DNA of 64,000 nt from an uncultured archaeon (lineage in GTDB: Archaea; Nanobdellota; Nanobdellia; Woesearchaeales; UBA9642). The stretch lies in NCBI GenBank assembly GCA_963777125.1, contig CAVZPN010000003.1, positions 32,503 to 96,502 on the forward strand, written 5' to 3'. This document shows, piece after piece, positions 1 to 64,000 of this stretch. The notes below the pieces were generated by a model. It worked only from the letters and a program-made list of their open reading frames with translations. It did not search any database and had not been told where the DNA came from. The translations under genes and the position numbers were made by a program. Positions within the stretch are counted from its first letter, which is position 1. Each line of letters opens with the position of its first letter.

Positions 1-1
1 C

Positions 2-631
2 TTAATAAGTCTAAACAACAAATTTAGATATAAACCATTAAGATACATCGGATTGTACAAGATGGTGCAAAGAATATTCGAGAGAGCAGGGTATCTTGTC
101 AGAGAAGAACCAACACCAGAACAAATTAAAAAAAAGATTCAACCAAAGATTAAATATCAAAAAAAACCATGCAACCTCCACTGGTTTAGGCACTCAAGAT
201 CGACTATATGGGCATCACAATATACTGAAAATCTGCTCTGTAAATTAATGGGTTGGGTATCTGGAAGTGATCAACCAAAAATCTATGTGCATTTATGTGG
301 AACAGAAGTTAAAGAAGCATTCCAAAAGATGAATGGTCTTGCTGAAGTTCCTAAAACCATACCTGAAATAATAACCTGTATCTGTGGTGCTAAAAATAAT
401 AATTCTGCAAGATATTGTTATCAATGCTACAAACCCTTATCAATAGATATAGCAATTCTCGACGATTTAAAAAAGCGTGAAGCAATGAATGAAGCATTCA
501 AGAAATTTGAAGAAATAATGCAAGACGCAAATGAAAGAGCTGAATGGTTTCAATTCGATCAAGCAGTAACTATAACGCCTAATTCAGGGGTCAAGTTACG
601 CCCAGAAAACAGCAAGGAGGTGAAACTATGA
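2..631 (+). CDS. Tyrosine recombinase/integrase, C-terminal part with C-terminal zinc ribbon (5' partial)
   Basis: Frame is open back to base 2. HxxR motif (HWFRHSR), downstream GW...IYVHL with likely catalytic Tyr, then CICG-x10-CYQC zinc ribbon. Confidence 0.8.
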   Translation, partial: LISLNNKFRYKPLRYIGLYKMVQRIFERAGYLVREEPTPEQIKKKIQPKIKYQKKPCNLHWFRHSRSTIWASQYTENLLCKLMGWVSGSDQPKIYVHLCGTEVKEAFQKMNGLAEVPKTIPEIITCICGAKNNNSARYCYQCYKPLSIDIAILDDLKKREAMNEAFKKFEEIMQDANERAEWFQFDQAVTITPNSGVKLRPENSKEVKL

Positions 632-1479
632 AAAGAAACATCCCATACACATTGTTTCCAGAAACAGTCCCAATAGGATTGGGGAGAAACCACTTCAGAA
701 TACTACAGCTATTACTTGAAAACCCCGACGGAATACTGCAAAAAGAGATTGTTAAGAAACTAAAAATAGACAAAACAACAGTTTCCGAAATAAAAGATGA
801 TCTTATAAAATTAGGTTGGTGCACAAATATGGAATTATACATAGCTAAAGAAATACGCATAGTTCCCAAAAAGATTGATGAGATAAAAAATTATCTCGGG
901 CACGTACAAAGGGTGGGGAAGTGCCTCTTCGTAAGACCACATGACGTAGTGGTTAGTTGCACATTAATCAAAGCAGGAGATATACGCCCAGAAATATTTT
1001 ATGCCTTATCAGCTAAATATCATGTGATTCTATCATCAATGAAAAATAATTTACAATGCCATTGTGAAACACCAGATGGAGACATCCAACTATATCAAAA
1101 AGGTAGTAAAGTAAAATTCTACATTCGAGAAGTAATCATACCTGTAGTTGAAGAAGACCTCGAAATATACGAAGAACACATTGTTAAAGAAATTCACAGA
1201 AGACTAAACATATTAAGAAGTATCATGCAGAAGCATTTAGGAAAATACAAAATAAAATTAAGCAATGTAGACTATCTAAAATCAATACATTTAGGCGAGG
1301 TAACTTCCGAAAATGTTGCTAAAGTACTCAAAAGAAACAAACTTCTCGAAGATCTTGGAATGTTTCAAGATAAATCCATAAGAGGATGTATAGAATCAGA
1401 AATGAAAGGCAATCCACACAAAGCATATCTTGCTATGAGAGAAATGTTAAGGGCTACTTTCGATATAGAAGATGATTAA
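628..1479 (+). CDS. Winged-helix (MarR-like N-terminus) protein with unknown C-terminal domain
   Basis: ILQLLLENPDGILQKEIVKKLKIDKTTVSEIKDDL is a wHTH pattern; ATGA overlap with the integrase stop. Confidence 0.6.
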   Translation: MKRNIPYTLFPETVPIGLGRNHFRILQLLLENPDGILQKEIVKKLKIDKTTVSEIKDDLIKLGWCTNMELYIAKEIRIVPKKIDEIKNYLGHVQRVGKCLFVRPHDVVVSCTLIKAGDIRPEIFYALSAKYHVILSSMKNNLQCHCETPDGDIQLYQKGSKVKFYIREVIIPVVEEDLEIYEEHIVKEIHRRLNILRSIMQKHLGKYKIKLSNVDYLKSIHLGEVTSENVAKVLKRNKLLEDLGMFQDKSIRGCIESEMKGNPHKAYLAMREMLRATFDIEDD

Positions 1480-1484
1480 CTAAT

Positions 1485-1910
1485 TTATTCTTTTTTTATC
1501 TTTGGTCTGCCGATAATTTTATTTTTATTTACTTCTTTAAACCAATTTTGTATCATTCTTATAGAATAATTTCTCCCAAAAGCTTTGTAGATTTCCCATT
1601 GAGCTTGTTGAGGAGTTGATACTTCAAAATGCCTATAAGGCATATTAGATCTTATAAAATATCCTCGTCTTATGCTTTCTTTTATTTCAGCTATGTTATT
1701 ATTAGTTAATTTTTGCTTCTTATTAAACGAATATTTATTATCGAAGTTATAGGGATTATTTATATGCCTATGAATACGAAAATAAATTGTTGAGAGTGGA
1801 AGATGTAATTGTTTAGAAATCTCTTTCGGAGTCTTACCTATAGAAATTAATTCAACTATTTTCTTTCTTCTCTGTATAAATAACGGATTTATGATTTTAT
1901 TCCTCCGCAT
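1485..1910 (-). CDS. HTH DNA-binding protein
   Basis: KIVELISIGKTPKEISKQLHLPLSTIYFRI is an HTH signature. Confidence 0.6.
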   Translation of the reverse strand: MRRNKIINPLFIQRRKKIVELISIGKTPKEISKQLHLPLSTIYFRIHRHINNPYNFDNKYSFNKKQKLTNNNIAEIKESIRRGYFIRSNMPYRHFEVSTPQQAQWEIYKAFGRNYSIRMIQNWFKEVNKNKIIGRPKIKKE

Positions 1911-2272
1911 GAAATATTATCATAGTTTGTGTCCTCTCATTTAAATACTTTTCCAATATTGTTTCATATTTATATTTATTAGAATAAATAGTTCTCTTCA
2001 GCTAAAATGCACATTTTATTATCATAATAAAAAATAGATTATTATATACTTCAGAATATCCTTTTTAAGATATAGATTTCTCAAGCCGACAATACATATA
2101 AATAACCTTTACTATCCGATAGTAGTTATGAGTATTGTATTATTCTTATAACAATGATCGAGAGTTATCTGCTCGTGAGATCCAGCATACACAACAGTAA
2201 CATTACATTACTACCAAAATTAGAGCAGAAATTCTATTAGTAAATATTGGATAAAAAATTAGGAGGAATAAA

Positions 2273-2728
2273 ATGGAAGATAACAAAATAAATGCAAATA
2301 AAATTATACGATTAGGAAAAATATACGGTATATCGTATTTCAAAGGCAAAATATTGAAGAGAGAATATTATTTTAATGGTAAATTATATTATTTAATTGG
2401 AGGGTATCCGAAATCGCAATATTTTCAATACCCTGATGCAAACGGAAAGATAAAATTAGTAGATGAAAAGGATTTAAAAAAATATGGTTTAGATAATGAC
2501 AATATATCGGGTGTTCGCAGTGAAGTAAGTATCCAACAAGTTATCACTGCAGGTAAATCTATAGGTAGAATTGTTTCCGATATTTATGAATATAGAGGAA
2601 AATATTATAGTAATATCTTGGTTATTGATGAAAAAAAGATGCTTCTTCACAAATCAAACCCTGATAACTTTGCAGAAAATGCTTCACCTTATGATTTATC
2701 TTTTTTCAAATTAAAAAAGGAGGAATAA
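2273..2728 (+). CDS. Hypothetical protein
   Basis: 151-aa ORF with GGAGG RBS; starts a tightly spaced run of genes. Confidence 0.55.
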   Translation: MEDNKINANKIIRLGKIYGISYFKGKILKREYYFNGKLYYLIGGYPKSQYFQYPDANGKIKLVDEKDLKKYGLDNDNISGVRSEVSIQQVITAGKSIGRIVSDIYEYRGKYYSNILVIDEKKMLLHKSNPDNFAENASPYDLSFFKLKKEE

Positions 2729-2729
2729 A

Positions 2730-3026
2730 ATGAACACATACACTAAAGAAGAAATACATAAAGTCTTGTTAGATAGATTAGAAAGAGAAATTAGAATCCA
2801 AAAAGAAAGAGGCGTGGCAGAGTTATCGCCAAGTATGTTGTATTTACAAGGATACCATGAAGCCATCTGTGATTCTATATGGGATTTGTTTGATGAAGTG
2901 TGTAAAATTGAATCATGGGATAAACACGTAGAAAATTATAAGAGAGCAAATAATATCAAAATAATAAAAGTTCCATTAAAATATATTCATACAAGTATAA
3001 CGGAGGATAAACATGAAGAAGAATAA
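2730..3026 (+). CDS. Hypothetical protein
   Basis: 98-aa ORF, GGAGG RBS, 1 nt after the previous stop. Confidence 0.55.
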   Translation: MNTYTKEEIHKVLLDRLEREIRIQKERGVAELSPSMLYLQGYHEAICDSIWDLFDEVCKIESWDKHVENYKRANNIKIIKVPLKYIHTSITEDKHEEE

Positions 3027-3474
3027 TTTACCTAAACCACATTCAGAAATGGAGAGATACCACACATTAGATGAAGTAAGCTATGCTATTTCTGCTGAAG
3101 AATTGTCTGATGTGAATAGATTATTGTTGTGTGAAGCATGTCTTAAACTTCCAAGAGACATGGTTGATAAAATAGGATCAGAAATATTTTTTTTAGACTT
3201 TGAATATACTATGGCACTTCATCTACGCATAAATACAATCAAACGAAAGAGCATAATCTTTTTTTCAGATGAATTTACTGATTTAAGCGATAATGAAAAA
3301 ATCAGAATAATATTGCATGAAATTGGACACCATATTTTAGGTCATAAAAGCCACATGTGCCTCGAATGTTGTCCAGATTGTTTTGAACAATTTGAGAAAG
3401 AAGCAGATGACTTTGCACAGAAATATCTTACAGATTCTGAAATACGAGGGAGTGAAAATGAAATCAGAAATTAA
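3013..3474 (+). CDS. HExxH zinc metallopeptidase (ImmA/IrrE- or M48-like)
   Basis: IILHEIGHHILGH motif followed by E-x-E-A-D-x-F-A (EKEADDFA). Confidence 0.7.
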   Translation: MKKNNLPKPHSEMERYHTLDEVSYAISAEELSDVNRLLLCEACLKLPRDMVDKIGSEIFFLDFEYTMALHLRINTIKRKSIIFFSDEFTDLSDNEKIRIILHEIGHHILGHKSHMCLECCPDCFEQFEKEADDFAQKYLTDSEIRGSENEIRN

Positions 3475-3595
3475 TAAACTAATCAATGCGACAAAAAATC
3501 CTGCTGAAAAGAAAATAATTGCGCTAATATATTATTCGGGGTTACGAGTAAGCGAAATAAAAAATCTTCAAATCAGCGATATTGAAAAACACTAA
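3458..3595 (+). pseudogene. Truncated tyrosine recombinase fragment (45 aa)
   Basis: ALIYYSGLRVSEIKNLQISDI is the box I Arg motif; stop codon follows, no HxxR or Tyr motifs. Confidence 0.7.
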
Positions 3596-3790
3596 TATGT
3601 TAAAAGACATTAAAGTGTTATTTATCACGTTGGAGTATTTTTTTCTTCTTTTTCTATTCTTGGTATTAGTTCAATACTTATAATCTCGTATTTTATTATC
3701 ATAATAATATTATTCGAGAAATCTTTATATGTCTTTCTCTAATATTTTCGGATATTTTACGAATATTTCGTATATTTTTGGGGGTGCTTT

Positions 3791-4513
3791 ATGAATAGAA
3801 GTAGATTTCAGTTGGAGTTTGCAGGGTATAATCATCAGGATTCTACCGAGAAGCGTATGTATAAGGAATTGTATGATTGTCCGAAGTGGCAATTAGTATT
3901 AATATCTAAAGTAGTGCATGATATTCGCAAGGAGAAATATATTCGTTCTAAAGATACTAAATATGGTGATCTTCCGAGATGTTTTAACGAGGAGCAGATA
4001 TTTAGATTTTTTAAGGGTTGGAAAAATAAAAAGGTCAAAAATGCGTTTCTAATCCAATTCTTTTATGGACTTCGAGTTGGAGAATTAAAGAATATAACTT
4101 ATTTGAAAAATCAAAACTTGTTGAGAGTCTATAATGAGAAGTGCAATCGAATAGAATATCTTCCCGTGCATGGAAAGACAAAGGAATTAATGAAACATAT
4201 TCCTATAACGCTCTCATCACATTATTTGCGTAACAAATTCAGAGCTAACACATTCAGACATAAAATGAATTATTCATATAATACAAGCACCGATGGTTTG
4301 AAATTATGGCAATTCACAACCCATAGCATGAGACATAGCTCAATAGTAATATTCGGGAGACATATTGTTGATCCAATTAAATGTATGAAATTTAGCAGAC
4401 ACAAAGCAAACAAGACATTCGGGGTATTACCGACATACAGTTATTATGGACAGGATGAATTGAGAAAAGATTTAGAAAAAGCATTTAAGAAATATTACGG
4501 TTTAATTATTTAG
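3791..4513 (+). CDS. Short tyrosine recombinase (catalytic domain)
   Basis: FFYGLRVGEL (Arg), THSMRH (HxxR), SRHK (His), TYSYY (Tyr candidates). Confidence 0.8.
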   Translation: MNRSRFQLEFAGYNHQDSTEKRMYKELYDCPKWQLVLISKVVHDIRKEKYIRSKDTKYGDLPRCFNEEQIFRFFKGWKNKKVKNAFLIQFFYGLRVGELKNITYLKNQNLLRVYNEKCNRIEYLPVHGKTKELMKHIPITLSSHYLRNKFRANTFRHKMNYSYNTSTDGLKLWQFTTHSMRHSSIVIFGRHIVDPIKCMKFSRHKANKTFGVLPTYSYYGQDELRKDLEKAFKKYYGLII

Positions 4514-5009
4514 TAACTTTATCTGCAAGTTTTTTAGCAGTTTGTAGTTGATCGGCAAAGTCCGATACCTCTTGAGCTGTTTTTGCAGTTTTTACAAATA
4601 GTTTTAATCTGTTACAATCCTGCTCGGATAATGTCTGACAATTAGTATCAACTACAGACATCATTGCTTGATATGTTGCATCAGATACAGCATCATTAAC
4701 TGTATTAACAGCATCAGTAACTTGCGTTGAAGTTTGACCTATCGCACTATTAGCGAAAGGATATGCGATAAGGTAAGTTCCTCCAGTAGCAAGAAGACAT
4801 ACTAAAAACGCTATGCCGATGTAGAGTGATGCTTCTTGAAATAAAAAAAGCGATACTATTAATGCTATAAGTAGGATTATTGACAAAACACCTACTATGG
4901 GAAATAATATTTTAGCAATATAAATAACTCCCGCTATAATTGCACAGATTAAGATAAACACTCCAAAATAGACTGCACCGTCGCTTTGACCATTGCCTGA
5001 TTTGTTCAT
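4506..5009 (-). CDS. Membrane protein, last gene of the hsd operon
   Basis: About three hydrophobic helices then a soluble helical tail; the MNKSG start gives an ATGA overlap with the hsdR stop. Confidence 0.6.
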
Positions 5010-8000
5010 GTTGTGATCTCTGCCCAATCTTTTGCTACTATTTTTGCTTGATCCAATACTGTTTCTATTGCTTTTTGTTCCATGTCAGGCGGATAACCAT
5101 ATTTTTTTAGAACTCTTTTTACTAATACTCTTAATTTTGCTTGTAGATTGTCTCTTTCTGTCCAATCTACTTTTACATTGTTTCTTATAGTTTCTACTAT
5201 TTCTCTTGCTATAGCTTTAAGTGCTTTATCGCCGAGTATTTTTACCGCCGAATCATTTACTTCTAACGCATCATAGAATGCTACTTCATCTTCAGTTAAA
5301 TTTAATTCTTCTCCTCGTTTATTTGCTTCTCGCATATTCTTTGCTAAATCTACGAGTTCTTGAATTACTTGTGCAGTCTCAATATTTTTGTTAGTGTATG
5401 ATCTGATTGATTTTTCAAGCATTTCGAGGAAAGATTTACCTTGAACAATATTCTTCTTCATCTTGATTCTTATCTCATCATTGAGTAATTTCTTTAACAT
5501 TTCAAATGCGAGATTCTTTTGTGGTAATTCTTTTACATCTTCAAGGAATGCGTCTGATAATATTGCTACATTTGGTTTCTTTAATCCTGCTGATGCGAAT
5601 ATATCGACTACCCTATCAGATATTATTGCTCGTGATAATATTTGTCTTATTGCTGTATCGAGTTGATCTGAATCTGTTCCTTTGAGTGTTGTGTGTTTTG
5701 CTATTGTTGATTTTATTGCTTGGAAGAATCCTACTTCATCTTTAATGGTCATAGCTTTGTAATGTGGTATTGATAATGCGAATGCACCAATTAATGCTGT
5801 TACATTCTTTAAGTATCTTTCTTTACCATCTTTTTGTTTTAAGATGTGTTCCATTGCGTCAGGAATCATTGACATCTTATCTTTAGCCGATGCTGTAAAG
5901 AACTTTTTATAATTAAATCCGTGAAACATTGCTGTAACTATTTCATATTTTTCAAGCATTATTGCAACTGCTTCTGATTGGTCTATTGTTGGTTTTCCTT
6001 GTCCACCACTTTCAGTATAATTCGCAAGTGCTTTCTTTAACTCGTGAGCGATACCGATATAATCAACTATTAATCCACCTTGTTTGTCTTTGAATACTCT
6101 ATTTACTCGGGCTATCGCTTGCATAAGTCCGTGAGATTGCATTGGTTTATCAATATACATCGTGTGTAAACATGGAACATCAAATCCTGTAAGCCACATA
6201 TCTCTGACAATAACAAGTTTTAGTGGATCAGTTGGATCTTTCATTCTATCGCCGATCTTTCTTCTCTTCTCTTTGTTTCTAATATGTTTTTGCCATGATA
6301 CTTTATCTGTTGCTGATCCTGTCATAATAACTTTAATTGCACCTTTCTCATCATCTTTACTATCCCATTCGGGTTTGATTTTGATTATTGCTTCGTATAA
6401 TTCGACACATATTCTTCTACTCATGCACACTATCATTCCTTTGCCGTCCATTATTTCAGTTCGTTTTTCAAAGTGTTCTACTATATCTTGTGCAATTTTA
6501 TTTATTCTTTTCTCGCTTCCAATAACTTTCTCGAATCGTGCCCACTTACTTTTGAGTTTTTCTTTAATATTAGATTCTTCACTCTCTGTGACATCTTCAA
6601 ACTCTTGATCTATAGTTGGTCTCTCTTCAGGTTTTAATTCAAGTTTAGCAAGTCTACCCTCGTAATATATTCTTACTGTTACATTATCTGCGACTGCTTG
6701 TTCGATATCATATACACTGATTACTTTTCCAAATACTGCAGGAGTACTTCTATCTTTAGTCTCTATCGGTGTCCCTGTAAATCCTATAAATGAAGCGTTT
6801 GGTAGTGCATCTCTTACATATTTTGCAAAGCCATATTTTATTAATGCTTCATCGTCTTTAGTTGTAACTTTTGCTTTAAAGCCATATTGTGTTCTATGTG
6901 CCTCGTCAGCAATAACTATGATATTTGGTCTATCAGATAATACTGGATAAATATTTTTATTATCTTCTGGAGAGAATTTTTGAATGGTTGTAAATACTAC
7001 ACCCCCCGATGCTACATTTAAGAGTTTTTTAATTTCGTCTCTGCTTTCTGCTTGAACTGGTTTTTGTCTTAATAACTCATGGCATTTTAAGAATTGATCA
7101 AATAATTGTTCATCTAAATCATTTCTATCAGTAAGAACTACAATGGTCGGATTATTTAATTCGAGTATAAGTTTTCCTGCATAAAATAATGCTGTCAAAC
7201 TTTTTCCTGCACCTTGCGTATGCCATACTACACCTGCCTTTTTATCAGTTCTTATGGCTTTTATTGTTGATGCTATTGCATCATTTACAGCATCATATTG
7301 ATGATATGCTGAAAGTATCTTAATCTTTTTCTCTCTTACTGTCTCAAATACTATAAAATGTTTGATAATATCCAAAAGAGTAGTTTTGTTTAACATTCCT
7401 TTAATTAATACTTCAAGTTCAGACATCTTACTTGGCTTTTTACCATTAATAGTTTTCCAAGCAGTAAATCTTTCCCAATCAGAAGTTAATGATCCTGCTC
7501 TTGTAAAGTTACCGTCGCTAATTATAAGAATTTCATTGTATGTGAATAATGATTGAATTTGATGTTTATATGTTTGTAATTGTTCATACGCTTTCTTTAT
7601 AGTTGCCTGTTCATCAGCAGGATTCTTTAATTCAATAACTACAACAGGAATACCATTAAGGAACAATAAAATATCAGGTCTACGATTAACATTATTTTCA
7701 ATAATCGTATATTGATTAATTGCTGTAAATTCATTGTTCTTTACATCAGGATCAATTAATTTTACGGTCTTATGTTTTATCTCGCCCTTAATTCGACATT
7801 CTACTGCAACACCATTGATGAGCATGTAATGAAATACATTATTATTCATTACAAGTTTATCAGTAGAAACTCTTAAAAGAATCTTAATAGCTTGATCAAT
7901 AGCTTCATCGGGAACATCTTTGTTAATCTTTTCCAACGCAGATCTTAAACGATCAACGAGAATAATATCCTGATAGGTTTTTCTTTCAGGATGACTTCCA

Positions 8001-8101
8001 TCAGGAGAAATATCTAAACCATTAACTATCTCATAACCTTGCTCTCGAAACATATCAAGAGCCATTAATTCAACATCCTCTTCAGTTATTATGTTTCTCA
8101 T
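5006..8101 (-). CDS. hsdR: Type I restriction enzyme subunit R
   Basis: [19 protein letters not shown] nuclease motif, HTQGAGKS Walker [14 protein letters not shown] and QAIARVNR helicase motifs. Confidence 0.96.
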
Positions 8102-9024
8102 TGTATTGTTCTCTCTTCGAATTGTATATTGAGTAATTTAGCAACACTATTCATATTGTGAATAGATGTTTTATCCCATGATTCTCTGAATCCAATGAAT
8201 TTAGAGTGCGTTATATTTAAATGGTTATTCTTTTTTGAGAATAAAATCAAGTCATTGGTTTTGCGTGCTTTTTCACCTGATTTTATTTCTATAGATTCGA
8301 GAGTATTTCTCCCATCAGATATAAGAAAATCAAACTCTGATTGAGGTATTTTTGATGGATTGCCTATATCTATGTCATGTTCATAAATAATATTTTTACT
8401 ATCTAAATAAGTCTTATACTCCTCTTCATAAGTATTTTTTATATTTCCCTTGCTCCATTTAATATTAGGATTTCTACGCATAGCAATCTCTTTTATTGTT
8501 TTTGTTTTATTGAAATCTTTGTCAATTTTAGTTATTAGTTTCCTGTAATCAAAATTATCTGCTTTTTTTTCTATTAATGTATCAAATGCGTTTGCCCTAT
8601 CATCTTGCAAGTCAAAATTTATTAAATCCGAGATAGGGTCAATCAAATAATCTTTAACTAATAGTGTATATTTTTTCAACTCTTCTAATAATGCTTCAGT
8701 AAGATAATATTCTTGCCTTATGTATTGATGAAATTGACCATTATATCCTAACCATCGACAAAAATTAACAACGTGATCTAATCTTCTTCGTAATTGTATG
8801 TCTACGCAAATTAATTTATCTAAATTAGAATGTATGAATATTTCACACACCACTTTTAAATGTCTGGCTTCACCACCGAATAATTCGGGATCTCTATTTT
8901 CTATGCCATCGATAATCCGTTCAAACATTCCTTTTATGAAGAGATTAAACGGATGACCTCCCGAATAGATTATAATCGGATTAAGTTCCAGAAACTCTTC
9001 CAATCTTTGTTTTTCAGTCTTCAT
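8098..9024 (-). CDS. Putative PD-(D/E)XK nuclease-domain protein
   Basis: C-terminal [10 protein letters not shown]...SIEIKSG fits PD-(D/E)XK; helical N-terminal half unassigned. Confidence 0.55.
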
Positions 9025-9026
9025 TT

Positions 9027-9536
9027 TTATATTGAATTGACGATAAATTGTTTAAACTCATCTGCTCTTGTTTTTCTATCAATAGATTCAGTGATACTTA
9101 CTAAACCATATTTTTTCAAATTAAGGATGTGCTTTTCTAATATACATTTTGGATCTTTATTTATTTTAAAGTTATTTTTCAGAACGAAAAAATAGCAAGT
9201 ATGCGTCTTATGTACTATGTCTAACAACTTTTGCGTATCATAATTAGGATTATCTGTATCAGGATTAAACGCTACAATAATATTTCTATTGTTTGTTTCT
9301 TTTACAAAATCTGTAAATTCATCTGGGTCATCAGAATTTGACATTCTTCTAATAAAGAACTCAAAATTTTCAGGATCATCAGAATTTGACATCCTACGTA
9401 AAATGAAGACTTTATTCTTAATAGTGATATATCTACATAATGTATTATTAGTAAATAACCTTAATGTTGCTGATTTACCCCAATTTGAGTATCCGACTAC
9501 AAAAAAAGCTAATTTTTTATTCATATTTTCACCCAT
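9027..9536 (-). CDS. Small P-loop NTPase/kinase-like protein with internal 16-aa duplication
   Basis: N-terminal beta-strand plus GYSNWGKS (GxxxxGKS); RRMSNSDDP occurs twice. Confidence 0.55.
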   Translation of the reverse strand: MGENMNKKLAFFVVGYSNWGKSATLRLFTNNTLCRYITIKNKVFILRRMSNSDDPENFEFFIRRMSNSDDPDEFTDFVKETNNRNIIVAFNPDTDNPNYDTQKLLDIVHKTHTCYFFVLKNNFKINKDPKCILEKHILNLKKYGLVSITESIDRKTRADEFKQFIVNSI

Positions 9537-9538
9537 GA

Positions 9539-10219
9539 TTATTCTTCAGGATTAATTATGCGTATATCATCAATATCTTCTATACTTTCTTTCATCTCTA
9601 AAAATTCTAATAAAATTTCTCTATATGCTTCAGGATCATTATTAAATAAAGTTTCACTCGCAGTATATTGGAGATCGCCTAATTTCACACTACCATTTAT
9701 TTCATCATAATATTTGTTAAATTCTTCGTAATCTCTATACAATAATCTGTGTCTCTCTCTCACATCATTAAATTGTCTGTGTGTTTGTATGTAAAATCCG
9801 CAAATAGAATCAGTCATTCCTGCTGTTAATTTACTTATCATCGGGGAAATTCTCGCTAATTGAACATCATGTCCATGTGATATTAACCCATTTCTATTTC
9901 TTAGTTCACAAACACCAACGACTACTTGACCAAAACCACTATTTATTTTTTTTAATGACTGAATGTTTTCATGCTGTGTAAGATGTTCTGTGACTATAGA
10001 TTCGAATGTTTGTTTAGATAATTGCGGAACAGAAGAAGTCTCTTCAAATACAATGCCTTTATCAGTTAGAATTGTTTTACATACGGTCTCTATGATTGCT
10101 TTCGAACCATCTATTGACGCTTCAGGTTTTGAATCTAAATACTCTTCAACGATAACCGCCTGATCTCTTAATCGATTCCATTCTTCATGTTTTTCAGTTA
10201 TTTCATTTAGCCATTCCAT
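9539..10219 (-). CDS. Abortive-infection C-terminal (Abi_C)/HEPN-like protein
   Basis: AIIETVCKTIL and SGFGQVVVGVCELRNRNGLISHGH match the Abi_C pattern, with an R...H motif. Confidence 0.65.
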   Translation of the reverse strand: MEWLNEITEKHEEWNRLRDQAVIVEEYLDSKPEASIDGSKAIIETVCKTILTDKGIVFEETSSVPQLSKQTFESIVTEHLTQHENIQSLKKINSGFGQVVVGVCELRNRNGLISHGHDVQLARISPMISKLTAGMTDSICGFYIQTHRQFNDVRERHRLLYRDYEEFNKYYDEINGSVKLGDLQYTASETLFNNDPEAYREILLEFLEMKESIEDIDDIRIINPEE

Positions 10220-11517
10220 TTTACACGTATCTGTCCAGACATCAATTTAGGTAATAGTAAATCTCTTAAACTCTTTAGTCTGTTTGTCTCAAGAACATTA
10301 TTTTCGACTTTAGCTCTCAATGAACGAGATATTGTTTCAAAAAGAGTAATAATTTCCTTTGAAGGCACAATAATATTAATCTTTTTAATACCTTTAACAT
10401 TTAAACTGTTAAAGATTGTTCCCTGATCAGTATTTTTAGTTATTTGTTCAATCCCGTATGAAGAATTTAAATATCTCAATAAATAAGTTGGAGGTATTTT
10501 TTCAGGTCTTATAACAGTTATATTTCTTCCTACCCCTGATATAAAATCTTCAGGAATTTGTGCAATAGCACCTACTAATCCTGCATTAGTGATTATACAA
10601 TCACCCTTACGAACCTCGACATTTCGAGTCCAATAGATATAATCTTCATCTGAAACTAAATATTTATCTTCAAGATTCAGAGTTCCGTGTTTAGAGATAT
10701 TATATACTTGAAGTAATATTTTACCTCCTGTAACAGAATCTGGCTTTTTTGAATGTAGACAATCAATTATTTGTGCAATACTTGTAAGATTTGCAACACT
10801 CCAACCTTTAGGTATTTCTCCAAGTTCAGAATCTATCATTTCTCCACCCGAAGACTTGTAAGGTTTACCCCTCACATTAGGAAATTCAAAATTAAGGAAC
10901 CATTGATTGAATAATGTTTGACCAATCAATTCAAGAGTATTATTAATTTCTTGATTTATTTCAATTTTCGAATCTACAGCCGAAAGAATTTTAGCAATCT
11001 TTATTTGTTCATCTAATTTCGGAACAGGAGTTAATAATTTAGACAACTCTCCGAGATATATTCCTGGTTGAGCAGTAGTATTTATTCTTGAAGATATTAA
11101 CAATTTAAATTGATTAGACGTTAGCCAGTAAAATAAAAATTCATAATGCAACTCCTTACCACACCGCATTATAGCAATACTTCTTTGCATAGAAAAGGGC
11201 AAATCTTCTTTTTTAACAATGGCAACATTTCCAACCGTTCCAACAATTGTTAATAAAATATCATTGGCATTTATTTGATAATATTTATGTATTTTATGAT
11301 AATCTTCTTCGTTAATATAAGTGCAGTTGCTAAAATCAATATGTCTATATGTTAAATCCGAAGCACCCGCAATAAATTTTATTCCAGAAGAATGTCTCTT
11401 TGGCGGATTGTGACTACCATCTTTCAAAAGTTCCAAAAGCTCCCCGAGAGGTTTAATCTGCCAATCTTCAGGAATCATTCCTATTTCTGTTTCTTTGAAT
11501 TTTGTTGTTTGTTTCAT
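10207..11517 (-). CDS. hsdS: Type I R-M specificity subunit S
   Basis: EIGMIPEDW, two TRDs, central PKLDEQIKIAKIL...ELGEIPKGW spacer, C-terminal LRDLLLPKLMSG. Confidence 0.95.
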   Translation of the reverse strand: MKQTTKFKETEIGMIPEDWQIKPLGELLELLKDGSHNPPKRHSSGIKFIAGASDLTYRHIDFSNCTYINEEDYHKIHKYYQINANDILLTIVGTVGNVAIVKKEDLPFSMQRSIAIMRCGKELHYEFLFYWLTSNQFKLLISSRINTTAQPGIYLGELSKLLTPVPKLDEQIKIAKILSAVDSKIEINQEINNTLELIGQTLFNQWFLNFEFPNVRGKPYKSSGGEMIDSELGEIPKGWSVANLTSIAQIIDCLHSKKPDSVTGGKILLQVYNISKHGTLNLEDKYLVSDEDYIYWTRNVEVRKGDCIITNAGLVGAIAQIPEDFISGVGRNITVIRPEKIPPTYLLRYLNSSYGIEQITKNTDQGTIFNSLNVKGIKKINIIVPSKEIITLFETISRSLRAKVENNVLETNRLKSLRDLLLPKLMSGQIRVKWNG

Positions 11518-13676
11518 ATTGCTTCTTGTGGTGACTTTTCTTTAATTGTTAATAATTCTATATTTACTTCTTTTAGACCTTTAGTCTTCGTTAATAATTC
11601 GGTATATATATCATCTAAATCAGATAAGTATTCTTTGCGAGGAATTATTTTTATTGCTATGCCATATCTTACTAATACATTTGTGTCTTGAGAATATTTT
11701 ATGTTATATCGTTTAGGTATTATTTTAAGAGTGCATAATCCTGTTTGTTTCTCTTTTTTCTCGGCTTTTTTTGATGCTGTTTTAAATTCTGCAATGTGGA
11801 TGTTTGTTGGTGCATCAAAAGTAGTGCTAATTTTATCAAATTTAGTGTCTTCTTTTTTTAGTTGCATACCGAAATATAATAGTGATTTAGTGTATGGTTC
11901 CTTAATAAAATTGTTAGAGTGCACTAATATTATTTGTATTCTCTCAATCTTTTCAGCATTTAGATGAAATTTAATATCGTGCGCTTTTTGTCTTAAATAC
12001 TTGCCCTCTTTCTTTTTTCTATAATTTTTCATCAGAATTGCTTTCTCATTGAATATTAGAACAGCTCTTTTTTCAACTTCGAAATCAGAAAATGAATTTA
12101 GATATACATTTCCAAAGGAACCAAGCTGTTTAGAATATTCGATATTACCGCACGCTAACATTAGTGCCTTATATGTTTCTGAATTTTTTATTTTCGGATA
12201 TTGATATACTAATCTTAAAAAGAAGTTAGTCACACATGCAACAGCAAAACTTGTTCCGTAATGGTTAATCAATTTACCATCGTTTGAAACAGTAGGTAAT
12301 AACTCTTTTTTTTGCGTAGAAGTTACTCCTCCGCCTAAAAAATAAAACTCGGGTTTAATTAGGAAATGTTCTTCATTATCTTTCTCCAAATCTTTATACA
12401 TAATACTTTTTCGAGATATTGGAGAAATTAATGGCGATTCCGTATCAGTTTTTAGAAGTGCACCTACTGCAAAAATGTTCTTACAGTTGCTTGGAAATAA
12501 CATGGTGTTTTTCTCTATTAATCCTTTTTTTTCTGCAAGTGATGACTCATAATTATTACCTACCGAATTTAATACTATTACGTTCTTTTTATGAATAAAC
12601 TGGTCTAATCTTCGAGACAAATAATGAATTAAAGGAGTTTCTAATGTTTCATAAATATTGTATGCCATCACAAATACTTTGCATTTATCCGAATAAGTAT
12701 TAATTGCATTAACCAATCCGATAATCAAATTTTCCTTTTGCCCATCTGAAATCTTATATGAATATAAGTTAAATTCCTGATTAAGAACAGGTTTATTTGT
12801 TAATAATTGTTCGCCACATAATGCTAATGATGCAACTTGTGTCCCATGATCTAATAAATCATCATTCAAATTTGATAATTTCTTCTCATCAGAAACAAAG
12901 AATACGTGATTACTTACACCGCAATCCACTACGCATACTGCGGGTTTATCTTTCAGGTAAGGTTTATCTATTTTAATGACTATGTCTTTACCTTTCACCA
13001 TTTCTTCTTTTTCATAACAAACAGTTTCAATATCTCTTAAATAAGTATATATTACGTACTTTTTTTGTAATATTTCTCTATATTTGTTTCTGTCTGTAAT
13101 ATCTGCAATAACTATGCCTAATTCATCTATAAGTCTTATTTTTTTCAAATAAGATAAGCCACTCAATTCCAATAAGCATTGTTTCGTATCTACATTATCT
13201 TTTAAAATTATTATTATAGAATTATCGTTTGATACGGATGGAATGTAATGTTTAAGAGCTTCTGCATAGGATTTGCCTGTTAATACTAATGGTTCTTTTA
13301 CAATGCAATCAAATGTAGAGACTAACTTACCTTTGATAAAAAAACCATCTTCTTTGAATTTAGTAGAATTAATTTGTAAAATAACATTTGTTTCATTCTC
13401 ACCTATTGTTTTATATGTAGGTTCATCTTCTCCAGAAATTCTTTTTATAGCTTTTTGTATCTCTTCGTCACAGACTATATTATTAAATTCGATATATACA
13501 CAAATGTTTTCTTGTTGTTCTTTAAGAAATTTTAATTTAGTAAGAAATGGATTTATTATTGCATCTCTTTTAGAATATTCTTCTCTCTTCTGTTCATCAG
13601 TCAAATTAGGAAACCCTGCACCTTGTTGATAAATTGACTCTGAATCGTTTAGCTCAATAAATTTTTTTATGACCAT
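11514..13676 (-). CDS. S8 (subtilase) serine peptidase, cytoplasmic IetS/Y4bN-like type
   Basis: Catalytic triad VVDCGV (Asp), DHGTQVA (His), GTSFA (Ser), oxyanion NSVGN; no signal peptide. Confidence 0.8.
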   Translation of the reverse strand: MVIKKFIELNDSESIYQQGAGFPNLTDEQKREEYSKRDAIINPFLTKLKFLKEQQENICVYIEFNNIVCDEEIQKAIKRISGEDEPTYKTIGENETNVILQINSTKFKEDGFFIKGKLVSTFDCIVKEPLVLTGKSYAEALKHYIPSVSNDNSIIIILKDNVDTKQCLLELSGLSYLKKIRLIDELGIVIADITDRNKYREILQKKYVIYTYLRDIETVCYEKEEMVKGKDIVIKIDKPYLKDKPAVCVVDCGVSNHVFFVSDEKKLSNLNDDLLDHGTQVASLALCGEQLLTNKPVLNQEFNLYSYKISDGQKENLIIGLVNAINTYSDKCKVFVMAYNIYETLETPLIHYLSRRLDQFIHKKNVIVLNSVGNNYESSLAEKKGLIEKNTMLFPSNCKNIFAVGALLKTDTESPLISPISRKSIMYKDLEKDNEEHFLIKPEFYFLGGGVTSTQKKELLPTVSNDGKLINHYGTSFAVACVTNFFLRLVYQYPKIKNSETYKALMLACGNIEYSKQLGSFGNVYLNSFSDFEVEKRAVLIFNEKAILMKNYRKKKEGKYLRQKAHDIKFHLNAEKIERIQIILVHSNNFIKEPYTKSLLYFGMQLKKEDTKFDKISTTFDAPTNIHIAEFKTASKKAEKKEKQTGLCTLKIIPKRYNIKYSQDTNVLVRYGIAIKIIPRKEYLSDLDDIYTELLTKTKGLKEVNIELLTIKEKSPQEAI

Positions 13677-13689
13677 TTAAACACTCTTA

Positions 13690-14073
13690 TTATTTTTTGT
13701 ATAATATGAACACAGGATATGAAGCCACACGCTTCCTTAATTCTTTCAATGTATCTGAATTTTTCTCGTAGTGAACATCATCCTCAAAGTCTTGTGACAA
13801 ATTTTTAAATTCTAAAGATAGCTCTCTATATCCATTAACTTTTTCTATATCATTTTTGAATACTAAAGGAATCACTGTAAACACTAATGCTAAAGCACTC
13901 ATAAAGAAATTCAAATCTTTCCCTGAAATCCAATCACCTAATAGTAATATTCCTATAATTATAGATGCTAAAATGCTAACTAAATATAGATAGGAGTAAA
14001 AGTTTGCAGTTTTTTCTAATTGATCATGATATCCTTTGCATTCCTGTATCTTTTGATGAGTGTTGATTATCAT
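13690..14073 (-). CDS. SLATT-like two-TM effector protein
   Basis: Short N-terminal helix, two TM helices, then NGYRELSLEFKNL amphipathic helix; SLATT-type architecture. Confidence 0.55.
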   Translation of the reverse strand: MIINTHQKIQECKGYHDQLEKTANFYSYLYLVSILASIIIGILLLGDWISGKDLNFFMSALALVFTVIPLVFKNDIEKVNGYRELSLEFKNLSQDFEDDVHYEKNSDTLKELRKRVASYPVFILYKK

Positions 14074-14276
14074 AGTAATCTTAACAACCTCCAGAATGCA
14101 ATTATAATCATAACAATAAATAGAAAACTAATAAATCCTCCAAGAGCACCAAACACTGTGAAAGTAAGAACGCCACTATCTAAAACTGCTTTAATAAACA
14201 TATAGATTATGAAAACACCAACAATTAAAGACATGATGGTTTTAATACTCTGTCCTTTTTTGTTTCTTAAAATCAT
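14070..14276 (-). CDS. Small membrane protein with class III (pilin-like) signal motif
   Basis: MILRNKKGQ followed by a hydrophobic stretch; second hydrophobic helix; ATGA overlaps at both ends. Confidence 0.5.
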
Positions 14277-15799
14277 ATCTTGTATCCTATTCCTTTCAGA
14301 TTTATTTTGATTTCTTCTTCTAACTCATGTGATTTCTTGAATTGTTCAGATAATTCAGCAGTTAGTCTTTCCATCTTTTCTTTGAATGCTTCTGGATCAT
14401 CTTCTACATCTTCAGCACCCACATATCTTCCTGCAGTTAATACATATTCGTGTTTTTGAACTTCATCGAGTTTTGCTGACTTACAGAATCCTTTTACATC
14501 TTCATACTTGCCTTTTTCTCCACGCCATGCGTGATATGTAGAACTAATTTTCGCAATTTCTTCAGATGTCAATTCTCTGTGTCTTCTATCTGCCATTACA
14601 CCCATGTTTCTTGCATCGATAAATAGTATTGAACCTCTTCTGTCTTTGAAGTTGTGATCTTTCTTGTCTCTTGTTACAAACCATAAACAACACGGTATCA
14701 TTGTATTGTAGAATAGCTGTGATGGTAATGCTACTATGCAATCTACTAAATCATTTTCAACAATGTTCTTTCTTATCTCTCCCTCTCCTGAAGTATTAGA
14801 ACTTAATGATCCGTTGGCAAGAACAAATCCTGCGACTCCCGTCGGATTTAGGTGGTGTATGAAATGTTGCACCCATGCGTAGTTTGCATTTCCACTCGGT
14901 GGAACTCCGTATTTCCATCTTACATCGTCTCTTATACTTTCAACTCCCCAATCACTCATATTGAACGGAGGATTTGCTAATATAAAATCTGCTTTCAAAT
15001 CTTTATGTTGATCGTTATGAAATGAATCTCCTAACTGTATTTTGGCATCAATTCCTCTGATTGCTAAATTCATCTTTGCAAGTTTCCAAGTAGTCGGATT
15101 ACTTTCTTGTCCGAATACATGAATGCTATCTATCTTTCCACCATGTGCTTGAATGAACTTTTCTGATTGAACAAACATTCCACCACTTCCACAACAGGGA
15201 TCATATACTCTTCCCTTGTATGGTTCTATCATTTCAACTAATAATTTTACAATAGGTACGGGTGTATAGAATTGACCGCCTCTTTTACCCTCTGCATCAG
15301 CAAACATTCCAATAAAATATTCATATACTCCACCAAGAACATCTTTACTTTTACTTTCTTTACTTCCAAGACCTATAGTTCCAATCAAATCTATAACTTC
15401 ACCAAGTCTTTGCTTGTTAAGTGCAGGTCGTGCATAGTCCTTTGGTAGAACTCCTTTAAGCGATGGATTATGTTTCTCTATCAAATCCATTGCATCATCT
15501 ATAAACGAGCCAATTTCTGGCTTTTTAGCGTTATCTTGAAGATATTCCCACCTTGCATGTTTAGGAACCCAAAAAACATTATCCATTTTATACTCATCAG
15601 GATCTTCTGCATCTGCACTCTTGTCTTTAGAGAGTTCATCATGTCTCTCCGTAAACGCATCCGAAATATATTTCAAGAAGATTAAACCTAAAACTACATG
15701 TTTATACTCTGAAGCATCCATATTGTTACGCATTTTATCAGCAGAAGCCCATAGCTTTGCCTCAAAACCTAAATTAGAAGTGTTACTATTAGTTGCCAT
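14273..15799 (-). CDS. hsdM: Type I R-M methyltransferase subunit M
   Basis: [10 protein letters not shown]-terminus, [17 protein letters not shown] (motif I), LANPPFN (motif IV, N6-adenine). Confidence 0.96.
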
Positions 15800-15833
15800 T
15801 TAAATCCCCCATCTAAACCCATACTAAAGTTAA

Positions 15834-15841
15834 TTTATAAA
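15834..15841 (-). promoter_or_regulatory. Archaeal TATA box for the hsd operon
   Basis: TTTATAAA preceded by GAAACC on the minus strand, ~35 nt before the hsdM start. Confidence 0.5.
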
Positions 15842-15993
15842 GGTTTCTTCAATGAAACCACCGTGAATAAGATAGAGTATTGCTCCAAGTCTATTGCTAC
15901 TGCTAAAAATAGTGAAAAATCGCATCCAAATAAGTAATTTTGACTTTATTCTTCCCAGCAGTTATAACTATTCCGACTATAACTTTGTACTAT

Positions 15994-16015
15994 AAAGCTT
16001 TTGGCCAAAAGCTTT
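15994..16015. repeat. Perfect 22-bp palindrome AAAGCTTTTGGCCAAAAGCTTT
   Basis: Read directly; 11+11 perfect dyad. Confidence 0.9.
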
Positions 16016-16216
16016 CTAATTTTGTCGTCTATAACCTTATTTTAAAGAGATCCAAAAATGCGTTTTGTAGCGTTTTTTTTGTTATAGAGAAAAGCTCACG
16101 TATCGTGCGGGCACGTGCGGGCGTCATGCAACTCATACCTCGCTGACCATATATACTTTTTATCGACGGTAAATGTTTTGCCATTGTACGTAATGCCACA
16201 GTTTTTCTGACTATTC

Positions 16217-16573
16217 AAGTCTCATAAAAGCACATTTGCAAATAAATAATTTTATAACAAAATACAAGTGGAAGCAGATAATAAATTTGAGACTTCAGAT
16301 CTGTGAGACCACTTTTTATCGTCATAAGTCTCAAAGTCTCAAGGTCTATCTTCGGATTTTGTAAAAACTTTTAGTTAATCAGAAATATTAATTGGTTTTG
16401 ATGTTGATACTAACTTGTGCTCAAAATAGTTGTTTTTAAAAAAATTGAGACTTTTTTACGCACAATTTGTAAATCAAATAATTATATTATTGGTTCATCA
16501 GATCGATTTGTACGTTGATACTAACTTGTGCTTGAAATATGTGTTTTTAAAAAAATTGAGACTTTTTTACGCA
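16217..16573. repeat. Iteron-like region: six exact AAGTCTCA/TGAGACTT 8-mers plus two ~60-bp direct repeats
   Basis: 8-mers at 16217, 16288, 16326, 16334, 16446 and 16557 in both orientations. Direct repeats 16403-16462 and 16514-16573 differ at 4 positions. Confidence 0.85.
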
Positions 16574-16644
16574 TGAACTAAAAATGCACAGGACACACAA
16601 GACATTCATAGACAATGAGAATTAGCTAAAATAATTTAAGCGTT

Positions 16645-16682
16645 AAGGGTTTGAAATGCGAATTGGAACATCTCAAACCCTT
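16645..16682. repeat. Stem-loop (14-bp stem with one mismatch, 10-nt loop)
   Basis: AAGGGTTTGAAATG ... CATCTCAAACCCTT. Confidence 0.8.
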
Positions 16683-16706
16683 TGGGGAAAACAACGGATC
16701 ATAACA

Positions 16707-16850
16707 TCATTTCTTCTTTAAACGCTTCTTAATCTTGGTATCATAAAACTTCATAAAAAAGGACACCCAAATAAATGCACCAAGACCGCTTCCGATGCCA
16801 GAACATGCACCGTATAATATTAATTCAAGTAATTTTGTTTGTTCAATCAT
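16707..16850 (-). CDS. Small single-TM protein (47 aa), absent from the ORF track
   Basis: MIEQTKLLELILYGACSGIGSGLGAFIWVSFFMKFYDTKIKKRLKKK; start overlaps the upstream stop; glycine-rich TM then basic tail. Confidence 0.6.
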   Translation of the reverse strand: MIEQTKLLELILYGACSGIGSGLGAFIWVSFFMKFYDTKIKKRLKKK

Positions 16851-17130
16851 CTAATATCGGAACCTCGCTTAAAGGCATAGTCTCATCCATGTGATCATCC
16901 GTAATATCATTAAGCAAACGAATACGATATACTTCATCAATTGCATCATCAAGTTTATCTAAAATATCAAGCACAACTAATTCTCGTTTTAAAAGTAAAA
17001 TAGTTGTTATTGTAGAATTAATTTGGTCACGAGATTTATTTATAATATTTTTAATCTCTTCACTTATAGCTTTTTCAATTTCTTTGCGTCTTGCTAATCT
17101 TATTTCTTTTTTCGGATATATATCGTTCAT
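16843..17130 (-). CDS. Hypothetical helical protein
   Basis: 95-aa ORF, GGAGGG RBS, part of a compact operon. Confidence 0.55.
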   Translation of the reverse strand: MNDIYPKKEIRLARRKEIEKAISEEIKNIINKSRDQINSTITTILLLKRELVVLDILDKLDDAIDEVYRIRLLNDITDDHMDETMPLSEVPILDD

Positions 17131-17172
17131 TTTTCCCCTCCATATAAAATTATAAAAAAATAAAAATTAAGT

Positions 17173-17382
17173 TTATTTTTCTAACTCAACTATTTTCTTT
17201 AGTTTGTCCGTTGAGAAAGATAATATCTTGTTTGTTGAAGCATCTTTAATCTTCAGCTCACGTTCATTTAAGGAAGATAATTTACCCTCGACCTCAAATC
17301 CCTCAACAAATTCTGCCAAGATTGGCTTACCAACAAACTGTTTCCATTCTACCACTTGCTTCTTTACCATTTTATTCACCAC
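17173..17382 (-). CDS. Small LSm/SH3-like beta-barrel protein
   Basis: FVGKPILAEF..GFEVEGKLSSL....LKIKD fits an Sm-like strand pattern. Confidence 0.45.
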   Translation of the reverse strand: MVNKMVKKQVVEWKQFVGKPILAEFVEGFEVEGKLSSLNERELKIKDASTNKILSFSTDKLKKIVELEK

Positions 17383-17384
17383 CG

Positions 17385-17648
17385 TTATTCCTGTGTTTTT
17401 GTTTCAGGAATAATCTTATTTTCTGTGCCATTTCTGGCAACTGCTTCTCCTGCTCTGGAGTTAGTTCTATCATGTCTACCACCCTCCCTACGAATAATCA
17501 AAGAATCATCAATAATATTCCATTCAAAAGAGAACGTCTCTCCTTTACGAAGTTTAAGTGTCCTACAATAAATATTAGGTAAACAAAGAAAAAAACTTGT
17601 TTCATTCTGCGTAATACGCCTTGTTCCGAGATCAAAGTTAGATGCCAT
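17385..17648 (-). CDS. AbrB/MazE/SpoVT-like DNA-binding protein
   Basis: RITQNETSFFLCLPNIYCRTLKLRKGETFSFEW....LIIRR swapped-hairpin pattern. Confidence 0.65.
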   Translation of the reverse strand: MASNFDLGTRRITQNETSFFLCLPNIYCRTLKLRKGETFSFEWNIIDDSLIIRREGGRHDRTNSRAGEAVARNGTENKIIPETKTQE

Positions 17649-17746
17649 ACTATATGTAAAACCAAGTTATTTATCAATAACCACGCCAATTCTAAAAAAC
17701 CATTTTTCCCACTGATTAAAATCAACAGTAAATAATAAACTAAAAA

Positions 17747-18913
17747 TTGCGAGGAGAAACTATGAAAAAAAACAAAGAAGCATCAGATTCAGCGTTAGTA
17801 AAAGAATTAAAAAAATCTTTATCGAACTGTTCTAAAGCAGGAATTATGATACGAATATTATTGAATGATCCAGAAATATATTCGCAATATAAAAGTAATC
17901 CTGATCATTATTATGCTTTAAGAATAGTTTATCCTGAAACGAAACAACTATTTTTTCCAAAAGATTTTCAAAAGACTGCAGAACAGTACAAAGAACTATT
18001 CAAGGAGATGAAATTAAATATAGATGAAAAAAGATTACCTGCTTTGAAAAAAACAAGAGCATATAATCACAAAAATGAGATATATACAAATAATAAAGCA
18101 CCATATATTAGTGAGGATGATTATTATGACGTTAAATCAAAATTGCGACACATAATACATATAGAAAAATTGAAAACTGATAGACCTGTAAGAAGCGGAA
18201 CAAAAGGAGATATTCCTAAATTAGGAATTAAATTAGCCAATATCCCTATAGTATTTTATGCACTCTACACTGCGTTTTCAGAAGCAAAAGAACTGCATAT
18301 ATTTATGAACTCGCAATACTATGAACGAAATAAATTTATGTTAGAAGTTGGAAAAAATGAAATAGAAATGAAATGGTTCGTTCCAACATATCGTCCAAAA
18401 GAAACTCACATAATCCATGAGCAACAAGGTCTTAACTACGATATGAATCAATATTATGAACTGTTTAATCCATTAATTTCAATGTATTTTGATGATCCCG
18501 AATTATTTCTTCGATTAAAAGATCATTTCATAGGCGTATTCAGAAATAAAACACTTGACAAAGATATAAGCAAAAGAACTAAAGTTGCCTTTTGGATTCT
18601 TCAATTAGGTATTTTAACAAGCAAATATATTGAAACATTTAAAGAATTTGAAAAAAATACTGCAGACAAAGAACTTGAACAAAAGGTTCATCGAATAGCG
18701 TCAGATATACATCGTCGCCAAATATATTTAGACGGCATATTTTCCAATGAAAAAATAAAAATCAAAGACAAAACATTGATGAAACAAATAAATAAATTAG
18801 GCGAAATTGACAGGAAAATATTACAAAAGAATATAGGTATAATAAAAAAGATTGAAGAGGGATTGGCAGAAAATGATAAAAAAAATCAGAACAAGAAAAA
18901 TAACAAGTTTTAA
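17747..18913 (+). CDS. Hypothetical protein (388 aa), divergent from the AbrB-like gene
   Basis: Long ORF with GAGG RBS; no family recognised. Confidence 0.6.
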   Translation: MRGETMKKNKEASDSALVKELKKSLSNCSKAGIMIRILLNDPEIYSQYKSNPDHYYALRIVYPETKQLFFPKDFQKTAEQYKELFKEMKLNIDEKRLPALKKTRAYNHKNEIYTNNKAPYISEDDYYDVKSKLRHIIHIEKLKTDRPVRSGTKGDIPKLGIKLANIPIVFYALYTAFSEAKELHIFMNSQYYERNKFMLEVGKNEIEMKWFVPTYRPKETHIIHEQQGLNYDMNQYYELFNPLISMYFDDPELFLRLKDHFIGVFRNKTLDKDISKRTKVAFWILQLGILTSKYIETFKEFEKNTADKELEQKVHRIASDIHRRQIYLDGIFSNEKIKIKDKTLMKQINKLGEIDRKILQKNIGIIKKIEEGLAENDKKNQNKKNNKF

Positions 18914-19018
18914 ATAAATCCTATACTTTCACCATAGAGGAGGATGTAAGGAAGAAGCATACTTTTCCGAAAAGTTCTACTCAAAGGGTTATCACAAATC
19001 TGAGGCTTTTAATTTGAT

Positions 19019-19039
19019 GGTGCAAATCTGCACCTTTTT
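19019..19039 (+). terminator. Short GC hairpin plus T-tract, possible terminator
   Basis: GGTGC-AAATCT-GCACC-TTTTT, ~105 nt after the 388-aa ORF. Confidence 0.3.
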
Positions 19040-19244
19040 CTAAAATAAGTTTTGCACTCGCATGAATAAAACTGAGAAAAGTATTTATCTATTAGAGTAC
19101 TATTCTTGAAAATATTTTTGCCTACATTAATTGATTAGATAAGAGGTTTTGAAACTAAAATTAAGTCATAAAAACTTTAAACATAAACTACTATTAAATT
19201 ACTACAAAAGCAATATTTTTAAACGTAATAATTATTCTACAAAA

Positions 19245-19841
19245 ATGAAAGAGCTAATTGGTGTTGAACACGTTTCTCAAAAGGGAGCAGATGCAGTATT
19301 AAATTATATTAATAATAAATATCCTGACAATATTTCAATAATGTTGGAATTACCTCCAAAAGATCTTGAAAAAAATATAGAAACTCACTCAGAATTTCAT
19401 TATTTTAGATATTTAGAACAGCAGCTTACGCAGAAAGAAAATAGAACAATAATTTATGGAGACAGATTGTATCCTGAAGCCAAATGGGTATTTCTAAGGT
19501 ATAGTATGTTTGATAACATAAGCGAATTCAAAGCTGAAAATATGATTCTAACACAAAGAAATAAAGATATGAGTAAACTATTACAAGAAAAAAATATAGA
19601 TATCGTAGTTTTAGGGGCCTTACATACTACTTATTTAAAAAAAGAATATACAAATATACATCATTCATTTTTCTCTGAAGGATATATATTTCGTTCAGAT
19701 CCTAAAGATAAAGACTTTTCAAAAGAAAAAAAAGCAATACTATCGACAGTAGATGAATTATTTATGGTCAAATTTACATTGTACGGACTTTCGGATTTTA
19801 TGACAAGATATCCTAACTTAAAAAAAGTATCTAGATTATAA
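19245..19841 (+). CDS. TraB/PrgY/GumN (TIKI)-like protein
   Basis: LIGVEHVS...PDNISIMLELP and RNKDM...IVVLGALH match TraB-family motifs; start moved to MKELIG. Confidence 0.55.
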   Translation: MKELIGVEHVSQKGADAVLNYINNKYPDNISIMLELPPKDLEKNIETHSEFHYFRYLEQQLTQKENRTIIYGDRLYPEAKWVFLRYSMFDNISEFKAENMILTQRNKDMSKLLQEKNIDIVVLGALHTTYLKKEYTNIHHSFFSEGYIFRSDPKDKDFSKEKKAILSTVDELFMVKFTLYGLSDFMTRYPNLKKVSRL

Positions 19842-19876
19842 TAACATTTAAAAACAATAATAACCGTAAATGCTTA

Positions 19877-20443
19877 ATGGCAGACAAAGATAATGATAAA
19901 GAACCACAAAAGGTAAGATTAACAGGAATTCTTTGGAGTACCAAACTTGTTCTTGACATAATAAGAAATCTATTGATAATTATTGTTATGATTGCAATTT
20001 TAGTGGCAATAATAATATTAATTCCTAAAGTAAGCGAGCAACTAAAGACATTTGGAGAATTACAAAGTTCTATGAATGATAAACTAGGTTCTTTAGGTAG
20101 CGATATAGGCAGTAGTGATAAAAGCAATTCAAACTACGATCCTAATAATAACAATAATCAAATAACAGACTACAATAAACAAACAACAAATAATCAACCA
20201 TCTAACACTAATGATGGCTCTAAAACAAGTCTTAGTGAAAAATTAGGAGATTTACCAGTACAATTACAAGATGCAGCAAAAACTAATAACTGGGATGAAG
20301 CAGCAAAATTATTAGATATTATGGAGACTAAAATTCCGCCAAATTCTCCCGAATACTCAAGTGTTGCAGACAAATTCCAATTATTAGATCAAGCAATACT
20401 GAATAAAGATGCATTACTAGTGGAGAAAATTATTAACAGTTAA
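19877..20443 (+). CDS. Single-pass membrane protein with Asn/Ser-rich linker
   Basis: One N-terminal TM helix, low-complexity linker, helical C-terminus. Confidence 0.6.
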   Translation: MADKDNDKEPQKVRLTGILWSTKLVLDIIRNLLIIIVMIAILVAIIILIPKVSEQLKTFGELQSSMNDKLGSLGSDIGSSDKSNSNYDPNNNNNQITDYNKQTTNNQPSNTNDGSKTSLSEKLGDLPVQLQDAAKTNNWDEAAKLLDIMETKIPPNSPEYSSVADKFQLLDQAILNKDALLVEKIINS

Positions 20444-20500
20444 TTTCTTATATGATAAAAAAAGAATATTTTTAAACGAATAGGACAATAGAGAACTATA

Positions 20501-21046
20501 ATGGTAAAACAATCTAAAAATATTCAAGATCGTAAAAGTAATGATGTTAACCTTACAGCAATGGAATATTTCTTAAGTGATGTATTTAACAATTATCTTA
20601 TAACTAAAAACCATGTTGAAACCAAACTTAATTGGCTCCTTGGAATATCAGGAGTTATTATAAGTGTTTCACTGCCGTGGATTATTCATAAAGATCAAGC
20701 AATAAATTATTGGATATTATTAATTGTAGCATTTAGTGCATTTGTATGTTTCTTAATTTGCCTATTAAGTTTAGAGCTTCCAAATTGGGTGTTAAGAAAA
20801 CAACATAAGGATGGAAGTGTAATGTTTTATAATACTAAAAAAATTTTATCAGCACAAGATATTCATGAACAATTACTAAGTATCAAATCACGAGAAGATT
20901 TACTTAATCAATATTCAATAAACATATATAACGTAGTTGAACGTAACATCAAAGTAAAAAACAGATTATTCAAAATTGCATGTAATATTTTAGTTATTGG
21001 ACTAGTAGCAGGATTTATAGCAATATTAATAACCACACTTTTCTAG
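20501..21046 (+). CDS. Pycsar-effector (PycTM/DUF5706)-like membrane protein
   Basis: VETKLNWLLGISGVII, TM2, SVMFY, LLNQYSINIY...IKVKNRLF..A, TM3; matches the PycTM layout. Confidence 0.6.
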   Translation: MVKQSKNIQDRKSNDVNLTAMEYFLSDVFNNYLITKNHVETKLNWLLGISGVIISVSLPWIIHKDQAINYWILLIVAFSAFVCFLICLLSLELPNWVLRKQHKDGSVMFYNTKKILSAQDIHEQLLSIKSREDLLNQYSINIYNVVERNIKVKNRLFKIACNILVIGLVAGFIAILITTLF

Positions 21047-21071
21047 AAACTAAGCTCATAACAAAAACTAA

Positions 21072-22106
21072 TCAAGCAATTAATTCAGATTTCTTCTTAA
21101 AATTTTCTGGACGTATATAGAATACTACTGTTTCATATTGACTAACTATTCCGAACTTTTTCTTGTATGCAAGTAATTTTTCATCACTGCTGCCAAAATC
21201 AACAAAATCATAACCAAATTTTTTTAATTCATCAAAAAATGTTATTGTTAAAAAATCGCCAAGTTCAGGCAAGGAATAATCATTAAGATTAATACTGTAA
21301 TACACCGTCTTATTATTTGTATTTGGAACAATCCATGCGGCTGCTGTCCCACAAAGAACACCATCAATTTTAAGTGCAATATGAACATCCGAGCCTAAAA
21401 AGCCATTTTTAAAAAAATTTATGTATTCATCATAATAAGCTCTATCATTACATTTTCTATTCTTACGCCAAGAATGAACTAATTTTTCATAAGATTCAAT
21501 TGGAACAGTATAAACTTCATCCATTTTCAAAATTTCAATCTTATAAGTTCTATAATACCTATTCTTACACTTTCTTAGATTACTAAATTTGGATCCTTCA
21601 AGTAAGGGATTCCACTCAACTAAGGAAGTTAAAGGAGTATAAAATTTATGAGTAATATTTCCTGCAACTAATTTACCTAGATGTATTCCTTTATCTATAT
21701 TTAGATTAGGTAATTCTTTTAATATTTTTTTTCTAGAATTTGGATAAAATTCTACAAGTATCTTACTACAAACTTCATTTTCAAATAAATATTTTAGAAA
21801 CTTCAACAATAATTGCGAACGTTCTTTTTCTGGAGCCATAATTTCTGAAACTATCTGCCACTCAGTATCATCCCATTCAGTACAAAATAAGCCCATATCA
21901 TCTCCGAATGAGACAAAATAAGGTTTAGTTTTTTCTCCATTATCAGAGGAAAGTAAATACAAATAATTATGTTCTGGAGCAAAACCATTTTTTGCAATAA
22001 CTCTATTAATCATATCTATAACTTCAGAAGTTTTAATATTCTTATATATATAAAGGCCATAATTCTTTTGAATATCTTCAGAAGTTATATTGGTTGTAGT
22101 AGTCAT
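21072..22106 (-). CDS. DUF2156/MprF C-terminal-like (aminoacyl-tRNA-dependent GNAT-fold) transferase, paralog 2
   Basis: C-terminal YDFVDFGSSDEKLLAYKKKF; GSKFSNLRKCKNR; homologous to 22333-23250. Confidence 0.6.
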   Translation of the reverse strand: MTTTTNITSEDIQKNYGLYIYKNIKTSEVIDMINRVIAKNGFAPEHNYLYLLSSDNGEKTKPYFVSFGDDMGLFCTEWDDTEWQIVSEIMAPEKERSQLLLKFLKYLFENEVCSKILVEFYPNSRKKILKELPNLNIDKGIHLGKLVAGNITHKFYTPLTSLVEWNPLLEGSKFSNLRKCKNRYYRTYKIEILKMDEVYTVPIESYEKLVHSWRKNRKCNDRAYYDEYINFFKNGFLGSDVHIALKIDGVLCGTAAAWIVPNTNNKTVYYSINLNDYSLPELGDFLTITFFDELKKFGYDFVDFGSSDEKLLAYKKKFGIVSQYETVVFYIRPENFKKKSELIA

Positions 22107-22185
22107 TTTATTTATATCTATTTAGCTAGTTCAAATCTATCAAATCTAACCAACTCTTTTTATTTTTTATTATTCTTAAAGTTAT

Positions 22186-22332
22186 TGCAAAGTTCTTGTT
22201 CGCTTCGCTCACATTGTGCCAGTTCGCAATTCTATTATTTATCTATATGCAAATTCACTCTTGCAATCTCTCTTTGCATTAGATTATTTATTTGTAATTG
22301 CTCACAAATTGGCACCACATACGAACTTTGCA
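22186..22332. repeat. REP/MITE-like palindromic element A
   Basis: Perfect 10-bp TIR TGCAAAGTTC/GAACTTTGCA, inner imperfect stems, CGCTTCGCTC motif; homologous to 60266-60416. Confidence 0.75.
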
Positions 22333-23250
22333 CTAACATTTATTCTTAACAATTGAAAAAACATAAGTATTGTAATAACTTGTTGGATGAAATTTCTTCT
22401 TAAATGTTGTGAGTGTTTCTTCTCCACCACCAAAATCAACAAATTCATAGCCATCTTTTTTAAGTTCCATTAAATCATCCATATTGCATATCTCGCCCGT
22501 ACGTTCAACATCCCTTAAATATAACCCTATTGAAGAATAATAATAACCAGACTTCGGCGTAACAAAACCTGCAGTGATTGCTGAAACTACTCCATCAACA
22601 ACCATTATTCGGGTCTTAAAACCTTTGAAATCATTGTTAATGGCATTCAAATAACATTTGTAAAAAGTTTGACGCGAACCAGTTCTTTGTTTTTTCCATT
22701 TCATAACTAATTCTATTAATTGCGATTTATCAAAATCTGAAGCCGTTTTAAATTCCACTTTATGCTCGCGAAAATACTTGTTCCAGTAATTTCGCATATC
22801 TTTCCAATCCTTGCCTTGCATTAAATTACCATTCCAATCTTTCATATTAAAAACTGGCCAAGTAAATGTTACAAGCACTTTTCGTGCTGTATAATTTTTA
22901 TTTTTTTTAAAATTTAATAAAATCTCATTTCTAAATTCTAAGTCAGTTTCAATTTCTACTTTCTTTGTACCATGCGATGTTACATAATCTAAAAAAGCAA
23001 TTAAACAATTTAATCTAGACTCGGATTTTGCAATTATCGATGAATAAAGCCTATAACTAGAAGTTTTAGCGTGATAAAATGTTAAAATTCCTTCAGACTC
23101 ACTCATCTTAAAAAATATTGGTTCTTCAGAAGAATCACAATTGTAAATATAATTATAGTAATTATGTTCAGCACAATATCCTTTTCCTAAAATTAACTTT
23201 TTTATTTGATCTTCATTAGTTAATGCATTTAATAATTCCATAAATATCAC
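22333..23250 (-). CDS. DUF2156/MprF C-terminal-like transferase, paralog 1
   Basis: YCAEHNY, GKDWKDMRNYWNKY, C-terminal YEFVDFGGGEETLTTFKKKFHP. Confidence 0.6.
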   Translation of the reverse strand: MIFMELLNALTNEDQIKKLILGKGYCAEHNYYNYIYNCDSSEEPIFFKMSESEGILTFYHAKTSSYRLYSSIIAKSESRLNCLIAFLDYVTSHGTKKVEIETDLEFRNEILLNFKKNKNYTARKVLVTFTWPVFNMKDWNGNLMQGKDWKDMRNYWNKYFREHKVEFKTASDFDKSQLIELVMKWKKQRTGSRQTFYKCYLNAINNDFKGFKTRIMVVDGVVSAITAGFVTPKSGYYYSSIGLYLRDVERTGEICNMDDLMELKKDGYEFVDFGGGEETLTTFKKKFHPTSYYNTYVFSIVKNKC

Positions 23251-23255
23251 GCAAT

Positions 23256-24653
23256 CTAGAATTTACATCCAGCATATCTGTCTTTAAATGTTTCTTCAGT
23301 TTTAACTATCGTTAATGTTAATTTATTATTATTGCTCTTATTACTCTTACTGTTTTCATTGCCTTTAGTATTTTTATTAGATCCACTAAATGCAACATAT
23401 TTAGAAATAGGTCTTTGCCATCTCCATGCTGTTGAAAATGCGTATGCACCTTGATTTAATACTGCAATTACATCGCCTTTTTTTAATTTATCACCAAAAT
23501 ACCAAGAGCCCCAATGATCCGAGGGATCACATAATGGACCATTAATTTTAGTAGTATTTAATTCTAAAGAAGGCCTTGAGATATTTATTACAGGATAATA
23601 CTCTTCTTCAAATAAACTATATCCGAGTAAATTAAATCCGCCATCAACTAATATTGCATCATCTTTAACAGAATCAACAGTTAGAAGTATTGTTGTTGGC
23701 AGAGAAGACAAGCTTCTTCCAGGTTCGAGCCATATTTCAGGAGTAATATTTAACTTTTTATTTATGTATTCTTTTATTACAATTCCTATACCTGTTGCAA
23801 AATCATGAATACTTGCAGGAATTTCGATATTATCTTTAATACTCACACTTTCAAAAGGCATTATGCCTCCACCAATGTCAATAAATTTCAAATTCTTTAA
23901 TTCTAGATTTGTAAAATTATTCTTTAAAAAATCAGATATCATCTTCAAATTATTTACGTAAGAATCAGAATTTATATTCCAACTCTTATGGAAATGCACT
24001 CCAACCCAAGACAAATTTTTATTTTTCAGAGTTTCTTTTGCAAGTATTAAAAAATCATTTAATTCAAGCCCGAATTTTTTCCAAGAATCAAGAGCATATA
24101 TTCTAAAAGAAAGTTTTGCAATCTTAATTTTACTTTTAGTATCTTTTTTATTTGAATTCTTCGCGTATAATTCTACAATCCTAGAAAATTCAGAAACATT
24201 ATCAACATTAATTATAACATTATTATGTAGAGCAAATTCAAGTTCTTCATCAGATTTGTATGGTGCAGTGTAGATTATTTCTTTAAATTTTAATTTTACT
24301 GCAAGTCGCATTTCAAACATACATGAAACATCTGCGCCAACGCCTTGCTTTTGTAATAAACTAATCATATACGGTAAATCATTGCTTTTGAATGCATAGA
24401 ATAATTTGGATTGAGGAATTGCAGCTGAAAATTCAGATTTAATATTATTTAGATTATCAATCAATAAATCTTCGTCGAGTAAATACTGTGGTGTGCCATG
24501 AATCTTTGCACTTTGTAAAAATATTTCTTTATTTAAAGTCGCATAACTAACAAAAGGCTTTAGAAGATTAACTCTTGAAATTTCTGTATCAGTACCTACG
24601 TTATTTTTAGTTATATTTTTCATTTTCGCGACAATATAAATACACACATACAT
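23256..24653 (-). CDS. Fold-type III PLP-dependent decarboxylase (LysA/ODC family)
   Basis: GTPQYL, YAFKSN (PLP Lys), WKKFG, FIDIGGG, EPGR, GPLCDPSD, QGAY. Confidence 0.85.
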   Translation of the reverse strand: MYVCIYIVAKMKNITKNNVGTDTEISRVNLLKPFVSYATLNKEIFLQSAKIHGTPQYLLDEDLLIDNLNNIKSEFSAAIPQSKLFYAFKSNDLPYMISLLQKQGVGADVSCMFEMRLAVKLKFKEIIYTAPYKSDEELEFALHNNVIINVDNVSEFSRIVELYAKNSNKKDTKSKIKIAKLSFRIYALDSWKKFGLELNDFLILAKETLKNKNLSWVGVHFHKSWNINSDSYVNNLKMISDFLKNNFTNLELKNLKFIDIGGGIMPFESVSIKDNIEIPASIHDFATGIGIVIKEYINKKLNITPEIWLEPGRSLSSLPTTILLTVDSVKDDAILVDGGFNLLGYSLFEEEYYPVINISRPSLELNTTKINGPLCDPSDHWGSWYFGDKLKKGDVIAVLNQGAYAFSTAWRWQRPISKYVAFSGSNKNTKGNENSKSNKSNNNKLTLTIVKTEETFKDRYAGCKF

Positions 24654-24719
24654 TTGGAATTATAAATATTATCCTATTAATAATCTATATCCTATTACTC
24701 AAATACATTTAACTAACAA

Positions 24720-26156
24720 TTATTCAACCTTAATAACAACATTATCTCTGATTAATTTAGTAACCTTATCTATGTCTTTAATTTTAACATTGTCAACTAT
24801 AACATGACCAACTATCGGAGGATTTGTTACAAGGCCAGAAGATTTGATCACATCATTACACTTATTGTATAAAACTATATCTTTATTTGATAAATTATTG
24901 AATACAGCATCAATATCTTTAATACTACTTGAATCTTTTAATTTTAAAATATTCTTAGTTTCAAATTTAGTTAACACTCCAGGTTTGGGTGCAATTAAAT
25001 ACACAATCATACTACTTCCTTTTGGAAGTGTTTTAAATGAATTCAAATCAATTGTACCAAAAATATTTCTTAGAGCAATATTAATACTAGTATAACTATA
25101 ATGTTTTGACATTAAATTAATGAAATCATCAACGCCAGGTCTTGTTGTAACTTCAATTACAACTATTTTTTTAGTCTTTTTATCAAATCTAAAATCCATC
25201 ATACATATTCCTGTTGTTATATTAAGAGATTTTGCAACATTAACACAAACATTCTTTAAATAAGATGCTTGAAATTCAGAATCTTTATCTTCGTTAGGAT
25301 TAAATAAGTATAATCCTTCAAAAAATGGAAAATAATCTTTACTAACTAATTTTTTTACCACACGTAATAAGATTAATTCTTTGCCATCAATTCCTAGAAG
25401 AAAATCACAAGAATACTCATTACCATCAATAAATTCTTCAATAATAAAATCATTATCAACCTTGGTGTCTTTCTTTGTAACCTTTGAAACAGTGGCCTTA
25501 TTAACATTAGCCAAATTCTTAGTTACATTTACATCCTTATTCACATTACTAACATTAGTAAGCGATAAAATTTCTCCATGACCTTTAAATTCTTGTAACT
25601 TGATAAAATTATTCTTCAAATCTTGAAGAGTATTATTTTTATATACACCTAAACTTGAAATGCCTTTAACAGGCTTAATTACTGAAGGTAATTTAAAATC
25701 TTTTATATCATTATAAGTATTAAATAATCTAAAGTCTGGAACATCAACACCATTTTTCTTTAACTGTTCTATTTGCTGACATTTACTTGAAACCAACTTT
25801 AGTGTTTCAATAGAATTTGATGGAAGATTAAAAAAGTCAGCAATTTTCTTAGAAAAATTATAATCATATTCTTCATCAAGACCAATTATACCGCAAAAGT
25901 CGTTCTTAAAGCTATTTTTAAAATTAACAAGTTTTTTTATCAAAATATCTACATTCTTAAAATCATCAAAAAGAAAATTAACACAATACTTTTTTTTATT
26001 AATAATATTATCTTTTTTAGAATCTTTAAGAGTATTTGTGACTATAAGAATATTTTCTTTAAACTCGATAGAATTAACAATAGATTCAAAATCTTCTATT
26101 ATTAAATCGTTTAGCAACACTAATGCTACTTTTTTCCCCAACTTGCTTTTTATCAT
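24720..26156 (-). CDS. ATP-grasp ligase (L-amino-acid ligase-like)
   Basis: PSVIKPVKGISSLGV, FIIEEFIDGNEYS, MMDFRFD, IEVTTRPG. Confidence 0.75.
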   Translation of the reverse strand: MIKSKLGKKVALVLLNDLIIEDFESIVNSIEFKENILIVTNTLKDSKKDNIINKKKYCVNFLFDDFKNVDILIKKLVNFKNSFKNDFCGIIGLDEEYDYNFSKKIADFFNLPSNSIETLKLVSSKCQQIEQLKKNGVDVPDFRLFNTYNDIKDFKLPSVIKPVKGISSLGVYKNNTLQDLKNNFIKLQEFKGHGEILSLTNVSNVNKDVNVTKNLANVNKATVSKVTKKDTKVDNDFIIEEFIDGNEYSCDFLLGIDGKELILLRVVKKLVSKDYFPFFEGLYLFNPNEDKDSEFQASYLKNVCVNVAKSLNITTGICMMDFRFDKKTKKIVVIEVTTRPGVDDFINLMSKHYSYTSINIALRNIFGTIDLNSFKTLPKGSSMIVYLIAPKPGVLTKFETKNILKLKDSSSIKDIDAVFNNLSNKDIVLYNKCNDVIKSSGLVTNPPIVGHVIVDNVKIKDIDKVTKLIRDNVVIKVE

Positions 26157-26167
26157 TTAATTATTAT

Positions 26168-27484
26168 TTATTTTACTAAATATCCCCAAGTTTTAAGTTT
26201 ATTAATTTCTTTTGTCATTTTATTACCAATGTCAATTCTATAATACATATTTGGTATCATAATATTTTTTACTCGCTTATAAGCTATCTTCTGAGCTTGT
26301 TTCATTGTAAGACCACTTCCACAAACAATAAGTGGCCAACCTTCTGTTCCACTAACAACCCAATCATTATTAAGTTTTTTAACTTCTAAAATATGAACTC
26401 CTTGTGGATTTGGATTAGTTTTATCTTTCTTAAAATGAATTATTGCTCCCTTAGATTTAACTTCAAATAATTCAACATCATTAAATGGATACGGGGGAAC
26501 AAATACACAAACTCCAACTTGGAATCCGTCCTTAGTTTTAAATTCAGTAAATTCTTCATTTACAAGACCATATAAGAAATTATCAATTCCATCAACTATT
26601 CCTTCTTGTTGTATACTAATTGTTGGATAACCAAATCTTGAAGTAAATTCTAATGGATATACTCCTTTTTCATTTACTATGCAATTCAAATCAAAATAAC
26701 CAACATAACCAGTTTCAGAAAGTTTTGATTCCATTTTTTTTAATGTATCATCAAAAATCTTATTTGACATCGACCAAAACATTGATGTTCCCATTTCGCC
26801 AGTTGTTGGACCAATGTCTCCCGGGAAAAATCTTTTGTGTTCAAAATTAATATTTATTGGAAGTACAAATTGTTTTCCATTGAAAAATGCTCCAACAGCA
26901 ATTTCTACACCAATAACTCTTTTTTGAAGTTGAATGGCAGGAATTTTATGACCCCAAGCTTTTTTATATTCAGAAAGTAATTGAATAACATCTTTACCAT
27001 TCTGTTCTTCACCAATAAATAATAAGCCAATATGCTGAACAGTCTTATCGCCACTTGGTTTCATTACATATTGCGCTGGATTCTTCTTAATATAATCAAT
27101 TGCTAAATCAAAATCTTCAAAGTTTTTATTAGGGATAGTTGCAATCCCAAATTTCTCAAGTTCAGTTTGACCAAAATCTCTATCTTCCTCAAGTTTATCA
27201 GTATATACTGAGCCACCGATTACTTTTTTTCCTTTCAAGCGTAATTCTTCTGCAACTTTACCATAACCAACGTTATCAAATATAATTACATCAGCCCAAT
27301 CAATAAATTCTTTCCAATCTTTAATATGTTCTACAAATCCTTGCCCAATCTCACTAGTTTTTTCTTCAGCATCATCAATACAAAATTTTACTTCATTACC
27401 AAGAGCAGTAATTTTTGCGGCAAGACCAATAGAATCACCATAATATGATACAATTAAAAACTTTTTACTCATAAATATCCCCAA
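26168..27484 (-). CDS. PurD-like ATP-grasp ligase (divergent)
   Basis: YVMKPSG, EHKRFFPGDIGPTTGEMG (PurD: DHKR..DGDTGPNTGGMG), LEFTSRFGYP (PurD: EFNxRFGDP). Confidence 0.75.
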   Translation of the reverse strand: MGIFMSKKFLIVSYYGDSIGLAAKITALGNEVKFCIDDAEEKTSEIGQGFVEHIKDWKEFIDWADVIIFDNVGYGKVAEELRLKGKKVIGGSVYTDKLEEDRDFGQTELEKFGIATIPNKNFEDFDLAIDYIKKNPAQYVMKPSGDKTVQHIGLLFIGEEQNGKDVIQLLSEYKKAWGHKIPAIQLQKRVIGVEIAVGAFFNGKQFVLPININFEHKRFFPGDIGPTTGEMGTSMFWSMSNKIFDDTLKKMESKLSETGYVGYFDLNCIVNEKGVYPLEFTSRFGYPTISIQQEGIVDGIDNFLYGLVNEEFTEFKTKDGFQVGVCVFVPPYPFNDVELFEVKSKGAIIHFKKDKTNPNPQGVHILEVKKLNNDWVVSGTEGWPLIVCGSGLTMKQAQKIAYKRVKNIMIPNMYYRIDIGNKMTKEINKLKTWGYLVK

Positions 27485-27611
27485 TATATTATTACAATAG
27501 CATTATAAAAATTTATAACATTATAAATCTTTCTAGTCATCGGCATAAGATATTATTAAACAATGTAATGAATAATAAATAACTCGGAAATTTTCAATAA
27601 TATTTTAAGAA

Positions 27612-28772
27612 TTACAATATTATATCTGGATCAAACTTCACTTTATCTTTTGATCTAGAGTTTTCAGAAAGTGTTTTGATAGGAGCTACTTCAGTTTTTA
27701 CTTCAGTTTTTATCTCAGCCTTCGGATTCATAGTACTTGAACTTTTTGGCATTGACATAACTTTTATAGTCATATTATTTCTTTCAAGTGCTTCATTAAA
27801 GATTTTTAATATTAAATCATTATAACTCATACCCGCCTTAGTTGCGGCAAATGGAATAAATTCTGGTTGTTCATCAAGATTAGTTGATGGACTTATTCCT
27901 GGATTTGGATTTAATTCTAAAACGTATGGAACTCCTTCTTTACTTAATCTAAAATCAACTCTACCATAATCTCTTGATCCTAGTATATCATATACTTGTA
28001 ATGCAATTCTCTTAATTCGATATTCTTGATACTTAGGTAAATCTGCTGGACACTCTATTGCAACATTTTTCCATGATTCAGTATCTTTTAACCATTTAGC
28101 TTCATAACTGTAAATCTTATCTTCTTCAGGCCAATTCTTGAATAATACTTCTGATAGCGGAAGTATAGTTGCGCTTCTGCCATTACCTAAAATTCCAACG
28201 GTAATTTCCTTACCATCAATAAATTCTTCAACTAATGCAGGTTGATCGTAAGTTCTTAAGATAAATCCTATTCTGCTTCGAAGTGATTCTTCATCTTTAA
28301 CAACAGAATCATTAGTTATACCAATACTATTATCCATACATACTGGCTTTACTATTAAGGGAAATTTTAATTCAGGATCTAATTTCTTATTTCTTGAATA
28401 GAATACTTGATAGTTAGGTGTTAATATACCATGATGCATAAGAATTTCTTTTACTCTAACTTTATTAATACATGTTGCAAGTGTTAATGGGCCTGAACCA
28501 GTATAAGGAATGTTTAATAATTCAAGCATTGACGCGATGTGTGGTTCAAATAAACTACTACCATTAAATCTTTCACATACATTAAATGCGAATTCAACAT
28601 CAGAATTTCTTAATTCTTCAAAAGTTGTCTCATTAACATCAAAGAATACTGCCTCATGACCTGCGCTTTCAAGTGCTGTCTTTACTGCAGTTCCAAATTC
28701 CATTAAATCGCTTTCAACTTCTTTGTAATCAGATTCTTTCTTAAAAACATTAGATAAGATAGCAACTTTCAT
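27612..28772 (-). CDS. D-Ala-D-Ala ligase-like ATP-grasp protein (non-canonical)
   Basis: LNIPYTGSG, NKVRVK, PLIVKP, ALVEEFIDGKE, YSYEAKW, GRVDFR, LELNPNPG. Confidence 0.8.
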   Translation of the reverse strand: MKVAILSNVFKKESDYKEVESDLMEFGTAVKTALESAGHEAVFFDVNETTFEELRNSDVEFAFNVCERFNGSSLFEPHIASMLELLNIPYTGSGPLTLATCINKVRVKEILMHHGILTPNYQVFYSRNKKLDPELKFPLIVKPVCMDNSIGITNDSVVKDEESLRSRIGFILRTYDQPALVEEFIDGKEITVGILGNGRSATILPLSEVLFKNWPEEDKIYSYEAKWLKDTESWKNVAIECPADLPKYQEYRIKRIALQVYDILGSRDYGRVDFRLSKEGVPYVLELNPNPGISPSTNLDEQPEFIPFAATKAGMSYNDLILKIFNEALERNNMTIKVMSMPKSSSTMNPKAEIKTEVKTEVAPIKTLSENSRSKDKVKFDPDIIL

Positions 28773-29357
28773 TAATAATCACCGTTAGAATAATGAGAAT
28801 CAACATAATCACTGTATGTTGAATTTAAATTTAGATTAAAAATTAACAATTCTAATAATTTGTTAAACAGTGTTTGTTTGGTTTGCATAATTAATCGACT
28901 TTTAAAAGTTAAAAACTTTTTAATTACAATAAAAATTTATAATTATTATAATTTATTACATTTTAGTTAGAGAACTCATTTATATAGTTTCTTATTTAAC
29001 GAATCGACGGTAAATGATATTTTCAATAGAAAAATCATAAATTTCCGACGAAGAAAAATTATTGAAAAAAAATACAAAATAAGAAAAATAATTTTAGAAA
29101 AAAGAAAATCGAAACAAAATAAAAATAAAACAAAAATAAAATATTATAAAAAATAAACATATCAAACAAATTATCGACGTTAAAACAAATAAATAACAAC
29201 GACAAAATTTATAAACAAAAGTTGAATGCTATAATAAGAAAAATAATTGAGTGAAGACTTAACTTAAGTCAAAATTAATAATTATTTCAAATAATAAGTA
29301 TCTTAACAAGTAATATTAAACGTAAATACTATTAAATAATATTAACAAGGGAGTTAA

Positions 29358-31370
<2,013 letters not shown>

Positions 31371-31407
31371 TAACAATATTCTAAAAGCTATTAACCTAAT
31401 AGAGATA

Positions 31408-31839
31408 TTAGTCTAAATAAGTATAACTTCTAGCCAAATTAAGAATAATTTTGTTCTTTGGTAACGCTTCAATATCTTTAAATAAATTATCTAAAATAGA
31501 CTCATACCTTTTATCACAAAACGTTATAATTATATCTTTTTTAAAAGGCTTATTATAAACACATACAATTTGCGCAATATCTTTTTTCAAAGTAAAGTCA
31601 GTAATATGCCATTTACCTATTTTTAATGATTTAATATTTTTTTCCCATATATAATAATTATCAGAAATATCATCTAAATCAGAATTTGATTTTAAAATCA
31701 TACCTCCACCAATAAGCCTAGAAGGATAAAATGATTTAAGATTAGTTAATATACTATGTCCAACTACTCTTCCCATATCTCTAGAAGTATAATGTTCTGA
31801 ATCATTTATCAAATCAACAAGATAGTTATTTTCATTCAT
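31408..31839 (-). CDS. Hypothetical protein
   Basis: 143-aa ORF with GGGGA RBS-like sequence. Confidence 0.55.
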   Translation of the reverse strand: MNENNYLVDLINDSEHYTSRDMGRVVGHSILTNLKSFYPSRLIGGGMILKSNSDLDDISDNYYIWEKNIKSLKIGKWHITDFTLKKDIAQIVCVYNKPFKKDIIITFCDKRYESILDNLFKDIEALPKNKIILNLARSYTYLD

Positions 31840-32003
31840 TTTTTATCCCCATATATACATCCAAAAAGGACGCGAGTATAGATCGTGTAATAATAAATCA
31901 AAGATTTAATAGTATACACTCAGGAATGATTACGCTTATTAAAATATTTCGATTACAAAAATATATAAATCATAACAATATAACAATAAAACGAGGTATT
32001 AAC

Positions 32004-32141
32004 ATGAAATTTGAACAAGAAGAAAATTTAGAATTAAACAAAATAATTGAGAAGAAAGTTAAAGAACTAAAAATGGATACAAAAGAAGACTTTGTTGCTC
32101 ATTGCGTTCGAAAAGAACTAGGATTAAAAGATCCACAATAA
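32004..32141 (+). CDS. Small ribbon-helix-helix/CopG-like protein
   Basis: GAGGT RBS before MKFEQ; IIEKKVKELKMDTKEDFVAHCVRKEL resembles RHH helices. Confidence 0.45.
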   Translation: MKFEQEENLELNKIIEKKVKELKMDTKEDFVAHCVRKELGLKDPQ

Positions 32142-32238
32142 ATCTTGCATTCTTTTATTTTTATATATTAAAAAAACATAATTAATCAAACAATTATATC
32201 TCTAGTATAAAAACCTACTGAAACAAAGTTAAATCATA

Positions 32239-32910
32239 ATGGAACATAAAGCATATTTTAACAATTCAAAAGGCGAAAAGATATCATTCATACTTTCTAA
32301 ACCAACAGAAGACACAAATACGCCTATTGTAATAATGTGTCATGGACTTAACGGAAATAAAGATGGTAAAACACATCTTACTTTAAACAAAATATTTCTT
32401 CAAAACAATATTGCAACATTCAGATTCGATTTCTATGCACACGGAGAAAGTGAAGGCATAATAGATAATAGAACACTAGAAGAATATGTTGATAATACAA
32501 CAAAAGCTATCGAATATGTTAAAAATCTTGGTTACAAAAAAATAGGATTACTTGGTACAAGCATAGGTGGAGCTACAGCAGTAATAGCAACTTCCAAAAG
32601 TGAAGCTGTCAAAGTACTTGCACTAAAAGCTGCAGGAATGGGACAAATATCTAGAAAAATGGATAATTATAAACATAATTTTGAAAATAAGACATGGATA
32701 AAAGCAGCAGAAAACATTCGCATACCAACTCTGATGTTACATGGCATAAAAGATATAGATATTGAATTAGAACTAGCAAAAGATCTAGCTAATGCAATCA
32801 AAACAAGTAAACTAATAATTTATGAAAATGCAGATCATAGATTCTCAGGAGAAGAAGACTTCAAGCAATCAATAAAAGATATATCTGAATTTTTTATAAA
32901 AGAATTATAA
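32239..32910 (+). CDS. Alpha/beta hydrolase
   Basis: HG oxyanion (MCHG), GTSIGG nucleophile elbow, LHGIKD (Asp region), ADHRF (His). Confidence 0.9.
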   Translation: MEHKAYFNNSKGEKISFILSKPTEDTNTPIVIMCHGLNGNKDGKTHLTLNKIFLQNNIATFRFDFYAHGESEGIIDNRTLEEYVDNTTKAIEYVKNLGYKKIGLLGTSIGGATAVIATSKSEAVKVLALKAAGMGQISRKMDNYKHNFENKTWIKAAENIRIPTLMLHGIKDIDIELELAKDLANAIKTSKLIIYENADHRFSGEEDFKQSIKDISEFFIKEL

Positions 32911-33027
32911 TAAATAATAACGTATTCTAGCCTCAAGTTTATTTTAATATCTCAATAATCCAAAAAATATAAAGTAATTCTACTATAAAAGAGTAACATT
33001 TATGAATGTTTATTTATTTCTTAAATT

Positions 33028-34065
33028 ATGATTAAACTTGATCCAAAAGTTGCCGTTTGGGAATACACACTTGCATGCGATTCTAAATGTATTCATTGTG
33101 GCTCTGATGCTAAATTCAAAAGAAAAGATGAATTAACAACAGTAGAATCTCTAGATTTGGTTGACCAAATATCAGACATAGGATTCAATTTAACTGTTCT
33201 TTCCGGAGGAGAACCAACACTAAGAAGAGATTGGGCCATTATTTCAGAAAGAATTAAAACGAATAATAAAGATTTTGGAATAATTAGCAACGCATTAAGA
33301 TGGAATAGCAAAACTATTGACACATTAGTTTCTTTAAAACCTTATGCAGTAGGATTTAGTATTGACGGAGAATCACAATTACACGATTATCTAAGAGGAA
33401 TTAATGGATCACATAAAAAAGTCTTTGATATGATTAAACAACTAAAAAAATATGATGTCACAGTATGCGCAGTTACTGCAGTTAATAACTTAAATTTAAA
33501 TGAACTTTCCGAAATTAGAAATCGATTAATCGTTTATGGTGTTGATGCGTGGCAAATTCAAATGGCATCCCCCATGGGCAGAATGGCAAATAATAAAGAA
33601 TTAGTTTTAGATGCAAACGATTATTATAAACTAGGAAAATTTATCGTTGAAACAAGAGAGCGATTACCTTACATGAACGTTCAAGCAGGCGATTGTATTG
33701 GATATTTCGGATCACAAGAGAAAAAATTACGCGATAGCGAATGGAATGGATGCATGGCAGGAATTGAAGGCATAGGAATAGAATCAAACGGAAATATTAA
33801 AGGTTGTCTATCAATACAAGCAACTAAATCAATCGAAGGAAACATTAGAACCACTAAATTAAAAGATATATGGGAAAATATGGAAAACTTCAAATATAAC
33901 AGAGCATTTCAAATAGCTAATATGAAGGGTGATTGCATCGGCTGTGAAAAAAGCTTACAATGCAAAGGTGGCTGTCAAAGTCAATCAACAGCATTTTTTA
34001 ACGAATTTAATCATGCGCCTTACTGTTTTTTAAGATATGAAAAATCTAATGGGGGAACAAAATGA
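33028..34065 (+). CDS. Radical SAM/SPASM domain enzyme (peptide-maturase type)
   Basis: CDSKCIHC (CxxxCxxC), SGGEP, SIDG, SPASM CMAG..GNIKGC and Cx2Cx5Cx3C (CIGCEKSLQCKGGC). Confidence 0.92.
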   Translation: MIKLDPKVAVWEYTLACDSKCIHCGSDAKFKRKDELTTVESLDLVDQISDIGFNLTVLSGGEPTLRRDWAIISERIKTNNKDFGIISNALRWNSKTIDTLVSLKPYAVGFSIDGESQLHDYLRGINGSHKKVFDMIKQLKKYDVTVCAVTAVNNLNLNELSEIRNRLIVYGVDAWQIQMASPMGRMANNKELVLDANDYYKLGKFIVETRERLPYMNVQAGDCIGYFGSQEKKLRDSEWNGCMAGIEGIGIESNGNIKGCLSIQATKSIEGNIRTTKLKDIWENMENFKYNRAFQIANMKGDCIGCEKSLQCKGGCQSQSTAFFNEFNHAPYCFLRYEKSNGGTK

Positions 34066-35030
34066 CTCAAACCGAAATTAAGAAAAGAAATTTAATTAAT
34101 ACCATAACTGAATGTTTAAAAGAACATCAAGTAGAATTAGCCGGAACAAAAAGCACAGTTCCAATGTATCTAATTGAAGTATCAATGCAAGGAAATTCAT
34201 ACACTGATTTTAAAGATACATACAATTCTGAAGTAGATGATTTCAAAAAACTACTAGCAGACAAAGTATTTAAAAATACCAATTCAGATCAGACATACGG
34301 TGTGTTAATAAATACAGATTTACAATACTCTTTCGCATTTAATAGAAAATTTGCAGATATTGATAAAGTTGAACATAAAATAAAATTCAAAGATATAGAA
34401 GAATTATTATTAGAAATGGTTTCTAAACAAGACATAAGTTTAATAAAACCAGAAAATAATTATCCCAATAGACCAAATTCAGGTAATAGTACAATAAGAT
34501 ATTCTATTAGCGGCAAAAAGGATAATAAGACTAACGAAAATACATCTAATGAAAAATTAAACTTTGATAAAGCATCAATGTTAGATAGAATAACAGCCCT
34601 TTATTCAAAAAATCAGATAATAATGAATACAGAAAAAGAAAACTATGAAGAATTATTTTTAATAAATATATCATATAATACTTCAACTATTAACGATTTT
34701 ATGAATACATATAAAGGAGAATTGAATTCATTCCAAAAAAAATTGGCACAAAACATATTCGAAAATAAAAAAACAAACAATACTTATAGTATTTTATTAT
34801 CTTCAGGTTTACAAATGAAGTATGCATTTAATACAGATTTTGCAAGATATGATGAAAAATCTAAATCAGTTGTATATACTCCAGTTGAAGAAGTATTATT
34901 AAGTAAAACCAAGATAAATAATTCAGATTTATCCGAATTTAAGCCTAAAAAACAATATAAACCGAAACCTGATTTTTTTAAACCAAATGGCCCGACAACA
35001 TTTAGATATTCACTTCAAGGCGGAAAATAG
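34062..35030 (+). CDS. Two-repeat protein, candidate radical SAM substrate or partner
   Basis: Two ~150-aa homologous halves ending STIRYSISG and TTFRYSLQGG; ATGA-coupled to the radical SAM gene. Confidence 0.65.
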   Translation: MTQTEIKKRNLINTITECLKEHQVELAGTKSTVPMYLIEVSMQGNSYTDFKDTYNSEVDDFKKLLADKVFKNTNSDQTYGVLINTDLQYSFAFNRKFADIDKVEHKIKFKDIEELLLEMVSKQDISLIKPENNYPNRPNSGNSTIRYSISGKKDNKTNENTSNEKLNFDKASMLDRITALYSKNQIIMNTEKENYEELFLINISYNTSTINDFMNTYKGELNSFQKKLAQNIFENKKTNNTYSILLSSGLQMKYAFNTDFARYDEKSKSVVYTPVEEVLLSKTKINNSDLSEFKPKKQYKPKPDFFKPNGPTTFRYSLQGGK

Positions 35031-35119
35031 TTTTATTTTTTTATAATTTTTTATTAAGTACTGACATTATATGTCTCTCCAATAATAACCTTTATATTTT
35101 AATAAGATTATTCTAGAGT

Positions 35120-35722
35120 ATGATAAGATGGATTTTATTTGATCAGGCAAAAGTTCAAACACATAATATCTTTAGTAGAAAAGAATTCTATTCTATTGGA
35201 GATAGAAAATTTTCTTCAAGAAAACTAGAATTAGTTTTTGACTTACCAGAATATAACGAATTTAGCCTTGGAAAAATAACCGAAGACGAACTAATAAACA
35301 CATTCTTAGACAAATATGAACTTGATTTATCAATAGATGAATTTATCATCCTATTGCAAGAAGCAATCGAGCCTATTGAAGGAATGAAAGAACTCTTAGA
35401 ACAATTATCTAAAAAATACGAATTAGCAACACTAATTAATGAGGGTTCAGAATGGGCTAAGTATAAATTAGAAGTCCCACATTTTGATAAATTCTTTAAA
35501 GTTAATATTATCTCTGGAGAAATTGGTCTTGAAAAACCAGACAAAGAATTCTACTTAAAGGCACTTGAAATACTAAATGCAAAACCAGAAGAATGCATAT
35601 TTACTGATGATAAAAAAGAAAATTGCGATGCAGCTGAAACTGTTGGAATAAAATCAATTGTGTTTACTAATGCTGCGCAATTAAAACAAGATTTACAGAA
35701 ATATAATGTATACTTAGATTAA
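35120..35722 (+). CDS. HAD-family phosphatase (YihX-like)
   Basis: ILFDQ motif I (atypical), LINE, EKPD, FTDDKKEN. Confidence 0.75.
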   Translation: MIRWILFDQAKVQTHNIFSRKEFYSIGDRKFSSRKLELVFDLPEYNEFSLGKITEDELINTFLDKYELDLSIDEFIILLQEAIEPIEGMKELLEQLSKKYELATLINEGSEWAKYKLEVPHFDKFFKVNIISGEIGLEKPDKEFYLKALEILNAKPEECIFTDDKKENCDAAETVGIKSIVFTNAAQLKQDLQKYNVYLD

Positions 35723-35803
35723 TTGATAATATTACTATATAATAAGATTACCACTAACTAATTCTTTAAACTTTATATACTTGTAATTATTTCTTAGATT
35801 ATA

Positions 35804-37108
35804 ATGGTAAACATTCCTAAAATCCTAGCACCAGTAAATGATTTTACTAGTTTGACTTCGGCAATTAATGCTGGTTGCGATGAAATATATTTTGGAATAA
35901 AAGACTTTAATATGCGCGCTACTGCTAAGAATTTCTCAATTTCTGATATGAAAAAGATTGCTAAAATTTGTCATGATGCAAATATTAAAGCAATACTTGC
36001 ACTAAATATCATAATATATAATCACGAGATTAAACTTGTTCAAAAAATTATTCAGAAAGCAAAAAAGAGTAAAATTGATGCAATAGTTGCTTGGGACATG
36101 TCAGTCATTAATGAATGCGTAAAACAAAAAATGGATGTTCATTTATCGACGCAAAATTCTATAAGTAATTATGAATCATTAAAAACATATAAGAAAAATA
36201 TTCCTACATTAACTAGAGTAGTTCTTGCAAGAGAATGTGAATTAAAAGATATTGCGAACATAATTAAATCCATAAAAAAAGATAAATTGAATATTGAAAT
36301 TGAAACATTTGTTCATGGCGCAATGTGCGTTAGTGTATCTGGCAGATGTATGCTTAGTCATCACTTATTTAATAAAAGCGCAAATCGTGGAGAATGCTTA
36401 CAACCATGCAGAAGAAATTTTAAAGTATATGAAAAAGAACCAGCAAAAGAATACGAAATTAGAAGTTCAGATAAACTTGATTCCGGAAATGAATTCTTAC
36501 TAGGAGAGGATGCAGTCATAAGTCCTAAAGATATGTGTACCCTAGAATTTATTGAACAATTAATCGATGCAGGAATTGATGTATTTAAAATTGAAGGCAG
36601 AAACAGAAATCCAGAATACGTATATAATACAGTTAAAGCATACAAAGATGTTACAAATTATTACTGTACTAATAAAATCAAAATTCTTAAAGATAAAAAA
36701 TACCAATTAGAATACGATAAATTAAAAAAAGAAAATCTAGAAAAATTAAAAACAGTATTTAACAGAGGATTTTCAAAAGGATTCTATTTAGGAAAACCAC
36801 TTAATGATTGGTCTAGCAGTAGAACTGGCGAACAAACAACAATGAAATTATATGTTGGAAAAGTTACTAACTATTTTAATAAAATAAATGTTGCAGAAAT
36901 ACTAATAGAAGATAATACTATACTAAAGGACGATAATCTAATTATACAAGGTCACACAACCGGCCATTACGAGTTAAAAGTTAATGAAATGAAAGACGAT
37001 TCTGGAGTTACAAGTAAAGCCATAAAAGGCACAATAATTGGTCTAAAAGTTGAAAAAATAGTCCGAAAGAACGATCAAGTGTATAAGATTGTTGAGAAGA
37101 AGATATAG
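35804..37108 (+). CDS. U32-family (TrhP/RlhA-like) RNA hydroxylation protein
   Basis: ILAPV, ETFVHGAMCVSVSGRCMLS, NRGECLQPCRR, SPKDMC, KIEGR. Confidence 0.9.
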   Translation: MVNIPKILAPVNDFTSLTSAINAGCDEIYFGIKDFNMRATAKNFSISDMKKIAKICHDANIKAILALNIIIYNHEIKLVQKIIQKAKKSKIDAIVAWDMSVINECVKQKMDVHLSTQNSISNYESLKTYKKNIPTLTRVVLARECELKDIANIIKSIKKDKLNIEIETFVHGAMCVSVSGRCMLSHHLFNKSANRGECLQPCRRNFKVYEKEPAKEYEIRSSDKLDSGNEFLLGEDAVISPKDMCTLEFIEQLIDAGIDVFKIEGRNRNPEYVYNTVKAYKDVTNYYCTNKIKILKDKKYQLEYDKLKKENLEKLKTVFNRGFSKGFYLGKPLNDWSSSRTGEQTTMKLYVGKVTNYFNKINVAEILIEDNTILKDDNLIIQGHTTGHYELKVNEMKDDSGVTSKAIKGTIIGLKVEKIVRKNDQVYKIVEKKI

Positions 37109-37160
37109 ACTAACAAAGATATACCGTTGTCATAATTATAATACTATCATCAATTTAATA

Positions 37161-37511
37161 TTAATTCCTATAAATTCTTGATTTAAACCATTTCTCTTGA
37201 AATTCTGTCAATGCTTTTATTTGAGAATTAGTATAATTCACACCATCCGGAACTATAATTAATTTATCGTCATCATCATTAGTTCTATGAATTACAGCAA
37301 TACATCTTCCTTTGAAAGTTTTTACTCGCTTAAATACACCAAGAACATAAGCATCTAATTCTTCTCCATCAGCACTCATTGTGTTCGGAACATAACCATA
37401 ATTAAGACAATACACAAAACCATGTTCCGGATGTCTTGAGCCTAAAGGCCTATCTATTATAACATTTACAATTTTATCAATGTAGTTATTAGATTTTACT
37501 AAATCATTCAT
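37161..37511 (-). CDS. ppa: Family I inorganic pyrophosphatase (short form)
   Basis: DRPLGS, YCLNYGYVPNTMSADGEELD, DDDDKL. Confidence 0.85.
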   Translation of the reverse strand: MNDLVKSNNYIDKIVNVIIDRPLGSRHPEHGFVYCLNYGYVPNTMSADGEELDAYVLGVFKRVKTFKGRCIAVIHRTNDDDDKLIIVPDGVNYTNSQIKALTEFQEKWFKSRIYRN

Positions 37512-37551
37512 AGAATAAGAATATTGTTTAAATTAATAAATTTTTGTATAA

Positions 37552-38451
37552 TTATTTAAAATGCGATATTAAATGTTTTCTTAGTTCATCTGAGAGTTTG
37601 CTATCTTTATGTATTATTGCTTTTATTTCGCAAGTTTTATCGAATATGTTCTCAATTAACCATTCTGAATCAAGGTTATCAAATGATTTAATTTTCTTTA
37701 AGTAAGAATCAAGTTTGGTAAGTAATTCAAATGGAATATACACCTCAACCACGTAATCTGAAAATATTAAAATTTCAGAAGGCCCATTAAGCTTAATTCC
37801 CATAATAACCTTATTTCCAACAGAATCATAAAACTTTTTTGACCATTTATCTAAAACGGTTTTGCCTGAACAAACAGTATATAATTCATAACCAGCCTTT
37901 TTTAGTGTTGTTATCCAATTATGCTCTGCGCGAAGATAAAATAATGGGCGCCATTCATGATGATGATGTATACAAATACTGCGTTTATCTTTAAAACCCT
38001 TTAAAGTTTTCTTTTGAAAATAATACAAGTATTTTTCTAAATCAAACCAGTTATTGAAGATAAATACTCGTATAGATTCATTACTACTATAACCATCATC
38101 TTTAATACCATGATTATCTTTTCTGGAATCAGCAGTTTCTTTTGTTTCTTCTACTGACAAGAAGGATCTTTTTTTAGAAAAATAATTAACACGAATTATG
38201 TCTGTTTTTTCATGAATATCTTTAATCCAAGCAAGATTAATCATAAATCCATCTGAAGTTTTAATTAATTTATTATCATCGAGAAGTTGGTGAATTGCCT
38301 TATGTACTGCTTGATAAGTTATCTTTAATCCTCTTTTTTTAAGTAAATAATATATCTTTCTTAAAGATAATGGCCACTCATAACTAAGAAGTTCTATAAT
38401 TTTATCTTTAGTTGAATCATTATTAGATAAATCCATACTTAGAGAAAACAT
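37552..38451 (-). CDS. Winged-helix transcriptional regulator
   Basis: IIELLSYEWPLSLRKIYYLL...TYQAVHKAIHQLLDD wHTH. Confidence 0.7.
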   Translation of the reverse strand: MFSLSMDLSNNDSTKDKIIELLSYEWPLSLRKIYYLLKKRGLKITYQAVHKAIHQLLDDNKLIKTSDGFMINLAWIKDIHEKTDIIRVNYFSKKRSFLSVEETKETADSRKDNHGIKDDGYSSNESIRVFIFNNWFDLEKYLYYFQKKTLKGFKDKRSICIHHHHEWRPLFYLRAEHNWITTLKKAGYELYTVCSGKTVLDKWSKKFYDSVGNKVIMGIKLNGPSEILIFSDYVVEVYIPFELLTKLDSYLKKIKSFDNLDSEWLIENIFDKTCEIKAIIHKDSKLSDELRKHLISHFK

Positions 38452-38558
38452 CTTAATTATATAAACCTTTTGATTGATTTTTTTATAACCTAAGGATTAT
38501 ATATTCTCTTGACAAAGCACATCTAAGAAGAAACCACAAATACACTAGAGGCGATTAA

Positions 38559-39434
38559 ATGAAATTTCCATGGGACAAATATGAAGAACAAGAATTAACA
38601 AGAAGAAACACCCTTCAAGTATTTATAACAAATGTGTGTAATTTAAAATGCGAGGGATGTTTTGCAAAAAACATAATATCAGAGAATAATAAACATATGA
38701 CAATTGAAGAATATACGAAAGCAATTAAAGCATTTATTGAAAAAGGAGGAAAACAAATAAATTTGCTAGGAGGAGAACCATTACTTCATCCACAATTAAA
38801 AGAAATATTAAAAATCAATAAAGATAATAACATCAAGACGACTATATATACGAATGGATACTTTCTTAATCGATACACAATTGAAGATTTGCAAGGAGCA
38901 AAATTAAGAGTTTCAATTTATTGTGATATTGGAAAAGTAAAAGATGTATTTAATCTCCCTAAAACAGAATTACCAATAGATGCCAACTTTATGATCTCAG
39001 CAAACACAACATTAAAAGAACTTATTGATTGCAGTTCATATATTGAACAAAACTTTAATTGTGATACATTCTTTATTTTCAGCATGAGAGAACTCGATAA
39101 TCCAAGAAAAGAATTTTTTGATGATACTAAATTAACAATGCCAGTCATACAATATAAAGAATTAGTTCATGAATTCTTAAATATCTATGAAGGAAAAATG
39201 GACATACACATATCGAAAAGAGGAGTATTTGAAAGTACAAAAACATTACCGGATACTAAATGTCGATTTGCAAATTATATTATTGGAGGCAAAATAATTC
39301 AATGCCCATATGATGTTGTTAACACTAAATTTCAAAAAGATTATTCATTCGGAGAAAGACATTGTCAGCATAATAACACTTGCCTTATGAGCAAGATAAT
39401 TTTAAAGAGAAAAAACATCCACATAAAAGACTAA
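38559..39434 (+). CDS. Radical SAM protein of unknown function
   Basis: TNVCNLKCEGC, LGGEP, YTNG; C-terminal Cys residues (CRF..QCPYD..HC..TC). Confidence 0.85.
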   Translation: MKFPWDKYEEQELTRRNTLQVFITNVCNLKCEGCFAKNIISENNKHMTIEEYTKAIKAFIEKGGKQINLLGGEPLLHPQLKEILKINKDNNIKTTIYTNGYFLNRYTIEDLQGAKLRVSIYCDIGKVKDVFNLPKTELPIDANFMISANTTLKELIDCSSYIEQNFNCDTFFIFSMRELDNPRKEFFDDTKLTMPVIQYKELVHEFLNIYEGKMDIHISKRGVFESTKTLPDTKCRFANYIIGGKIIQCPYDVVNTKFQKDYSFGERHCQHNNTCLMSKIILKRKNIHIKD

Positions 39435-39517
39435 GAAAATATTGATGCTTAAAAACAATATAACCTCAATAATGCTTAATCATAATCTTTAAAAACCACC
39501 AATAATAACATAATGAT

Positions 39518-40153
39518 ATGTTCATCAATATATTCGAGATTCTAGACATAGTACTTATGACATTTATACTTGGATTTTTATTTATGTCAACACTAAGACC
39601 AATATCTACTACAAAGAATGAAGATATACTTGATAAATATTTAAAAAAATCCACTCGTTTTGATTGGAATGCATTATGGTTTGCAGCAATGATAACTGCT
39701 CCTGCAATTATACTACACGAATTTGGACACAAATTAACAGCATTATCATTCGGATTTACATCAACGCTACACGCAGCATGTTCTACAGCAAATATTGCAA
39801 GTGGTGCAGGATTTTTTGATTTTTATTGTGGACTTACAATAGTAACAATATTTATGAAAATCTTAGGCATAGGATTTTTATTTTTCATACCAGCATTTGT
39901 TGAAACAGTTGGAAGCGCAACAGTATTAGAACATACATTAATAGCGTTTGCGGGACCAATAGTTAATCTAACAATATTTTTAATAGCATTAATAATACTT
40001 AAAACTAATAAAAATTTAAGTTTAAAGACAATAAATTTTTTAACATTAACAAAAAATGTTAATATATTCTTATTTGTATTCAATATGATTCCAATACCAG
40101 GATTTGACGGATTTAGCGTATTTAAAGGAATTTGGATAATGTTTGGATTATAA
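39518..40153 (+). CDS. M50 family (site-2) membrane metalloprotease
   Basis: HEFGH, AGP, NMIPIPGFDG; multiple TM helices. Confidence 0.9.
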   Translation: MFINIFEILDIVLMTFILGFLFMSTLRPISTTKNEDILDKYLKKSTRFDWNALWFAAMITAPAIILHEFGHKLTALSFGFTSTLHAACSTANIASGAGFFDFYCGLTIVTIFMKILGIGFLFFIPAFVETVGSATVLEHTLIAFAGPIVNLTIFLIALIILKTNKNLSLKTINFLTLTKNVNIFLFVFNMIPIPGFDGFSVFKGIWIMFGL

Positions 40154-40211
40154 AACAAATTATAATAATAAGAAACATAAATATATAAACAAAAAGCAGG
40201 AGTAACAATAA

Positions 40212-41021
40212 ATGATTAGAATTGGACTAGTATTAAGTGGAGGAGGAGCTCGAGGCTTTGCACAAATTGGAGTATTAAAAATTCTAAAAAAACACAATAT
40301 ACAAATAGATAGTATTGCTGCATCAAGCATTGGTTCCGTAATAGGAGCATGCTACGCTCATAATCAAAATCCTATTGCAATTGAAAAACTACTTCTAGAT
40401 ATAAAAAGTAAAAAAGATGTATACGATTATACATTCTCAACAAAAGGACTAATTAACGGACGAAAATTTGAAGAATATATTACTAAATATTTTTCAAGCG
40501 ACATTAAAAGAATAGTTAAATTTGAAGACTTGAGCATTCCTCTTGTAATAAATGCCACAGATATTGTTAATCAAAAAGAAAAAGTATTCGATAAAGGACC
40601 ATTAATACCTGCTGTCATGGCATCATTATCATATCCGGGATTTTTTAAAACTAAAAAAATTGAAGATCACATCTATGTAGACGGAGCAATTATTAACCCA
40701 TTGCCATTTGATTTGCTTGAAAATGTTGATTATATAATAATGGTTGATGTTTCAAAACAAAACATAAAAATTAACGAAAACAGTAATTTTAAAGATATAA
40801 TATTACAATCAACATGGACAATGCAAAAAACAATAGTTGATAAAAGATTGGAACAATGCAATATTCCGCATATTGTAATTAAGCCAGAAATAGAATATCA
40901 CGGCGTACTAGAATTTGATAATTTAACAGACTTAACGAGTAAAGGCGAAAAGGAAGCTGAAAAACAAATAGATAAAATTAAGAAAGACATAGCTGAAATT
41001 GAAAGTAAGAAAAATAAATAA
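40212..41021 (+). CDS. Patatin-like phospholipase
   Basis: SGGGARG, ASSIG (GxSxG variant), VDGA (DGG variant). Confidence 0.88.
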   Translation: MIRIGLVLSGGGARGFAQIGVLKILKKHNIQIDSIAASSIGSVIGACYAHNQNPIAIEKLLLDIKSKKDVYDYTFSTKGLINGRKFEEYITKYFSSDIKRIVKFEDLSIPLVINATDIVNQKEKVFDKGPLIPAVMASLSYPGFFKTKKIEDHIYVDGAIINPLPFDLLENVDYIIMVDVSKQNIKINENSNFKDIILQSTWTMQKTIVDKRLEQCNIPHIVIKPEIEYHGVLEFDNLTDLTSKGEKEAEKQIDKIKKDIAEIESKKNK

Positions 41022-41044
41022 AAAGCATAAAAAATATTATTAAT

Positions 41045-41509
41045 TTAGTTCTTCAATAATATTTTTTCAAGATTGTCACGAACTTCATTCATCAATTTAA
41101 TAGTTGACTTAACATCATAGAAATTACTAATAGATTCAACATTGCCAATACCTATAATACTATATGTCTTTTCAGGCTCAAAACCTATATCATCTAAATT
41201 TAAACCATGTCTAAGTCTAATAAACAAATCATAAGATTTTCCCTTTCGATCACTTCCTGTGAAGTCAATACACAAATCATAAACTACATTACGAACAAGA
41301 TTATTATTATCTACTAATTCTATATCTGTTAGTAGATCAGGGAAAGATTTCACACTAGAAATATTAATAAAAGGCGATTTACCATCAGGACCACAATATT
41401 TAGACCCAATATTATTACAATATATATCAATAGCGTCATAAAGATCTTTAAAAGTTACATCATTTACGCGTATAATTCTTCTAATATCCGGTTTAATTTC
41501 ATTTGACAT
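41045..41509 (-). CDS. Hypothetical protein
   Basis: 154-aa ORF, no motif recognised. Confidence 0.5.
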   Translation of the reverse strand: MSNEIKPDIRRIIRVNDVTFKDLYDAIDIYCNNIGSKYCGPDGKSPFINISSVKSFPDLLTDIELVDNNNLVRNVVYDLCIDFTGSDRKGKSYDLFIRLRHGLNLDDIGFEPEKTYSIIGIGNVESISNFYDVKSTIKLMNEVRDNLEKILLKN

Positions 41510-41741
41510 AATAACCCCTCATAAATTTAAGTATCACTATAAAATAGATAATAATTATTTAAATATTGTGATTAATAATAGATTTACAATATGTTTCATA
41601 ATCTTTAGAGTTATTTAACCAATATAACCACATAGTTAGCTAAGTAGTAACTCATTTTTCAATCAAATAATCGCGAAATCTTTATAAATACCCTAAAATT
41701 CCAATTCTATATATTATTAAGATACTAAGGATGTGATTAAT

Positions 41742-41906
41742 ATGACAAAATGCTTAACATGTAAAGTTTCATTAACAAACAATAAAGGTGCAGTAAAATT
41801 CTTATGCCCAAGTTGTGGAAAATATGAAATAACAAGATGCGGAAAATGCCGAGAAATTGTAGCTAAATACAAGTGCCCAGAATGTGGCTTTGAAGGACCA
41901 AATTAA
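41742..41906 (+). CDS. Conserved archaeal Zn-ribbon protein (DUF1610/HVO_2753-like, 54 aa), absent from the ORF track
   Basis: MTKCLTC...FLCPSCG...RCGKCR..YKCPECGFEGPN; canonical position upstream of aEF-1beta. Confidence 0.9.
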   Translation: MTKCLTCKVSLTNNKGAVKFLCPSCGKYEITRCGKCREIVAKYKCPECGFEGPN

Positions 41907-41915
41907 GAGGAAAAA

Positions 41916-42194
41916 ATGGGTACAGCAATAGTAACACTAACAATAATGCCTGAAAATCCATCAATAGATTTGAAAGCAATAGAGCACGAAGCACTAAAAT
42001 TAATCACTGCATTTTCAGATGAAAGAGAAAAAAGAGTAGATATAAAACCAGTTGCATTCGGATTAAAATCAGTCAACATAGTTTTTCTAAGTGATGAAAA
42101 GAACGGTGGAACTGAAGCTCTTGAAGAAAAAATATCTAAGATCGAAGGCGTTCAAAGCGTTGAATGCACTGATGTTCGAAGAATAATTGGATAA
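41916..42194 (+). CDS. ef1b: Archaeal elongation factor 1-beta
   Basis: TIMPENP, PVAFGLKS, LEEKISKIEGVQSVE. Confidence 0.9.
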   Translation: MGTAIVTLTIMPENPSIDLKAIEHEALKLITAFSDEREKRVDIKPVAFGLKSVNIVFLSDEKNGGTEALEEKISKIEGVQSVECTDVRRIIG

Positions 42195-42318
42195 TCTTTA
42201 AATTTATTTTTTATTATAAACTTTTATTTCTAAAATTAAACCTAATCAATAATATAATTAGCCATATGCGTATAGAACTATACAAAAACAAAGTTTATAA
42301 GTTACTTAGCCTAACATA

Positions 42319-42642
42319 ATGTTACAGGTAATATTTATGGATAATAATTCTATAGTTGATAAATTAAAAGGAAGAGAAGTTAATGTAATCAACAAAGTAT
42401 ACGCTAAATCAGATACCGAACCTATTTTAACAGGCATAATACTAAATATAACACCATACGCAAATATTGAAATTGCGAGATGGAACATCCCATTTGTAGG
42501 AACTAAAACAGGCATAATTGAAATCAAAGATCTTGAAGGTAAAATACTATATTCTAATAATGCAATTTACCAACAAAAAACATCTTTAGGAACTGAGGAA
42601 GAGAAAAATAAATTAAGAAAACAAGGTGAGTTTTACATTTAA
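42319..42642 (+). CDS. Hypothetical protein
   Basis: 107-aa ORF; start may be the later MDNN. Confidence 0.45.
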   Translation: MLQVIFMDNNSIVDKLKGREVNVINKVYAKSDTEPILTGIILNITPYANIEIARWNIPFVGTKTGIIEIKDLEGKILYSNNAIYQQKTSLGTEEEKNKLRKQGEFYI

Positions 42643-42643
42643 A

Positions 42644-43828
42644 TTATTCTTGAGAAATTTCTTTAATTGTTTCCACAACAACATTTATTCTAGCATCAGT
42701 TTTAAGTCCAACTAATCTAAAATGTGTTCTTGAAACTAAATATCCTTTTGCAATTAATTTTTTAGTTAAAATAGAATAATCAGGAATTGGCAGTTTATAA
42801 TGTTGACATATTTCATGAATATCATAAAATCCAAATATTTCATTACATTTACCTTTGGATTCGAGCATTATTGTTTCAAGAAATTTATTATACTCCCCAA
42901 CTTTATTATTGCTAAATATTTTTTCAGCTAAATTTGAATCTTGTAACACGCCCGTCCACATTGGTCCAGAATATTCCATGAACTTAACGTTTTTAGAATT
43001 TGTTGAAGTAGAATGCGAATTAGCAGCGCATAAATCACACACAACATTATTGTGATTAGAAATTTGCATATTCATACAAGTAGGACAATACAGTACATAT
43101 TTGTGTTGCTTTAAGACATTATCGGATACGATTTTTCCTTTAATACATTTGAAAAATATTCTAAAATAATAATCTTTAAAGTAAGAATATATTGGAATTA
43201 AAGCTTTATCATGCTGAGCACCTAGCATTTGAATTTTTCTTATTAAAATTCTTATACCAGTTTCATGCATCATACCAGTATGCAAGGGTCTTGCCCAATA
43301 ATTTCGCATACATGTATCAAAATGTGACCCTGATAATGAAGCAGTATCAGTTGCAGTAATGCCTAAAATCCCATTACGTGAAACACGAACAATACTTGCA
43401 TCAAGAAAATCATTTGGACTACCAAATGGATCAACATCAACATAATCAACACCTTTTGCATGAAGTAAAGAAAGATTTGCATCCTCGTTAGTTATAATTA
43501 TGTGTTTAGTATTTTTTACGCCGCTAGCCTTCAAATTCTTTTTGAATGTAGAAACAAAATTTGGATCATAATCATTAACAAAAATATTGTCAACAATGCC
43601 TTTTTTTAATTCAAGTAAAAATCTTATACTTCGAACACCAGATCCTGCCATAATATCTGCTAATTGAATATTTTTTAAACCAGAATTATTAAGTAACAGT
43701 ACACTAACATCTCGATTAAATTTCATTACTGGATTGTAAAATACTTCAAGTTCTTTTGAAATTTTACCATTTTTATCAAGCGAAGCATAAAACTTAGCTT
43801 TTCCTTCAGTCATTAAGTGCATAAACAT
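42644..43828 (-). CDS. trm1: tRNA (guanine26-N2)-dimethyltransferase
   Basis: VFYNPVMKFNRD, AGSGVRSIR, DVDPFGSP, TATD, ETGIRIL, GPMWTG. Confidence 0.93.
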   Translation of the reverse strand: MFMHLMTEGKAKFYASLDKNGKISKELEVFYNPVMKFNRDVSVLLLNNSGLKNIQLADIMAGSGVRSIRFLLELKKGIVDNIFVNDYDPNFVSTFKKNLKASGVKNTKHIIITNEDANLSLLHAKGVDYVDVDPFGSPNDFLDASIVRVSRNGILGITATDTASLSGSHFDTCMRNYWARPLHTGMMHETGIRILIRKIQMLGAQHDKALIPIYSYFKDYYFRIFFKCIKGKIVSDNVLKQHKYVLYCPTCMNMQISNHNNVVCDLCAANSHSTSTNSKNVKFMEYSGPMWTGVLQDSNLAEKIFSNNKVGEYNKFLETIMLESKGKCNEIFGFYDIHEICQHYKLPIPDYSILTKKLIAKGYLVSRTHFRLVGLKTDARINVVVETIKEISQE

Positions 43829-43881
43829 AAGTATCTCTTAGTTAATTTATAAATTTTCGTAAGTGTTTAAGTATATAAAAC

Positions 43882-44002
43882 TAAGTGTCATGGTCGCTCA
43901 CATTCATAATATTTTATCAAAAGAAAAATCTTCCACTTGCAATCCTAAAGATTTTTCCAGAATCATTACAATATAATGTTCGCCTTAAGATGATGACACT
44001 TA
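43882..44002. repeat. REP/MITE-like palindromic element D
   Basis: Perfect 10-bp TIR TAAGTGTCAT/ATGACACTTA; inner CGCTCACATT motif shared with element A. Confidence 0.6.
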
Positions 44003-44058
44003 ACTTAACTAAGCATTTAAATTTTCGCTACATTTAAAAAACGTTTCTGTATTCTTAC

Positions 44059-45849
44059 ATGATGGGTAAATGTAGATCGCCAATAATTGCCGTTATGGGT
44101 CATGTTGACCACGGAAAATCAAGTATTCTTGATAGAATTAGAAATACTGCTATAATCGATACTGAAGCTGGAGGAATAACTCAAGCAATTGGTGCAAGTA
44201 TTGTACCATTACACATTATTAAAAAATTCTGCGATAGATTAAATGTAAAATTTGATTTTATTATTCCAGGATTATTATTTATTGATACACCTGGTCACGA
44301 AGCTTTTACGAGTTTAAGAAAAAGAGGAGGAAATCTTGCTGATATTGCAATACTTGTTGTTGATATCAATGAAGGATTTAAACCTCAAACAATTGAAGCT
44401 CTTGAAATATTAAAAAATTATAAGACACCATTTATTATTGCATTAAATAAAATTGATTTAGTTAATGGATATCGAGTAAAAGAAGAATTAAAAGATAAAT
44501 CAGTACTTGAAAATTTAAACGCGCAAGAATTCTCAGTAACACAAGACATAGAAGCAAAATTATACACTACAGTCGGATTTATTAGTGAAAAATTTGGCAT
44601 GGAATCAGAAAGATACGATAGATGCGATTACACAAAACAAATAGCAATTGTACCATGTAGTGCAAAACATGGCCTTGGAATATCAGAATTATTAATGGTA
44701 ATTACGGGCCTCACGCAACGATACCTAGAAAACAGTTTAGTTTGCAATTTAGAAGAAAATAGTTTTGCAAAAGGAACAATACTTGAATTAAAAAATTCTG
44801 AAGGTTTAGGATTATGCATGGATGCAATACTATACGACGGAGTAATGCGTGTTAATGATATTTTAATTATCGGCGGAGTAGAAGCACCAATAGTTACTAA
44901 AGTTAAAGGATTATTTGAACCCAAATTAATGACTGATATGAGAGATAAAAAAACAAAATTCCAAGCAATACGTGAAGTAAGTGCTGCAACTGGAGTTAGA
45001 GTTAATGCTCAAGAACTTGATGGAGTAATTGCAGGAATGCCGCTAATTAGTTGTCCACAAAATACTCCTCTAAAAATTATTGAAGAATTAAAAGAAAAAA
45101 TACAAAAAGAAGTTGAAGAAGTACTAATTACAACAGATAAAGAAGGAATAGTAATAAAAGCCGATAACATTGGAAGCCTTGAAGCAATAATTAAACTATT
45201 AAAAGATAAAGGAATACAAATAAGAAAAGCAGGCGTTGGAAACATTACTAAAAAAGATATTACTGATGCAGAAAGTAATTATGAAAAAGATCCAACTGAA
45301 TCAGTAATCCTCGGATTTAACATTACAAATGAATCAGGAATTAAAAATGATAAAGTTAAAATAATTACAGATAATGTAATTTACAAATTAATCGATAATT
45401 ACGATACTTGGAAAAAAGAAGAATCCAAAAGATTAGAAGAAAAAGAACTTGAAGGACTTGCAAGACCATACAAAATCGAGTATTTAATGAATTATTCTTT
45501 TAGAGCAAGTAATCCTGCAATAATTGGTGTTGAAGTACTTGTTGGCGAATTAAAAACAGGAACAGACATAATGAAAGAAGATGGAGTAAAGCTAACTAGC
45601 GTTAAAGAAATACAAAAGAATAAAGAAAGTGTAACAATACTAAAAAGAAAAGAACAAGGAGCTGCATCCTTGCCTCAAGTAACAATTGGCAGACAAATTA
45701 ATGAGGGAGATATATTCTATTCAGTAATTCCAGAAGCTGATTTTAGAAAAATAAAAACATTAACAAAATACTTATCAAAAGAAGAAACCACAGTATTAAA
45801 AGAGATTGCTGAAATAATGCGAAAAAATAATCCTGTCTGGGGCATATAA
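44059..45849 (+). CDS. infB: Translation initiation factor aIF-5B (IF-2)
   Basis: RSPII.VMGHVDHGKS, GGITQAIGA, DTPGH, NKID, C-terminal NPVWG. Confidence 0.96.
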   Translation: MMGKCRSPIIAVMGHVDHGKSSILDRIRNTAIIDTEAGGITQAIGASIVPLHIIKKFCDRLNVKFDFIIPGLLFIDTPGHEAFTSLRKRGGNLADIAILVVDINEGFKPQTIEALEILKNYKTPFIIALNKIDLVNGYRVKEELKDKSVLENLNAQEFSVTQDIEAKLYTTVGFISEKFGMESERYDRCDYTKQIAIVPCSAKHGLGISELLMVITGLTQRYLENSLVCNLEENSFAKGTILELKNSEGLGLCMDAILYDGVMRVNDILIIGGVEAPIVTKVKGLFEPKLMTDMRDKKTKFQAIREVSAATGVRVNAQELDGVIAGMPLISCPQNTPLKIIEELKEKIQKEVEEVLITTDKEGIVIKADNIGSLEAIIKLLKDKGIQIRKAGVGNITKKDITDAESNYEKDPTESVILGFNITNESGIKNDKVKIITDNVIYKLIDNYDTWKKEESKRLEEKELEGLARPYKIEYLMNYSFRASNPAIIGVEVLVGELKTGTDIMKEDGVKLTSVKEIQKNKESVTILKRKEQGAASLPQVTIGRQINEGDIFYSVIPEADFRKIKTLTKYLSKEETTVLKEIAEIMRKNNPVWGI

Positions 45850-45904
45850 TATTAATAGCAAAATAATACTATAACTGTATAATCAAATAACAATAATACA
45901 AAAA

Positions 45905-46408
45905 ATGAATCAAATAAATACTATCGGAAGTTTGAAAATACTAAATTCCAGGGAAACAAAGCACATATTAGAAAAATTATTCGAACAATACGGATACAAG
46001 TATGATAAAACAACTCAAGACTACGTATTTTTAATGAATAAAGATAATAGAATATATGTTGTATCAAGAACTGTCGAACTTTTACCATTTCAAGAAATGA
46101 AAATTGATAGCCTCGGAATTTATCTAGGAGAATTATACAAAGAAAGCATAAGATTAAGTGTTGAAGGCAGTCAAATAATTGGACCAGAATCAAATAAAAA
46201 TATAATTGATTTAGATAAAGATGAAATGATTGAATGGATTAAAGGCGCAGACATTGAACATGATGATACAGGTAGAGATTTCATAATTATAAGATACAAA
46301 GACTTACAAACAGGATATGTTGATTATCTTGGCGCAGGAAAATTTAAAGAAGGCAAAATAATGAATTATGTTTCTAAATCCAGAAGATTAGTTGTTGTTA
46401 ATAACTAG
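45905..46408 (+). CDS. NIP7/RsmF C-terminal PUA-like RNA-binding protein
   Basis: SLGIYLGE, IRLSVEGSQIIGP, EWIKG.D, LGAGK...IMNYVSKSRR. Confidence 0.65.
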   Translation: MNQINTIGSLKILNSRETKHILEKLFEQYGYKYDKTTQDYVFLMNKDNRIYVVSRTVELLPFQEMKIDSLGIYLGELYKESIRLSVEGSQIIGPESNKNIIDLDKDEMIEWIKGADIEHDDTGRDFIIIRYKDLQTGYVDYLGAGKFKEGKIMNYVSKSRRLVVVNN

Positions 46409-46450
46409 TTTTTTGGAAACCTTTTTATAATTGCATCAAAATCTGAACAT

Positions 46451-47104
46451 ATGCTTCAGGCAGTAATATTTGATCGTGATGGAATTCTACTAGATTCTGA
46501 AGATATACATATACAATCCACATTATATGCGCTTAAAAAATTCGGAATAAATCCAGAATTATCGGATACAAAATTAATAGTAGGCAGACATCCTTCAGAC
46601 TATACATCAGATTTCATAAAAAAATATGCGCAATATAATATATCTTATGATAATTTTAGAAAATTTCAAAAAGATTTCTATTACGAACATATTGATAATG
46701 CGCCAATATTTGAAGATGCAATTAATTTAGTTAAAACGATTCACACCGTAAATATCCTGCTAGGTCTTGCAACATCTTCATCCAAAGACAACACAATTAG
46801 ATTTTTAGATAGATCAAATCTTAAAGATTATTTTGATGCGATTATAACTTGTGATGATTGTACTAAAAGAAAACCCGAACCAGATCCATATCTAATTACA
46901 GCCAATAAACTAAACGTAGACGCAAAACACTGCGTAGCGATTGAAGATACGAGTATCGGCATTGAATCAGCTAAAAGAGCCGGAATGAAATGTATTGCAA
47001 TACCTAATAAATATACTCTAAACGAAGATTTCTCAAAAGCAGATTTAATTGTAACATCGGCAAAAGATATTAATTTACAAGTCTTACAAAATCTTACTAA
47101 ATAA
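46451..47104 (+). CDS. HAD phosphatase (beta-PGM-like)
   Basis: VIFDRDGILLDSE, ATSS, KPEPD, IED. Confidence 0.9.
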   Translation: MLQAVIFDRDGILLDSEDIHIQSTLYALKKFGINPELSDTKLIVGRHPSDYTSDFIKKYAQYNISYDNFRKFQKDFYYEHIDNAPIFEDAINLVKTIHTVNILLGLATSSSKDNTIRFLDRSNLKDYFDAIITCDDCTKRKPEPDPYLITANKLNVDAKHCVAIEDTSIGIESAKRAGMKCIAIPNKYTLNEDFSKADLIVTSAKDINLQVLQNLTK

Positions 47105-47165
47105 AGTCTAATTGTCCCTAAAAGAGTTACACGCATTTTAATAGTTCTAGAAAATACCTTTATTA

Positions 47166-47669
47166 GTGATACTAATGACTAACACACAAAATGAAGAACT
47201 AAAAAATCTAGAAGAACTTATAGAAAAACGAAAACAAGAAGCTAAAGATAAACAAATAGGATATAAACTACGAACTATTGTTGACAACTTAGGACATAAA
47301 TATACGAATAATTCAACAAAAAATCTTGGTAGTGAGGGAATATATACTGAAAGCATAATCGGAGAATATAAAGATAATAACTTTTCTATAAATTACAAAA
47401 CAACAACGAGTGAATCTAGCGATGGTGGAGGAGGATTTTATTTTCATGAAGATATCACATACGATAAATCGCAAGTATATTCAGAAATAAATGGTGAAAT
47501 TCGTACATATATTCCCGGAATATGGGAAAATGAATATAATCAATTATATGATAACGCACTAAATAAAAAAGAAGAGAATGAAAAAAAAGAACTACAAAGA
47601 CAACAAAACATAAAACAAAAAGAAGAAACTGAAATATATCAACAATTAAAGAAAAATTTTGGATTATAG
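47166..47669 (+). CDS. Hypothetical protein with coiled-coil ends
   Basis: 167-aa ORF with charged helical termini. Confidence 0.5.
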   Translation: MILMTNTQNEELKNLEELIEKRKQEAKDKQIGYKLRTIVDNLGHKYTNNSTKNLGSEGIYTESIIGEYKDNNFSINYKTTTSESSDGGGGFYFHEDITYDKSQVYSEINGEIRTYIPGIWENEYNQLYDNALNKKEENEKKELQRQQNIKQKEETEIYQQLKKNFGL

Positions 47670-47708
47670 AACATAATCCTGCTAAAGATAAATACATAAA
47701 AAACCTAA

Positions 47709-48410
47709 TCAAGAATATATCACTGAATGAATTGTTTTTTCTAAAGAATCCATTTTCTTCTTAGGAGCATTTAAAGTTATCTCTACAACTATTTCTCGAG
47801 AATTAGGAGATACCTTATAATAACTATAATCAATTATTCCTAATTCATGACCTATCCATCTTTGCCGTTCCCAGTCATCAACAAATCTCAATTCAGACAT
47901 ATTTCGTGAAGTTCTCTCCACATCAGACTTAAAAATAAACACGCTATTAGGGTGATAACACCCATCAAAAAACATGCGAGGACTATCAACCAACTTACAA
48001 CCAAATATACTCTCTGAGATTCTCCCATCAACCTCAGAAATAAACATACTATTAGGATGATAAATTGAATCAGCATAAATATGAGGCTGATAAGGCATAT
48101 TCTCAATATGCTTAGGAGAATCCTCATAAATTTCTACAAAATTATAAGAGTTCATTCTTTCCCTAAAACCTTCAGGTAAAGTATTTTTAGGAACACCATA
48201 AGGAAAGAAAAAATTATCTTTATTTACATAAGCATTATAATACCAATCTTTTCTTATTCTAGGTAATTTCAAATCCATTCTATCCTCCCAACTAGCATTA
48301 GCATAATCATAATTATAGAAATCGTATTCATAAAAAAGATGCGTGATTAACCTTTTCACACCTTTATTAAATTTCTTTTTCATCTGCCATAGATTATAAT
48401 TCATACTCAT
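47709..48410 (-). CDS. Hypothetical aromatic-rich protein with internal repeat
   Basis: DSIYHPNSMFI / DGCYHPNSVFI duplication; GGAGG RBS. Confidence 0.55.
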   Translation of the reverse strand: MSMNYNLWQMKKKFNKGVKRLITHLFYEYDFYNYDYANASWEDRMDLKLPRIRKDWYYNAYVNKDNFFFPYGVPKNTLPEGFRERMNSYNFVEIYEDSPKHIENMPYQPHIYADSIYHPNSMFISEVDGRISESIFGCKLVDSPRMFFDGCYHPNSVFIFKSDVERTSRNMSELRFVDDWERQRWIGHELGIIDYSYYKVSPNSREIVVEITLNAPKKKMDSLEKTIHSVIYS

Positions 48411-48497
48411 TTTAATGCCTCCTAAATTAATTAATATAGGTAAACATTACCAGTATTAATATATGTGTAACTTTTTAAGGGACAAACAATACAAAAA

Positions 48498-48505
48498 TTT
48501 ATATA
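48498..48505 (+). promoter_or_regulatory. TATA box upstream of the TrmB-like gene
   Basis: AAAAA-TTTATATA 29 nt before the ATG. Confidence 0.5.
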
Positions 48506-48526
48506 TTAAACCATACTTCTAGGAGC

Positions 48527-49318
48527 ATGGATAGTTTAAAATTACTTAAAAAATTAGGATTCTCAGATTATGAATCAAGAGCATATCTATCTTTATGTAG
48601 ATTAGGACCAAGTTCAGTAAAAGAAATAGTAATAGATAGCGGACTTCCAAGAAATAAAACGTATGAAGCACTACAAAAATTAGAAAATAAAAATTATGTA
48701 ATGGTATTGCCAATATCTCCTAGAAAATATAAAATAACTAACCCGGAATTATTAAAAGAAGAAATTAAACACATGGATAATGCGGTAAACGATTTAATAA
48801 GAATTGTCGAACAACCAAAAAACTTAGAGTACAAAGATTTATTTTGGGTAATAAAGGGAAGAAAAGCCATAATTGAAAAACTTGCAATCGAAGATGAAAT
48901 AGTAAGAGAAGAAATATTATCATGTAGCGAATTAAATAAAATAATATATAAAAATATTAGAATAATAAAAGAAAAAACAAAAAAAGGAGTCAAAGTAAAG
49001 TTTATCACACCCTTTGATAAAAGAAATATTGATGTCTATAACGCATGGATTGATGCAGGTGTTGAAATAAGAATTTTTGATGAGAAAAAATTCGGAACAC
49101 TACTGCCAAGAATGACTATTTTAGATAAAACTAAAGGAAGAATAACAATAGGAATTCCTGAAGTTAAAAATGAAGAAGAATACGTAACATTATGGACTGA
49201 AAGTCGAGCATTCTGTAATATGCTAAGAAACCAATTTAATAATATGTGGAAACAATCAATACCAATAGATACATATATCAACAACAAAAATAAAGACTCG
49301 AAGAAAAATAGTGCCTAG
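48527..49318 (+). CDS. TrmB-family transcriptional regulator
   Basis: LKKLGFSDYESRAYLSL..GLPRNKTYEALQKL wHTH plus PLD-like effector domain. Confidence 0.9.
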   Translation: MDSLKLLKKLGFSDYESRAYLSLCRLGPSSVKEIVIDSGLPRNKTYEALQKLENKNYVMVLPISPRKYKITNPELLKEEIKHMDNAVNDLIRIVEQPKNLEYKDLFWVIKGRKAIIEKLAIEDEIVREEILSCSELNKIIYKNIRIIKEKTKKGVKVKFITPFDKRNIDVYNAWIDAGVEIRIFDEKKFGTLLPRMTILDKTKGRITIGIPEVKNEEEYVTLWTESRAFCNMLRNQFNNMWKQSIPIDTYINNKNKDSKKNSA

Positions 49319-49334
49319 AAAATACTAATTACTA

Positions 49335-50135
49335 TCACTTAGCAATCTTCCTAACAATATCAAGAACTTCGTTAATATCTTTTATTTCGTAATCAACATA
49401 CTTATGATGCACGTCATTGTTTAAACTTTGTTTAGTCCAAATAGTAATAAAACCTAATACTTTAGCACTAACTAAATCAACATCAGGATGATCGCCAATC
49501 ATAATACCTTGTTTTGCATTAAAGCCAGATAATTTTAAAACTTCTTCCCAATTTCTAGGATCAGGTTTATTAAAACCAACATCATCACTTGTGACAATAT
49601 AATCAAAATACTGTTCTAAGCCCAGATTTTTTAATCGCATCATTTTAATATCGCGTTTTCCGTCGGAATCAGTAACTAAAGCGAGTTTAAACCCGGAAGA
49701 TTTTAATGATTCAAGTACAAGCACTGTACTCGGATAGTTTTTCAAGAGTTTAGAATAATTATTCCAATATTTTTTCTCATAAGAATCAGAATTTAAAATC
49801 AGTTTATTAACACTTATTCCCAAATTTTTAGTTTCATCTAATTTTTCAAGAGTCTCAGAAAACCATAAACTACGAGAATACTTTCCTGGCTCAAAAGAAT
49901 TATGCAAATAATAGTTTTTTATCTCGTTAAAAACCTTCATAATAGTGAATGCAGAACAAACATCGCAATCTTTAGCAAGTTTAGCACCATTTTTCAGCTG
50001 CATTTTATGTATTTCTTTTTCTAAAAATTGCACCATTATAGATTCAGTTTCAACTTCAGCTGAATTTGAATCACATAGAGTATTATCTAAATCAAAGCAT
50101 ATTAATTTTATCTCTTTTTTAAATATAGAAAACAT
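49335..50135 (-). CDS. HAD-IA hydrolase (YjjG-like)
   Basis: FDLDNTL, LVTD, KPDP, IGDHPDVD. Confidence 0.9.
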   Translation of the reverse strand: MFSIFKKEIKLICFDLDNTLCDSNSAEVETESIMVQFLEKEIHKMQLKNGAKLAKDCDVCSAFTIMKVFNEIKNYYLHNSFEPGKYSRSLWFSETLEKLDETKNLGISVNKLILNSDSYEKKYWNNYSKLLKNYPSTVLVLESLKSSGFKLALVTDSDGKRDIKMMRLKNLGLEQYFDYIVTSDDVGFNKPDPRNWEEVLKLSGFNAKQGIMIGDHPDVDLVSAKVLGFITIWTKQSLNNDVHHKYVDYEIKDINEVLDIVRKIAK

Positions 50136-50145
50136 ATTAAAATTC

Positions 50146-51409
50146 TCACAATCTATGTATTCTGTGTTTCTTCTTACGTATACGTATCAATAACAACAAT
50201 ATAACAATAATAATTATAATAATTATCAATACATATAACCAATTAAATTCTTGTTTTTCTACACCATCATTAATTGTCAACATAGAACTTTTTTCAAAAC
50301 TCAATTTATTATTATAAAGAATTCTTCCGGAAATATGATACTGTCCAAGCTTTTTAGGAGTAAAATATACTACAATAGTAGTAGTTTCTTGTGGAGCAAC
50401 ATCATAAAATTCTGAATCAATAGTTTCAACAATCTCATTATTAGATGTTATTATGCCTTTAAATTTTGCACTAACAGTTCTTTGACCAGTATTTTTAAAT
50501 GTAGCAGTAATAGGTATAACGTCCCCAATTTTAGCCCACGCAGAATTATCTAAACGTAAAAATTCTCCACTATCAACTATCGCACCTTTATCATAAACAC
50601 TAAAAGTTGTAAGAGCGCTATTTTCACAAGGATGAATAGTAACATATGCCCAATATTGTCCAATTCTTAAATTATTACTCAAAGTATTAGCTAATGCAAG
50701 AGTAGTAGTTGGGAAAACTTCAGAGATCACTAAAAGTAACATCTCTACTCACCATAAGTTTAGTTTGATCCTGATTCCAAATATCAATAGTTGCAGTAGG
50801 TTTTACACGAATATTACCGCCATTTGAAACACTCATAGAATAATCAAGCAAACTTCCAACTTCAGTATCTCGAATAATTACTCCACCACCATTACAAGAT
50901 AAAAATTCTGTACCGGTAACTTTTACACTTATTCTAACCATAAATGCTGCTTGTAATTGAGAACCATATTGACCATCTGGAGTATTTAATGTCCCAGTAA
51001 TTACTCTTAAAGTTCCAGAATAAGTTCCTGCAGGAATATCCTTTGGAGGATTAACTATTACATGTAAAGTTTGATAATTAGAATTATTAACATAGAAAGT
51101 AATATTAGGAGAATTAATATCTGGATCAACTTTTATCCAATCTTTAATATCGCCTAATAATTCATAAGATAACGGCACATTAAATTGCGCATCTGTTGAC
51201 ACATAAAACATATCTTCAGCATATCCTCCCTTTAAAACATCATTGTATTCTAATACGGCTTTAGTTACAGAAATTCCGACAGCATTTACATTAACAGAAT
51301 TAAAACCAACCAATAAGACAAATAAAATTAAAAAGATAAATACTTTAGTAATAGTTTTAGAAAATATACTAAAATGAATACTAAATTTATTATTAAATTT
51401 ACGCATCAT
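50146..51409 (-). pseudogene. Secreted Ig-like protein with C-terminal TM anchor, split by a 1-nt frameshift near 50720
   Basis: Upstream frame has a signal peptide and ends RDVTFSDL*; the +1 frame continues EVFPTT through Ig-like domains to a TM helix and basic tail. Confidence 0.7.
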
Positions 51410-51410
51410 T

Positions 51411-52358
51411 TTAAGGTGCCACCGCAGTAAATATTACATATCCTGTACAGTTTCCTGCAGGATTATTAGTAGAATTAATATATATTTGCCAATATGTTGA
51501 ATTAAAACTTAAATTCTCACTATTATTTTGTTTTGACATAGTTAAATTTTGTAACATTTGAGCAGTATTACTAAGAGATGTTTTTGATGTCCAATTAACA
51601 TCTGATGCAGCAAACCTTTGATTAGAAACAGTAATGTTTCCGCCTAAACTACAATTCATAGCAAGACCATCACCTCTTCTTGCACCGTATCCTTCTACAG
51701 AAACATTAATCAACATATTTCCAATATTTGTAATATTTGCCGTCGCATTAACACTATACTCCTCAACAGCAATATTACCATAATCAATTCCTTCAGTAAC
51801 ATTAAGAGCATAAACAGGAGAAAATATCGTTGTACCACTAGCAGAATTAGTATAATTAGACATATCAACAATAGTTGCATTACACATCCATGTACCGTTA
51901 TTAGCATAATACAACACATCAAAAGCGCAAACAAACCATCCTTCATTACCGGTTGTACTAGCATTCAAATCACAAGAACGATTAGTATAATGAGTATTAT
52001 TATCATCATTAGCACTAAAATTAGATGCAAAAGTATTCCATAAACTAGCATTTAGAGCAAGTATATCATTATAACCATTCCAATCACGAACAGTAAAATT
52101 ACAATAAACAGTCTTTAAAGAGCCTGCAGAAATAGTAATATTACGAGCAGATGAATTCAAATATTCATAAATAGTAACATTCAAAATCTCAGGTTTAGAA
52201 TTAGTAATATTAGCATGGGTTTGAACGGTGCTATTCTTATAATTAGAACTTATATTATTAGGAGCTATACCTAAAGGTAGCATCAATATTAATGTAGTAA
52301 CAAAGATTACTAATAACATTATAAAAAAAACTCTATACTTCAAAACCACCACTCCCAC
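51411..52358 (-). CDS. Secreted surface protein with six-Cys module (paralog A)
   Basis: Signal peptide, many N-x-S/T sequons, YYANNGTWMCN, NCTGYVIFTA; homologous to 56171-57133. Confidence 0.8.
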   Translation of the reverse strand: MGVVVLKYRVFFIMLLVIFVTTLILMLPLGIAPNNISSNYKNSTVQTHANITNSKPEILNVTIYEYLNSSARNITISAGSLKTVYCNFTVRDWNGYNDILALNASLWNTFASNFSANDDNNTHYTNRSCDLNASTTGNEGWFVCAFDVLYYANNGTWMCNATIVDMSNYTNSASGTTIFSPVYALNVTEGIDYGNIAVEEYSVNATANITNIGNMLINVSVEGYGARRGDGLAMNCSLGGNITVSNQRFAASDVNWTSKTSLSNTAQMLQNLTMSKQNNSENLSFNSTYWQIYINSTNNPAGNCTGYVIFTAVAP

Positions 52359-52542
52359 TTAAACTTTAATTAATTTATTTATATAGTTTATGATATTTAT
52401 AAATAATAAAGTAGATTACGACTTACACAAACAATATTAAATATTAAAAAATATTAAAATGCATACTACTTACTAAATTATTTGCTAAATATTCCCCAAA
52501 TAATCAATCTATAATATCAAATATTTATTGATTCAACATTTA

Positions 52543-55500
52543 CTAAGGCGCTTGCGCATCAAATATTACATGACCATTGCAAATTCTATTAATCGAACCA
52601 GGATTTGGCGAAATCTGCCAATAAGTAGTATTAAAAATTAATGTGCTATTTTGTTGTTTATTTATAATAAAATTTAGTGGTTGAATAGAACCATTCATCG
52701 GAGTTTTTTGATTAAAATTAGCAGTATTATTTGATGAAAATCTAATAGCATCAATACTAATATTAGTATTATCACTACAAGTCATTGCAGTATTATCTCC
52801 AATCATTAAAGCATATCCTTGAAGAGTAACATTTACAGGCATATTACCTAAATTAGTAATATTAACAGTAACATTAGCAGAAGATACATTTGATTGAACA
52901 TCACCAAAAAGTATACCATCGGTAAGATTTATCGCATACAAAGGATTAATTGTTGTACTATTAACAGCAAAAACAGACGCAGATTGATTATTGTAAGCAG
53001 TAGCATTACAAATCCAAGTACCATTATTAGCATAATATTGTACATTAAAATTACAAGAAAATATTTTATTAGTCAAATTAGTTTGATTTAAATCACATGA
53101 CGTATCAGTATAATGCACTAAATTATTATCTGATTGTGAAGAAGTATTAAGATAATAATAAAATGTTGCATTAGCGCTTGCAATATTATCTATACCTAAA
53201 GAATCAGACACACTAACATAACAATTTACTGTATGAGTAGTTCCTGCAGACAATATAATCTCACCATCAGACATAAATACATAATCTATAACTGGAGGTT
53301 CAGTATTATTTTCTGCAGCATAATACGAAGTAAAATGAGATGCATTAAATACTAACGTTCCAGAGGTAATATTATAATCAAGAATGGAGCAATCAGTACA
53401 TGTGGAATTATCCATCATAATCAAAGGATTAGAAAACAACAAGCCATATAATGTTAATCTAGCAGATCTATTTAATCCGATAGCAGAAGAAGAATTAATG
53501 GAAATATTATTATAAGATATATTAACATTTCTTGAAAAATTACTTCCAGTACCATTAACAGGATTTAAAAAATTAATTTCACCATAATTAGAATTTTTAA
53601 CATTAACTAAACCTCCAACACCAATAAAAGTATAATTTTCCAAATATTGATCAACAAAAGAAGTTTCATTTATTCCTGCTGAAATATTAATATCATAATG
53701 AGCATAATCTTTATTAATCATTGAATTATTTTTAACAGTAGTGTTTCTTACTCCTAAAGCCAAAATAATTCTATCTGCATTGATAATATTTAATAGATTA
53801 GAATCGATAGTTGTTAAATTTACAGGCAAAATTGCAGTTCCCAAAAGATAAATACCATGATTATTATTGGTTGCACCAGTAATAATATTATTTTCTAAAA
53901 TACTTGTATTTGTAACTAAATTTAGAAGATGAATACCATAACATAGACTAGAAGCCGTAGAACATTTAGTTTCCAAAGTATTAGCATACAAGATATTTCC
54001 TCTTACAGGAGCACCGGTAGCACCATTTAAATATATACCATAATTAGTACTTGTACCATTAGTAATAATATCATTACCTGAAACATTATTAAAACTAGCA
54101 TTAGTAAAAAGATACACACCATAATTACCAGTAGTACCATTAGTACGAATAGTGTTATTACAAATATTATTATTAGTTGAAGGAAAAGTTACTCCAGAAA
54201 TATAACAACCTACATTAGTTGTAATGCCCTTAGTACTAATATTATTATTTGTAATATTATTGAAATTAGCATTAGTCAAAAGATATACGCCGTGATTAGC
54301 ATTATTACCAAGACCTACTGTTTGTATGTTATTAGAATCAATAATATTAAAATTAACATTCAAAAGATTATTGCCTAATAAGTATACGCCCCAGTTATTA
54401 ATTGTACCGTATGTTGAAATATTATTATGCGTAACATTATTAAAATGCGCATTTGTTGCAAGAATAATACCATAATTAGTACGAGCAGCAGCAAAACCTT
54501 TAGCATTAATAATGTTTGAATCAATAGTGTTATTATCTACGTAAAGATTAGTAGTACCTGCAAGATAAATGCCGTGATTAGTGGTTGTACCATTGGTATC
54601 AATGATATTGTTTGATATAATATTATTACTTACATTTCTATACAAGTAAATACCATAATTTGAACCTGCTGTACCGGAAGTATAAATATTATTAAAAGAG
54701 AAAAGATTATATCTACAAACATAAGTTGAGCCAGCAATATATACACCATAATTTGTTGAACTACCAGAAGTACTAATATTATTGTTAGTGAAATTGTTAT
54801 AATTTACATTAGTTGCAAAATACACCCCATGATTACCTGTAACGTTAGCAATAGTTCTAATATTATTTGAATCAACAACATTATAATTGACGGTTAAAGC
54901 AGTTGTACCAACAAAATACACCCCCAAACTATTAATTGTACCATTAGCTACAATAGTGTTATTAAATACCTTATTGAAATTAACATTTGATGCAAAAGCT
55001 AAGCCATAAATAGTTCTCGTAGATAATGATCCAGAAGCTAGAATAACATTATTAGTAATGTTATTGTTATTTACAGGTGTACCCGCGCCTCCTCCAAAAT
55101 AAATACCATGATTAGTAGTTGTACCATTAGTTCGAATATTATTTTCCGAGATAATATTATTATTAGCATTAGTAAGAAGATACACACCATAATTTGAAGC
55201 GCCTGTTCCGAATGTTGAAATAACATTATTAAAAATAATATTATTATTTGATGCAGTTGTTGCACCAGAGATAACTATTCCGTGGCCTGTTGTAACGCCT
55301 GAAGTATTAATAGTATTATGTCTAATACTGTTATTATTACATCCTGTAAGAAGATAAATTCCGGCATTTCCATTTCCTGTACCATTAGTATATATGGTGT
55401 TATTTTCAATAATATTATTTTGTGAACTAAGCGTTAGATAAATACCATAATTATTGGTGGTTCCATTAGTATAAATAGTATTATTTACTAACGTAGAATT

Positions 55501-55989
55501 ACTAAATCTTGTTAAACTTATGCCATGCCCCGCAGTTTGAGCATTGGATGGTTTTATTAAAATACAATTTCTGACGGTTAAATTTGTTTTTGGAAGAGTT
55601 CCATTAATAGCATCAATACCTTTAAGTGTTGAACCGCCTAAAGTATTATACCTTATAGTACTACCATTACAATCAATTTCAACATTACTTACTCGAATAA
55701 ATAAACAAGTCCCACCATAAGAAATGTTATTTGTAAGAACATAATATCCTGGAGAAGTAATATTTCCACATTGAGAAATAGTTGCAGCAGAAACAAAATT
55801 AGACACTAATATTAACATAAATATAACTAGTAACAAGAAATAAATATATTTTTTATAAACAATCAAATAATTGTAATTATCACAAGTACTAGAATCATTA
55901 CAACTCTTACAAGTATAATTATTATAACTATTGCGTCTATAATTAATAACTAACATTACCCACCCTTTAACAATCAAAAAAATAGCCAA
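52543..55989 (-). CDS. Large surface protein: NosD/CASH parallel beta-helix plus C-terminal six-Cys module
   Basis: Signal peptide, CGNITSPGYYVLTNNI start, repeated NNIxTxGTxxNYGIYL turns, C-terminal module homologous to paralogs A and C; true start uncertain. Confidence 0.8.
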   Translation of the reverse strand: MAIFLIVKGWVMLVINYRRNSYNNYTCKSCNDSSTCDNYNYLIVYKKYIYFLLLVIFMLILVSNFVSAATISQCGNITSPGYYVLTNNISYGGTCLFIRVSNVEIDCNGSTIRYNTLGGSTLKGIDAINGTLPKTNLTVRNCILIKPSNAQTAGHGISLTRFSNSTLVNNTIYTNGTTNNYGIYLTLSSQNNIIENNTIYTNGTGNGNAGIYLLTGCNNNSIRHNTINTSGVTTGHGIVISGATTASNNNIIFNNVISTFGTGASNYGVYLLTNANNNIISENNIRTNGTTTNHGIYFGGGAGTPVNNNNITNNVILASGSLSTRTIYGLAFASNVNFNKVFNNTIVANGTINSLGVYFVGTTALTVNYNVVDSNNIRTIANVTGNHGVYFATNVNYNNFTNNNISTSGSSTNYGVYIAGSTYVCRYNLFSFNNIYTSGTAGSNYGIYLYRNVSNNIISNNIIDTNGTTTNHGIYLAGTTNLYVDNNTIDSNIINAKGFAAARTNYGIILATNAHFNNVTHNNISTYGTINNWGVYLLGNNLLNVNFNIIDSNNIQTVGLGNNANHGVYLLTNANFNNITNNNISTKGITTNVGCYISGVTFPSTNNNICNNTIRTNGTTGNYGVYLFTNASFNNVSGNDIITNGTSTNYGIYLNGATGAPVRGNILYANTLETKCSTASSLCYGIHLLNLVTNTSILENNIITGATNNNHGIYLLGTAILPVNLTTIDSNLLNIINADRIILALGVRNTTVKNNSMINKDYAHYDINISAGINETSFVDQYLENYTFIGVGGLVNVKNSNYGEINFLNPVNGTGSNFSRNVNISYNNISINSSSAIGLNRSARLTLYGLLFSNPLIMMDNSTCTDCSILDYNITSGTLVFNASHFTSYYAAENNTEPPVIDYVFMSDGEIILSAGTTHTVNCYVSVSDSLGIDNIASANATFYYYLNTSSQSDNNLVHYTDTSCDLNQTNLTNKIFSCNFNVQYYANNGTWICNATAYNNQSASVFAVNSTTINPLYAINLTDGILFGDVQSNVSSANVTVNITNLGNMPVNVTLQGYALMIGDNTAMTCSDNTNISIDAIRFSSNNTANFNQKTPMNGSIQPLNFIINKQQNSTLIFNTTYWQISPNPGSINRICNGHVIFDAQAP

Positions 55990-56170
55990 TATACTAAATT
56001 TAATAATTAAATAATTAAAATTAATCCATTAAAATAACAATATTAGCTAATATAAATATATATTAGAAGCTTATTTTTATATTTTCCTATAAAAGTTTAA
56101 AAAAGAATCAAAAAGAATAAAATAGCCAATAAAAATAACACAATATCTATGTATTTACAATATTGACTAA

Positions 56171-57133
56171 TTAAGATGTTTGTGCTGTAAATATTATAAC
56201 TCCAGTACAATTTCCAAACGGATTTGGTGGAACATATAAACTCCAATAAGTGGTATTAAAAGACAAACTCGAAGTATTTTGTTTTGGTATTGTTAAATTT
56301 ACCATCGGATTACCACCAAGAGTACTAGTTAATGAAGTCGTACTAGTAAGATAAGTATTAGAATCTATACCATTTGTTAGAGAATATCTTTCCCATTGAA
56401 CAGATATATTACCAACAGTACAATTCATAGCAAGACCATCATTACGACGAGTTCCGTAACCCTCAACAGAAATATTAATAGGCATATTACCTAAATTAGT
56501 AAGATTAGCCGGAACATCAAAACTATAACCTTCAACAGGAACATTACCATAATCAATACCATCAGTAACATTTAATGCATAAACAGGCAAGAATAAAGTA
56601 GTATTCGTCAGCGAAGATGACTTATTATAAGTATCCATAACACTAACATTACAAGTCCATGTACCATTATTGGAATAATACCAAACATCAAACGAACAAA
56701 CATAAATACCATAAACATCAGGAGTACCTGTAGTATTCAAAGTACATGAAGAGTTAGTATAATGACTGTTATTATTATCTGCAGCATCATAACTTGAAGA
56801 ACTATGCCATAAAGTACCATTAGCGTAAATAATATCATTAAAACCATTCCAATCACGAACACTCGCATTACATAAAACAGTCTTCAAATATCCGGCAGAG
56901 ACAGTAACATTACGATAAGAATAATTTAAAGACTCATAAACAGTAAGATTCAAAATCTCAGGCCTAGCATTAGTAATATTAGCATGAGTCGTAACAGTAA
57001 CATTCTTATGATTAGAACCAATACCATTGACAGCAAAACTCAATTGTGACATAATCAATGAAATTAAAAAAGATACAGAAATCACTAATGCTACCGCAAG
57101 AACACCACTAATTATCTTGGAGTTACGATTCAT
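56171..57133 (-). CDS. Secreted surface protein with six-Cys module (paralog C)
   Basis: Signal peptide; THANITNARPEILN, YYSNNGTWTCN, NCTGVIIFTA. Confidence 0.8.
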   Translation of the reverse strand: MNRNSKIISGVLAVALVISVSFLISLIMSQLSFAVNGIGSNHKNVTVTTHANITNARPEILNLTVYESLNYSYRNVTVSAGYLKTVLCNASVRDWNGFNDIIYANGTLWHSSSSYDAADNNNSHYTNSSCTLNTTGTPDVYGIYVCSFDVWYYSNNGTWTCNVSVMDTYNKSSSLTNTTLFLPVYALNVTDGIDYGNVPVEGYSFDVPANLTNLGNMPINISVEGYGTRRNDGLAMNCTVGNISVQWERYSLTNGIDSNTYLTSTTSLTSTLGGNPMVNLTIPKQNTSSLSFNTTYWSLYVPPNPFGNCTGVIIFTAQTS

Positions 57134-57471
57134 TTTTTAGTCCATTTAACATGTAATATGCTCTAAGGCATCATTAGTAAATAATATAACATTCAATTTA
57201 CATCAAAGCTAAATCGATGTATAAAATACACTATTAATATACTAATAAGTATACCCATATATAAATATTTCGTTTTAATACCTGCAATATACACAAATTC
57301 GCGGCTCAAAACTAACTCCGCCTAAAAGTAATAAAGCACAACATCATCTATATGCGGCAGTAAATACTATTTTAAGAAAATATCATTGAATATTATAGAT
57401 TATTATCTAAATACCATTTTAGCACACCTATTTTAAGATTAAACACAGTTTCTTCAAAGTCACACAGACCC

Positions 57472-57615
57472 GGCTCCTTTCAAAATCTCACTACGTTCGA
57501 CTTTTTGACCACACCCACATAGAATATTTTAAAGATTATTTTCCGATTTATCTATACTCGTAATAATTAATTTAAGGTTCGCTAGGTGGTCACAAAAGAC
57601 TTTTTGAAAGGAGCC
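57472..57615. repeat. REP/MITE-like palindromic element C
   Basis: Perfect 14-bp TIR GGCTCCTTTCAAAA/TTTTGAAAGGAGCC; inner TGACCAC/GTGGTCA stem; CTCACTACGTTCG motif. Confidence 0.75.
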
Positions 57616-57678
57616 CAAACAGACCATAACATTTATATATTAATTAGCTAAGAATAAACAGGTAGGGTGATTTAGTTA

Positions 57679-59439
57679 ATGATTAGTGGCAAAGTAGCCT
57701 TTAAAACGATAAATAAGATAACGTTATACTTATTTTTAGTAGTTATTATAATTATATCATCAACAAATGTAATAGGCGTAGAAAAAGTAATATCAAATTC
57801 GGCCGATTGGCGTGACGTATACTCAATGATGTTGTATTCTAGTTTAATAGGTAAACAACCAGGAGCATTTTTAACAAGCACAAAACATGGAACTACATTA
57901 CTATATTCTATACCTAAAACGGCCAACGGAACATTAGTAGTATCTTCAAGATCACAACCATACACCATAAATTATAAATCAGTAATGGAATCTCAAGGAT
58001 ATATTAATGTCGAAGAAATAATTACAAATACTGCAAATTTAGATCTTGCAAAAAGATTAGCAAAAGAAAATAATATTAAAAAATTCATAATAGTAGATGA
58101 TGCATACGGATATAACGCATTATCAGCAGCATCATATGCTGTTGTCGATAAATATTACGTATTATTTGTAAATGAACGTAACATTGGATCAATAGATACA
58201 TTCTTAACAGGAGTAAATCCTCAAAAAATAATAATATTTGGTCAAGTAGATGAAACAATCAAAACCAGATTACAAAAATATAACCCTGAAACAATAAATA
58301 AGGGAGATAGATTCGATAATAATATTGAAATGGTAAAAAAATACATAGAAGTAAAACCTGCTAAACAAGTATTAATGAGTAACGGAGAATTTATTGAAGC
58401 AAGTATAATGTCGGGAGATAATCCAGTATTATTTATTGGTAAAGGAACAGTTCCTACACAAGTAAAAGATTATATTAAAAGTACAGACATACAAGTAGCA
58501 GTATTAATAGGAAATGAACTAATAAATTCTGCAACTTCAATAAGAAGAGAATTAGGAATAAGCGTATTCGTAAAGTTTGCTCAAGGATCAAGAACACCAA
58601 GTGGACCAATAGCAACAGTTGAAGATTTAGATAAATTCCCTATGCCTACATACGGAGTAAAATTAGAAATATATTCTATAATGTATAATAAAGCAACAAA
58701 TGCGTTATGGGTAACATACAGAAATACTGCAGGAATTGGAGCATATTTAAAAGGTACAATAACATTAATAGCAGGTACTGAACGTAAAGTTGTTGGAGAT
58801 AACGAACCAATATTTATTGATAAAAATCAATATAAAACAATCACATATGATGTGGTTTTAGAAGGTAGTGACTTATCAGCCACTATTTACACATTATTTG
58901 GTGAAGGTAAAAAGTCATTAGAAAACGTATTAGAAGCACAATTAAAAATTGAAAGTGTAGAAATACTCGATAATTCTAAAATAAATATCACAAATATAGT
59001 ATATGATAAAAACAATAATAAATTTATCATAACAGTTGAAAATATTGGAACAGTCGATAGTTATGTAAGTATAGAAGCAATAGATCTATTCATTAATGGC
59101 GAATATGTAACCGTATCATCTCCAAAAGCAGTATTAATAAAAGTTGGTAAAAAAGCAAATATCCCATTAGAAGTATTATTAAGCGACGCAGATGTTGAAA
59201 ATAATCCTATAATAAAAATAAAAGGATATTACGGTGAAAGAGAAAATAGCTTAATAAAAAGCACATATGGGGAATATGAATTTAAATTCAAGAGTATTGA
59301 CTATGTAACATATGGTTTGATATTATTAATAATAATACTACTACTATTAATCATCTTTGGAAGAAAGAAATGTCCTAACTGTAAACACAAGAACCCTAGA
59401 TTTAGAAAAACATGTAAGAAATGTGGACAAAAATTGTAA
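57679..59439 (+). CDS. Membrane-anchored surface protein with CWB2-like repeats, Ig-like domains and cytoplasmic Zn ribbon
   Basis: Signal peptide; YNALSAASYA..YVLFV..IIIFG..INKGDRFDNN resembles cell-wall-binding repeat 2; TM; CPNC..CKKC tail. Confidence 0.65.
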   Translation: MISGKVAFKTINKITLYLFLVVIIIISSTNVIGVEKVISNSADWRDVYSMMLYSSLIGKQPGAFLTSTKHGTTLLYSIPKTANGTLVVSSRSQPYTINYKSVMESQGYINVEEIITNTANLDLAKRLAKENNIKKFIIVDDAYGYNALSAASYAVVDKYYVLFVNERNIGSIDTFLTGVNPQKIIIFGQVDETIKTRLQKYNPETINKGDRFDNNIEMVKKYIEVKPAKQVLMSNGEFIEASIMSGDNPVLFIGKGTVPTQVKDYIKSTDIQVAVLIGNELINSATSIRRELGISVFVKFAQGSRTPSGPIATVEDLDKFPMPTYGVKLEIYSIMYNKATNALWVTYRNTAGIGAYLKGTITLIAGTERKVVGDNEPIFIDKNQYKTITYDVVLEGSDLSATIYTLFGEGKKSLENVLEAQLKIESVEILDNSKINITNIVYDKNNNKFIITVENIGTVDSYVSIEAIDLFINGEYVTVSSPKAVLIKVGKKANIPLEVLLSDADVENNPIIKIKGYYGERENSLIKSTYGEYEFKFKSIDYVTYGLILLIIILLLLIIFGRKKCPNCKHKNPRFRKTCKKCGQKL

Positions 59440-59509
59440 ATAGTAGTCACGTGTTAAGGATTAAGAGTATAAAATATTTTTCTTATAATTTTATGATTTA
59501 ATTGATTAG

Positions 59510-60265
59510 GTGAAAAAAGAAAAACTACCAACAATTATGCATTGTGGACCATTACACGCAGATAAGACACCAATGGCATCTACACAAAGCAGAATAGATA
59601 AAACAGTAGAATTATACAAAATAAAACTTAGTGGACCAATAATATATAGTTCAGCAGGTAATTATTTAGGAATCACATCCAAAAATGGGTGGGAAGAAAT
59701 GATTAGATTAATTCCAGATTCCGAATTTAATTTTATTAAACATATGAAAAAGATCCTCATAAATAGAGGCATTAAATAAAAAATCCAATCGGAGCAGAGC
59801 TCCGAGGTATTTTTTAACCTCAAACTGTGTTTCAAATCGCAGCAGAGCTGCAGGGTATGAACCCAGTTCGAGGAATCAAAAGATATGCTAACAATTAATT
59901 TAGGCCTCGAAACTGTAGGAGAGATATATTTTATATCAGAAAAAATAATAAAACCCAATAATTTCAAAAAAATTCGCGTTATAACTAGTGCGTTTCATAT
60001 GGATAGATGTTTAGAAATATATCATAAAATTTTGGGTAATACCCTAAAGATTATACCAGTAAGAACTTACTCAGCACTAGACACAGACAAAAAATTAAAT
60101 AGGTTAGTTAAAAAAAGAGAAAAAGCATCATTAAATATTTTTAGAGAACAATTTAAAGAAGTCAAACCAAAGGACATGATACATTTTGAAAAAATATTAT
60201 ACACCAAACACAAACTTTATTCTACACTACCAGAATCAGAAAAAATACGTTTTCACAAAGATTAA
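59510..60265 (+). pseudogene. DUF218 (YdcF/ElyC/SanA) gene interrupted by an in-frame ~99-nt insertion
   Basis: RIDKTVELY, IIYSS in the 5' part; ETVGEIYF, VITSAFHMDR in the 3' part. Both parts are in the same frame; the insertion carries TAA and TGA. Confidence 0.75.
59787..59858. repeat. Two 24-nt hairpin units with 48-nt period
   Basis: AATCGGAGCAGAGCTCCGAGGTAT and AATCGCAGCAGAGCTGCAGGGTAT. Confidence 0.85.
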
Positions 60266-60416
60266 GAGAACTTTGCAAAATTCGCTTCGCGTGATTGCCG
60301 GTTCGCATTCGATTTACATATCTGAAGAAAGCTCCTCTATTGGAATTTCCGTCGCTTTTCAACTAAATACTTTTTGATGCTCACGAATAGGCAATCAGCA
60401 TTTATGCAAAATTCTC
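60266..60416. repeat. REP/MITE-like palindromic element B
   Basis: 12-bp TIR with one mismatch (GAGAACTTTGCA/TGCAAAATTCTC); inner TGATTGCC/GGCAATCA stem; TTCGCTTCGC shared with element A. Confidence 0.75.
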
Positions 60417-60475
60417 GCAACAATTAACAAAAAATAGGATAATCAATAATACTAATATATAAAATATGACATCAA

Positions 60476-63400
60476 TTAAGATAACTTCGACTCTAAATGT
60501 TTTCTAGAATTATTAATATAATTAATAAATTTCAATTCTGAATCTTTATAATCATCATCCATATATTGTAGTGCAGAATATAATTTTTTAGATACTTTAG
60601 TAATTATATTAATATCATTTTTTAACGAAACATAATCTCTACTAATTAAATGTTGTCTAGATAAAAATATAGCTCTATAAACAATTAATTTGGAATGAAG
60701 ATGGTCGAGCATCATTAATAATTCCTCTTTTTCCAATCTAGTATATGGATCAAAATTATAACTAGCTAAACAAAGATTATAAATAGTTCTAGCATTCTCA
60801 TAATCAAAGCTATTTATCCGAGTATTTGCTTGATCCAATTTAGAATGTATGTTAAAATTTTTTAAATCAATACGAGTTCTAGGCACATTAACATTAATTT
60901 TATCTTTCAAATTATTAGTTGTAACTGCATTATTGGAAACATTAATGGATGTAACAACAGGAGCAAGAGACACATCTGATACCATCTTAGTATTAACTGA
61001 GGATAATTTTTTTAAAGAAAGTTTGGAAAATATTTTTGATGTTAAAGATTTTCTTTTAGATAAAACTGACGTATTAGATAAAATATTAGAACTAGATAAA
61101 GAGCCATTAGATGAAGAAATAGATAATCCTGACGATAAACCTGATTTCTTAGAAATTATTTTATGATCTTTTAACCTAGCATTATTTCTTTTTTTCTCAA
61201 CACCATCTAATGCAACATAATATGTGGATAATGCGAGTATTAATCCAACACCTAAAATTATTGCCCACTGTATTGTTGAAAGAGAACTTAAATTTATATT
61301 TTCAACATTAGTGGAGATAAAACCAGTCAACATATTTGTATTATCTGAAGCAACTTCATCAGGTATAGTTTGAGTAACTTTAAAATTAGGAGTATATAAA
61401 ACCACAGTTTTAGTGGCTTTTGCAGCATACATTTCAGCATTATTATTAATCATATAATAAATTGTTTGTTTATTAAAAATAGCATTATCCCATTTTAAAA
61501 CAGGATCGTCATTCACAATAATAGGTGTTTTTTGATTATCTATATCAAATAATATGTCTGATGCTTTTCTTTCAAAACTCTTAGGAATAATTTCTACTAT
61601 AGATACATTATTTAATTCACTAGCACTACTAACAGTTTTTTTTACTAAAGTATATTTATCATAATCATCTTTACCGAGATATCTAATCTTAAATATGAAA
61701 ATATCAGTGTTGACTACAATCCCATCTTGTAATTTATTATTTGCATCCGAATAATTATTCAATACGGACTTAGATAAATTTATTTTTACTAACTCAGTTA
61801 TTGCAGAACTAACGTCAGATTCTTGTGTAACTTGATTGTATGAAGATTGTTCACTAACAATTATATCTTCAACAACAAGAGATTTAGCTTTTAATGCATC
61901 CATTCTAAATTTGTTTAATTTAACATCAAGTTCTGAAGAAGGCACATTTTCATTTTTTAAATTATTAACTTCTGTTATTAAATTTTCAATAGTAGTTTTA
62001 GCAGAATTAACTTTTTCAGATAATCCTAGTATTGCAATTATCTTTAATTTTGTCGGATCATTAATTTTATTAAGTTCCGATTTTGCAGCAGCAATATCTA
62101 ATAATTGTTTATTAAAATCAGTTACTAATTGATTAATCTTTAAAATAAGTGCAGGATCACTAATCTGTTGTGCAGTATTATCACTAACAACATTAGAATT
62201 AGAATCCGAATTAGAACTAACAACATCGTTAGAAACAGCTTGTACCATTTCAGATAGCGCGCCAGTATTATATGCCTCATCCATTGCTGCAACACGATAA
62301 TAATAAGTAATACCTTCAATCAAATCCCTATCAATATATTGCATAGAAGAAGAATTATCATAATAATCCACATAAGTTGGATCCCCCTCCGTAGACCTAT
62401 AAATAAGATATTTTTTTATATTCTCATTATCAAAATACCATTTCAATTTTATATTTCCATCGAGTTGAGCAGTAGCACTAATACTACTAGGAGCCACAGG
62501 TTTTGTAGTATCAGTTAAAAATAATTCACCACTAGAAATAATATTTCCAGTATTACCATCATAATCTGTTGCTGAATAATGGAATGTTCCAATACGATCA
62601 GGAGTATTATCCTCTATTATAAGATATCCTTTCCAATCAGTACCCGAACCTGTGAGTGTAACATATCTTAGAGTAGCATCAGTATTAAAATTATAACTAA
62701 GCGTTGGCGCATTAATAACAGCTTTACTAGTCTTTAATTTCACTTCATAAATACCTGCTTTTAATGGTGAAGATTTACTTAAAGTTATAGATGCTAAAGG
62801 TTTTGTTAAAATAGTAAAAGAAATTGTTTCAGTATTTGAAGTGAGAGTATTATTGCTATTGCATTTAATATAATAAGTATATGCGCCATTAGCTAAATTA
62901 TTTATCGTAGTAGAATGAACAGTGTTACCTGTATGATCAAATACTGAACTCATTAATACATAAGATTTATCTTGTAAATCATATTTACAAATAGATGCTA
63001 TACTAGTTACAATATTAAAAGTTATATTATTATATTCATTAAAAATATGAGATTTAGCAGTAATAACAGGGCTAACTGTATCTACAATAAATGATACGGA
63101 AGCATTAACAGTATCATAAATATTGGAACAATTCACAAAAAGAGAATAATTACCGTCTTGCGTAAGTACTAAGTTAGTATAGAATTCTGTATTATTTCCA
63201 GTTAAAACATCATTTAAAACATATGAACGCACAGAATTATTAACAATAAATAAATTATATGAACAACTATCCGCATAAGTAGAAACAATTACACTAATAG
63301 GAATATTACGTTCAGAATATATTCTAGAAGTTGGATTAACTAAACTTAATAACATAGGAACATCTAATACCTCTATTGATTGATCGACTGAAACATTAGT

Positions 63401-63715
63401 ATCATTATCACTAGCAAAAAAAGTAAATGTATGGGTTCCTGCATCAGAATAATTCATAAACATAGTATAACTACTATCTTGCGCGACAAGTAAATTATCA
63501 TAATATATCTTAAAATAAGTAGTATTAACCATATCTACAGCACTAAAAGAAACAGTTAAATTATTATTTTCTTCTAAAGATGTTGGCATATCAATATTAT
63601 CTATACTAATTTGAGCAAGAGTCACAGATATCGATAATAAAAATAAGAAAAGCACTATAAATACACCTAAGATGATCTTTTCAAATACTTTATCCATTAG
63701 TGTTTTTTTTAACAT
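60476..63715 (-). CDS. Large multidomain membrane-anchored surface protein (Ig/PKD-like, FN3-like, coiled coil, TM, Ser-rich cytoplasmic tail)
   Basis: Signal peptide; PVAPSSISATAQ..IKLKW..YLIYRS..YYYRVAA FN3 pattern; TM near residue 820; Ser-rich linker. Confidence 0.75.
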   Translation of the reverse strand: MLKKTLMDKVFEKIILGVFIVLFLFLLSISVTLAQISIDNIDMPTSLEENNNLTVSFSAVDMVNTTYFKIYYDNLLVAQDSSYTMFMNYSDAGTHTFTFFASDNDTNVSVDQSIEVLDVPMLLSLVNPTSRIYSERNIPISVIVSTYADSCSYNLFIVNNSVRSYVLNDVLTGNNTEFYTNLVLTQDGNYSLFVNCSNIYDTVNASVSFIVDTVSPVITAKSHIFNEYNNITFNIVTSIASICKYDLQDKSYVLMSSVFDHTGNTVHSTTINNLANGAYTYYIKCNSNNTLTSNTETISFTILTKPLASITLSKSSPLKAGIYEVKLKTSKAVINAPTLSYNFNTDATLRYVTLTGSGTDWKGYLIIEDNTPDRIGTFHYSATDYDGNTGNIISSGELFLTDTTKPVAPSSISATAQLDGNIKLKWYFDNENIKKYLIYRSTEGDPTYVDYYDNSSSMQYIDRDLIEGITYYYRVAAMDEAYNTGALSEMVQAVSNDVVSSNSDSNSNVVSDNTAQQISDPALILKINQLVTDFNKQLLDIAAAKSELNKINDPTKLKIIAILGLSEKVNSAKTTIENLITEVNNLKNENVPSSELDVKLNKFRMDALKAKSLVVEDIIVSEQSSYNQVTQESDVSSAITELVKINLSKSVLNNYSDANNKLQDGIVVNTDIFIFKIRYLGKDDYDKYTLVKKTVSSASELNNVSIVEIIPKSFERKASDILFDIDNQKTPIIVNDDPVLKWDNAIFNKQTIYYMINNNAEMYAAKATKTVVLYTPNFKVTQTIPDEVASDNTNMLTGFISTNVENINLSSLSTIQWAIILGVGLILALSTYYVALDGVEKKRNNARLKDHKIISKKSGLSSGLSISSSNGSLSSSNILSNTSVLSKRKSLTSKIFSKLSLKKLSSVNTKMVSDVSLAPVVTSINVSNNAVTTNNLKDKINVNVPRTRIDLKNFNIHSKLDQANTRINSFDYENARTIYNLCLASYNFDPYTRLEKEELLMMLDHLHSKLIVYRAIFLSRQHLISRDYVSLKNDINIITKVSKKLYSALQYMDDDYKDSELKFINYINNSRKHLESKLS

Positions 63716-64000
63716 GTTAAGTTATATCAAAAGGTAGTTTATACATAATTTATACATTGTTTATATACAATCTAATTGACATCATAATAATTGACATCAT
63801 AGTTTTTTATATCCATATACAGGAATCTAAATGTACTGTCCTTTGGAATTGACATCATACGAGTATTAACATATAATTATAACAATTCTAATAATCAATA
63901 AAAACTTCTAAAATGAAGGCAATGCCTACTTAGTAGTTTTTATCTTATTTAGAATTGCCTGATCTTTCTCTATAGCTTCACGTATAGCTTTCTCAAAATA

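Follow-up and report, generated by a model that had tools for sequence, protein, structure and literature searches.

The window is a 64,000-nt stretch of DNA from a small-genome (DPANN-type, symbiotic-type) archaeon, and its minus strand carries ten co-directional genes running from 15799 to 4506 (ORF coordinates). Three of them encode the subunits of a type I restriction-modification (R-M) enzyme, and the seven non-subunit genes, called cargo here, lie either between hsdM and hsdR (six genes) or after hsdR (the seventh). In operon order, the candidate promoter and the genes are as follows.

15835..15842, minus strand: TATA-like box TTTATAAA, read from the sequence, candidate promoter
14273..15799, minus strand: hsdM, methyltransferase subunit, 508 aa (Pfam, PADLOC)
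14070..14276, minus strand: 68-aa protein with two transmembrane (TM) helices and the N-terminus MILRNKKGQ (TM prediction, motif)
13690..14073, minus strand: SLATT-like two-TM (2TM) protein, 127 aa (sub-threshold profile matches)
11514..13676, minus strand: S8 (subtilisin-like) serine protease, 720 aa, cytoplasmic (Pfam, PADLOC)
10207..11517, minus strand: hsdS, specificity subunit, 436 aa, two target-recognition domains (Pfam, PADLOC)
9539..10219, minus strand: Abi_C-domain protein, 226 aa, candidate HEPN-type RNase (Pfam, PADLOC)
9027..9536, minus strand: mini P-loop protein, 169 aa (Walker A, AF2, Foldseek)
8098..9024, minus strand: PD-(D/E)XK-like protein, 308 aa (motif, weak profile matches)
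5006..8101, minus strand: hsdR, restriction/translocase subunit, 1031 aa (Pfam, PADLOC, TIGR00348)
4506..5009 (ATG start) or 4506..5027 (TTG start), minus strand: tail membrane protein, 167 aa (ATGA-coupled to hsdR)

The junctions measure, in order, -4, -4, +13, -4, -13, +2, +2, -4 and -4 nt, and the original prediction of a ten-gene coupled operon was correct in its coordinates, in its five ATGA overlaps (all five 4-nt overlaps read ATGA) and in its largest gap of 13 nt. Across the genome, distances of at most 13 nt account for only 24% of the junctions between same-strand genes, and a distance of exactly -4 for 4%. With a crude longest-ORF gene call, the nine tight junctions form the longest run in the 1.7-Mb assembly, the runner-up having four, and the arrangement exceeds chance expectation. 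The TATA-like box precedes the hsdM ATG by about 36-43 nt, and between the two, 7-12 nt ahead of the ATG, is a G-rich GGGGGA. The hsdM promoter probably drives all ten genes, with translational coupling, so that the cargo would be co-expressed with the R-M enzyme; promoters inside the operon may also contribute.

The predicted type I R-M scaffold proved to be complete, as hsdM, hsdS and hsdR match their models end to end. HsdM matched Pfam N6_Mtase (4e-112) and HsdM_N (1e-29) and PADLOC MTase_I (768 bits), and is 65-81% identical to the products of 80 archaeal and bacterial hsdM genes. Pfam Methylase_S was found in two stretches of HsdS (6e-26), which also covered positions 2-398 of the 403 of PADLOC Specificity_I (295 bits). 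HsdR has full-length Pfam coverage with no domain missing (HSDR_N, SWI2_SNF2, T1R_D3-like and T1RH-like_C), matched PADLOC REase_I over positions 5-1026 of 1029 (1166 bits), and exceeded the cutoff of TIGR00348 (628 bits).

A location in a mobile element had also been proposed, and comparison with three congeners agreed with it: the operon makes up half of a 22.0-kb, tRNA-adjacent, integrase-bearing and strain-specific insertion (C3:31546-53573, equal to window positions -956..21071), of which the window holds the following.

1..21071, no strand: part of the island inside the window (comparison with three congeners)
1..631, plus strand: 3' part of a 495-aa tyrosine integrase gene (Pfam Phage_integrase 9.5e-14)
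3791..4513, plus strand: short tyrosine-recombinase-like gene, 240 aa (Pfam Phage_integrase E 0.008)

The integrase gene starts 856 nt to the left of the window, directly after a tRNA-Thr(CGT) gene (C3:31473-31545, ARAGORN). The 240-aa recombinase-like gene, whose product has an HxxR motif by eye, is convergent with the operon, with 8 nt of overlap at the operon end; the island also contains HTH regulators, an M78-like gene and a non-coding stretch rich in repeats. The island is missing from the three congeners, in which the conserved flanks (a 122-aa gene, tRNA-Thr and a 344-aa gene) lie 0.6-3.7 kb apart. A search for an att repeat of the island found none, and the island is therefore possibly a fixed remnant.

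The first two cargo genes encode small membrane proteins. TM segments were predicted at residues 14-32 and 41-59 of the 68-aa protein, the N-terminus of which has a class III (prepilin-like) signal motif as in the genome's own pilin-like ORFs; its KKGQ is common to eight further ORFs of the genome, typical pilin N-termini included. No functional homologs of it were found, and a 73-aa protein with MRIKNKKGQ occupies the M-S slot of genome G410. The 127-aa protein (TM segments 28-46 and 54-72) matched NCBIfam SLATT_4 (E 0.012) and SLATT_1 (E 0.028) and the PADLOC 2TM effector model (E 0.0018), all under cutoff. SLATT domains, reportedly described by Burroughs et al. in 2015, are the 2TM effectors of conflict systems that use nucleotide signals. 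Resemblance to them lies in the length of the protein, which is near that of the SLATT_1 and SLATT_4 models (132-154 positions), in its topology of helix, TM, TM and helix, and in the reproducibility of the weak matches to SLATT_4 and the 2TM effector model; a 30%-identical homolog in genome G128 likewise matched SLATT_4 (E 0.017). It differs in that its matches fall under the family thresholds and in its partner, which is not a SMODS, SLOG, reverse transcriptase or cyclase protein but the 68-aa prepilin-motif protein, a weakly similar counterpart of which, equal in size and position, adjoins the SLATT-like gene in G128.

The S8 protease matched Pfam Peptidase_S8 (1e-20) and PADLOC IetS (8e-17), and its catalytic domain is flanked by unassigned regions of about 240 aa (N-terminal) and 210 aa (C-terminal). 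Neither a TM segment nor a signal peptide was predicted, and no sequence relative was found in the PDB. Just two relatives are known, both within R-M operons of Methanosarcinales MAGs, so that the exclusive link of the family to R-M is that of three members; residues D251, H277, N374 and S476 are invariant in all three, and at locus L005 the S8 gene occupies the hsdM-hsdS slot. Like the protease of IetAS (IetA ATPase plus IetS S8 protease), it is an S8 protease of the cytoplasm, measures about 720-750 aa and has its catalytic domain in the centre, and its top PADLOC matches are IetS models. However, it scored 40 bits against the NCBIfam cutoff of 900 bits, an IetA-like ATPase adjoins none of the three family members, and all three are archaeal and embedded in R-M. 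Bacterial gasdermins are activated by proteases, and one could envisage that the S8 protease cleaves the SLATT-like/2TM pair to give an active membrane pore. This is one version of a reading in which the cargo forms one or two integrated multi-protein systems, which we consider improbable. Such integration would fit the 13-nt gap between the SLATT-like and S8 genes and the way in which the effector types complement each other, but no SLATT-like or 2TM gene adjoins either S8 relative, and in G128 the 2TM pair has no hsd gene before it, though an S8 partner may lie beyond the contig end downstream of the pair.

The Abi_C protein scored 38.5 bits against the Pfam Abi_C cutoff of 24 (1e-9), matched the C-terminal part of PADLOC AbiJ (3e-6), and has the motif E105-L-R107-N-x6-H115-G, which is invariant in six homologs. 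Homologs occupy the hsdS-hsdR slot of five other operons (L041, L085, L087, L044 and a Paraburkholderia plasmid), and in L041, L085 and the plasmid Abi_C is the sole cargo of the slot, which also argues against integrated systems. Experiments have established Abi_C proteins as RNases with anti-phage activity (SadR, PMC13590631), and the protein shares with AbiJ and SadR an Abi_C domain that exceeds the Pfam cutoff and the conserved R-polar-x(n)-H motif. Unlike AbiJ, it has no AbiJ N-terminal domain; its C-terminal extension of about 75 aa is subfamily-specific, its motif spacer is six residues, and the subfamily appears bound to the hsdS-hsdR slot. In E. coli, the EcoprrI-PrrC genes are ordered hsdM-hsdS-prrC-hsdR, and PrrC and RloC are anticodon nucleases. 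The two arrangements share an HEPN-type RNase gene, here a candidate one, in the hsdS-hsdR slot and its co-expression, probable here, with the R-M enzyme, but the Abi_C protein lacks an ABC-ATPase domain, none of the profile libraries searched linked it to PrrC or RloC, and the operon resembles them in nothing beyond slot and HEPN chemistry. That the cargo might respond to R-M inhibition as PrrC does is pure inference.

The 169-aa protein carries a Walker A motif (GYSNWGKS) and a duplicated RRMSNSDDP motif, and no matching Pfam family was found. In Foldseek its AF2 model (pLDDT 88.6) resembled P-loop kinases and GTPases with a TM score of at most 0.47. It belongs to an unnamed family, with 177 representative relatives mostly of about 150 aa, that has no conserved neighbour across 36 loci; the gene directly follows hsd genes in 4 of these and lies outside R-M loci in the other 32. 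The 308-aa protein has an N-terminal helical part with a YSGGHPF motif and a C-terminal PD-(D/E)XK-like core whose D232 ... E246-x-K248 motif is invariant in three homologs. It matched PADLOC PDC-M24B (6e-6) and CARF_PDDEXK (0.005), and one homolog matched Mrr_cat (E 0.003); the PD-(D/E)XK assignment is sub-threshold, as is the SLATT assignment, and AF2 modelled the 308-aa protein poorly (pLDDT 54). The gene precedes hsdR in L006-L008, and a 52%-identical homolog in an hsdS-hsdR slot overlaps hsdR by 4 nt. In a second version of the integrated reading, the P-loop protein would sense a nucleotide signal and switch the flanking HEPN and PD-(D/E)XK nucleases. The genes of this trio are 2 nt apart, and some proteins of the P-loop family carry a fused TM or alpha/beta-hydrolase domain, as is frequent in sensor modules; yet P-loop relatives lack a conserved neighbour, and no Abi_C or P-loop gene adjoins the 308-aa homolog.

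The tail membrane protein has about three TM helices, and its C-terminal 80 aa or so form a soluble tail. No functional homologs were found, and in genome G137 a 26%-identical homolog adjoins two DNA methyltransferase genes and integrase-like genes. Adjacency to R-M genes and integrases, together with carriage of the operon on an integrase-bearing island, is consistent with cargo that serves the mobile element or the R-M system rather than acting as antiviral effectors, for example as island-stabilising addiction or toxin-like modules, in exclusion of competing elements, or as restriction regulators or assembly factors. In two divergent operons an ATGA overlap couples the 308-aa gene to hsdR, and the product of this gene could be an HsdR accessory; moreover, the same slot of congeners holds MNT-HEPN toxin-antitoxin pairs. 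Nevertheless, we regard this explanation as unlikely, given that antitoxin-like partners are not evident for the HEPN, S8 and nuclease genes, that the same slots of relatives carry experimentally validated defence families, and that most related hsd operons function without these genes.

Comparison with related hsd operons showed that the arrangement is not unusual. Cargo was present in 43 of 49 (88%), with at least six cargo genes in 14%, and included the known defence or toxin-antitoxin types Schlafen/AlbA_2, YhcG/PDC-S02, OLD/ABC ATPases, Abi_C, GmrSD, a Piwi protein and MNT-HEPN pairs. Embedding of cargo is the norm in this hsd family, and the layout has already been described. Four of the cargo types recur in or beside R-M operons elsewhere. 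Most of the loci behind this association were retrieved through hsdM, which biases it; exempt from the bias are the plasmid hit and those loci that were retrieved through the S8, 308-aa or P-loop protein. Cargo turns over fast between close relatives, and the S-R cargo is entirely different in a congener whose hsdR is 86% identical. Rapid turnover would suit functionless passengers, recently inserted and drifting to loss, and congeners G155 and G402 each have a split hsdR, which shows that such loci do decay. We consider this very improbable for the present cargo: all ten ORFs are intact, catalytic motifs are conserved (S8 triad, HEPN R...H, D...ExK and Walker A), ATGA coupling is kept, and GC3 (0.19-0.25) is fully ameliorated to the host. 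The P-loop duplication is likewise a subfamily trait and not damage, since the nearest relative (P0007, 48% identical) has it too.

Embedding within defence operons is a published discovery principle, guilt-by-embedding, and a defensive role has been demonstrated for genes embedded in R-M operons (Payne et al. 2024, bioRxiv 10.1101/2024.01.29.577857; TgvAB, PMC11411939). As in the guilt-by-embedding loci (type I R-M, BREX, DISARM and Hma; PADLOC HEC/PDC), the genes here are nested among the subunit genes of an intact system and the cargo is variable and largely uncharacterised; the 308-aa protein weakly matches the candidate PDC-M24B, and relatives have PDC-S02. The present locus differs in that six cargo genes separate hsdM from hsdR while the seventh follows hsdR, and in that it comes from an uncultivated small-genome archaeon, whereas the survey of Payne et al. 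used RefSeq genomes; in addition, the PADLOC models do not include the S8, P-loop and 2TM families. TgvAB, a GmrSD-like type IV restriction pair within the VPI-2 type I R-M operon of Vibrio cholerae (PMC11411939), offers an experimental parallel, as genes interrupting an R-M operon were found to provide a second, independent defence whose range of targets is complementary. The protein families differ, however, and a GmrSD/DUF262 domain is present in L005 but absent from the window.

Somewhat in preference to all else, we favour an intact hsdM-hsdS-hsdR operon on a tRNA-Thr-adjacent 22-kb element with cargo acting as separate second-line antiviral effectors, and we infer R-M enzyme plus second-line effectors as the most likely role. 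The cargo slots would be the two inter-subunit gaps and the operon 3' end, holding at least five independently mobile cassettes: the 68-aa prepilin-motif 2TM protein with its SLATT-like 2TM partner; the orphan IetS-like cytoplasmic S8 protease; the putative Abi_C HEPN RNase, in the slot of PrrC in E. coli; the mini P-loop kinase-like protein; and the Mrr-like PD-(D/E)XK protein, which travels directly before hsdR. The tail membrane protein may be a sixth. The R-M enzyme would cut incoming unmethylated DNA, and the cargo would damage RNA, proteins, DNA or membrane once infection passes restriction, its proteins presumably not being subunits of a single machine. Of the layered defence module originally predicted, the defence-type domains stand (Abi_C HEPN, IetS-like S8, SLATT-like 2TM and Mrr-like PD-(D/E)XK), but not the single combined module: every cassette was found elsewhere without the others, and no co-occurrence of cargo families was found elsewhere except for the 68/127-aa pair. 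The layout is thus a known one, yet several of the cargo genes belong to rare protein families.

Ten open reading frames run in the same direction on the minus strand between window positions 15799 and 4506, three of them belonging to a type I restriction-modification (R-M) system and the other seven being referred to here as cargo. The M-S slot is the gap between hsdM and hsdS, and the S-R slot that between hsdS and hsdR.

Genes of the hsd operon (window 15799 to 4506, minus strand), in operon order
hsdM, 508 aa
68-aa protein
127-aa protein
S8 protease, 720 aa
hsdS, 436 aa
Abi_C protein, 226 aa, window 9539-10219
P-loop protein, 169 aa
308-aa protein
hsdR, 1031 aa
tail membrane protein, 167/173 aa

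The nine junctions are, in order, −4, −4, +13, −4, −13, +2, +2, −4 and −4 nt, and all five 4-nt overlaps have the sequence ATGA. A TATA-like sequence, TTTATAAA, lies 36-43 nt 5′ of the hsdM ATG and is followed by a G-rich stretch; it is a candidate for one promoter shared by the ten genes. Across the whole 1.7-Mb assembly, for which genes were called crudely as longest ORFs, 24% of same-strand junctions measure at most 13 nt, and −4 accounts for 4%; by this count the nine tight junctions of the hsd operon are the longest run in the genome, the runner-up having four. The tightly coupled ten-gene layout of the original prediction was borne out, and all of its checkable details (ORFs, junctions and the five ATGA overlaps) were right. 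HsdM, HsdS and HsdR gave full-length matches to Pfam, NCBIfam and PADLOC models. HsdM matches N6_Mtase (4e-112) and HsdM_N (1e-29), both full-length, and HsdS has two target-recognition domains, detected as Methylase_S in two stretches, and aligns with positions 2-398 of the 403 of PADLOC Specificity_I. HsdR has a nuclease N-domain, an SF2 motor and a C-terminal domain (HSDR_N, SWI2_SNF2, T1R_D3-like and T1RH-like_C), scores 628 bits against TIGR00348 (cutoff 285) and covers positions 5-1026 of the 1029 of PADLOC REase_I. Nothing in these sequences suggests decay of the scaffold, and the operon is, as judged from its domains, an intact type I R-M operon with predicted methylation and restriction activity. 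Each of the ten genes is single-copy in the genome.

The operon lies in DNA that three congeners lack. Two conserved marker genes are 8-12 kb apart in seven congeners but 46 kb apart in the source genome, and a gene-by-gene comparison with three congeners uncovered three insertions, the middle one of which is the island described here.

The island and its left end (C3 is the contig holding the window)
C3:31473-31545 (window about −1029 to −957): tRNA-Thr(CGT), immediately before the island, with 100 nt to the integrase
C3:31546-53573 (window −956 to 21071): the island, 22.0 kb
Window 1-631: 3′ end of the gene for a 495-aa tyrosine integrase (Pfam 9.5e-14)
Window 15799 to 4506, minus strand: hsd operon, 11.3 kb, about half of the island

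The same site in the three congeners, in which the flanks are kept, measures 0.6-3.7 kb, compared with 22 kb in the source genome. The island also carries MarR/HTH regulators, an M78-like gene and a short integrase-like gene, and the rest consists of a repeat-rich non-coding stretch and six ORFs of no assigned family. The earlier claim that the operon resides in an archaeal mobile element is well supported by the tRNA-adjacent integrase and by the absence of the insertion from three congeners. A search for att direct repeats gave no match of more than 11 nt to the tRNA 3′ end, either within the island or at its far end. The GC3 of all ten operon genes is host-like, which makes the compositional test for recent transfer uninformative; together with the lack of an att repeat, it indicates that the element may be old or immobilised.

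Several further features of this region were recorded. In the congener G155, which has the same tRNA, the tRNA 3′ end recurs as a short repeat (CCAGAGGCTTTTT) about 55 nt downstream, which may be an att scar. The 1-kb non-coding stretch 5′ of hsdM (window 15800-16840) contains two direct repeats of about 60 nt (e.g. GTGCGTAAAAAAGTCTCAATTTTTTTAAAAACA ... GCACAAGTTAGTATCAAC) and several GAGAC/GTCTC motifs. To the left of the window, another strain-specific insertion, about 10.8 kb long and missing in three congeners, spans C3:16636-27423. Its five-gene minus-strand cluster encodes two GHKL/HATPase_c_3 proteins of 1277 and 637 aa, a 532-aa AAA_23-like ATPase and proteins of 279 and 708 aa, the latter having a long middle region of low complexity that is rich in Ser, Lys and Asp; by its appearance the insertion is a further conflict or defence system. 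Of a six-gene cluster, the three genes at window 23256-27484, which are of the ATP-grasp type (465, 478 and 438 aa), lack counterparts in three congeners. Given that these congeners keep the flanking 344-, 305- and 386-aa genes, the ATP-grasp part is also a strain-specific insertion.

We fetched 80 hsdM genes, 65-81% identical, from archaeal and bacterial genomes; at 49 of these loci it was possible to locate hsdS and hsdR as well. Of the 49, 43 (88%) have one or more additional ORFs of at least 60 aa inside the operon, and seven (14%) have six or more; the window operon has six between hsdM and hsdR. The extra genes of the relatives belong to typical defence or candidate-defence families, namely Schlafen/AlbA_2 (7), YhcG/DUF1016, which is PADLOC PDC-S02 (6), OLD/ABC ATPases (5-6) and Abi_C (3), and further DUF3800, RhuM and GmrSD. 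Carrying cargo is the default state in this hsd family, and our main result is that the layout as such holds no novelty. "Guilt-by-embedding" has been published for Hma, BREX, DISARM and type I R-M (bioRxiv 10.1101/2024.01.29.577857), and embedded defence was shown experimentally for TgvAB of Vibrio cholerae (PMC11411939). What is new is the host group, the load of seven cargo genes, which is in the top 14% of its hsd family, and three rare or unnamed families: an orphan R-M-embedded subtilase, an hsdR-linked Mrr-like protein and a mini P-loop family.

The slots are not filled alike in close relatives. G155, of the same genus, has an 86% identical hsdR, but the three small membrane proteins and the MNT-HEPN pair encoded in its S-R slot are all unrelated to the cargo of the window operon. 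A second member of the genus, G402, fills its M-S slot with a Piwi-domain and a Hypoth_Ymh protein and its S-R slot with an MNT-HEPN pair, and G410, of the same order, has yet another cargo set, including a 73-aa protein starting MRIKNKKGQ. The different cargo of these operons argues that the slots are refilled quickly. The G155 hsdR (L148, G155:C56, 94-3146), the closest hsdR known here, consists of two ORFs of 179 and 817 aa, split around residues 162-174 by either a frameshift or an assembly error. The hsdR of G402 is likewise split (134 and 876 aa); at this locus (L151, G402:C1, 7982-11161 and 12567-13482) the gene with the Piwi domain (7e-16) is a short Argonaute-like gene, flanked by a 254-aa gene and Hypoth_Ymh.

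The S8 protease has an intact and invariant catalytic triad (D251, H277 and S476) and oxyanion residue (N374), matches Peptidase_S8 at 1e-20 and is cytoplasmic. Its best matches in the defence libraries were IetS models (PADLOC IetS, 59 bits; NCBIfam IteS_antiphage, 40 bits against a cutoff of 900). It differs from IetAS in that it scores far under the IetS family level and has no IetA ATPase neighbour in the window or at either homolog locus. A search of 5.8 billion protein clusters returned only two relatives, 37-38% identical, and single-protein and profile scans of genome, metagenome and viral contig collections led to the same two loci and no further member; sequence relatives in the PDB were not found. 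Both relatives are in Methanosarcinales MAGs, within R-M operons.

Loci of the two S8 relatives
Locus 1: hsdM-S8-hsdS-OLD...GmrSD-hsdR, the S8 gene overlapping hsdM and hsdS
Locus 2: S8 gene after methylase/S-fusion gene, DUF6602, DUF2779

IetA-like ATPases and SLATT-like neighbours are absent from both loci. The S8 family has been seen in three archaeal genomes only, and is embedded in R-M genes in all three.

The Abi_C protein scored 38.5 bits against Pfam Abi_C (cutoff 24), and its motif ELRN-x6-HG (R107-N108-x6-H115) is invariant across six homologs. This matches the HEPN RNase motif R-polar-x(n)-H, which was shown to be catalytic in the Abi_C protein SadR (PMC13590631). Unlike AbiJ, the window protein lacks the AbiJ N-terminal domain, the PADLOC AbiJ model aligning at its C-terminal part only (172-276 of 281). 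In Nostoc (L041), Elusimicrobia (L085 and L087) and Planctomycetaceae (L044), homologs immediately follow hsdS and precede hsdR, and the top match in an independent plasmid search was an hsdM-hsdS-Abi-hsdR operon on a Paraburkholderia plasmid; in L041, L085 and the plasmid, Abi_C is the sole cargo of the S-R slot. As a further novelty, the Abi_C subfamily is a clear case of a family tied to the hsdS-hsdR slot in both bacteria and archaea. Anticodon nucleases of the PrrC/RloC type stay silent as long as the R-M enzyme is not blocked. PrrC in EcoprrI occupies the hsdS-hsdR slot, and in this respect the window gene, like its counterparts in five other operons, resembles PrrC/RloC; in contrast to those proteins, none of the cargo proteins has an ABC-ATPase domain or a PrrC/RloC match in Pfam, NCBIfam or PADLOC.

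The 308-aa protein is helical in its N-terminal part, and its C-terminal part bears D232...E246-x-K248, which is invariant in three homologs. Its matches are weak (PDC-M24B, 6e-6; CARF_PDDEXK, E 0.005; Mrr_cat, E 0.003, for one homolog only), and its AF2 model, built from three sequences only, has a pLDDT of 54, too low for the model to be of use. In comparison with the two-gene PADLOC system PDC-M24, the match to the B component is weak and the A component is absent from the operon; the supplement of Payne et al. gives PDC-M24 as family numbers only (bioRxiv 10.1101/2024.01.29.577857). PDB sequence searches with the Abi_C and 308-aa proteins gave nothing useful. A 52% identical relative lies between hsdS and hsdR in a groundwater operon, where it is again ATGA-coupled to hsdR; the hsdM of this operon is 74% identical to that of the window, and its nine other cargo genes are unrelated. 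The corresponding metagenome contigs (L006-L008) read hsdM, nine unannotated genes (48-463 aa), hsdS, the 308-aa homolog and hsdR, and in L007 all that is left of hsdR is a 66-aa fragment, after which comes an MNT-HEPN pair. No further 308-aa relatives were found in genome or viral contig collections, and scans of viral contigs for the P-loop and S8 families were also negative. One could envisage that the cargo serves the element or the R-M system; we consider such a service role unlikely.

The 169-aa protein belongs to an unnamed family of about 150-aa proteins with 177 representative clusters at E ≤0.001 and no Pfam model. The motifs VGHSNWGKS and RRMSNDD are conserved in the family, and the Walker A sequence GxxxxGKS is invariant. 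The AF2 model (pLDDT 88.6) matched guanylate kinases in Foldseek with a probability of about 1 and a TM of at most 0.47, and by this model the protein would resemble P-loop kinases and small GTPases in general topology only. At 36 genomic loci the family has no conserved neighbour and directly follows hsd genes in four; a plasmid search gave no match. The window protein carries an in-frame duplication of the most conserved motif of the family (window 9330-9430, residues about 45-80; RRMSNSDDPENFEFFI / RRMSNSDDPDEFTDFV), the duplicated segment being RRMSNSDDP, and its near-invariant His and Cys are replaced (VGYSNWGKS, AFNPD). Damage was rejected as the origin of the duplication, as the closest relative (P0007, 48% identical) has it too. 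The presence of both the duplication and the His/Cys replacement in P0007 argues for a distinct subfamily. Another family member, P0009, has a multi-TM N-terminal extension.

The 68-aa and 127-aa proteins have two TM helices each. The N-terminus of the 68-aa protein, with basic residues, G, Q and a hydrophobic helix, conforms to the class III signal motif, and its KKGQ is also found in pilin-like ORFs of the genome, e.g. MQNKKGQAAIEFL; no pilin-type extracellular domain follows the helix, and the second TM helix is at 41-59. The 127-aa protein (TM segments 28-46 and 54-72, flanked by helices) weakly matches SLATT_4 (E 0.012; 15.5 bits against a cutoff of 55), SLATT_1 and the PADLOC 2TM effector model, and is similar in length to the SLATT_1/SLATT_4 domain models (132-154 positions). 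A word-based homolog search recovered only the protein itself, and its relatives come solely from searching 400 genomes of the phylum in all six frames. The homolog in one of these, G128, is 30% identical, has the same top match, SLATT_4, and follows a 71-aa 2TM gene that it overlaps by 4 nt, as in the window; this pair does not adjoin hsd genes, and the contig ends on its downstream side. The 68-aa and 127-aa genes are probably a portable, SLATT-like two-gene membrane cassette. The tail membrane protein has a distant homolog in another genome of the phylum, G137, where its neighbours are two DNA methyltransferase genes and integrase-like genes. The 68-aa, 127-aa, P-loop and tail membrane proteins are absent from the ten congeners searched. 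That the cargo is made up of functionless passengers, against which the intact protease triad and the invariant Abi_C and 308-aa motifs speak, is a reading that we regard as very improbable and the least likely of those considered.

A single ten-gene machine is disfavoured, since every cassette occurs elsewhere without the others and related scaffolds hold other cargo. Functional coupling of the cargo genes to one another, for which the tight junctions might speak, appears quite unlikely against the same separate occurrence. The original prediction of a layered defence module combining several effector types holds as far as an R-M operon with defence-type cargo is concerned, but not as one combined module. 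On balance we think it probable that an intact R-M operon holds, in its inter-subunit slots, several independent and putatively anti-virus cassettes. The anti-virus role suggested for the cargo draws on four lines taken together: the domain chemistry (HEPN RNase, serine protease, Mrr-like nuclease and 2TM/SLATT-like proteins), the recurrence within R-M operons, the validated defence families in the same slots of relatives, and the published proof of principle.

In the boldest version, the S8 protease would be silenced by the Hsd complex or the intact host state, and on infection would cleave host or viral proteins; alternatively, it might process the neighbouring prepilin-motif/SLATT-like pair into a pore, by analogy with gasdermins, which are activated by proteases. 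The 308-aa Mrr-like protein, always located before hsdR, and the hsdS-hsdR-specific Abi_C protein would likewise be partners, not free-standing cargo. Taken jointly, a novel restriction-linked protease effector with the 308-aa and Abi_C proteins as true functional partners of the type I enzyme seems to us very doubtful.

The value of the operon lies in candidates for antiviral defence in DPANN-type archaea, a barely explored group. These are an orphan IetS-like cytoplasmic subtilase found within R-M operons only, an Abi_C HEPN subfamily in the PrrC slot, an Mrr-like protein that travels with hsdR, a mini P-loop family of 177 or more representative clusters, and a prepilin-motif/SLATT-like membrane pair. 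The fast refilling of the slots, with wholly different cargo beside an 86% identical hsdR, makes hsd operons a handy natural "rack" for new archaeal defence genes.

What the first reader, a model, noticed from the sequence alone, without database searches (positions are those of the whole stretch)
32239..35030. Radical SAM/SPASM enzyme coupled to a two-repeat protein with conserved C-terminal R-Y-S cores
Seen: the SPASM enzyme stop overlaps the start of a 322-aa protein made of two homologous ~150-aa domains. Each domain is followed by a Pro/Asn-rich linker and a conserved tail (STIRYSISG; TTFRYSLQGG), which looks more conserved than the rest of the repeat. An alpha/beta hydrolase lies directly upstream. 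Known: SPASM maturases crosslink aromatic residues in short motifs (three-residue cyclophanes, Arg-Tyr ryptides), and some precursors have large folded leaders or several cores. Inference: an archaeal RiPP or protein-modification system with a double leader-core precursor.
Basis: partly seen in the sequence, partly recalled or inferred. Interest (0 to 1): 0.76.

Follow-up and report, generated by a model that had tools for sequence, protein, structure and literature searches.

The report
Splicease-like enzyme with tyrosine-tailed protein substrate
A tiny symbiotic archaeon carries a two-gene unit, also found in ultra-small bacteria: a radical SAM enzyme and its probable target, a protein of unknown fold whose floppy tails hold an invariant tyrosine, which the enzyme probably cuts out of the backbone to leave a reactive keto-amide, though the chemistry is untested.

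Summary
A 345-aa radical SAM/SPASM gene (33028-34065) overlaps by ATGA a 322-aa gene (34062-35030). That gene encodes two homologous domains (31% identity, E 5e-20), each followed by a variable linker and a conserved tail.

Comparative data support an enzyme-substrate pair:
- About 130 homologs exist: two-domain forms in DPANN archaea and single-domain forms in CPR/Patescibacteria.
- The only invariant column across 73 diverse members is the C-terminal tail Tyr.
- The family motif is h-h-[RK]-Y-[SAG]-[LIV]. Neither Arg nor Ser is invariant.
- A related rSAM/SPASM gene lies immediately upstream in all 21 distinct loci that could be tested. No other neighbour is conserved, including the alpha/beta hydrolase.
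- AlphaFold gives two confident domains (pLDDT >90) with disordered tails. Nothing matches in PDB, Pfam or NCBIfam.

The enzyme's best named family is TIGR04103, the family I take to hold the tyramine splicease PlpX, but it scores far below cut-off (226 versus 725 bits). In a tree it falls in the sister clade of bona fide members, whose partners carry X-Y-G sites. Some CPR tails carry "LYGIFP", identical to a Nif11 precursor core beside a bona fide TIGR04103 member.

Best reading (about 0.5): tyramine excision producing alpha-keto-beta-Arg/Lys residues on protein tails. It is a new variant of a known kind, and the chemistry is untested.

The parts
33028..34065 (+). Radical SAM/SPASM enzyme, 345 aa, with no RRE or other extra domain. 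It is the predicted maturase (splicease-like).
   Evidence: Pfam Radical_SAM and SPASM. CX3CX2C at residues 17-24, CX2CX5CX3C at 303-316, and further Cys at 223, 242, 260 and 333. Best NCBIfam hit is TIGR04103 at 226 bits, below the 725 cut-off. It lies in the sister clade of bona fide TIGR04103 members.
34062..35030 (+). Predicted substrate protein, 322 aa: two homologous folded domains, each followed by a disordered linker and a Tyr-motif tail. It has no signal peptide or TM segment.
   Evidence: ATGA overlap with the rSAM gene. Internal repeat E 5e-20. AlphaFold2 pLDDT is above 90 in the domains and below 50 in linkers and tails, pTM 0.71. Maximum Kyte-Doolittle hydropathy over 19 residues is 0.69. 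No Pfam, NCBIfam, PHROG or PDB match.
34062..34430 (+). Domain 1 (residues 1-123), alpha/beta fold. The N-terminal helix (residues 12-22) is conserved, and H22, L37-V40, D49, Y79-V81 and A92-R95 are invariant among the 20 closest homologs.
34488..34520 (+). Tail 1 core motif S-T-I-R-Y147-S-I-S-G-K-K in the disordered inter-domain linker. It is a predicted modification site.
   Evidence: The motif is found in 54 of 65 two-domain homologs: R66/K25 - Y100 - S59/A35/G5 - L53/I31 - x - G85. 2.17 bits per column against 1.05 and 0.93 in the flanking linkers.
34569..34916 (+). Domain 2 (residues 170-285), a paralog of domain 1.
   Evidence: D1 and D2 each cluster across homologs.
34995..35027 (+). 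Tail 2 core motif T-T-F-R-Y316-S-L-Q-G-G-K at the C-terminus. It is a predicted modification site and the universal element of the family.
   Evidence: Y316 is the only invariant column in 73 diverse members. The motif is found in 63 of 65 two-domain and 48 of 51 single-domain homologs. 2.52 bits per column.
32239..32910 (+). Alpha/beta hydrolase. It is a neighbour only and not a conserved part of the module.
   Evidence: Pfam Hydrolase_4 and Abhydrolase_1. Absent next to the module in all other loci.
35120..35722 (+). HAD-family hydrolase. It is a neighbour only and not a conserved part of the module.
   Evidence: Pfam HAD_2. In the closest relative the module is followed directly by the U32 peptidase gene.

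Best explanation
The two translationally coupled genes form a self-contained maturase-substrate module.

Proposed mechanism:
1. The 322-aa protein is a pseudo-dimer of two folded domains of an undescribed family.
2. The domains, perhaps through the conserved N-terminal helix, dock the radical SAM/SPASM enzyme (inferred).
3. The enzyme then acts on the invariant Tyr in each disordered tail, in the motif h-h-[RK]-Y-[SA]-[LI]-x-G-K-K (inferred from conservation and linkage).
4. By homology to tyramine spliceases (PlpX, RhaX), the most likely reaction is excision of a tyramine equivalent (C8H9NO, -135.07 Da). [quoted passage not shown]
5. No protease or exporter gene is linked and the protein has no signal peptide. 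The product is therefore probably the full-length cytoplasmic protein carrying one or two electrophilic keto-amide warheads.
6. By analogy with spliceotides, these would act as a covalent-reversible inhibitor of Arg/Lys-specific Ser/Cys (or Thr) proteases (speculative).

What is shown: the gene pair, the repeat, the tail conservation, the strict linkage across DPANN and CPR, and the enzyme's placement next to spliceases. What is inferred: the substrate relation (about 0.85-0.9), the splicing chemistry (about 0.5) and the biological role (low confidence).
For: Linkage:
- An rSAM/SPASM homolog lies immediately upstream on the same strand in all 21 distinct loci with upstream DNA. These are the window, 14 other DPANN loci and 6 CPR loci. 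All other neighbours differ.

Substrate signature:
- The tail Tyr is the only invariant column in 73 diverse members, and it is invariant in 35 single-domain proteins whose mean column identity is 28%.
- The tails are predicted disordered (pLDDT below 50) yet are as conserved as the folded cores.
- The intergenic gaps leave no room for another peptide gene.

Enzyme:
- TIGR04103 is the top NCBIfam hit for the window rSAM (226 bits) and for all 7 other relatives tested, 4 of them module rSAMs (145-238 bits). PqqE, MftC, WgkB and DynA score 65-95 bits for the window enzyme. I take TIGR04103 to be the signature of IPR026482, the InterPro family that PMC11002830 gives for PlpX; that link is from memory.
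- In a rooted ML tree, DPANN+CPR enzymes (sisters, 88/90) sit in clade B, sister to clade A. Clade A holds bona fide TIGR04103 members.

Motif continuity:
- Bona fide members sit beside Nif11 precursors ending 'ALYGIFPIP' or 'RPLYGVIV'.
- A clade-B relative (L059) sits beside a protein with four copies of '[KS]YG[IYF]P[RQDE]'.
- CPR tails read 'TTLYGIFPDD' plus 'IKYSAFP' in L028, against 'VRYGAFP' at the same position in L027. G, S and A therefore interchange after Tyr; G makes up 3-12% of family sites.

Literature:
- Spliceases excise tyramine at X-Y-G, binary systems lack the Y protein, and a leader helix activates the enzyme (PMC11414181).
- Spliced proteins and peptides inhibit proteases (PMC11626197, PMC9811515).
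Against: - No experiment exists.
- The enzyme scores far below the TIGR04103 cut-off (226 versus 725 bits). It belongs to a sister clade for which I found no characterised member.
- The window's sites are Y-S, not Y-G. All characterised splice sites I could find in the literature are X-Y-G, and it is unknown whether Ser or Ala after Tyr allows splicing.
- The folded domains carry invariant polar residues (H22, E39, D49, N94, R95). This hints at a function of their own beyond enzyme docking.
- The tree had only two outgroup sequences.
- No target protease is identified.
Confidence: 0.5

Rival explanations
1. The substrate relation is the same but the chemistry differs. The rSAM/SPASM enzyme modifies the tail Tyr without excising it. 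Options include a three-residue cyclophane (Tyr ring to C-beta of the +2 Leu/Ile, triceptide-like), an Arg/Lys-Tyr crosslink (ryptide-like, the first reader's idea), beta-hydroxylation or desaturation, or epimerisation.
For: Y-S-[LI] formally fits an aromatic-X-X cyclophane motif, and the +2 residue is conserved as L/I/V. Arg or Lys precedes Tyr in 74-91% of sites. The enzyme is below every curated cut-off, so its chemistry is not fixed by homology. Ser or Ala instead of Gly after Tyr is not documented for spliceases in the papers read (PMC11414181, PMC9811515).
Against: The residue before Tyr is also M, C, L, T, V, E or S in a fair share of sites, so an obligatory Arg-Tyr link is unlikely. 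WgkB (95 bits) and DynA (65 bits) score well below TIGR04103 (226 bits), and no triceptide maturase family appears among the 25 best NCBIfam hits. Relatives in the same clade have canonical K-Y-G sites, and CPR tails share LYGIFP with a Nif11 precursor core beside a bona fide TIGR04103 member.
Confidence: 0.3
2. The two-domain protein is not the substrate. Instead it is an obligate partner of the enzyme (an activator, chaperone, carrier or second subunit), and the enzyme acts on a small molecule or an unlinked protein. The conserved Tyr tail would then serve for binding or regulation.
For: The domains are well folded and carry invariant polar residues. The enzyme also shows moderate similarity to the tetrapyrrole-modifying enzymes NirJ2 and AhbD, at 113-126 bits. 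Small activator proteins are known for type I spliceases (PlpY; PMC11414181).
Against: The single invariant residue of the family lies in a disordered tail, inside a short motif that resembles splicease core sites. The motif is duplicated together with the domain. No tetrapyrrole or cofactor genes are linked in any locus.
Confidence: 0.1
3. This is a classical secreted RiPP. The domains are disposable leaders, and short modified core peptides are cut out and exported as antimicrobials or signals.
For: Multi-core precursors and large leaders (Nif11, NHLP) are known for spliceotides (PMC11002830). Basic residues flank the motif (G-K-K) and could be protease sites.
Against: No leader peptidase or transporter is linked in any of 21 loci. 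The core sequence is nearly constant across phyla, unlike hypervariable antimicrobial cores. The domains are as conserved as the cores. There is no signal peptide.
Confidence: 0.08

Closest known systems
Spliceotide systems: tyramine spliceases PlpX/PcpX (with the Y protein, type I) and binary RhaX/RasX/RcsX with Nif11/NHLP-type precursors. PMC11002830 places PlpX in IPR026482; I take NCBIfam TIGR04103 to be that family's signature (from memory).
   Same: The enzyme is rSAM plus SPASM and the pair is a binary enzyme-precursor unit. The target is a Tyr followed by a small and then a hydrophobic residue in an unstructured stretch. Several sites per precursor are possible. It is the best-scoring named family for every enzyme of the module. 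Some CPR members carry true Y-G sites, one identical over six residues (LYGIFP) to the Nif11 precursor core beside a bona fide TIGR04103 member.
   Different: The enzyme scores 226 bits against a 725 cut-off and lies in the sister clade. It is about 70 residues shorter than TIGR04103 members (345 aa against 417-423 aa). The site is Y-S or Y-A in more than 85% of cases. The 'leader' is a 120-aa folded domain of an undescribed family, duplicated in archaea. The hosts are DPANN archaea and CPR bacteria. The papers I read describe spliceotides only in bacteria; I did not see the original survey (Scott et al. 2022).
TIGR03913 (GDL-motif peptide-associated rSAM/SPASM maturase) and TIGR04133 (rSAM/SPASM 'with lipoprotein' family)
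   Same: These are the second and third best NCBIfam hits (202 and 178 bits). Both families are defined bioinformatically as rSAM/SPASM enzymes paired with a neighbouring small protein.
   Different: Both score below cut-off (592 and 425 bits). The partner proteins here have no lipobox or GDL motif. The chemistry of those families is itself uncharacterised, to my knowledge.
Asgard-archaeal cassette of a splicease-like rSAM with small membrane proteins (seen here in L012; earlier scan note e1-2536671)
   Same: The enzyme is 44% identical and lies in the same clade B. The partners end in 'GT[LA]YS[ST]V[KR]', a Tyr-Ser site like the window's.
   Different: The partners there are 82-88-aa single-pass membrane proteins, and a further 444-aa gene is linked. 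There is no homology to the folded domain found here.
Triceptides (3-residue cyclophane-forming rSAM/SPASM enzymes) and ryptides (Arg-Tyr crosslink).
   Same: An rSAM/SPASM enzyme acts on an aromatic residue in a short repeated motif.
   Different: The Arg is not invariant. Those enzyme families are not among the best hits.
Protein-modifying SPASM enzymes acting on folded proteins: anSME (sulfatase formylglycine) and QhpD
   Same: The substrate is a protein that probably stays intact after modification, not a released peptide.
   Different: There is only distant sequence similarity (anSME 67 bits; PDB 4k37 E 9e-5), and the target residue is different.

Membership tests
Spliceotide/splicease systems (PlpX family, TIGR04103) | Radical SAM core (CX3CX2C) plus a C-terminal SPASM domain with auxiliary-cluster cysteines | tested here: met
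   Pfam PF04055 and PF13186. C17-C21-C24 and C303-C306-C312-C316, plus four more Cys.
Spliceotide/splicease systems (PlpX family, TIGR04103) | Score above the curated TIGR04103 cut-off (725 bits) | tested here: not met
   226 bits for the window enzyme and 145-238 bits for seven relatives. Bona fide cyanobacterial members score 805-862 bits.
Spliceotide/splicease systems (PlpX family, TIGR04103) | Phylogenetic placement inside the clade of characterised spliceases | tested here: not met
   The rooted ML tree places DPANN+CPR enzymes in clade B (91/89). This is sister to clade A (99/96*), which contains the true TIGR04103 members. Only two outgroups were used.
Spliceotide/splicease systems (PlpX family, TIGR04103) | Adjacent precursor carrying X-Y-G splice sites | tested here: inconclusive
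   The window has R-Y-S twice. Across the family the residue after Tyr is S/A in 87-94% and G in 3-12% of sites. CPR members L027 and L028 carry true Y-G sites.
Spliceotide/splicease systems (PlpX family, TIGR04103) | Nif11- or NHLP-type leader, or a PlpY-like RRE protein | tested here: not met
   No Pfam or NCBIfam hit in the partner, and no third small gene in any locus.
Spliceotide/splicease systems (PlpX family, TIGR04103) | [quoted passage not shown] | not testable with these tools
   Needs co-expression and MS/NMR.
Ryptides (Arg-Tyr crosslinked RaS-RiPPs) | Obligatory Arg next to the crosslinked Tyr | tested here: not met
   The residue before Tyr is R in 50-66%, K in 19-31%, and M/C/L/T/V/E/S in the rest.
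Triceptides (3-residue cyclophanes) | Enzyme similarity to a triceptide maturase family (XyeB, GrrM or FxsB types) | tested here: not met
   None appears among the 25 best NCBIfam hits (E down to 1e-11).
Triceptides (3-residue cyclophanes) | Aromatic-X-X motif in the precursor | tested here: inconclusive
   Y-[SA]-[LIV] fits the motif formally. That alone does not discriminate.
Peptide-derived cofactor pathways (PQQ, mycofactocin) | PqqE or MftC equivalog score and linked accessory genes (PqqB/C/D, MftB/D/E/F) | tested here: not met
   PqqE scores 81 against a 381 cut-off and MftC 89 against 265. No accessory genes occur in any locus.

The most novel reading that the evidence does not exclude
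The module makes a 'spliceoprotein': a cytoplasmic protein of new fold that stays intact and displays one or two backbone alpha-keto-beta-arginine or -lysine warheads on flexible tails. That would be a genetically encoded, bivalent, covalent-reversible inhibitor (or an electrophilic prosthetic group). It would be a first spliceotide-type modification in archaea, and the first at Tyr-Ser/Tyr-Ala sites. The module would be shared by horizontal transfer between DPANN archaea and CPR bacteria, suggesting a role tied to the ultra-small, host-dependent lifestyle.
Probability: 0.3. Interest if true: 0.85.

Novelty: new variant of a known kind. Interest (0 to 1): 0.7.

Why it matters
If confirmed, this would extend tyramine splicing in four ways:
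- from bacterial peptides to archaea and CPR bacteria;
- from X-Y-G to X-Y-S/A sites;
- from short leaders to a folded, duplicated docking domain of unknown fold;
- from released peptides to an intact cytoplasmic protein carrying keto-amide warheads with Arg/Lys side chains, the pharmacophore of trypsin-like and cysteine-protease inhibitors.

That would widen the sequence rules used to mine spliceotides. According to the review PMC10849128, the published survey counted YG motifs next to the enzyme, which would miss this family. It would also supply a compact 345-aa splicease with a natural protein substrate for protein engineering.

The module is one of the few accessory gene modules shared specifically by DPANN and CPR organisms. 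If the chemistry turns out to differ, it is a new Tyr-directed radical SAM reaction with an unusually clean, testable two-gene system.

Tried and rejected
- **Alpha/beta hydrolase and HAD hydrolase as parts of the system:** rejected. Neither is present in any other locus. The closest relative (87% identical enzyme, 72% identical substrate) has rSAM-substrate followed directly by U32.
- **Fold or family assignment for the domain:** nothing found. Pfam, NCBIfam and PHROGs gave no match. The PDB sequence profile gave nothing below E 0.3. Foldseek against PDB and BFVD gave no hit with E <= 1e-3.
- **PADLOC 'Cyclase' model PDLC00809:** it gives a weak local hit to domain 1 (E 8e-6) in 8 of 20 close homologs but in 0 of 35 single-domain members. 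I treat it as unexplained and probably spurious.
- **The search for related loci with the broad alignments A3 and A2:** failed because no conserved stretch was available. A1 worked.
- **The search for homologous proteins with the A2 profile:** returned only 3 proteins, because of word-index limits.
- **The listing of cluster members:** gave no taxonomy for single-domain proteins.
- **P0237 as an apparent rSAM fusion:** it is a chimera of two different radical SAM genes and was ignored.
- **Enzyme-substrate complex prediction:** not possible, because only single chains encoded in the window can be submitted.
- **PQQ- or mycofactocin-like cofactor pathway:** considered and rejected (see the membership test).
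Full report
**1. Observation**

The window is AT-rich (GC about 0.28). The three ORFs are exactly as described:
- an alpha/beta hydrolase at 32239-32910;
- a 345-aa radical SAM/SPASM protein at 33028-34065;
- a 322-aa protein at 34062-35030.

The last two overlap as ATGA, and a G-run lies 9 nt before the second start. Pfam finds Radical_SAM and SPASM in the enzyme and nothing in the 322-aa protein. The enzyme has CX3CX2C at residues 17-24 and the SPASM signature CX2CX5CX3C at 303-316, plus four further cysteines. It has no extra N-terminal (RRE) domain.

The two halves of the 322-aa protein align over about 150 residues at 31% identity, E 5e-20. Each half ends with a Pro/Asn/Lys-rich linker and a tail: TIRY147SISGKK and TFRY316SLQGGK.

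**2. The family and its tails**

A word-indexed search found 20 homologs named as Woesearchaeota or Nanoarchaeota. An exhaustive phmmer run against 1.84 billion cluster representatives found 114. About half are two-domain proteins of 285-390 aa and half are single-domain proteins of 120-210 aa.

Nearly all end in the same short motif:
- In 73 diverse members the only invariant column is the C-terminal tail Tyr.
- In 35 single-domain proteins with a mean column identity of 28%, that Tyr and one Leu are the only invariant positions.

Motif statistics:

| Tail | Found in | -1 | Tyr | +1 | +2 | Downstream |
|---|---|---|---|---|---|---|
| C-terminal, two-domain | 63/65 | R55 K19 M11 C6 | Y100 | A68 S26 G3 | L71 I19 | x - G84 - K72 - K63 |
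| Inter-domain | 54/65 | R66 K25 | Y100 | S59 A35 G5 | L53 I31 | x - G85 |
| Single-domain | 48/51 | R50 K31 | Y100 | S58 A29 G12 | L/I/A | x - E/D - K/P |

Information content per column in 62 two-domain proteins:
- domains: 2.15 and 2.05 bits;
- tails: 2.17 and 2.52 bits;
- linkers: 0.93-1.23 bits.

AlphaFold2 with the 20-sequence alignment gives two confident alpha/beta domains (pLDDT above 90, pTM 0.71). Linkers and tails are disordered (pLDDT below 50 at residues 124-162 and 286-322). Conserved islands in disordered tails are what one expects of enzyme recognition or modification sites.

The fold has no counterpart in PDB or BFVD (no Foldseek hit with E <= 1e-3). There is no sequence-profile match in PDB. 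The protein has no hydrophobic segment or signal peptide.

**3. Linkage**

Every locus that could be tested has an rSAM/SPASM homolog immediately upstream on the same strand:
- six loci fetched through homologous proteins;
- thirteen loci from named genomes;
- loci from two genomes of the same phylum;
- the closest relative.

In total this is 21 distinct loci including the window. One further match (L011) sits at a contig edge and cannot be judged. All other neighbours differ from locus to locus. The alpha/beta hydrolase and the HAD hydrolase of the window recur nowhere. No protease, transporter or third small ORF is linked.

Six of the named loci are bacterial: Patescibacteria/CPR (Magasanikbacteria, Buchananbacteria and unclassified), plus a 1.0-Mb genome labelled Gammaproteobacteria. 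These carry the single-domain form behind a 337-347-aa rSAM/SPASM enzyme.

The enzyme is more conserved than its partner. Against the P0005 locus, for example, the enzyme is 70% identical and the partner 48%.

**4. Distribution and local history**

The module is patchy. It occurs in 4 of 401 genomes of the phylum and in none of 10 sampled congeners.

In two congeners, gyrB, a small conserved ORF and the U32 peptidase gene are adjacent. In the window, four genes lie between the small ORF (31926-32141) and U32 (35804): alpha/beta hydrolase, rSAM, substrate and HAD. In the closest relative only rSAM and substrate lie in front of U32. The two-gene pair is thus the mobile unit.

Domains 1 and 2 each cluster across homologs. 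This is consistent with one old duplication in the archaeal lineage.

**5. What the enzyme resembles**

NCBIfam scores for the window enzyme:

| Family | Description | Bits | Cut-off |
|---|---|---|---|
| TIGR04103 | nif11-class peptide rSAM maturase 3 | 226 | 725 |
| TIGR03913 | GDL-motif peptide-associated maturase | 202 | 592 |
| TIGR04133 | rSAM/SPASM 'with lipoprotein' | 178 | 425 |
| NirJ2 / AhbD | | 126 / 113 | |
| WgkB | | 95 | |
| MftC | | 89 | |
| PqqE | | 81 | |
| DynA | | 65 | |

TIGR04103 is also the top hit for all seven other relatives tested, including the CPR enzymes.

The literature identifies PlpX, a member of IPR026482, as the prototype tyramine 'splicease'. I take IPR026482 to be the InterPro entry that integrates TIGR04103; that link is from memory. 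Key points from the papers:
- Binary systems lack the Y protein and use a leader helix as activator (PMC11414181).
- The products inhibit Ser/Cys proteases (PMC11626197).

To obtain true references I searched TIGR04103 in 401 genomes of the phylum of a cyanobacterial MAG. 21 genomes have members over the cut-off, at 805-862 bits, with further tiers at about 600, 440 and 230 bits. Their neighbours are informative:
- True members sit beside Nif11-type precursors ending 'VALYGIFPIPYDTI' or 'IIRPLYGVIVWPPVQAMYGVVISDNL'.
- The 600-bit tier sits beside proteins with 4-5 copies of 'QP[KM]YGLP'.
- The 440-bit tier sits beside zinc-ribbon, lipobox proteins with 'SACYG'.
- A 342-aa enzyme of the 230-bit tier (279 bits to the window enzyme) sits beside a protein with four copies of '[IV]-x-[KS]-Y-G-[IYF]-P-[RQDE]'.

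A careful ML tree rooted on two other SPASM proteins gives two clades:
- Clade A (99/96*): true TIGR04103 members plus the 600 and 440 tiers.
- Clade B (91/89): the 230 tier, an Asgard group, two orphans, and DPANN+CPR as sisters (88/90). DPANN is supported at 98/96* and CPR at 100/100*.

The partners of the Asgard group end in 'GT[LA]YS[ST]V[KR]'.

The window enzyme is thus not a member of the PlpX family proper. It belongs to its sister clade, and throughout both clades the partner carries Tyr followed by a small and then a hydrophobic residue.

Within the present family G, S and A interchange after Tyr. L027 has 'VRYGAFP' where L028 has 'IKYSAFP'. Both have a second upstream site 'TLYG[GI]FP', which in L028 shares LYGIFP with a Nif11 precursor core beside a bona fide TIGR04103 member.

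**6. Mechanism**

*Shown:* the coupled gene pair, the duplicated domain-linker-tail architecture, the invariant tail Tyr, strict linkage across two domains of life, and the enzyme's placement next to spliceases.

*Inferred, with my confidence:*
- The folded domains dock the enzyme and the tails are its substrates (about 0.85-0.9).
- The reaction is tyramine excision, giving alpha-keto-beta-Arg at both sites of the window protein and beta-Arg or beta-Lys in most homologs (about 0.5).
- The modified protein stays intact and cytoplasmic, because there is no signal peptide, peptidase or exporter.
- It acts as a keto-amide protease inhibitor or carries an electrophilic group for another purpose (speculative).

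*Rivals:*
- another Tyr-directed reaction such as a cyclophane, a crosslink or epimerisation (0.3);
- the protein is a partner rather than the substrate (0.1);
- a classical released RiPP (0.08).

The decisive test is simple: co-expression and MS, with -135.07 Da versus -2.02 Da versus 0 Da at Y147 and Y316.

**7. Novelty**

I found no paper describing this family or any spliceotide system in archaea or CPR. According to the review PMC10849128, the published survey mined for YG-rich neighbours, which would miss Y-S/Y-A partners. I could not read that survey (Scott et al. 2022).

Earlier notes of this scan describe several splicease-like modules with Tyr-Gly partners and one Asgard cassette with a Tyr motif. 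They agree with this reading but are unchecked AI notes, and I reached the splicease idea before reading them.

I rate this a new variant of a known kind. The enzyme class is known and the chemistry probably is too. What is new is the substrate family and fold, the site variant, the host range, and the likely intact-protein product.

**8. Limits**

- The complex could not be modelled.
- The tree has few outgroups.
- The taxonomy of most single-domain homologs is unknown.
- A weak recurring PADLOC hit to a CBASS cyclase model remains unexplained.

Noticed in passing
window 31408-35722, compared with L029 (G039:C2) and L030 (G402:C6): In two congeners, gyrB, a small conserved ORF (homolog of window 31926-32141) and the U32 peptidase gene are adjacent. 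The window has extra genes here: a 143-aa ORF on the minus strand (31408-31839), and the four co-directional genes alpha/beta hydrolase, rSAM, substrate and HAD (32239-35722). This is a small insertion hot spot next to gyrB.
   Followed up: partly
L006 6001-6992: In one Woesearchaeota-like contig the substrate gene is split. A 192-aa ORF holds domain 1 plus tail 1. A separate 84-aa ORF holds the end of domain 2 plus tail 2 ('GTVIKYSIQGKKES'). This is a pseudogene, a sequencing error, or a step towards single-domain genes.
   Followed up: no
P0020, P0051, P0052, P0056 (two-domain); P0070, P0071 (single-domain): One subfamily lacks the inter-domain Tyr motif, and its C-terminal site reads C-[TSG]-G-G-x-x-C-Y-A-[LIV]-V-G-P-K, with two Cys close to the Tyr. 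P0070 and P0071 read 'RCTGGR[MI]SYS[IL]PE'. These members might carry an additional or different modification, for example a thioether.
   Followed up: no
L012 2307-6076 (Promethearchaeota contig): An Asgard rSAM that is 44% identical to the window enzyme is flanked by two 82-88-aa single-pass membrane proteins ending 'YPSGT[LA]YS[ST]V[KR]' and by a 444-aa protein. It has the same Tyr-Ser type of site on an unrelated leader.
   Followed up: partly
L059 1696-3465; L063 and L065; L060-L062 and L068: Cyanobacteriota-phylum genomes hold at least three further splicease-like tiers below the TIGR04103 cut-off, each with a distinct partner: a 207-aa protein with 4x K-Y-G-F-P, proteins with 4-5x QP[KM]YGLP, and zinc-ribbon plus lipobox proteins with 'SACYG'.
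   Followed up: partly
window 34149-34328 (residues 30-89 of the substrate): There is a weak local similarity to PADLOC model PDLC00809 (CBASS-type oligonucleotide cyclase, model positions 189-248 of 295; E 8e-6). It is seen in 8 of 20 close homologs but in 0 of 35 single-domain members. It remains unexplained.
   Followed up: partly
window 37552-39434: A second radical SAM gene without SPASM (38559-39434, 291 aa) gives only N-terminal hits to viperin-, MoaA- and NirJ-type models. It lies divergent to a 299-aa gene with no Pfam hit (37552-38451). A 295-aa minus-strand gene followed by a 285-aa radical SAM gene recurs in the same order downstream of U32 in the closest relative (L031); I did not compare the sequences.
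   Followed up: no
L026 / G405: The genome labelled 'uncultured Gammaproteobacteria bacterium' that carries a single-domain module is only about 1.0 Mb, and its enzyme groups inside the CPR clade. The label is probably a misclassification of a CPR genome.
   Followed up: no
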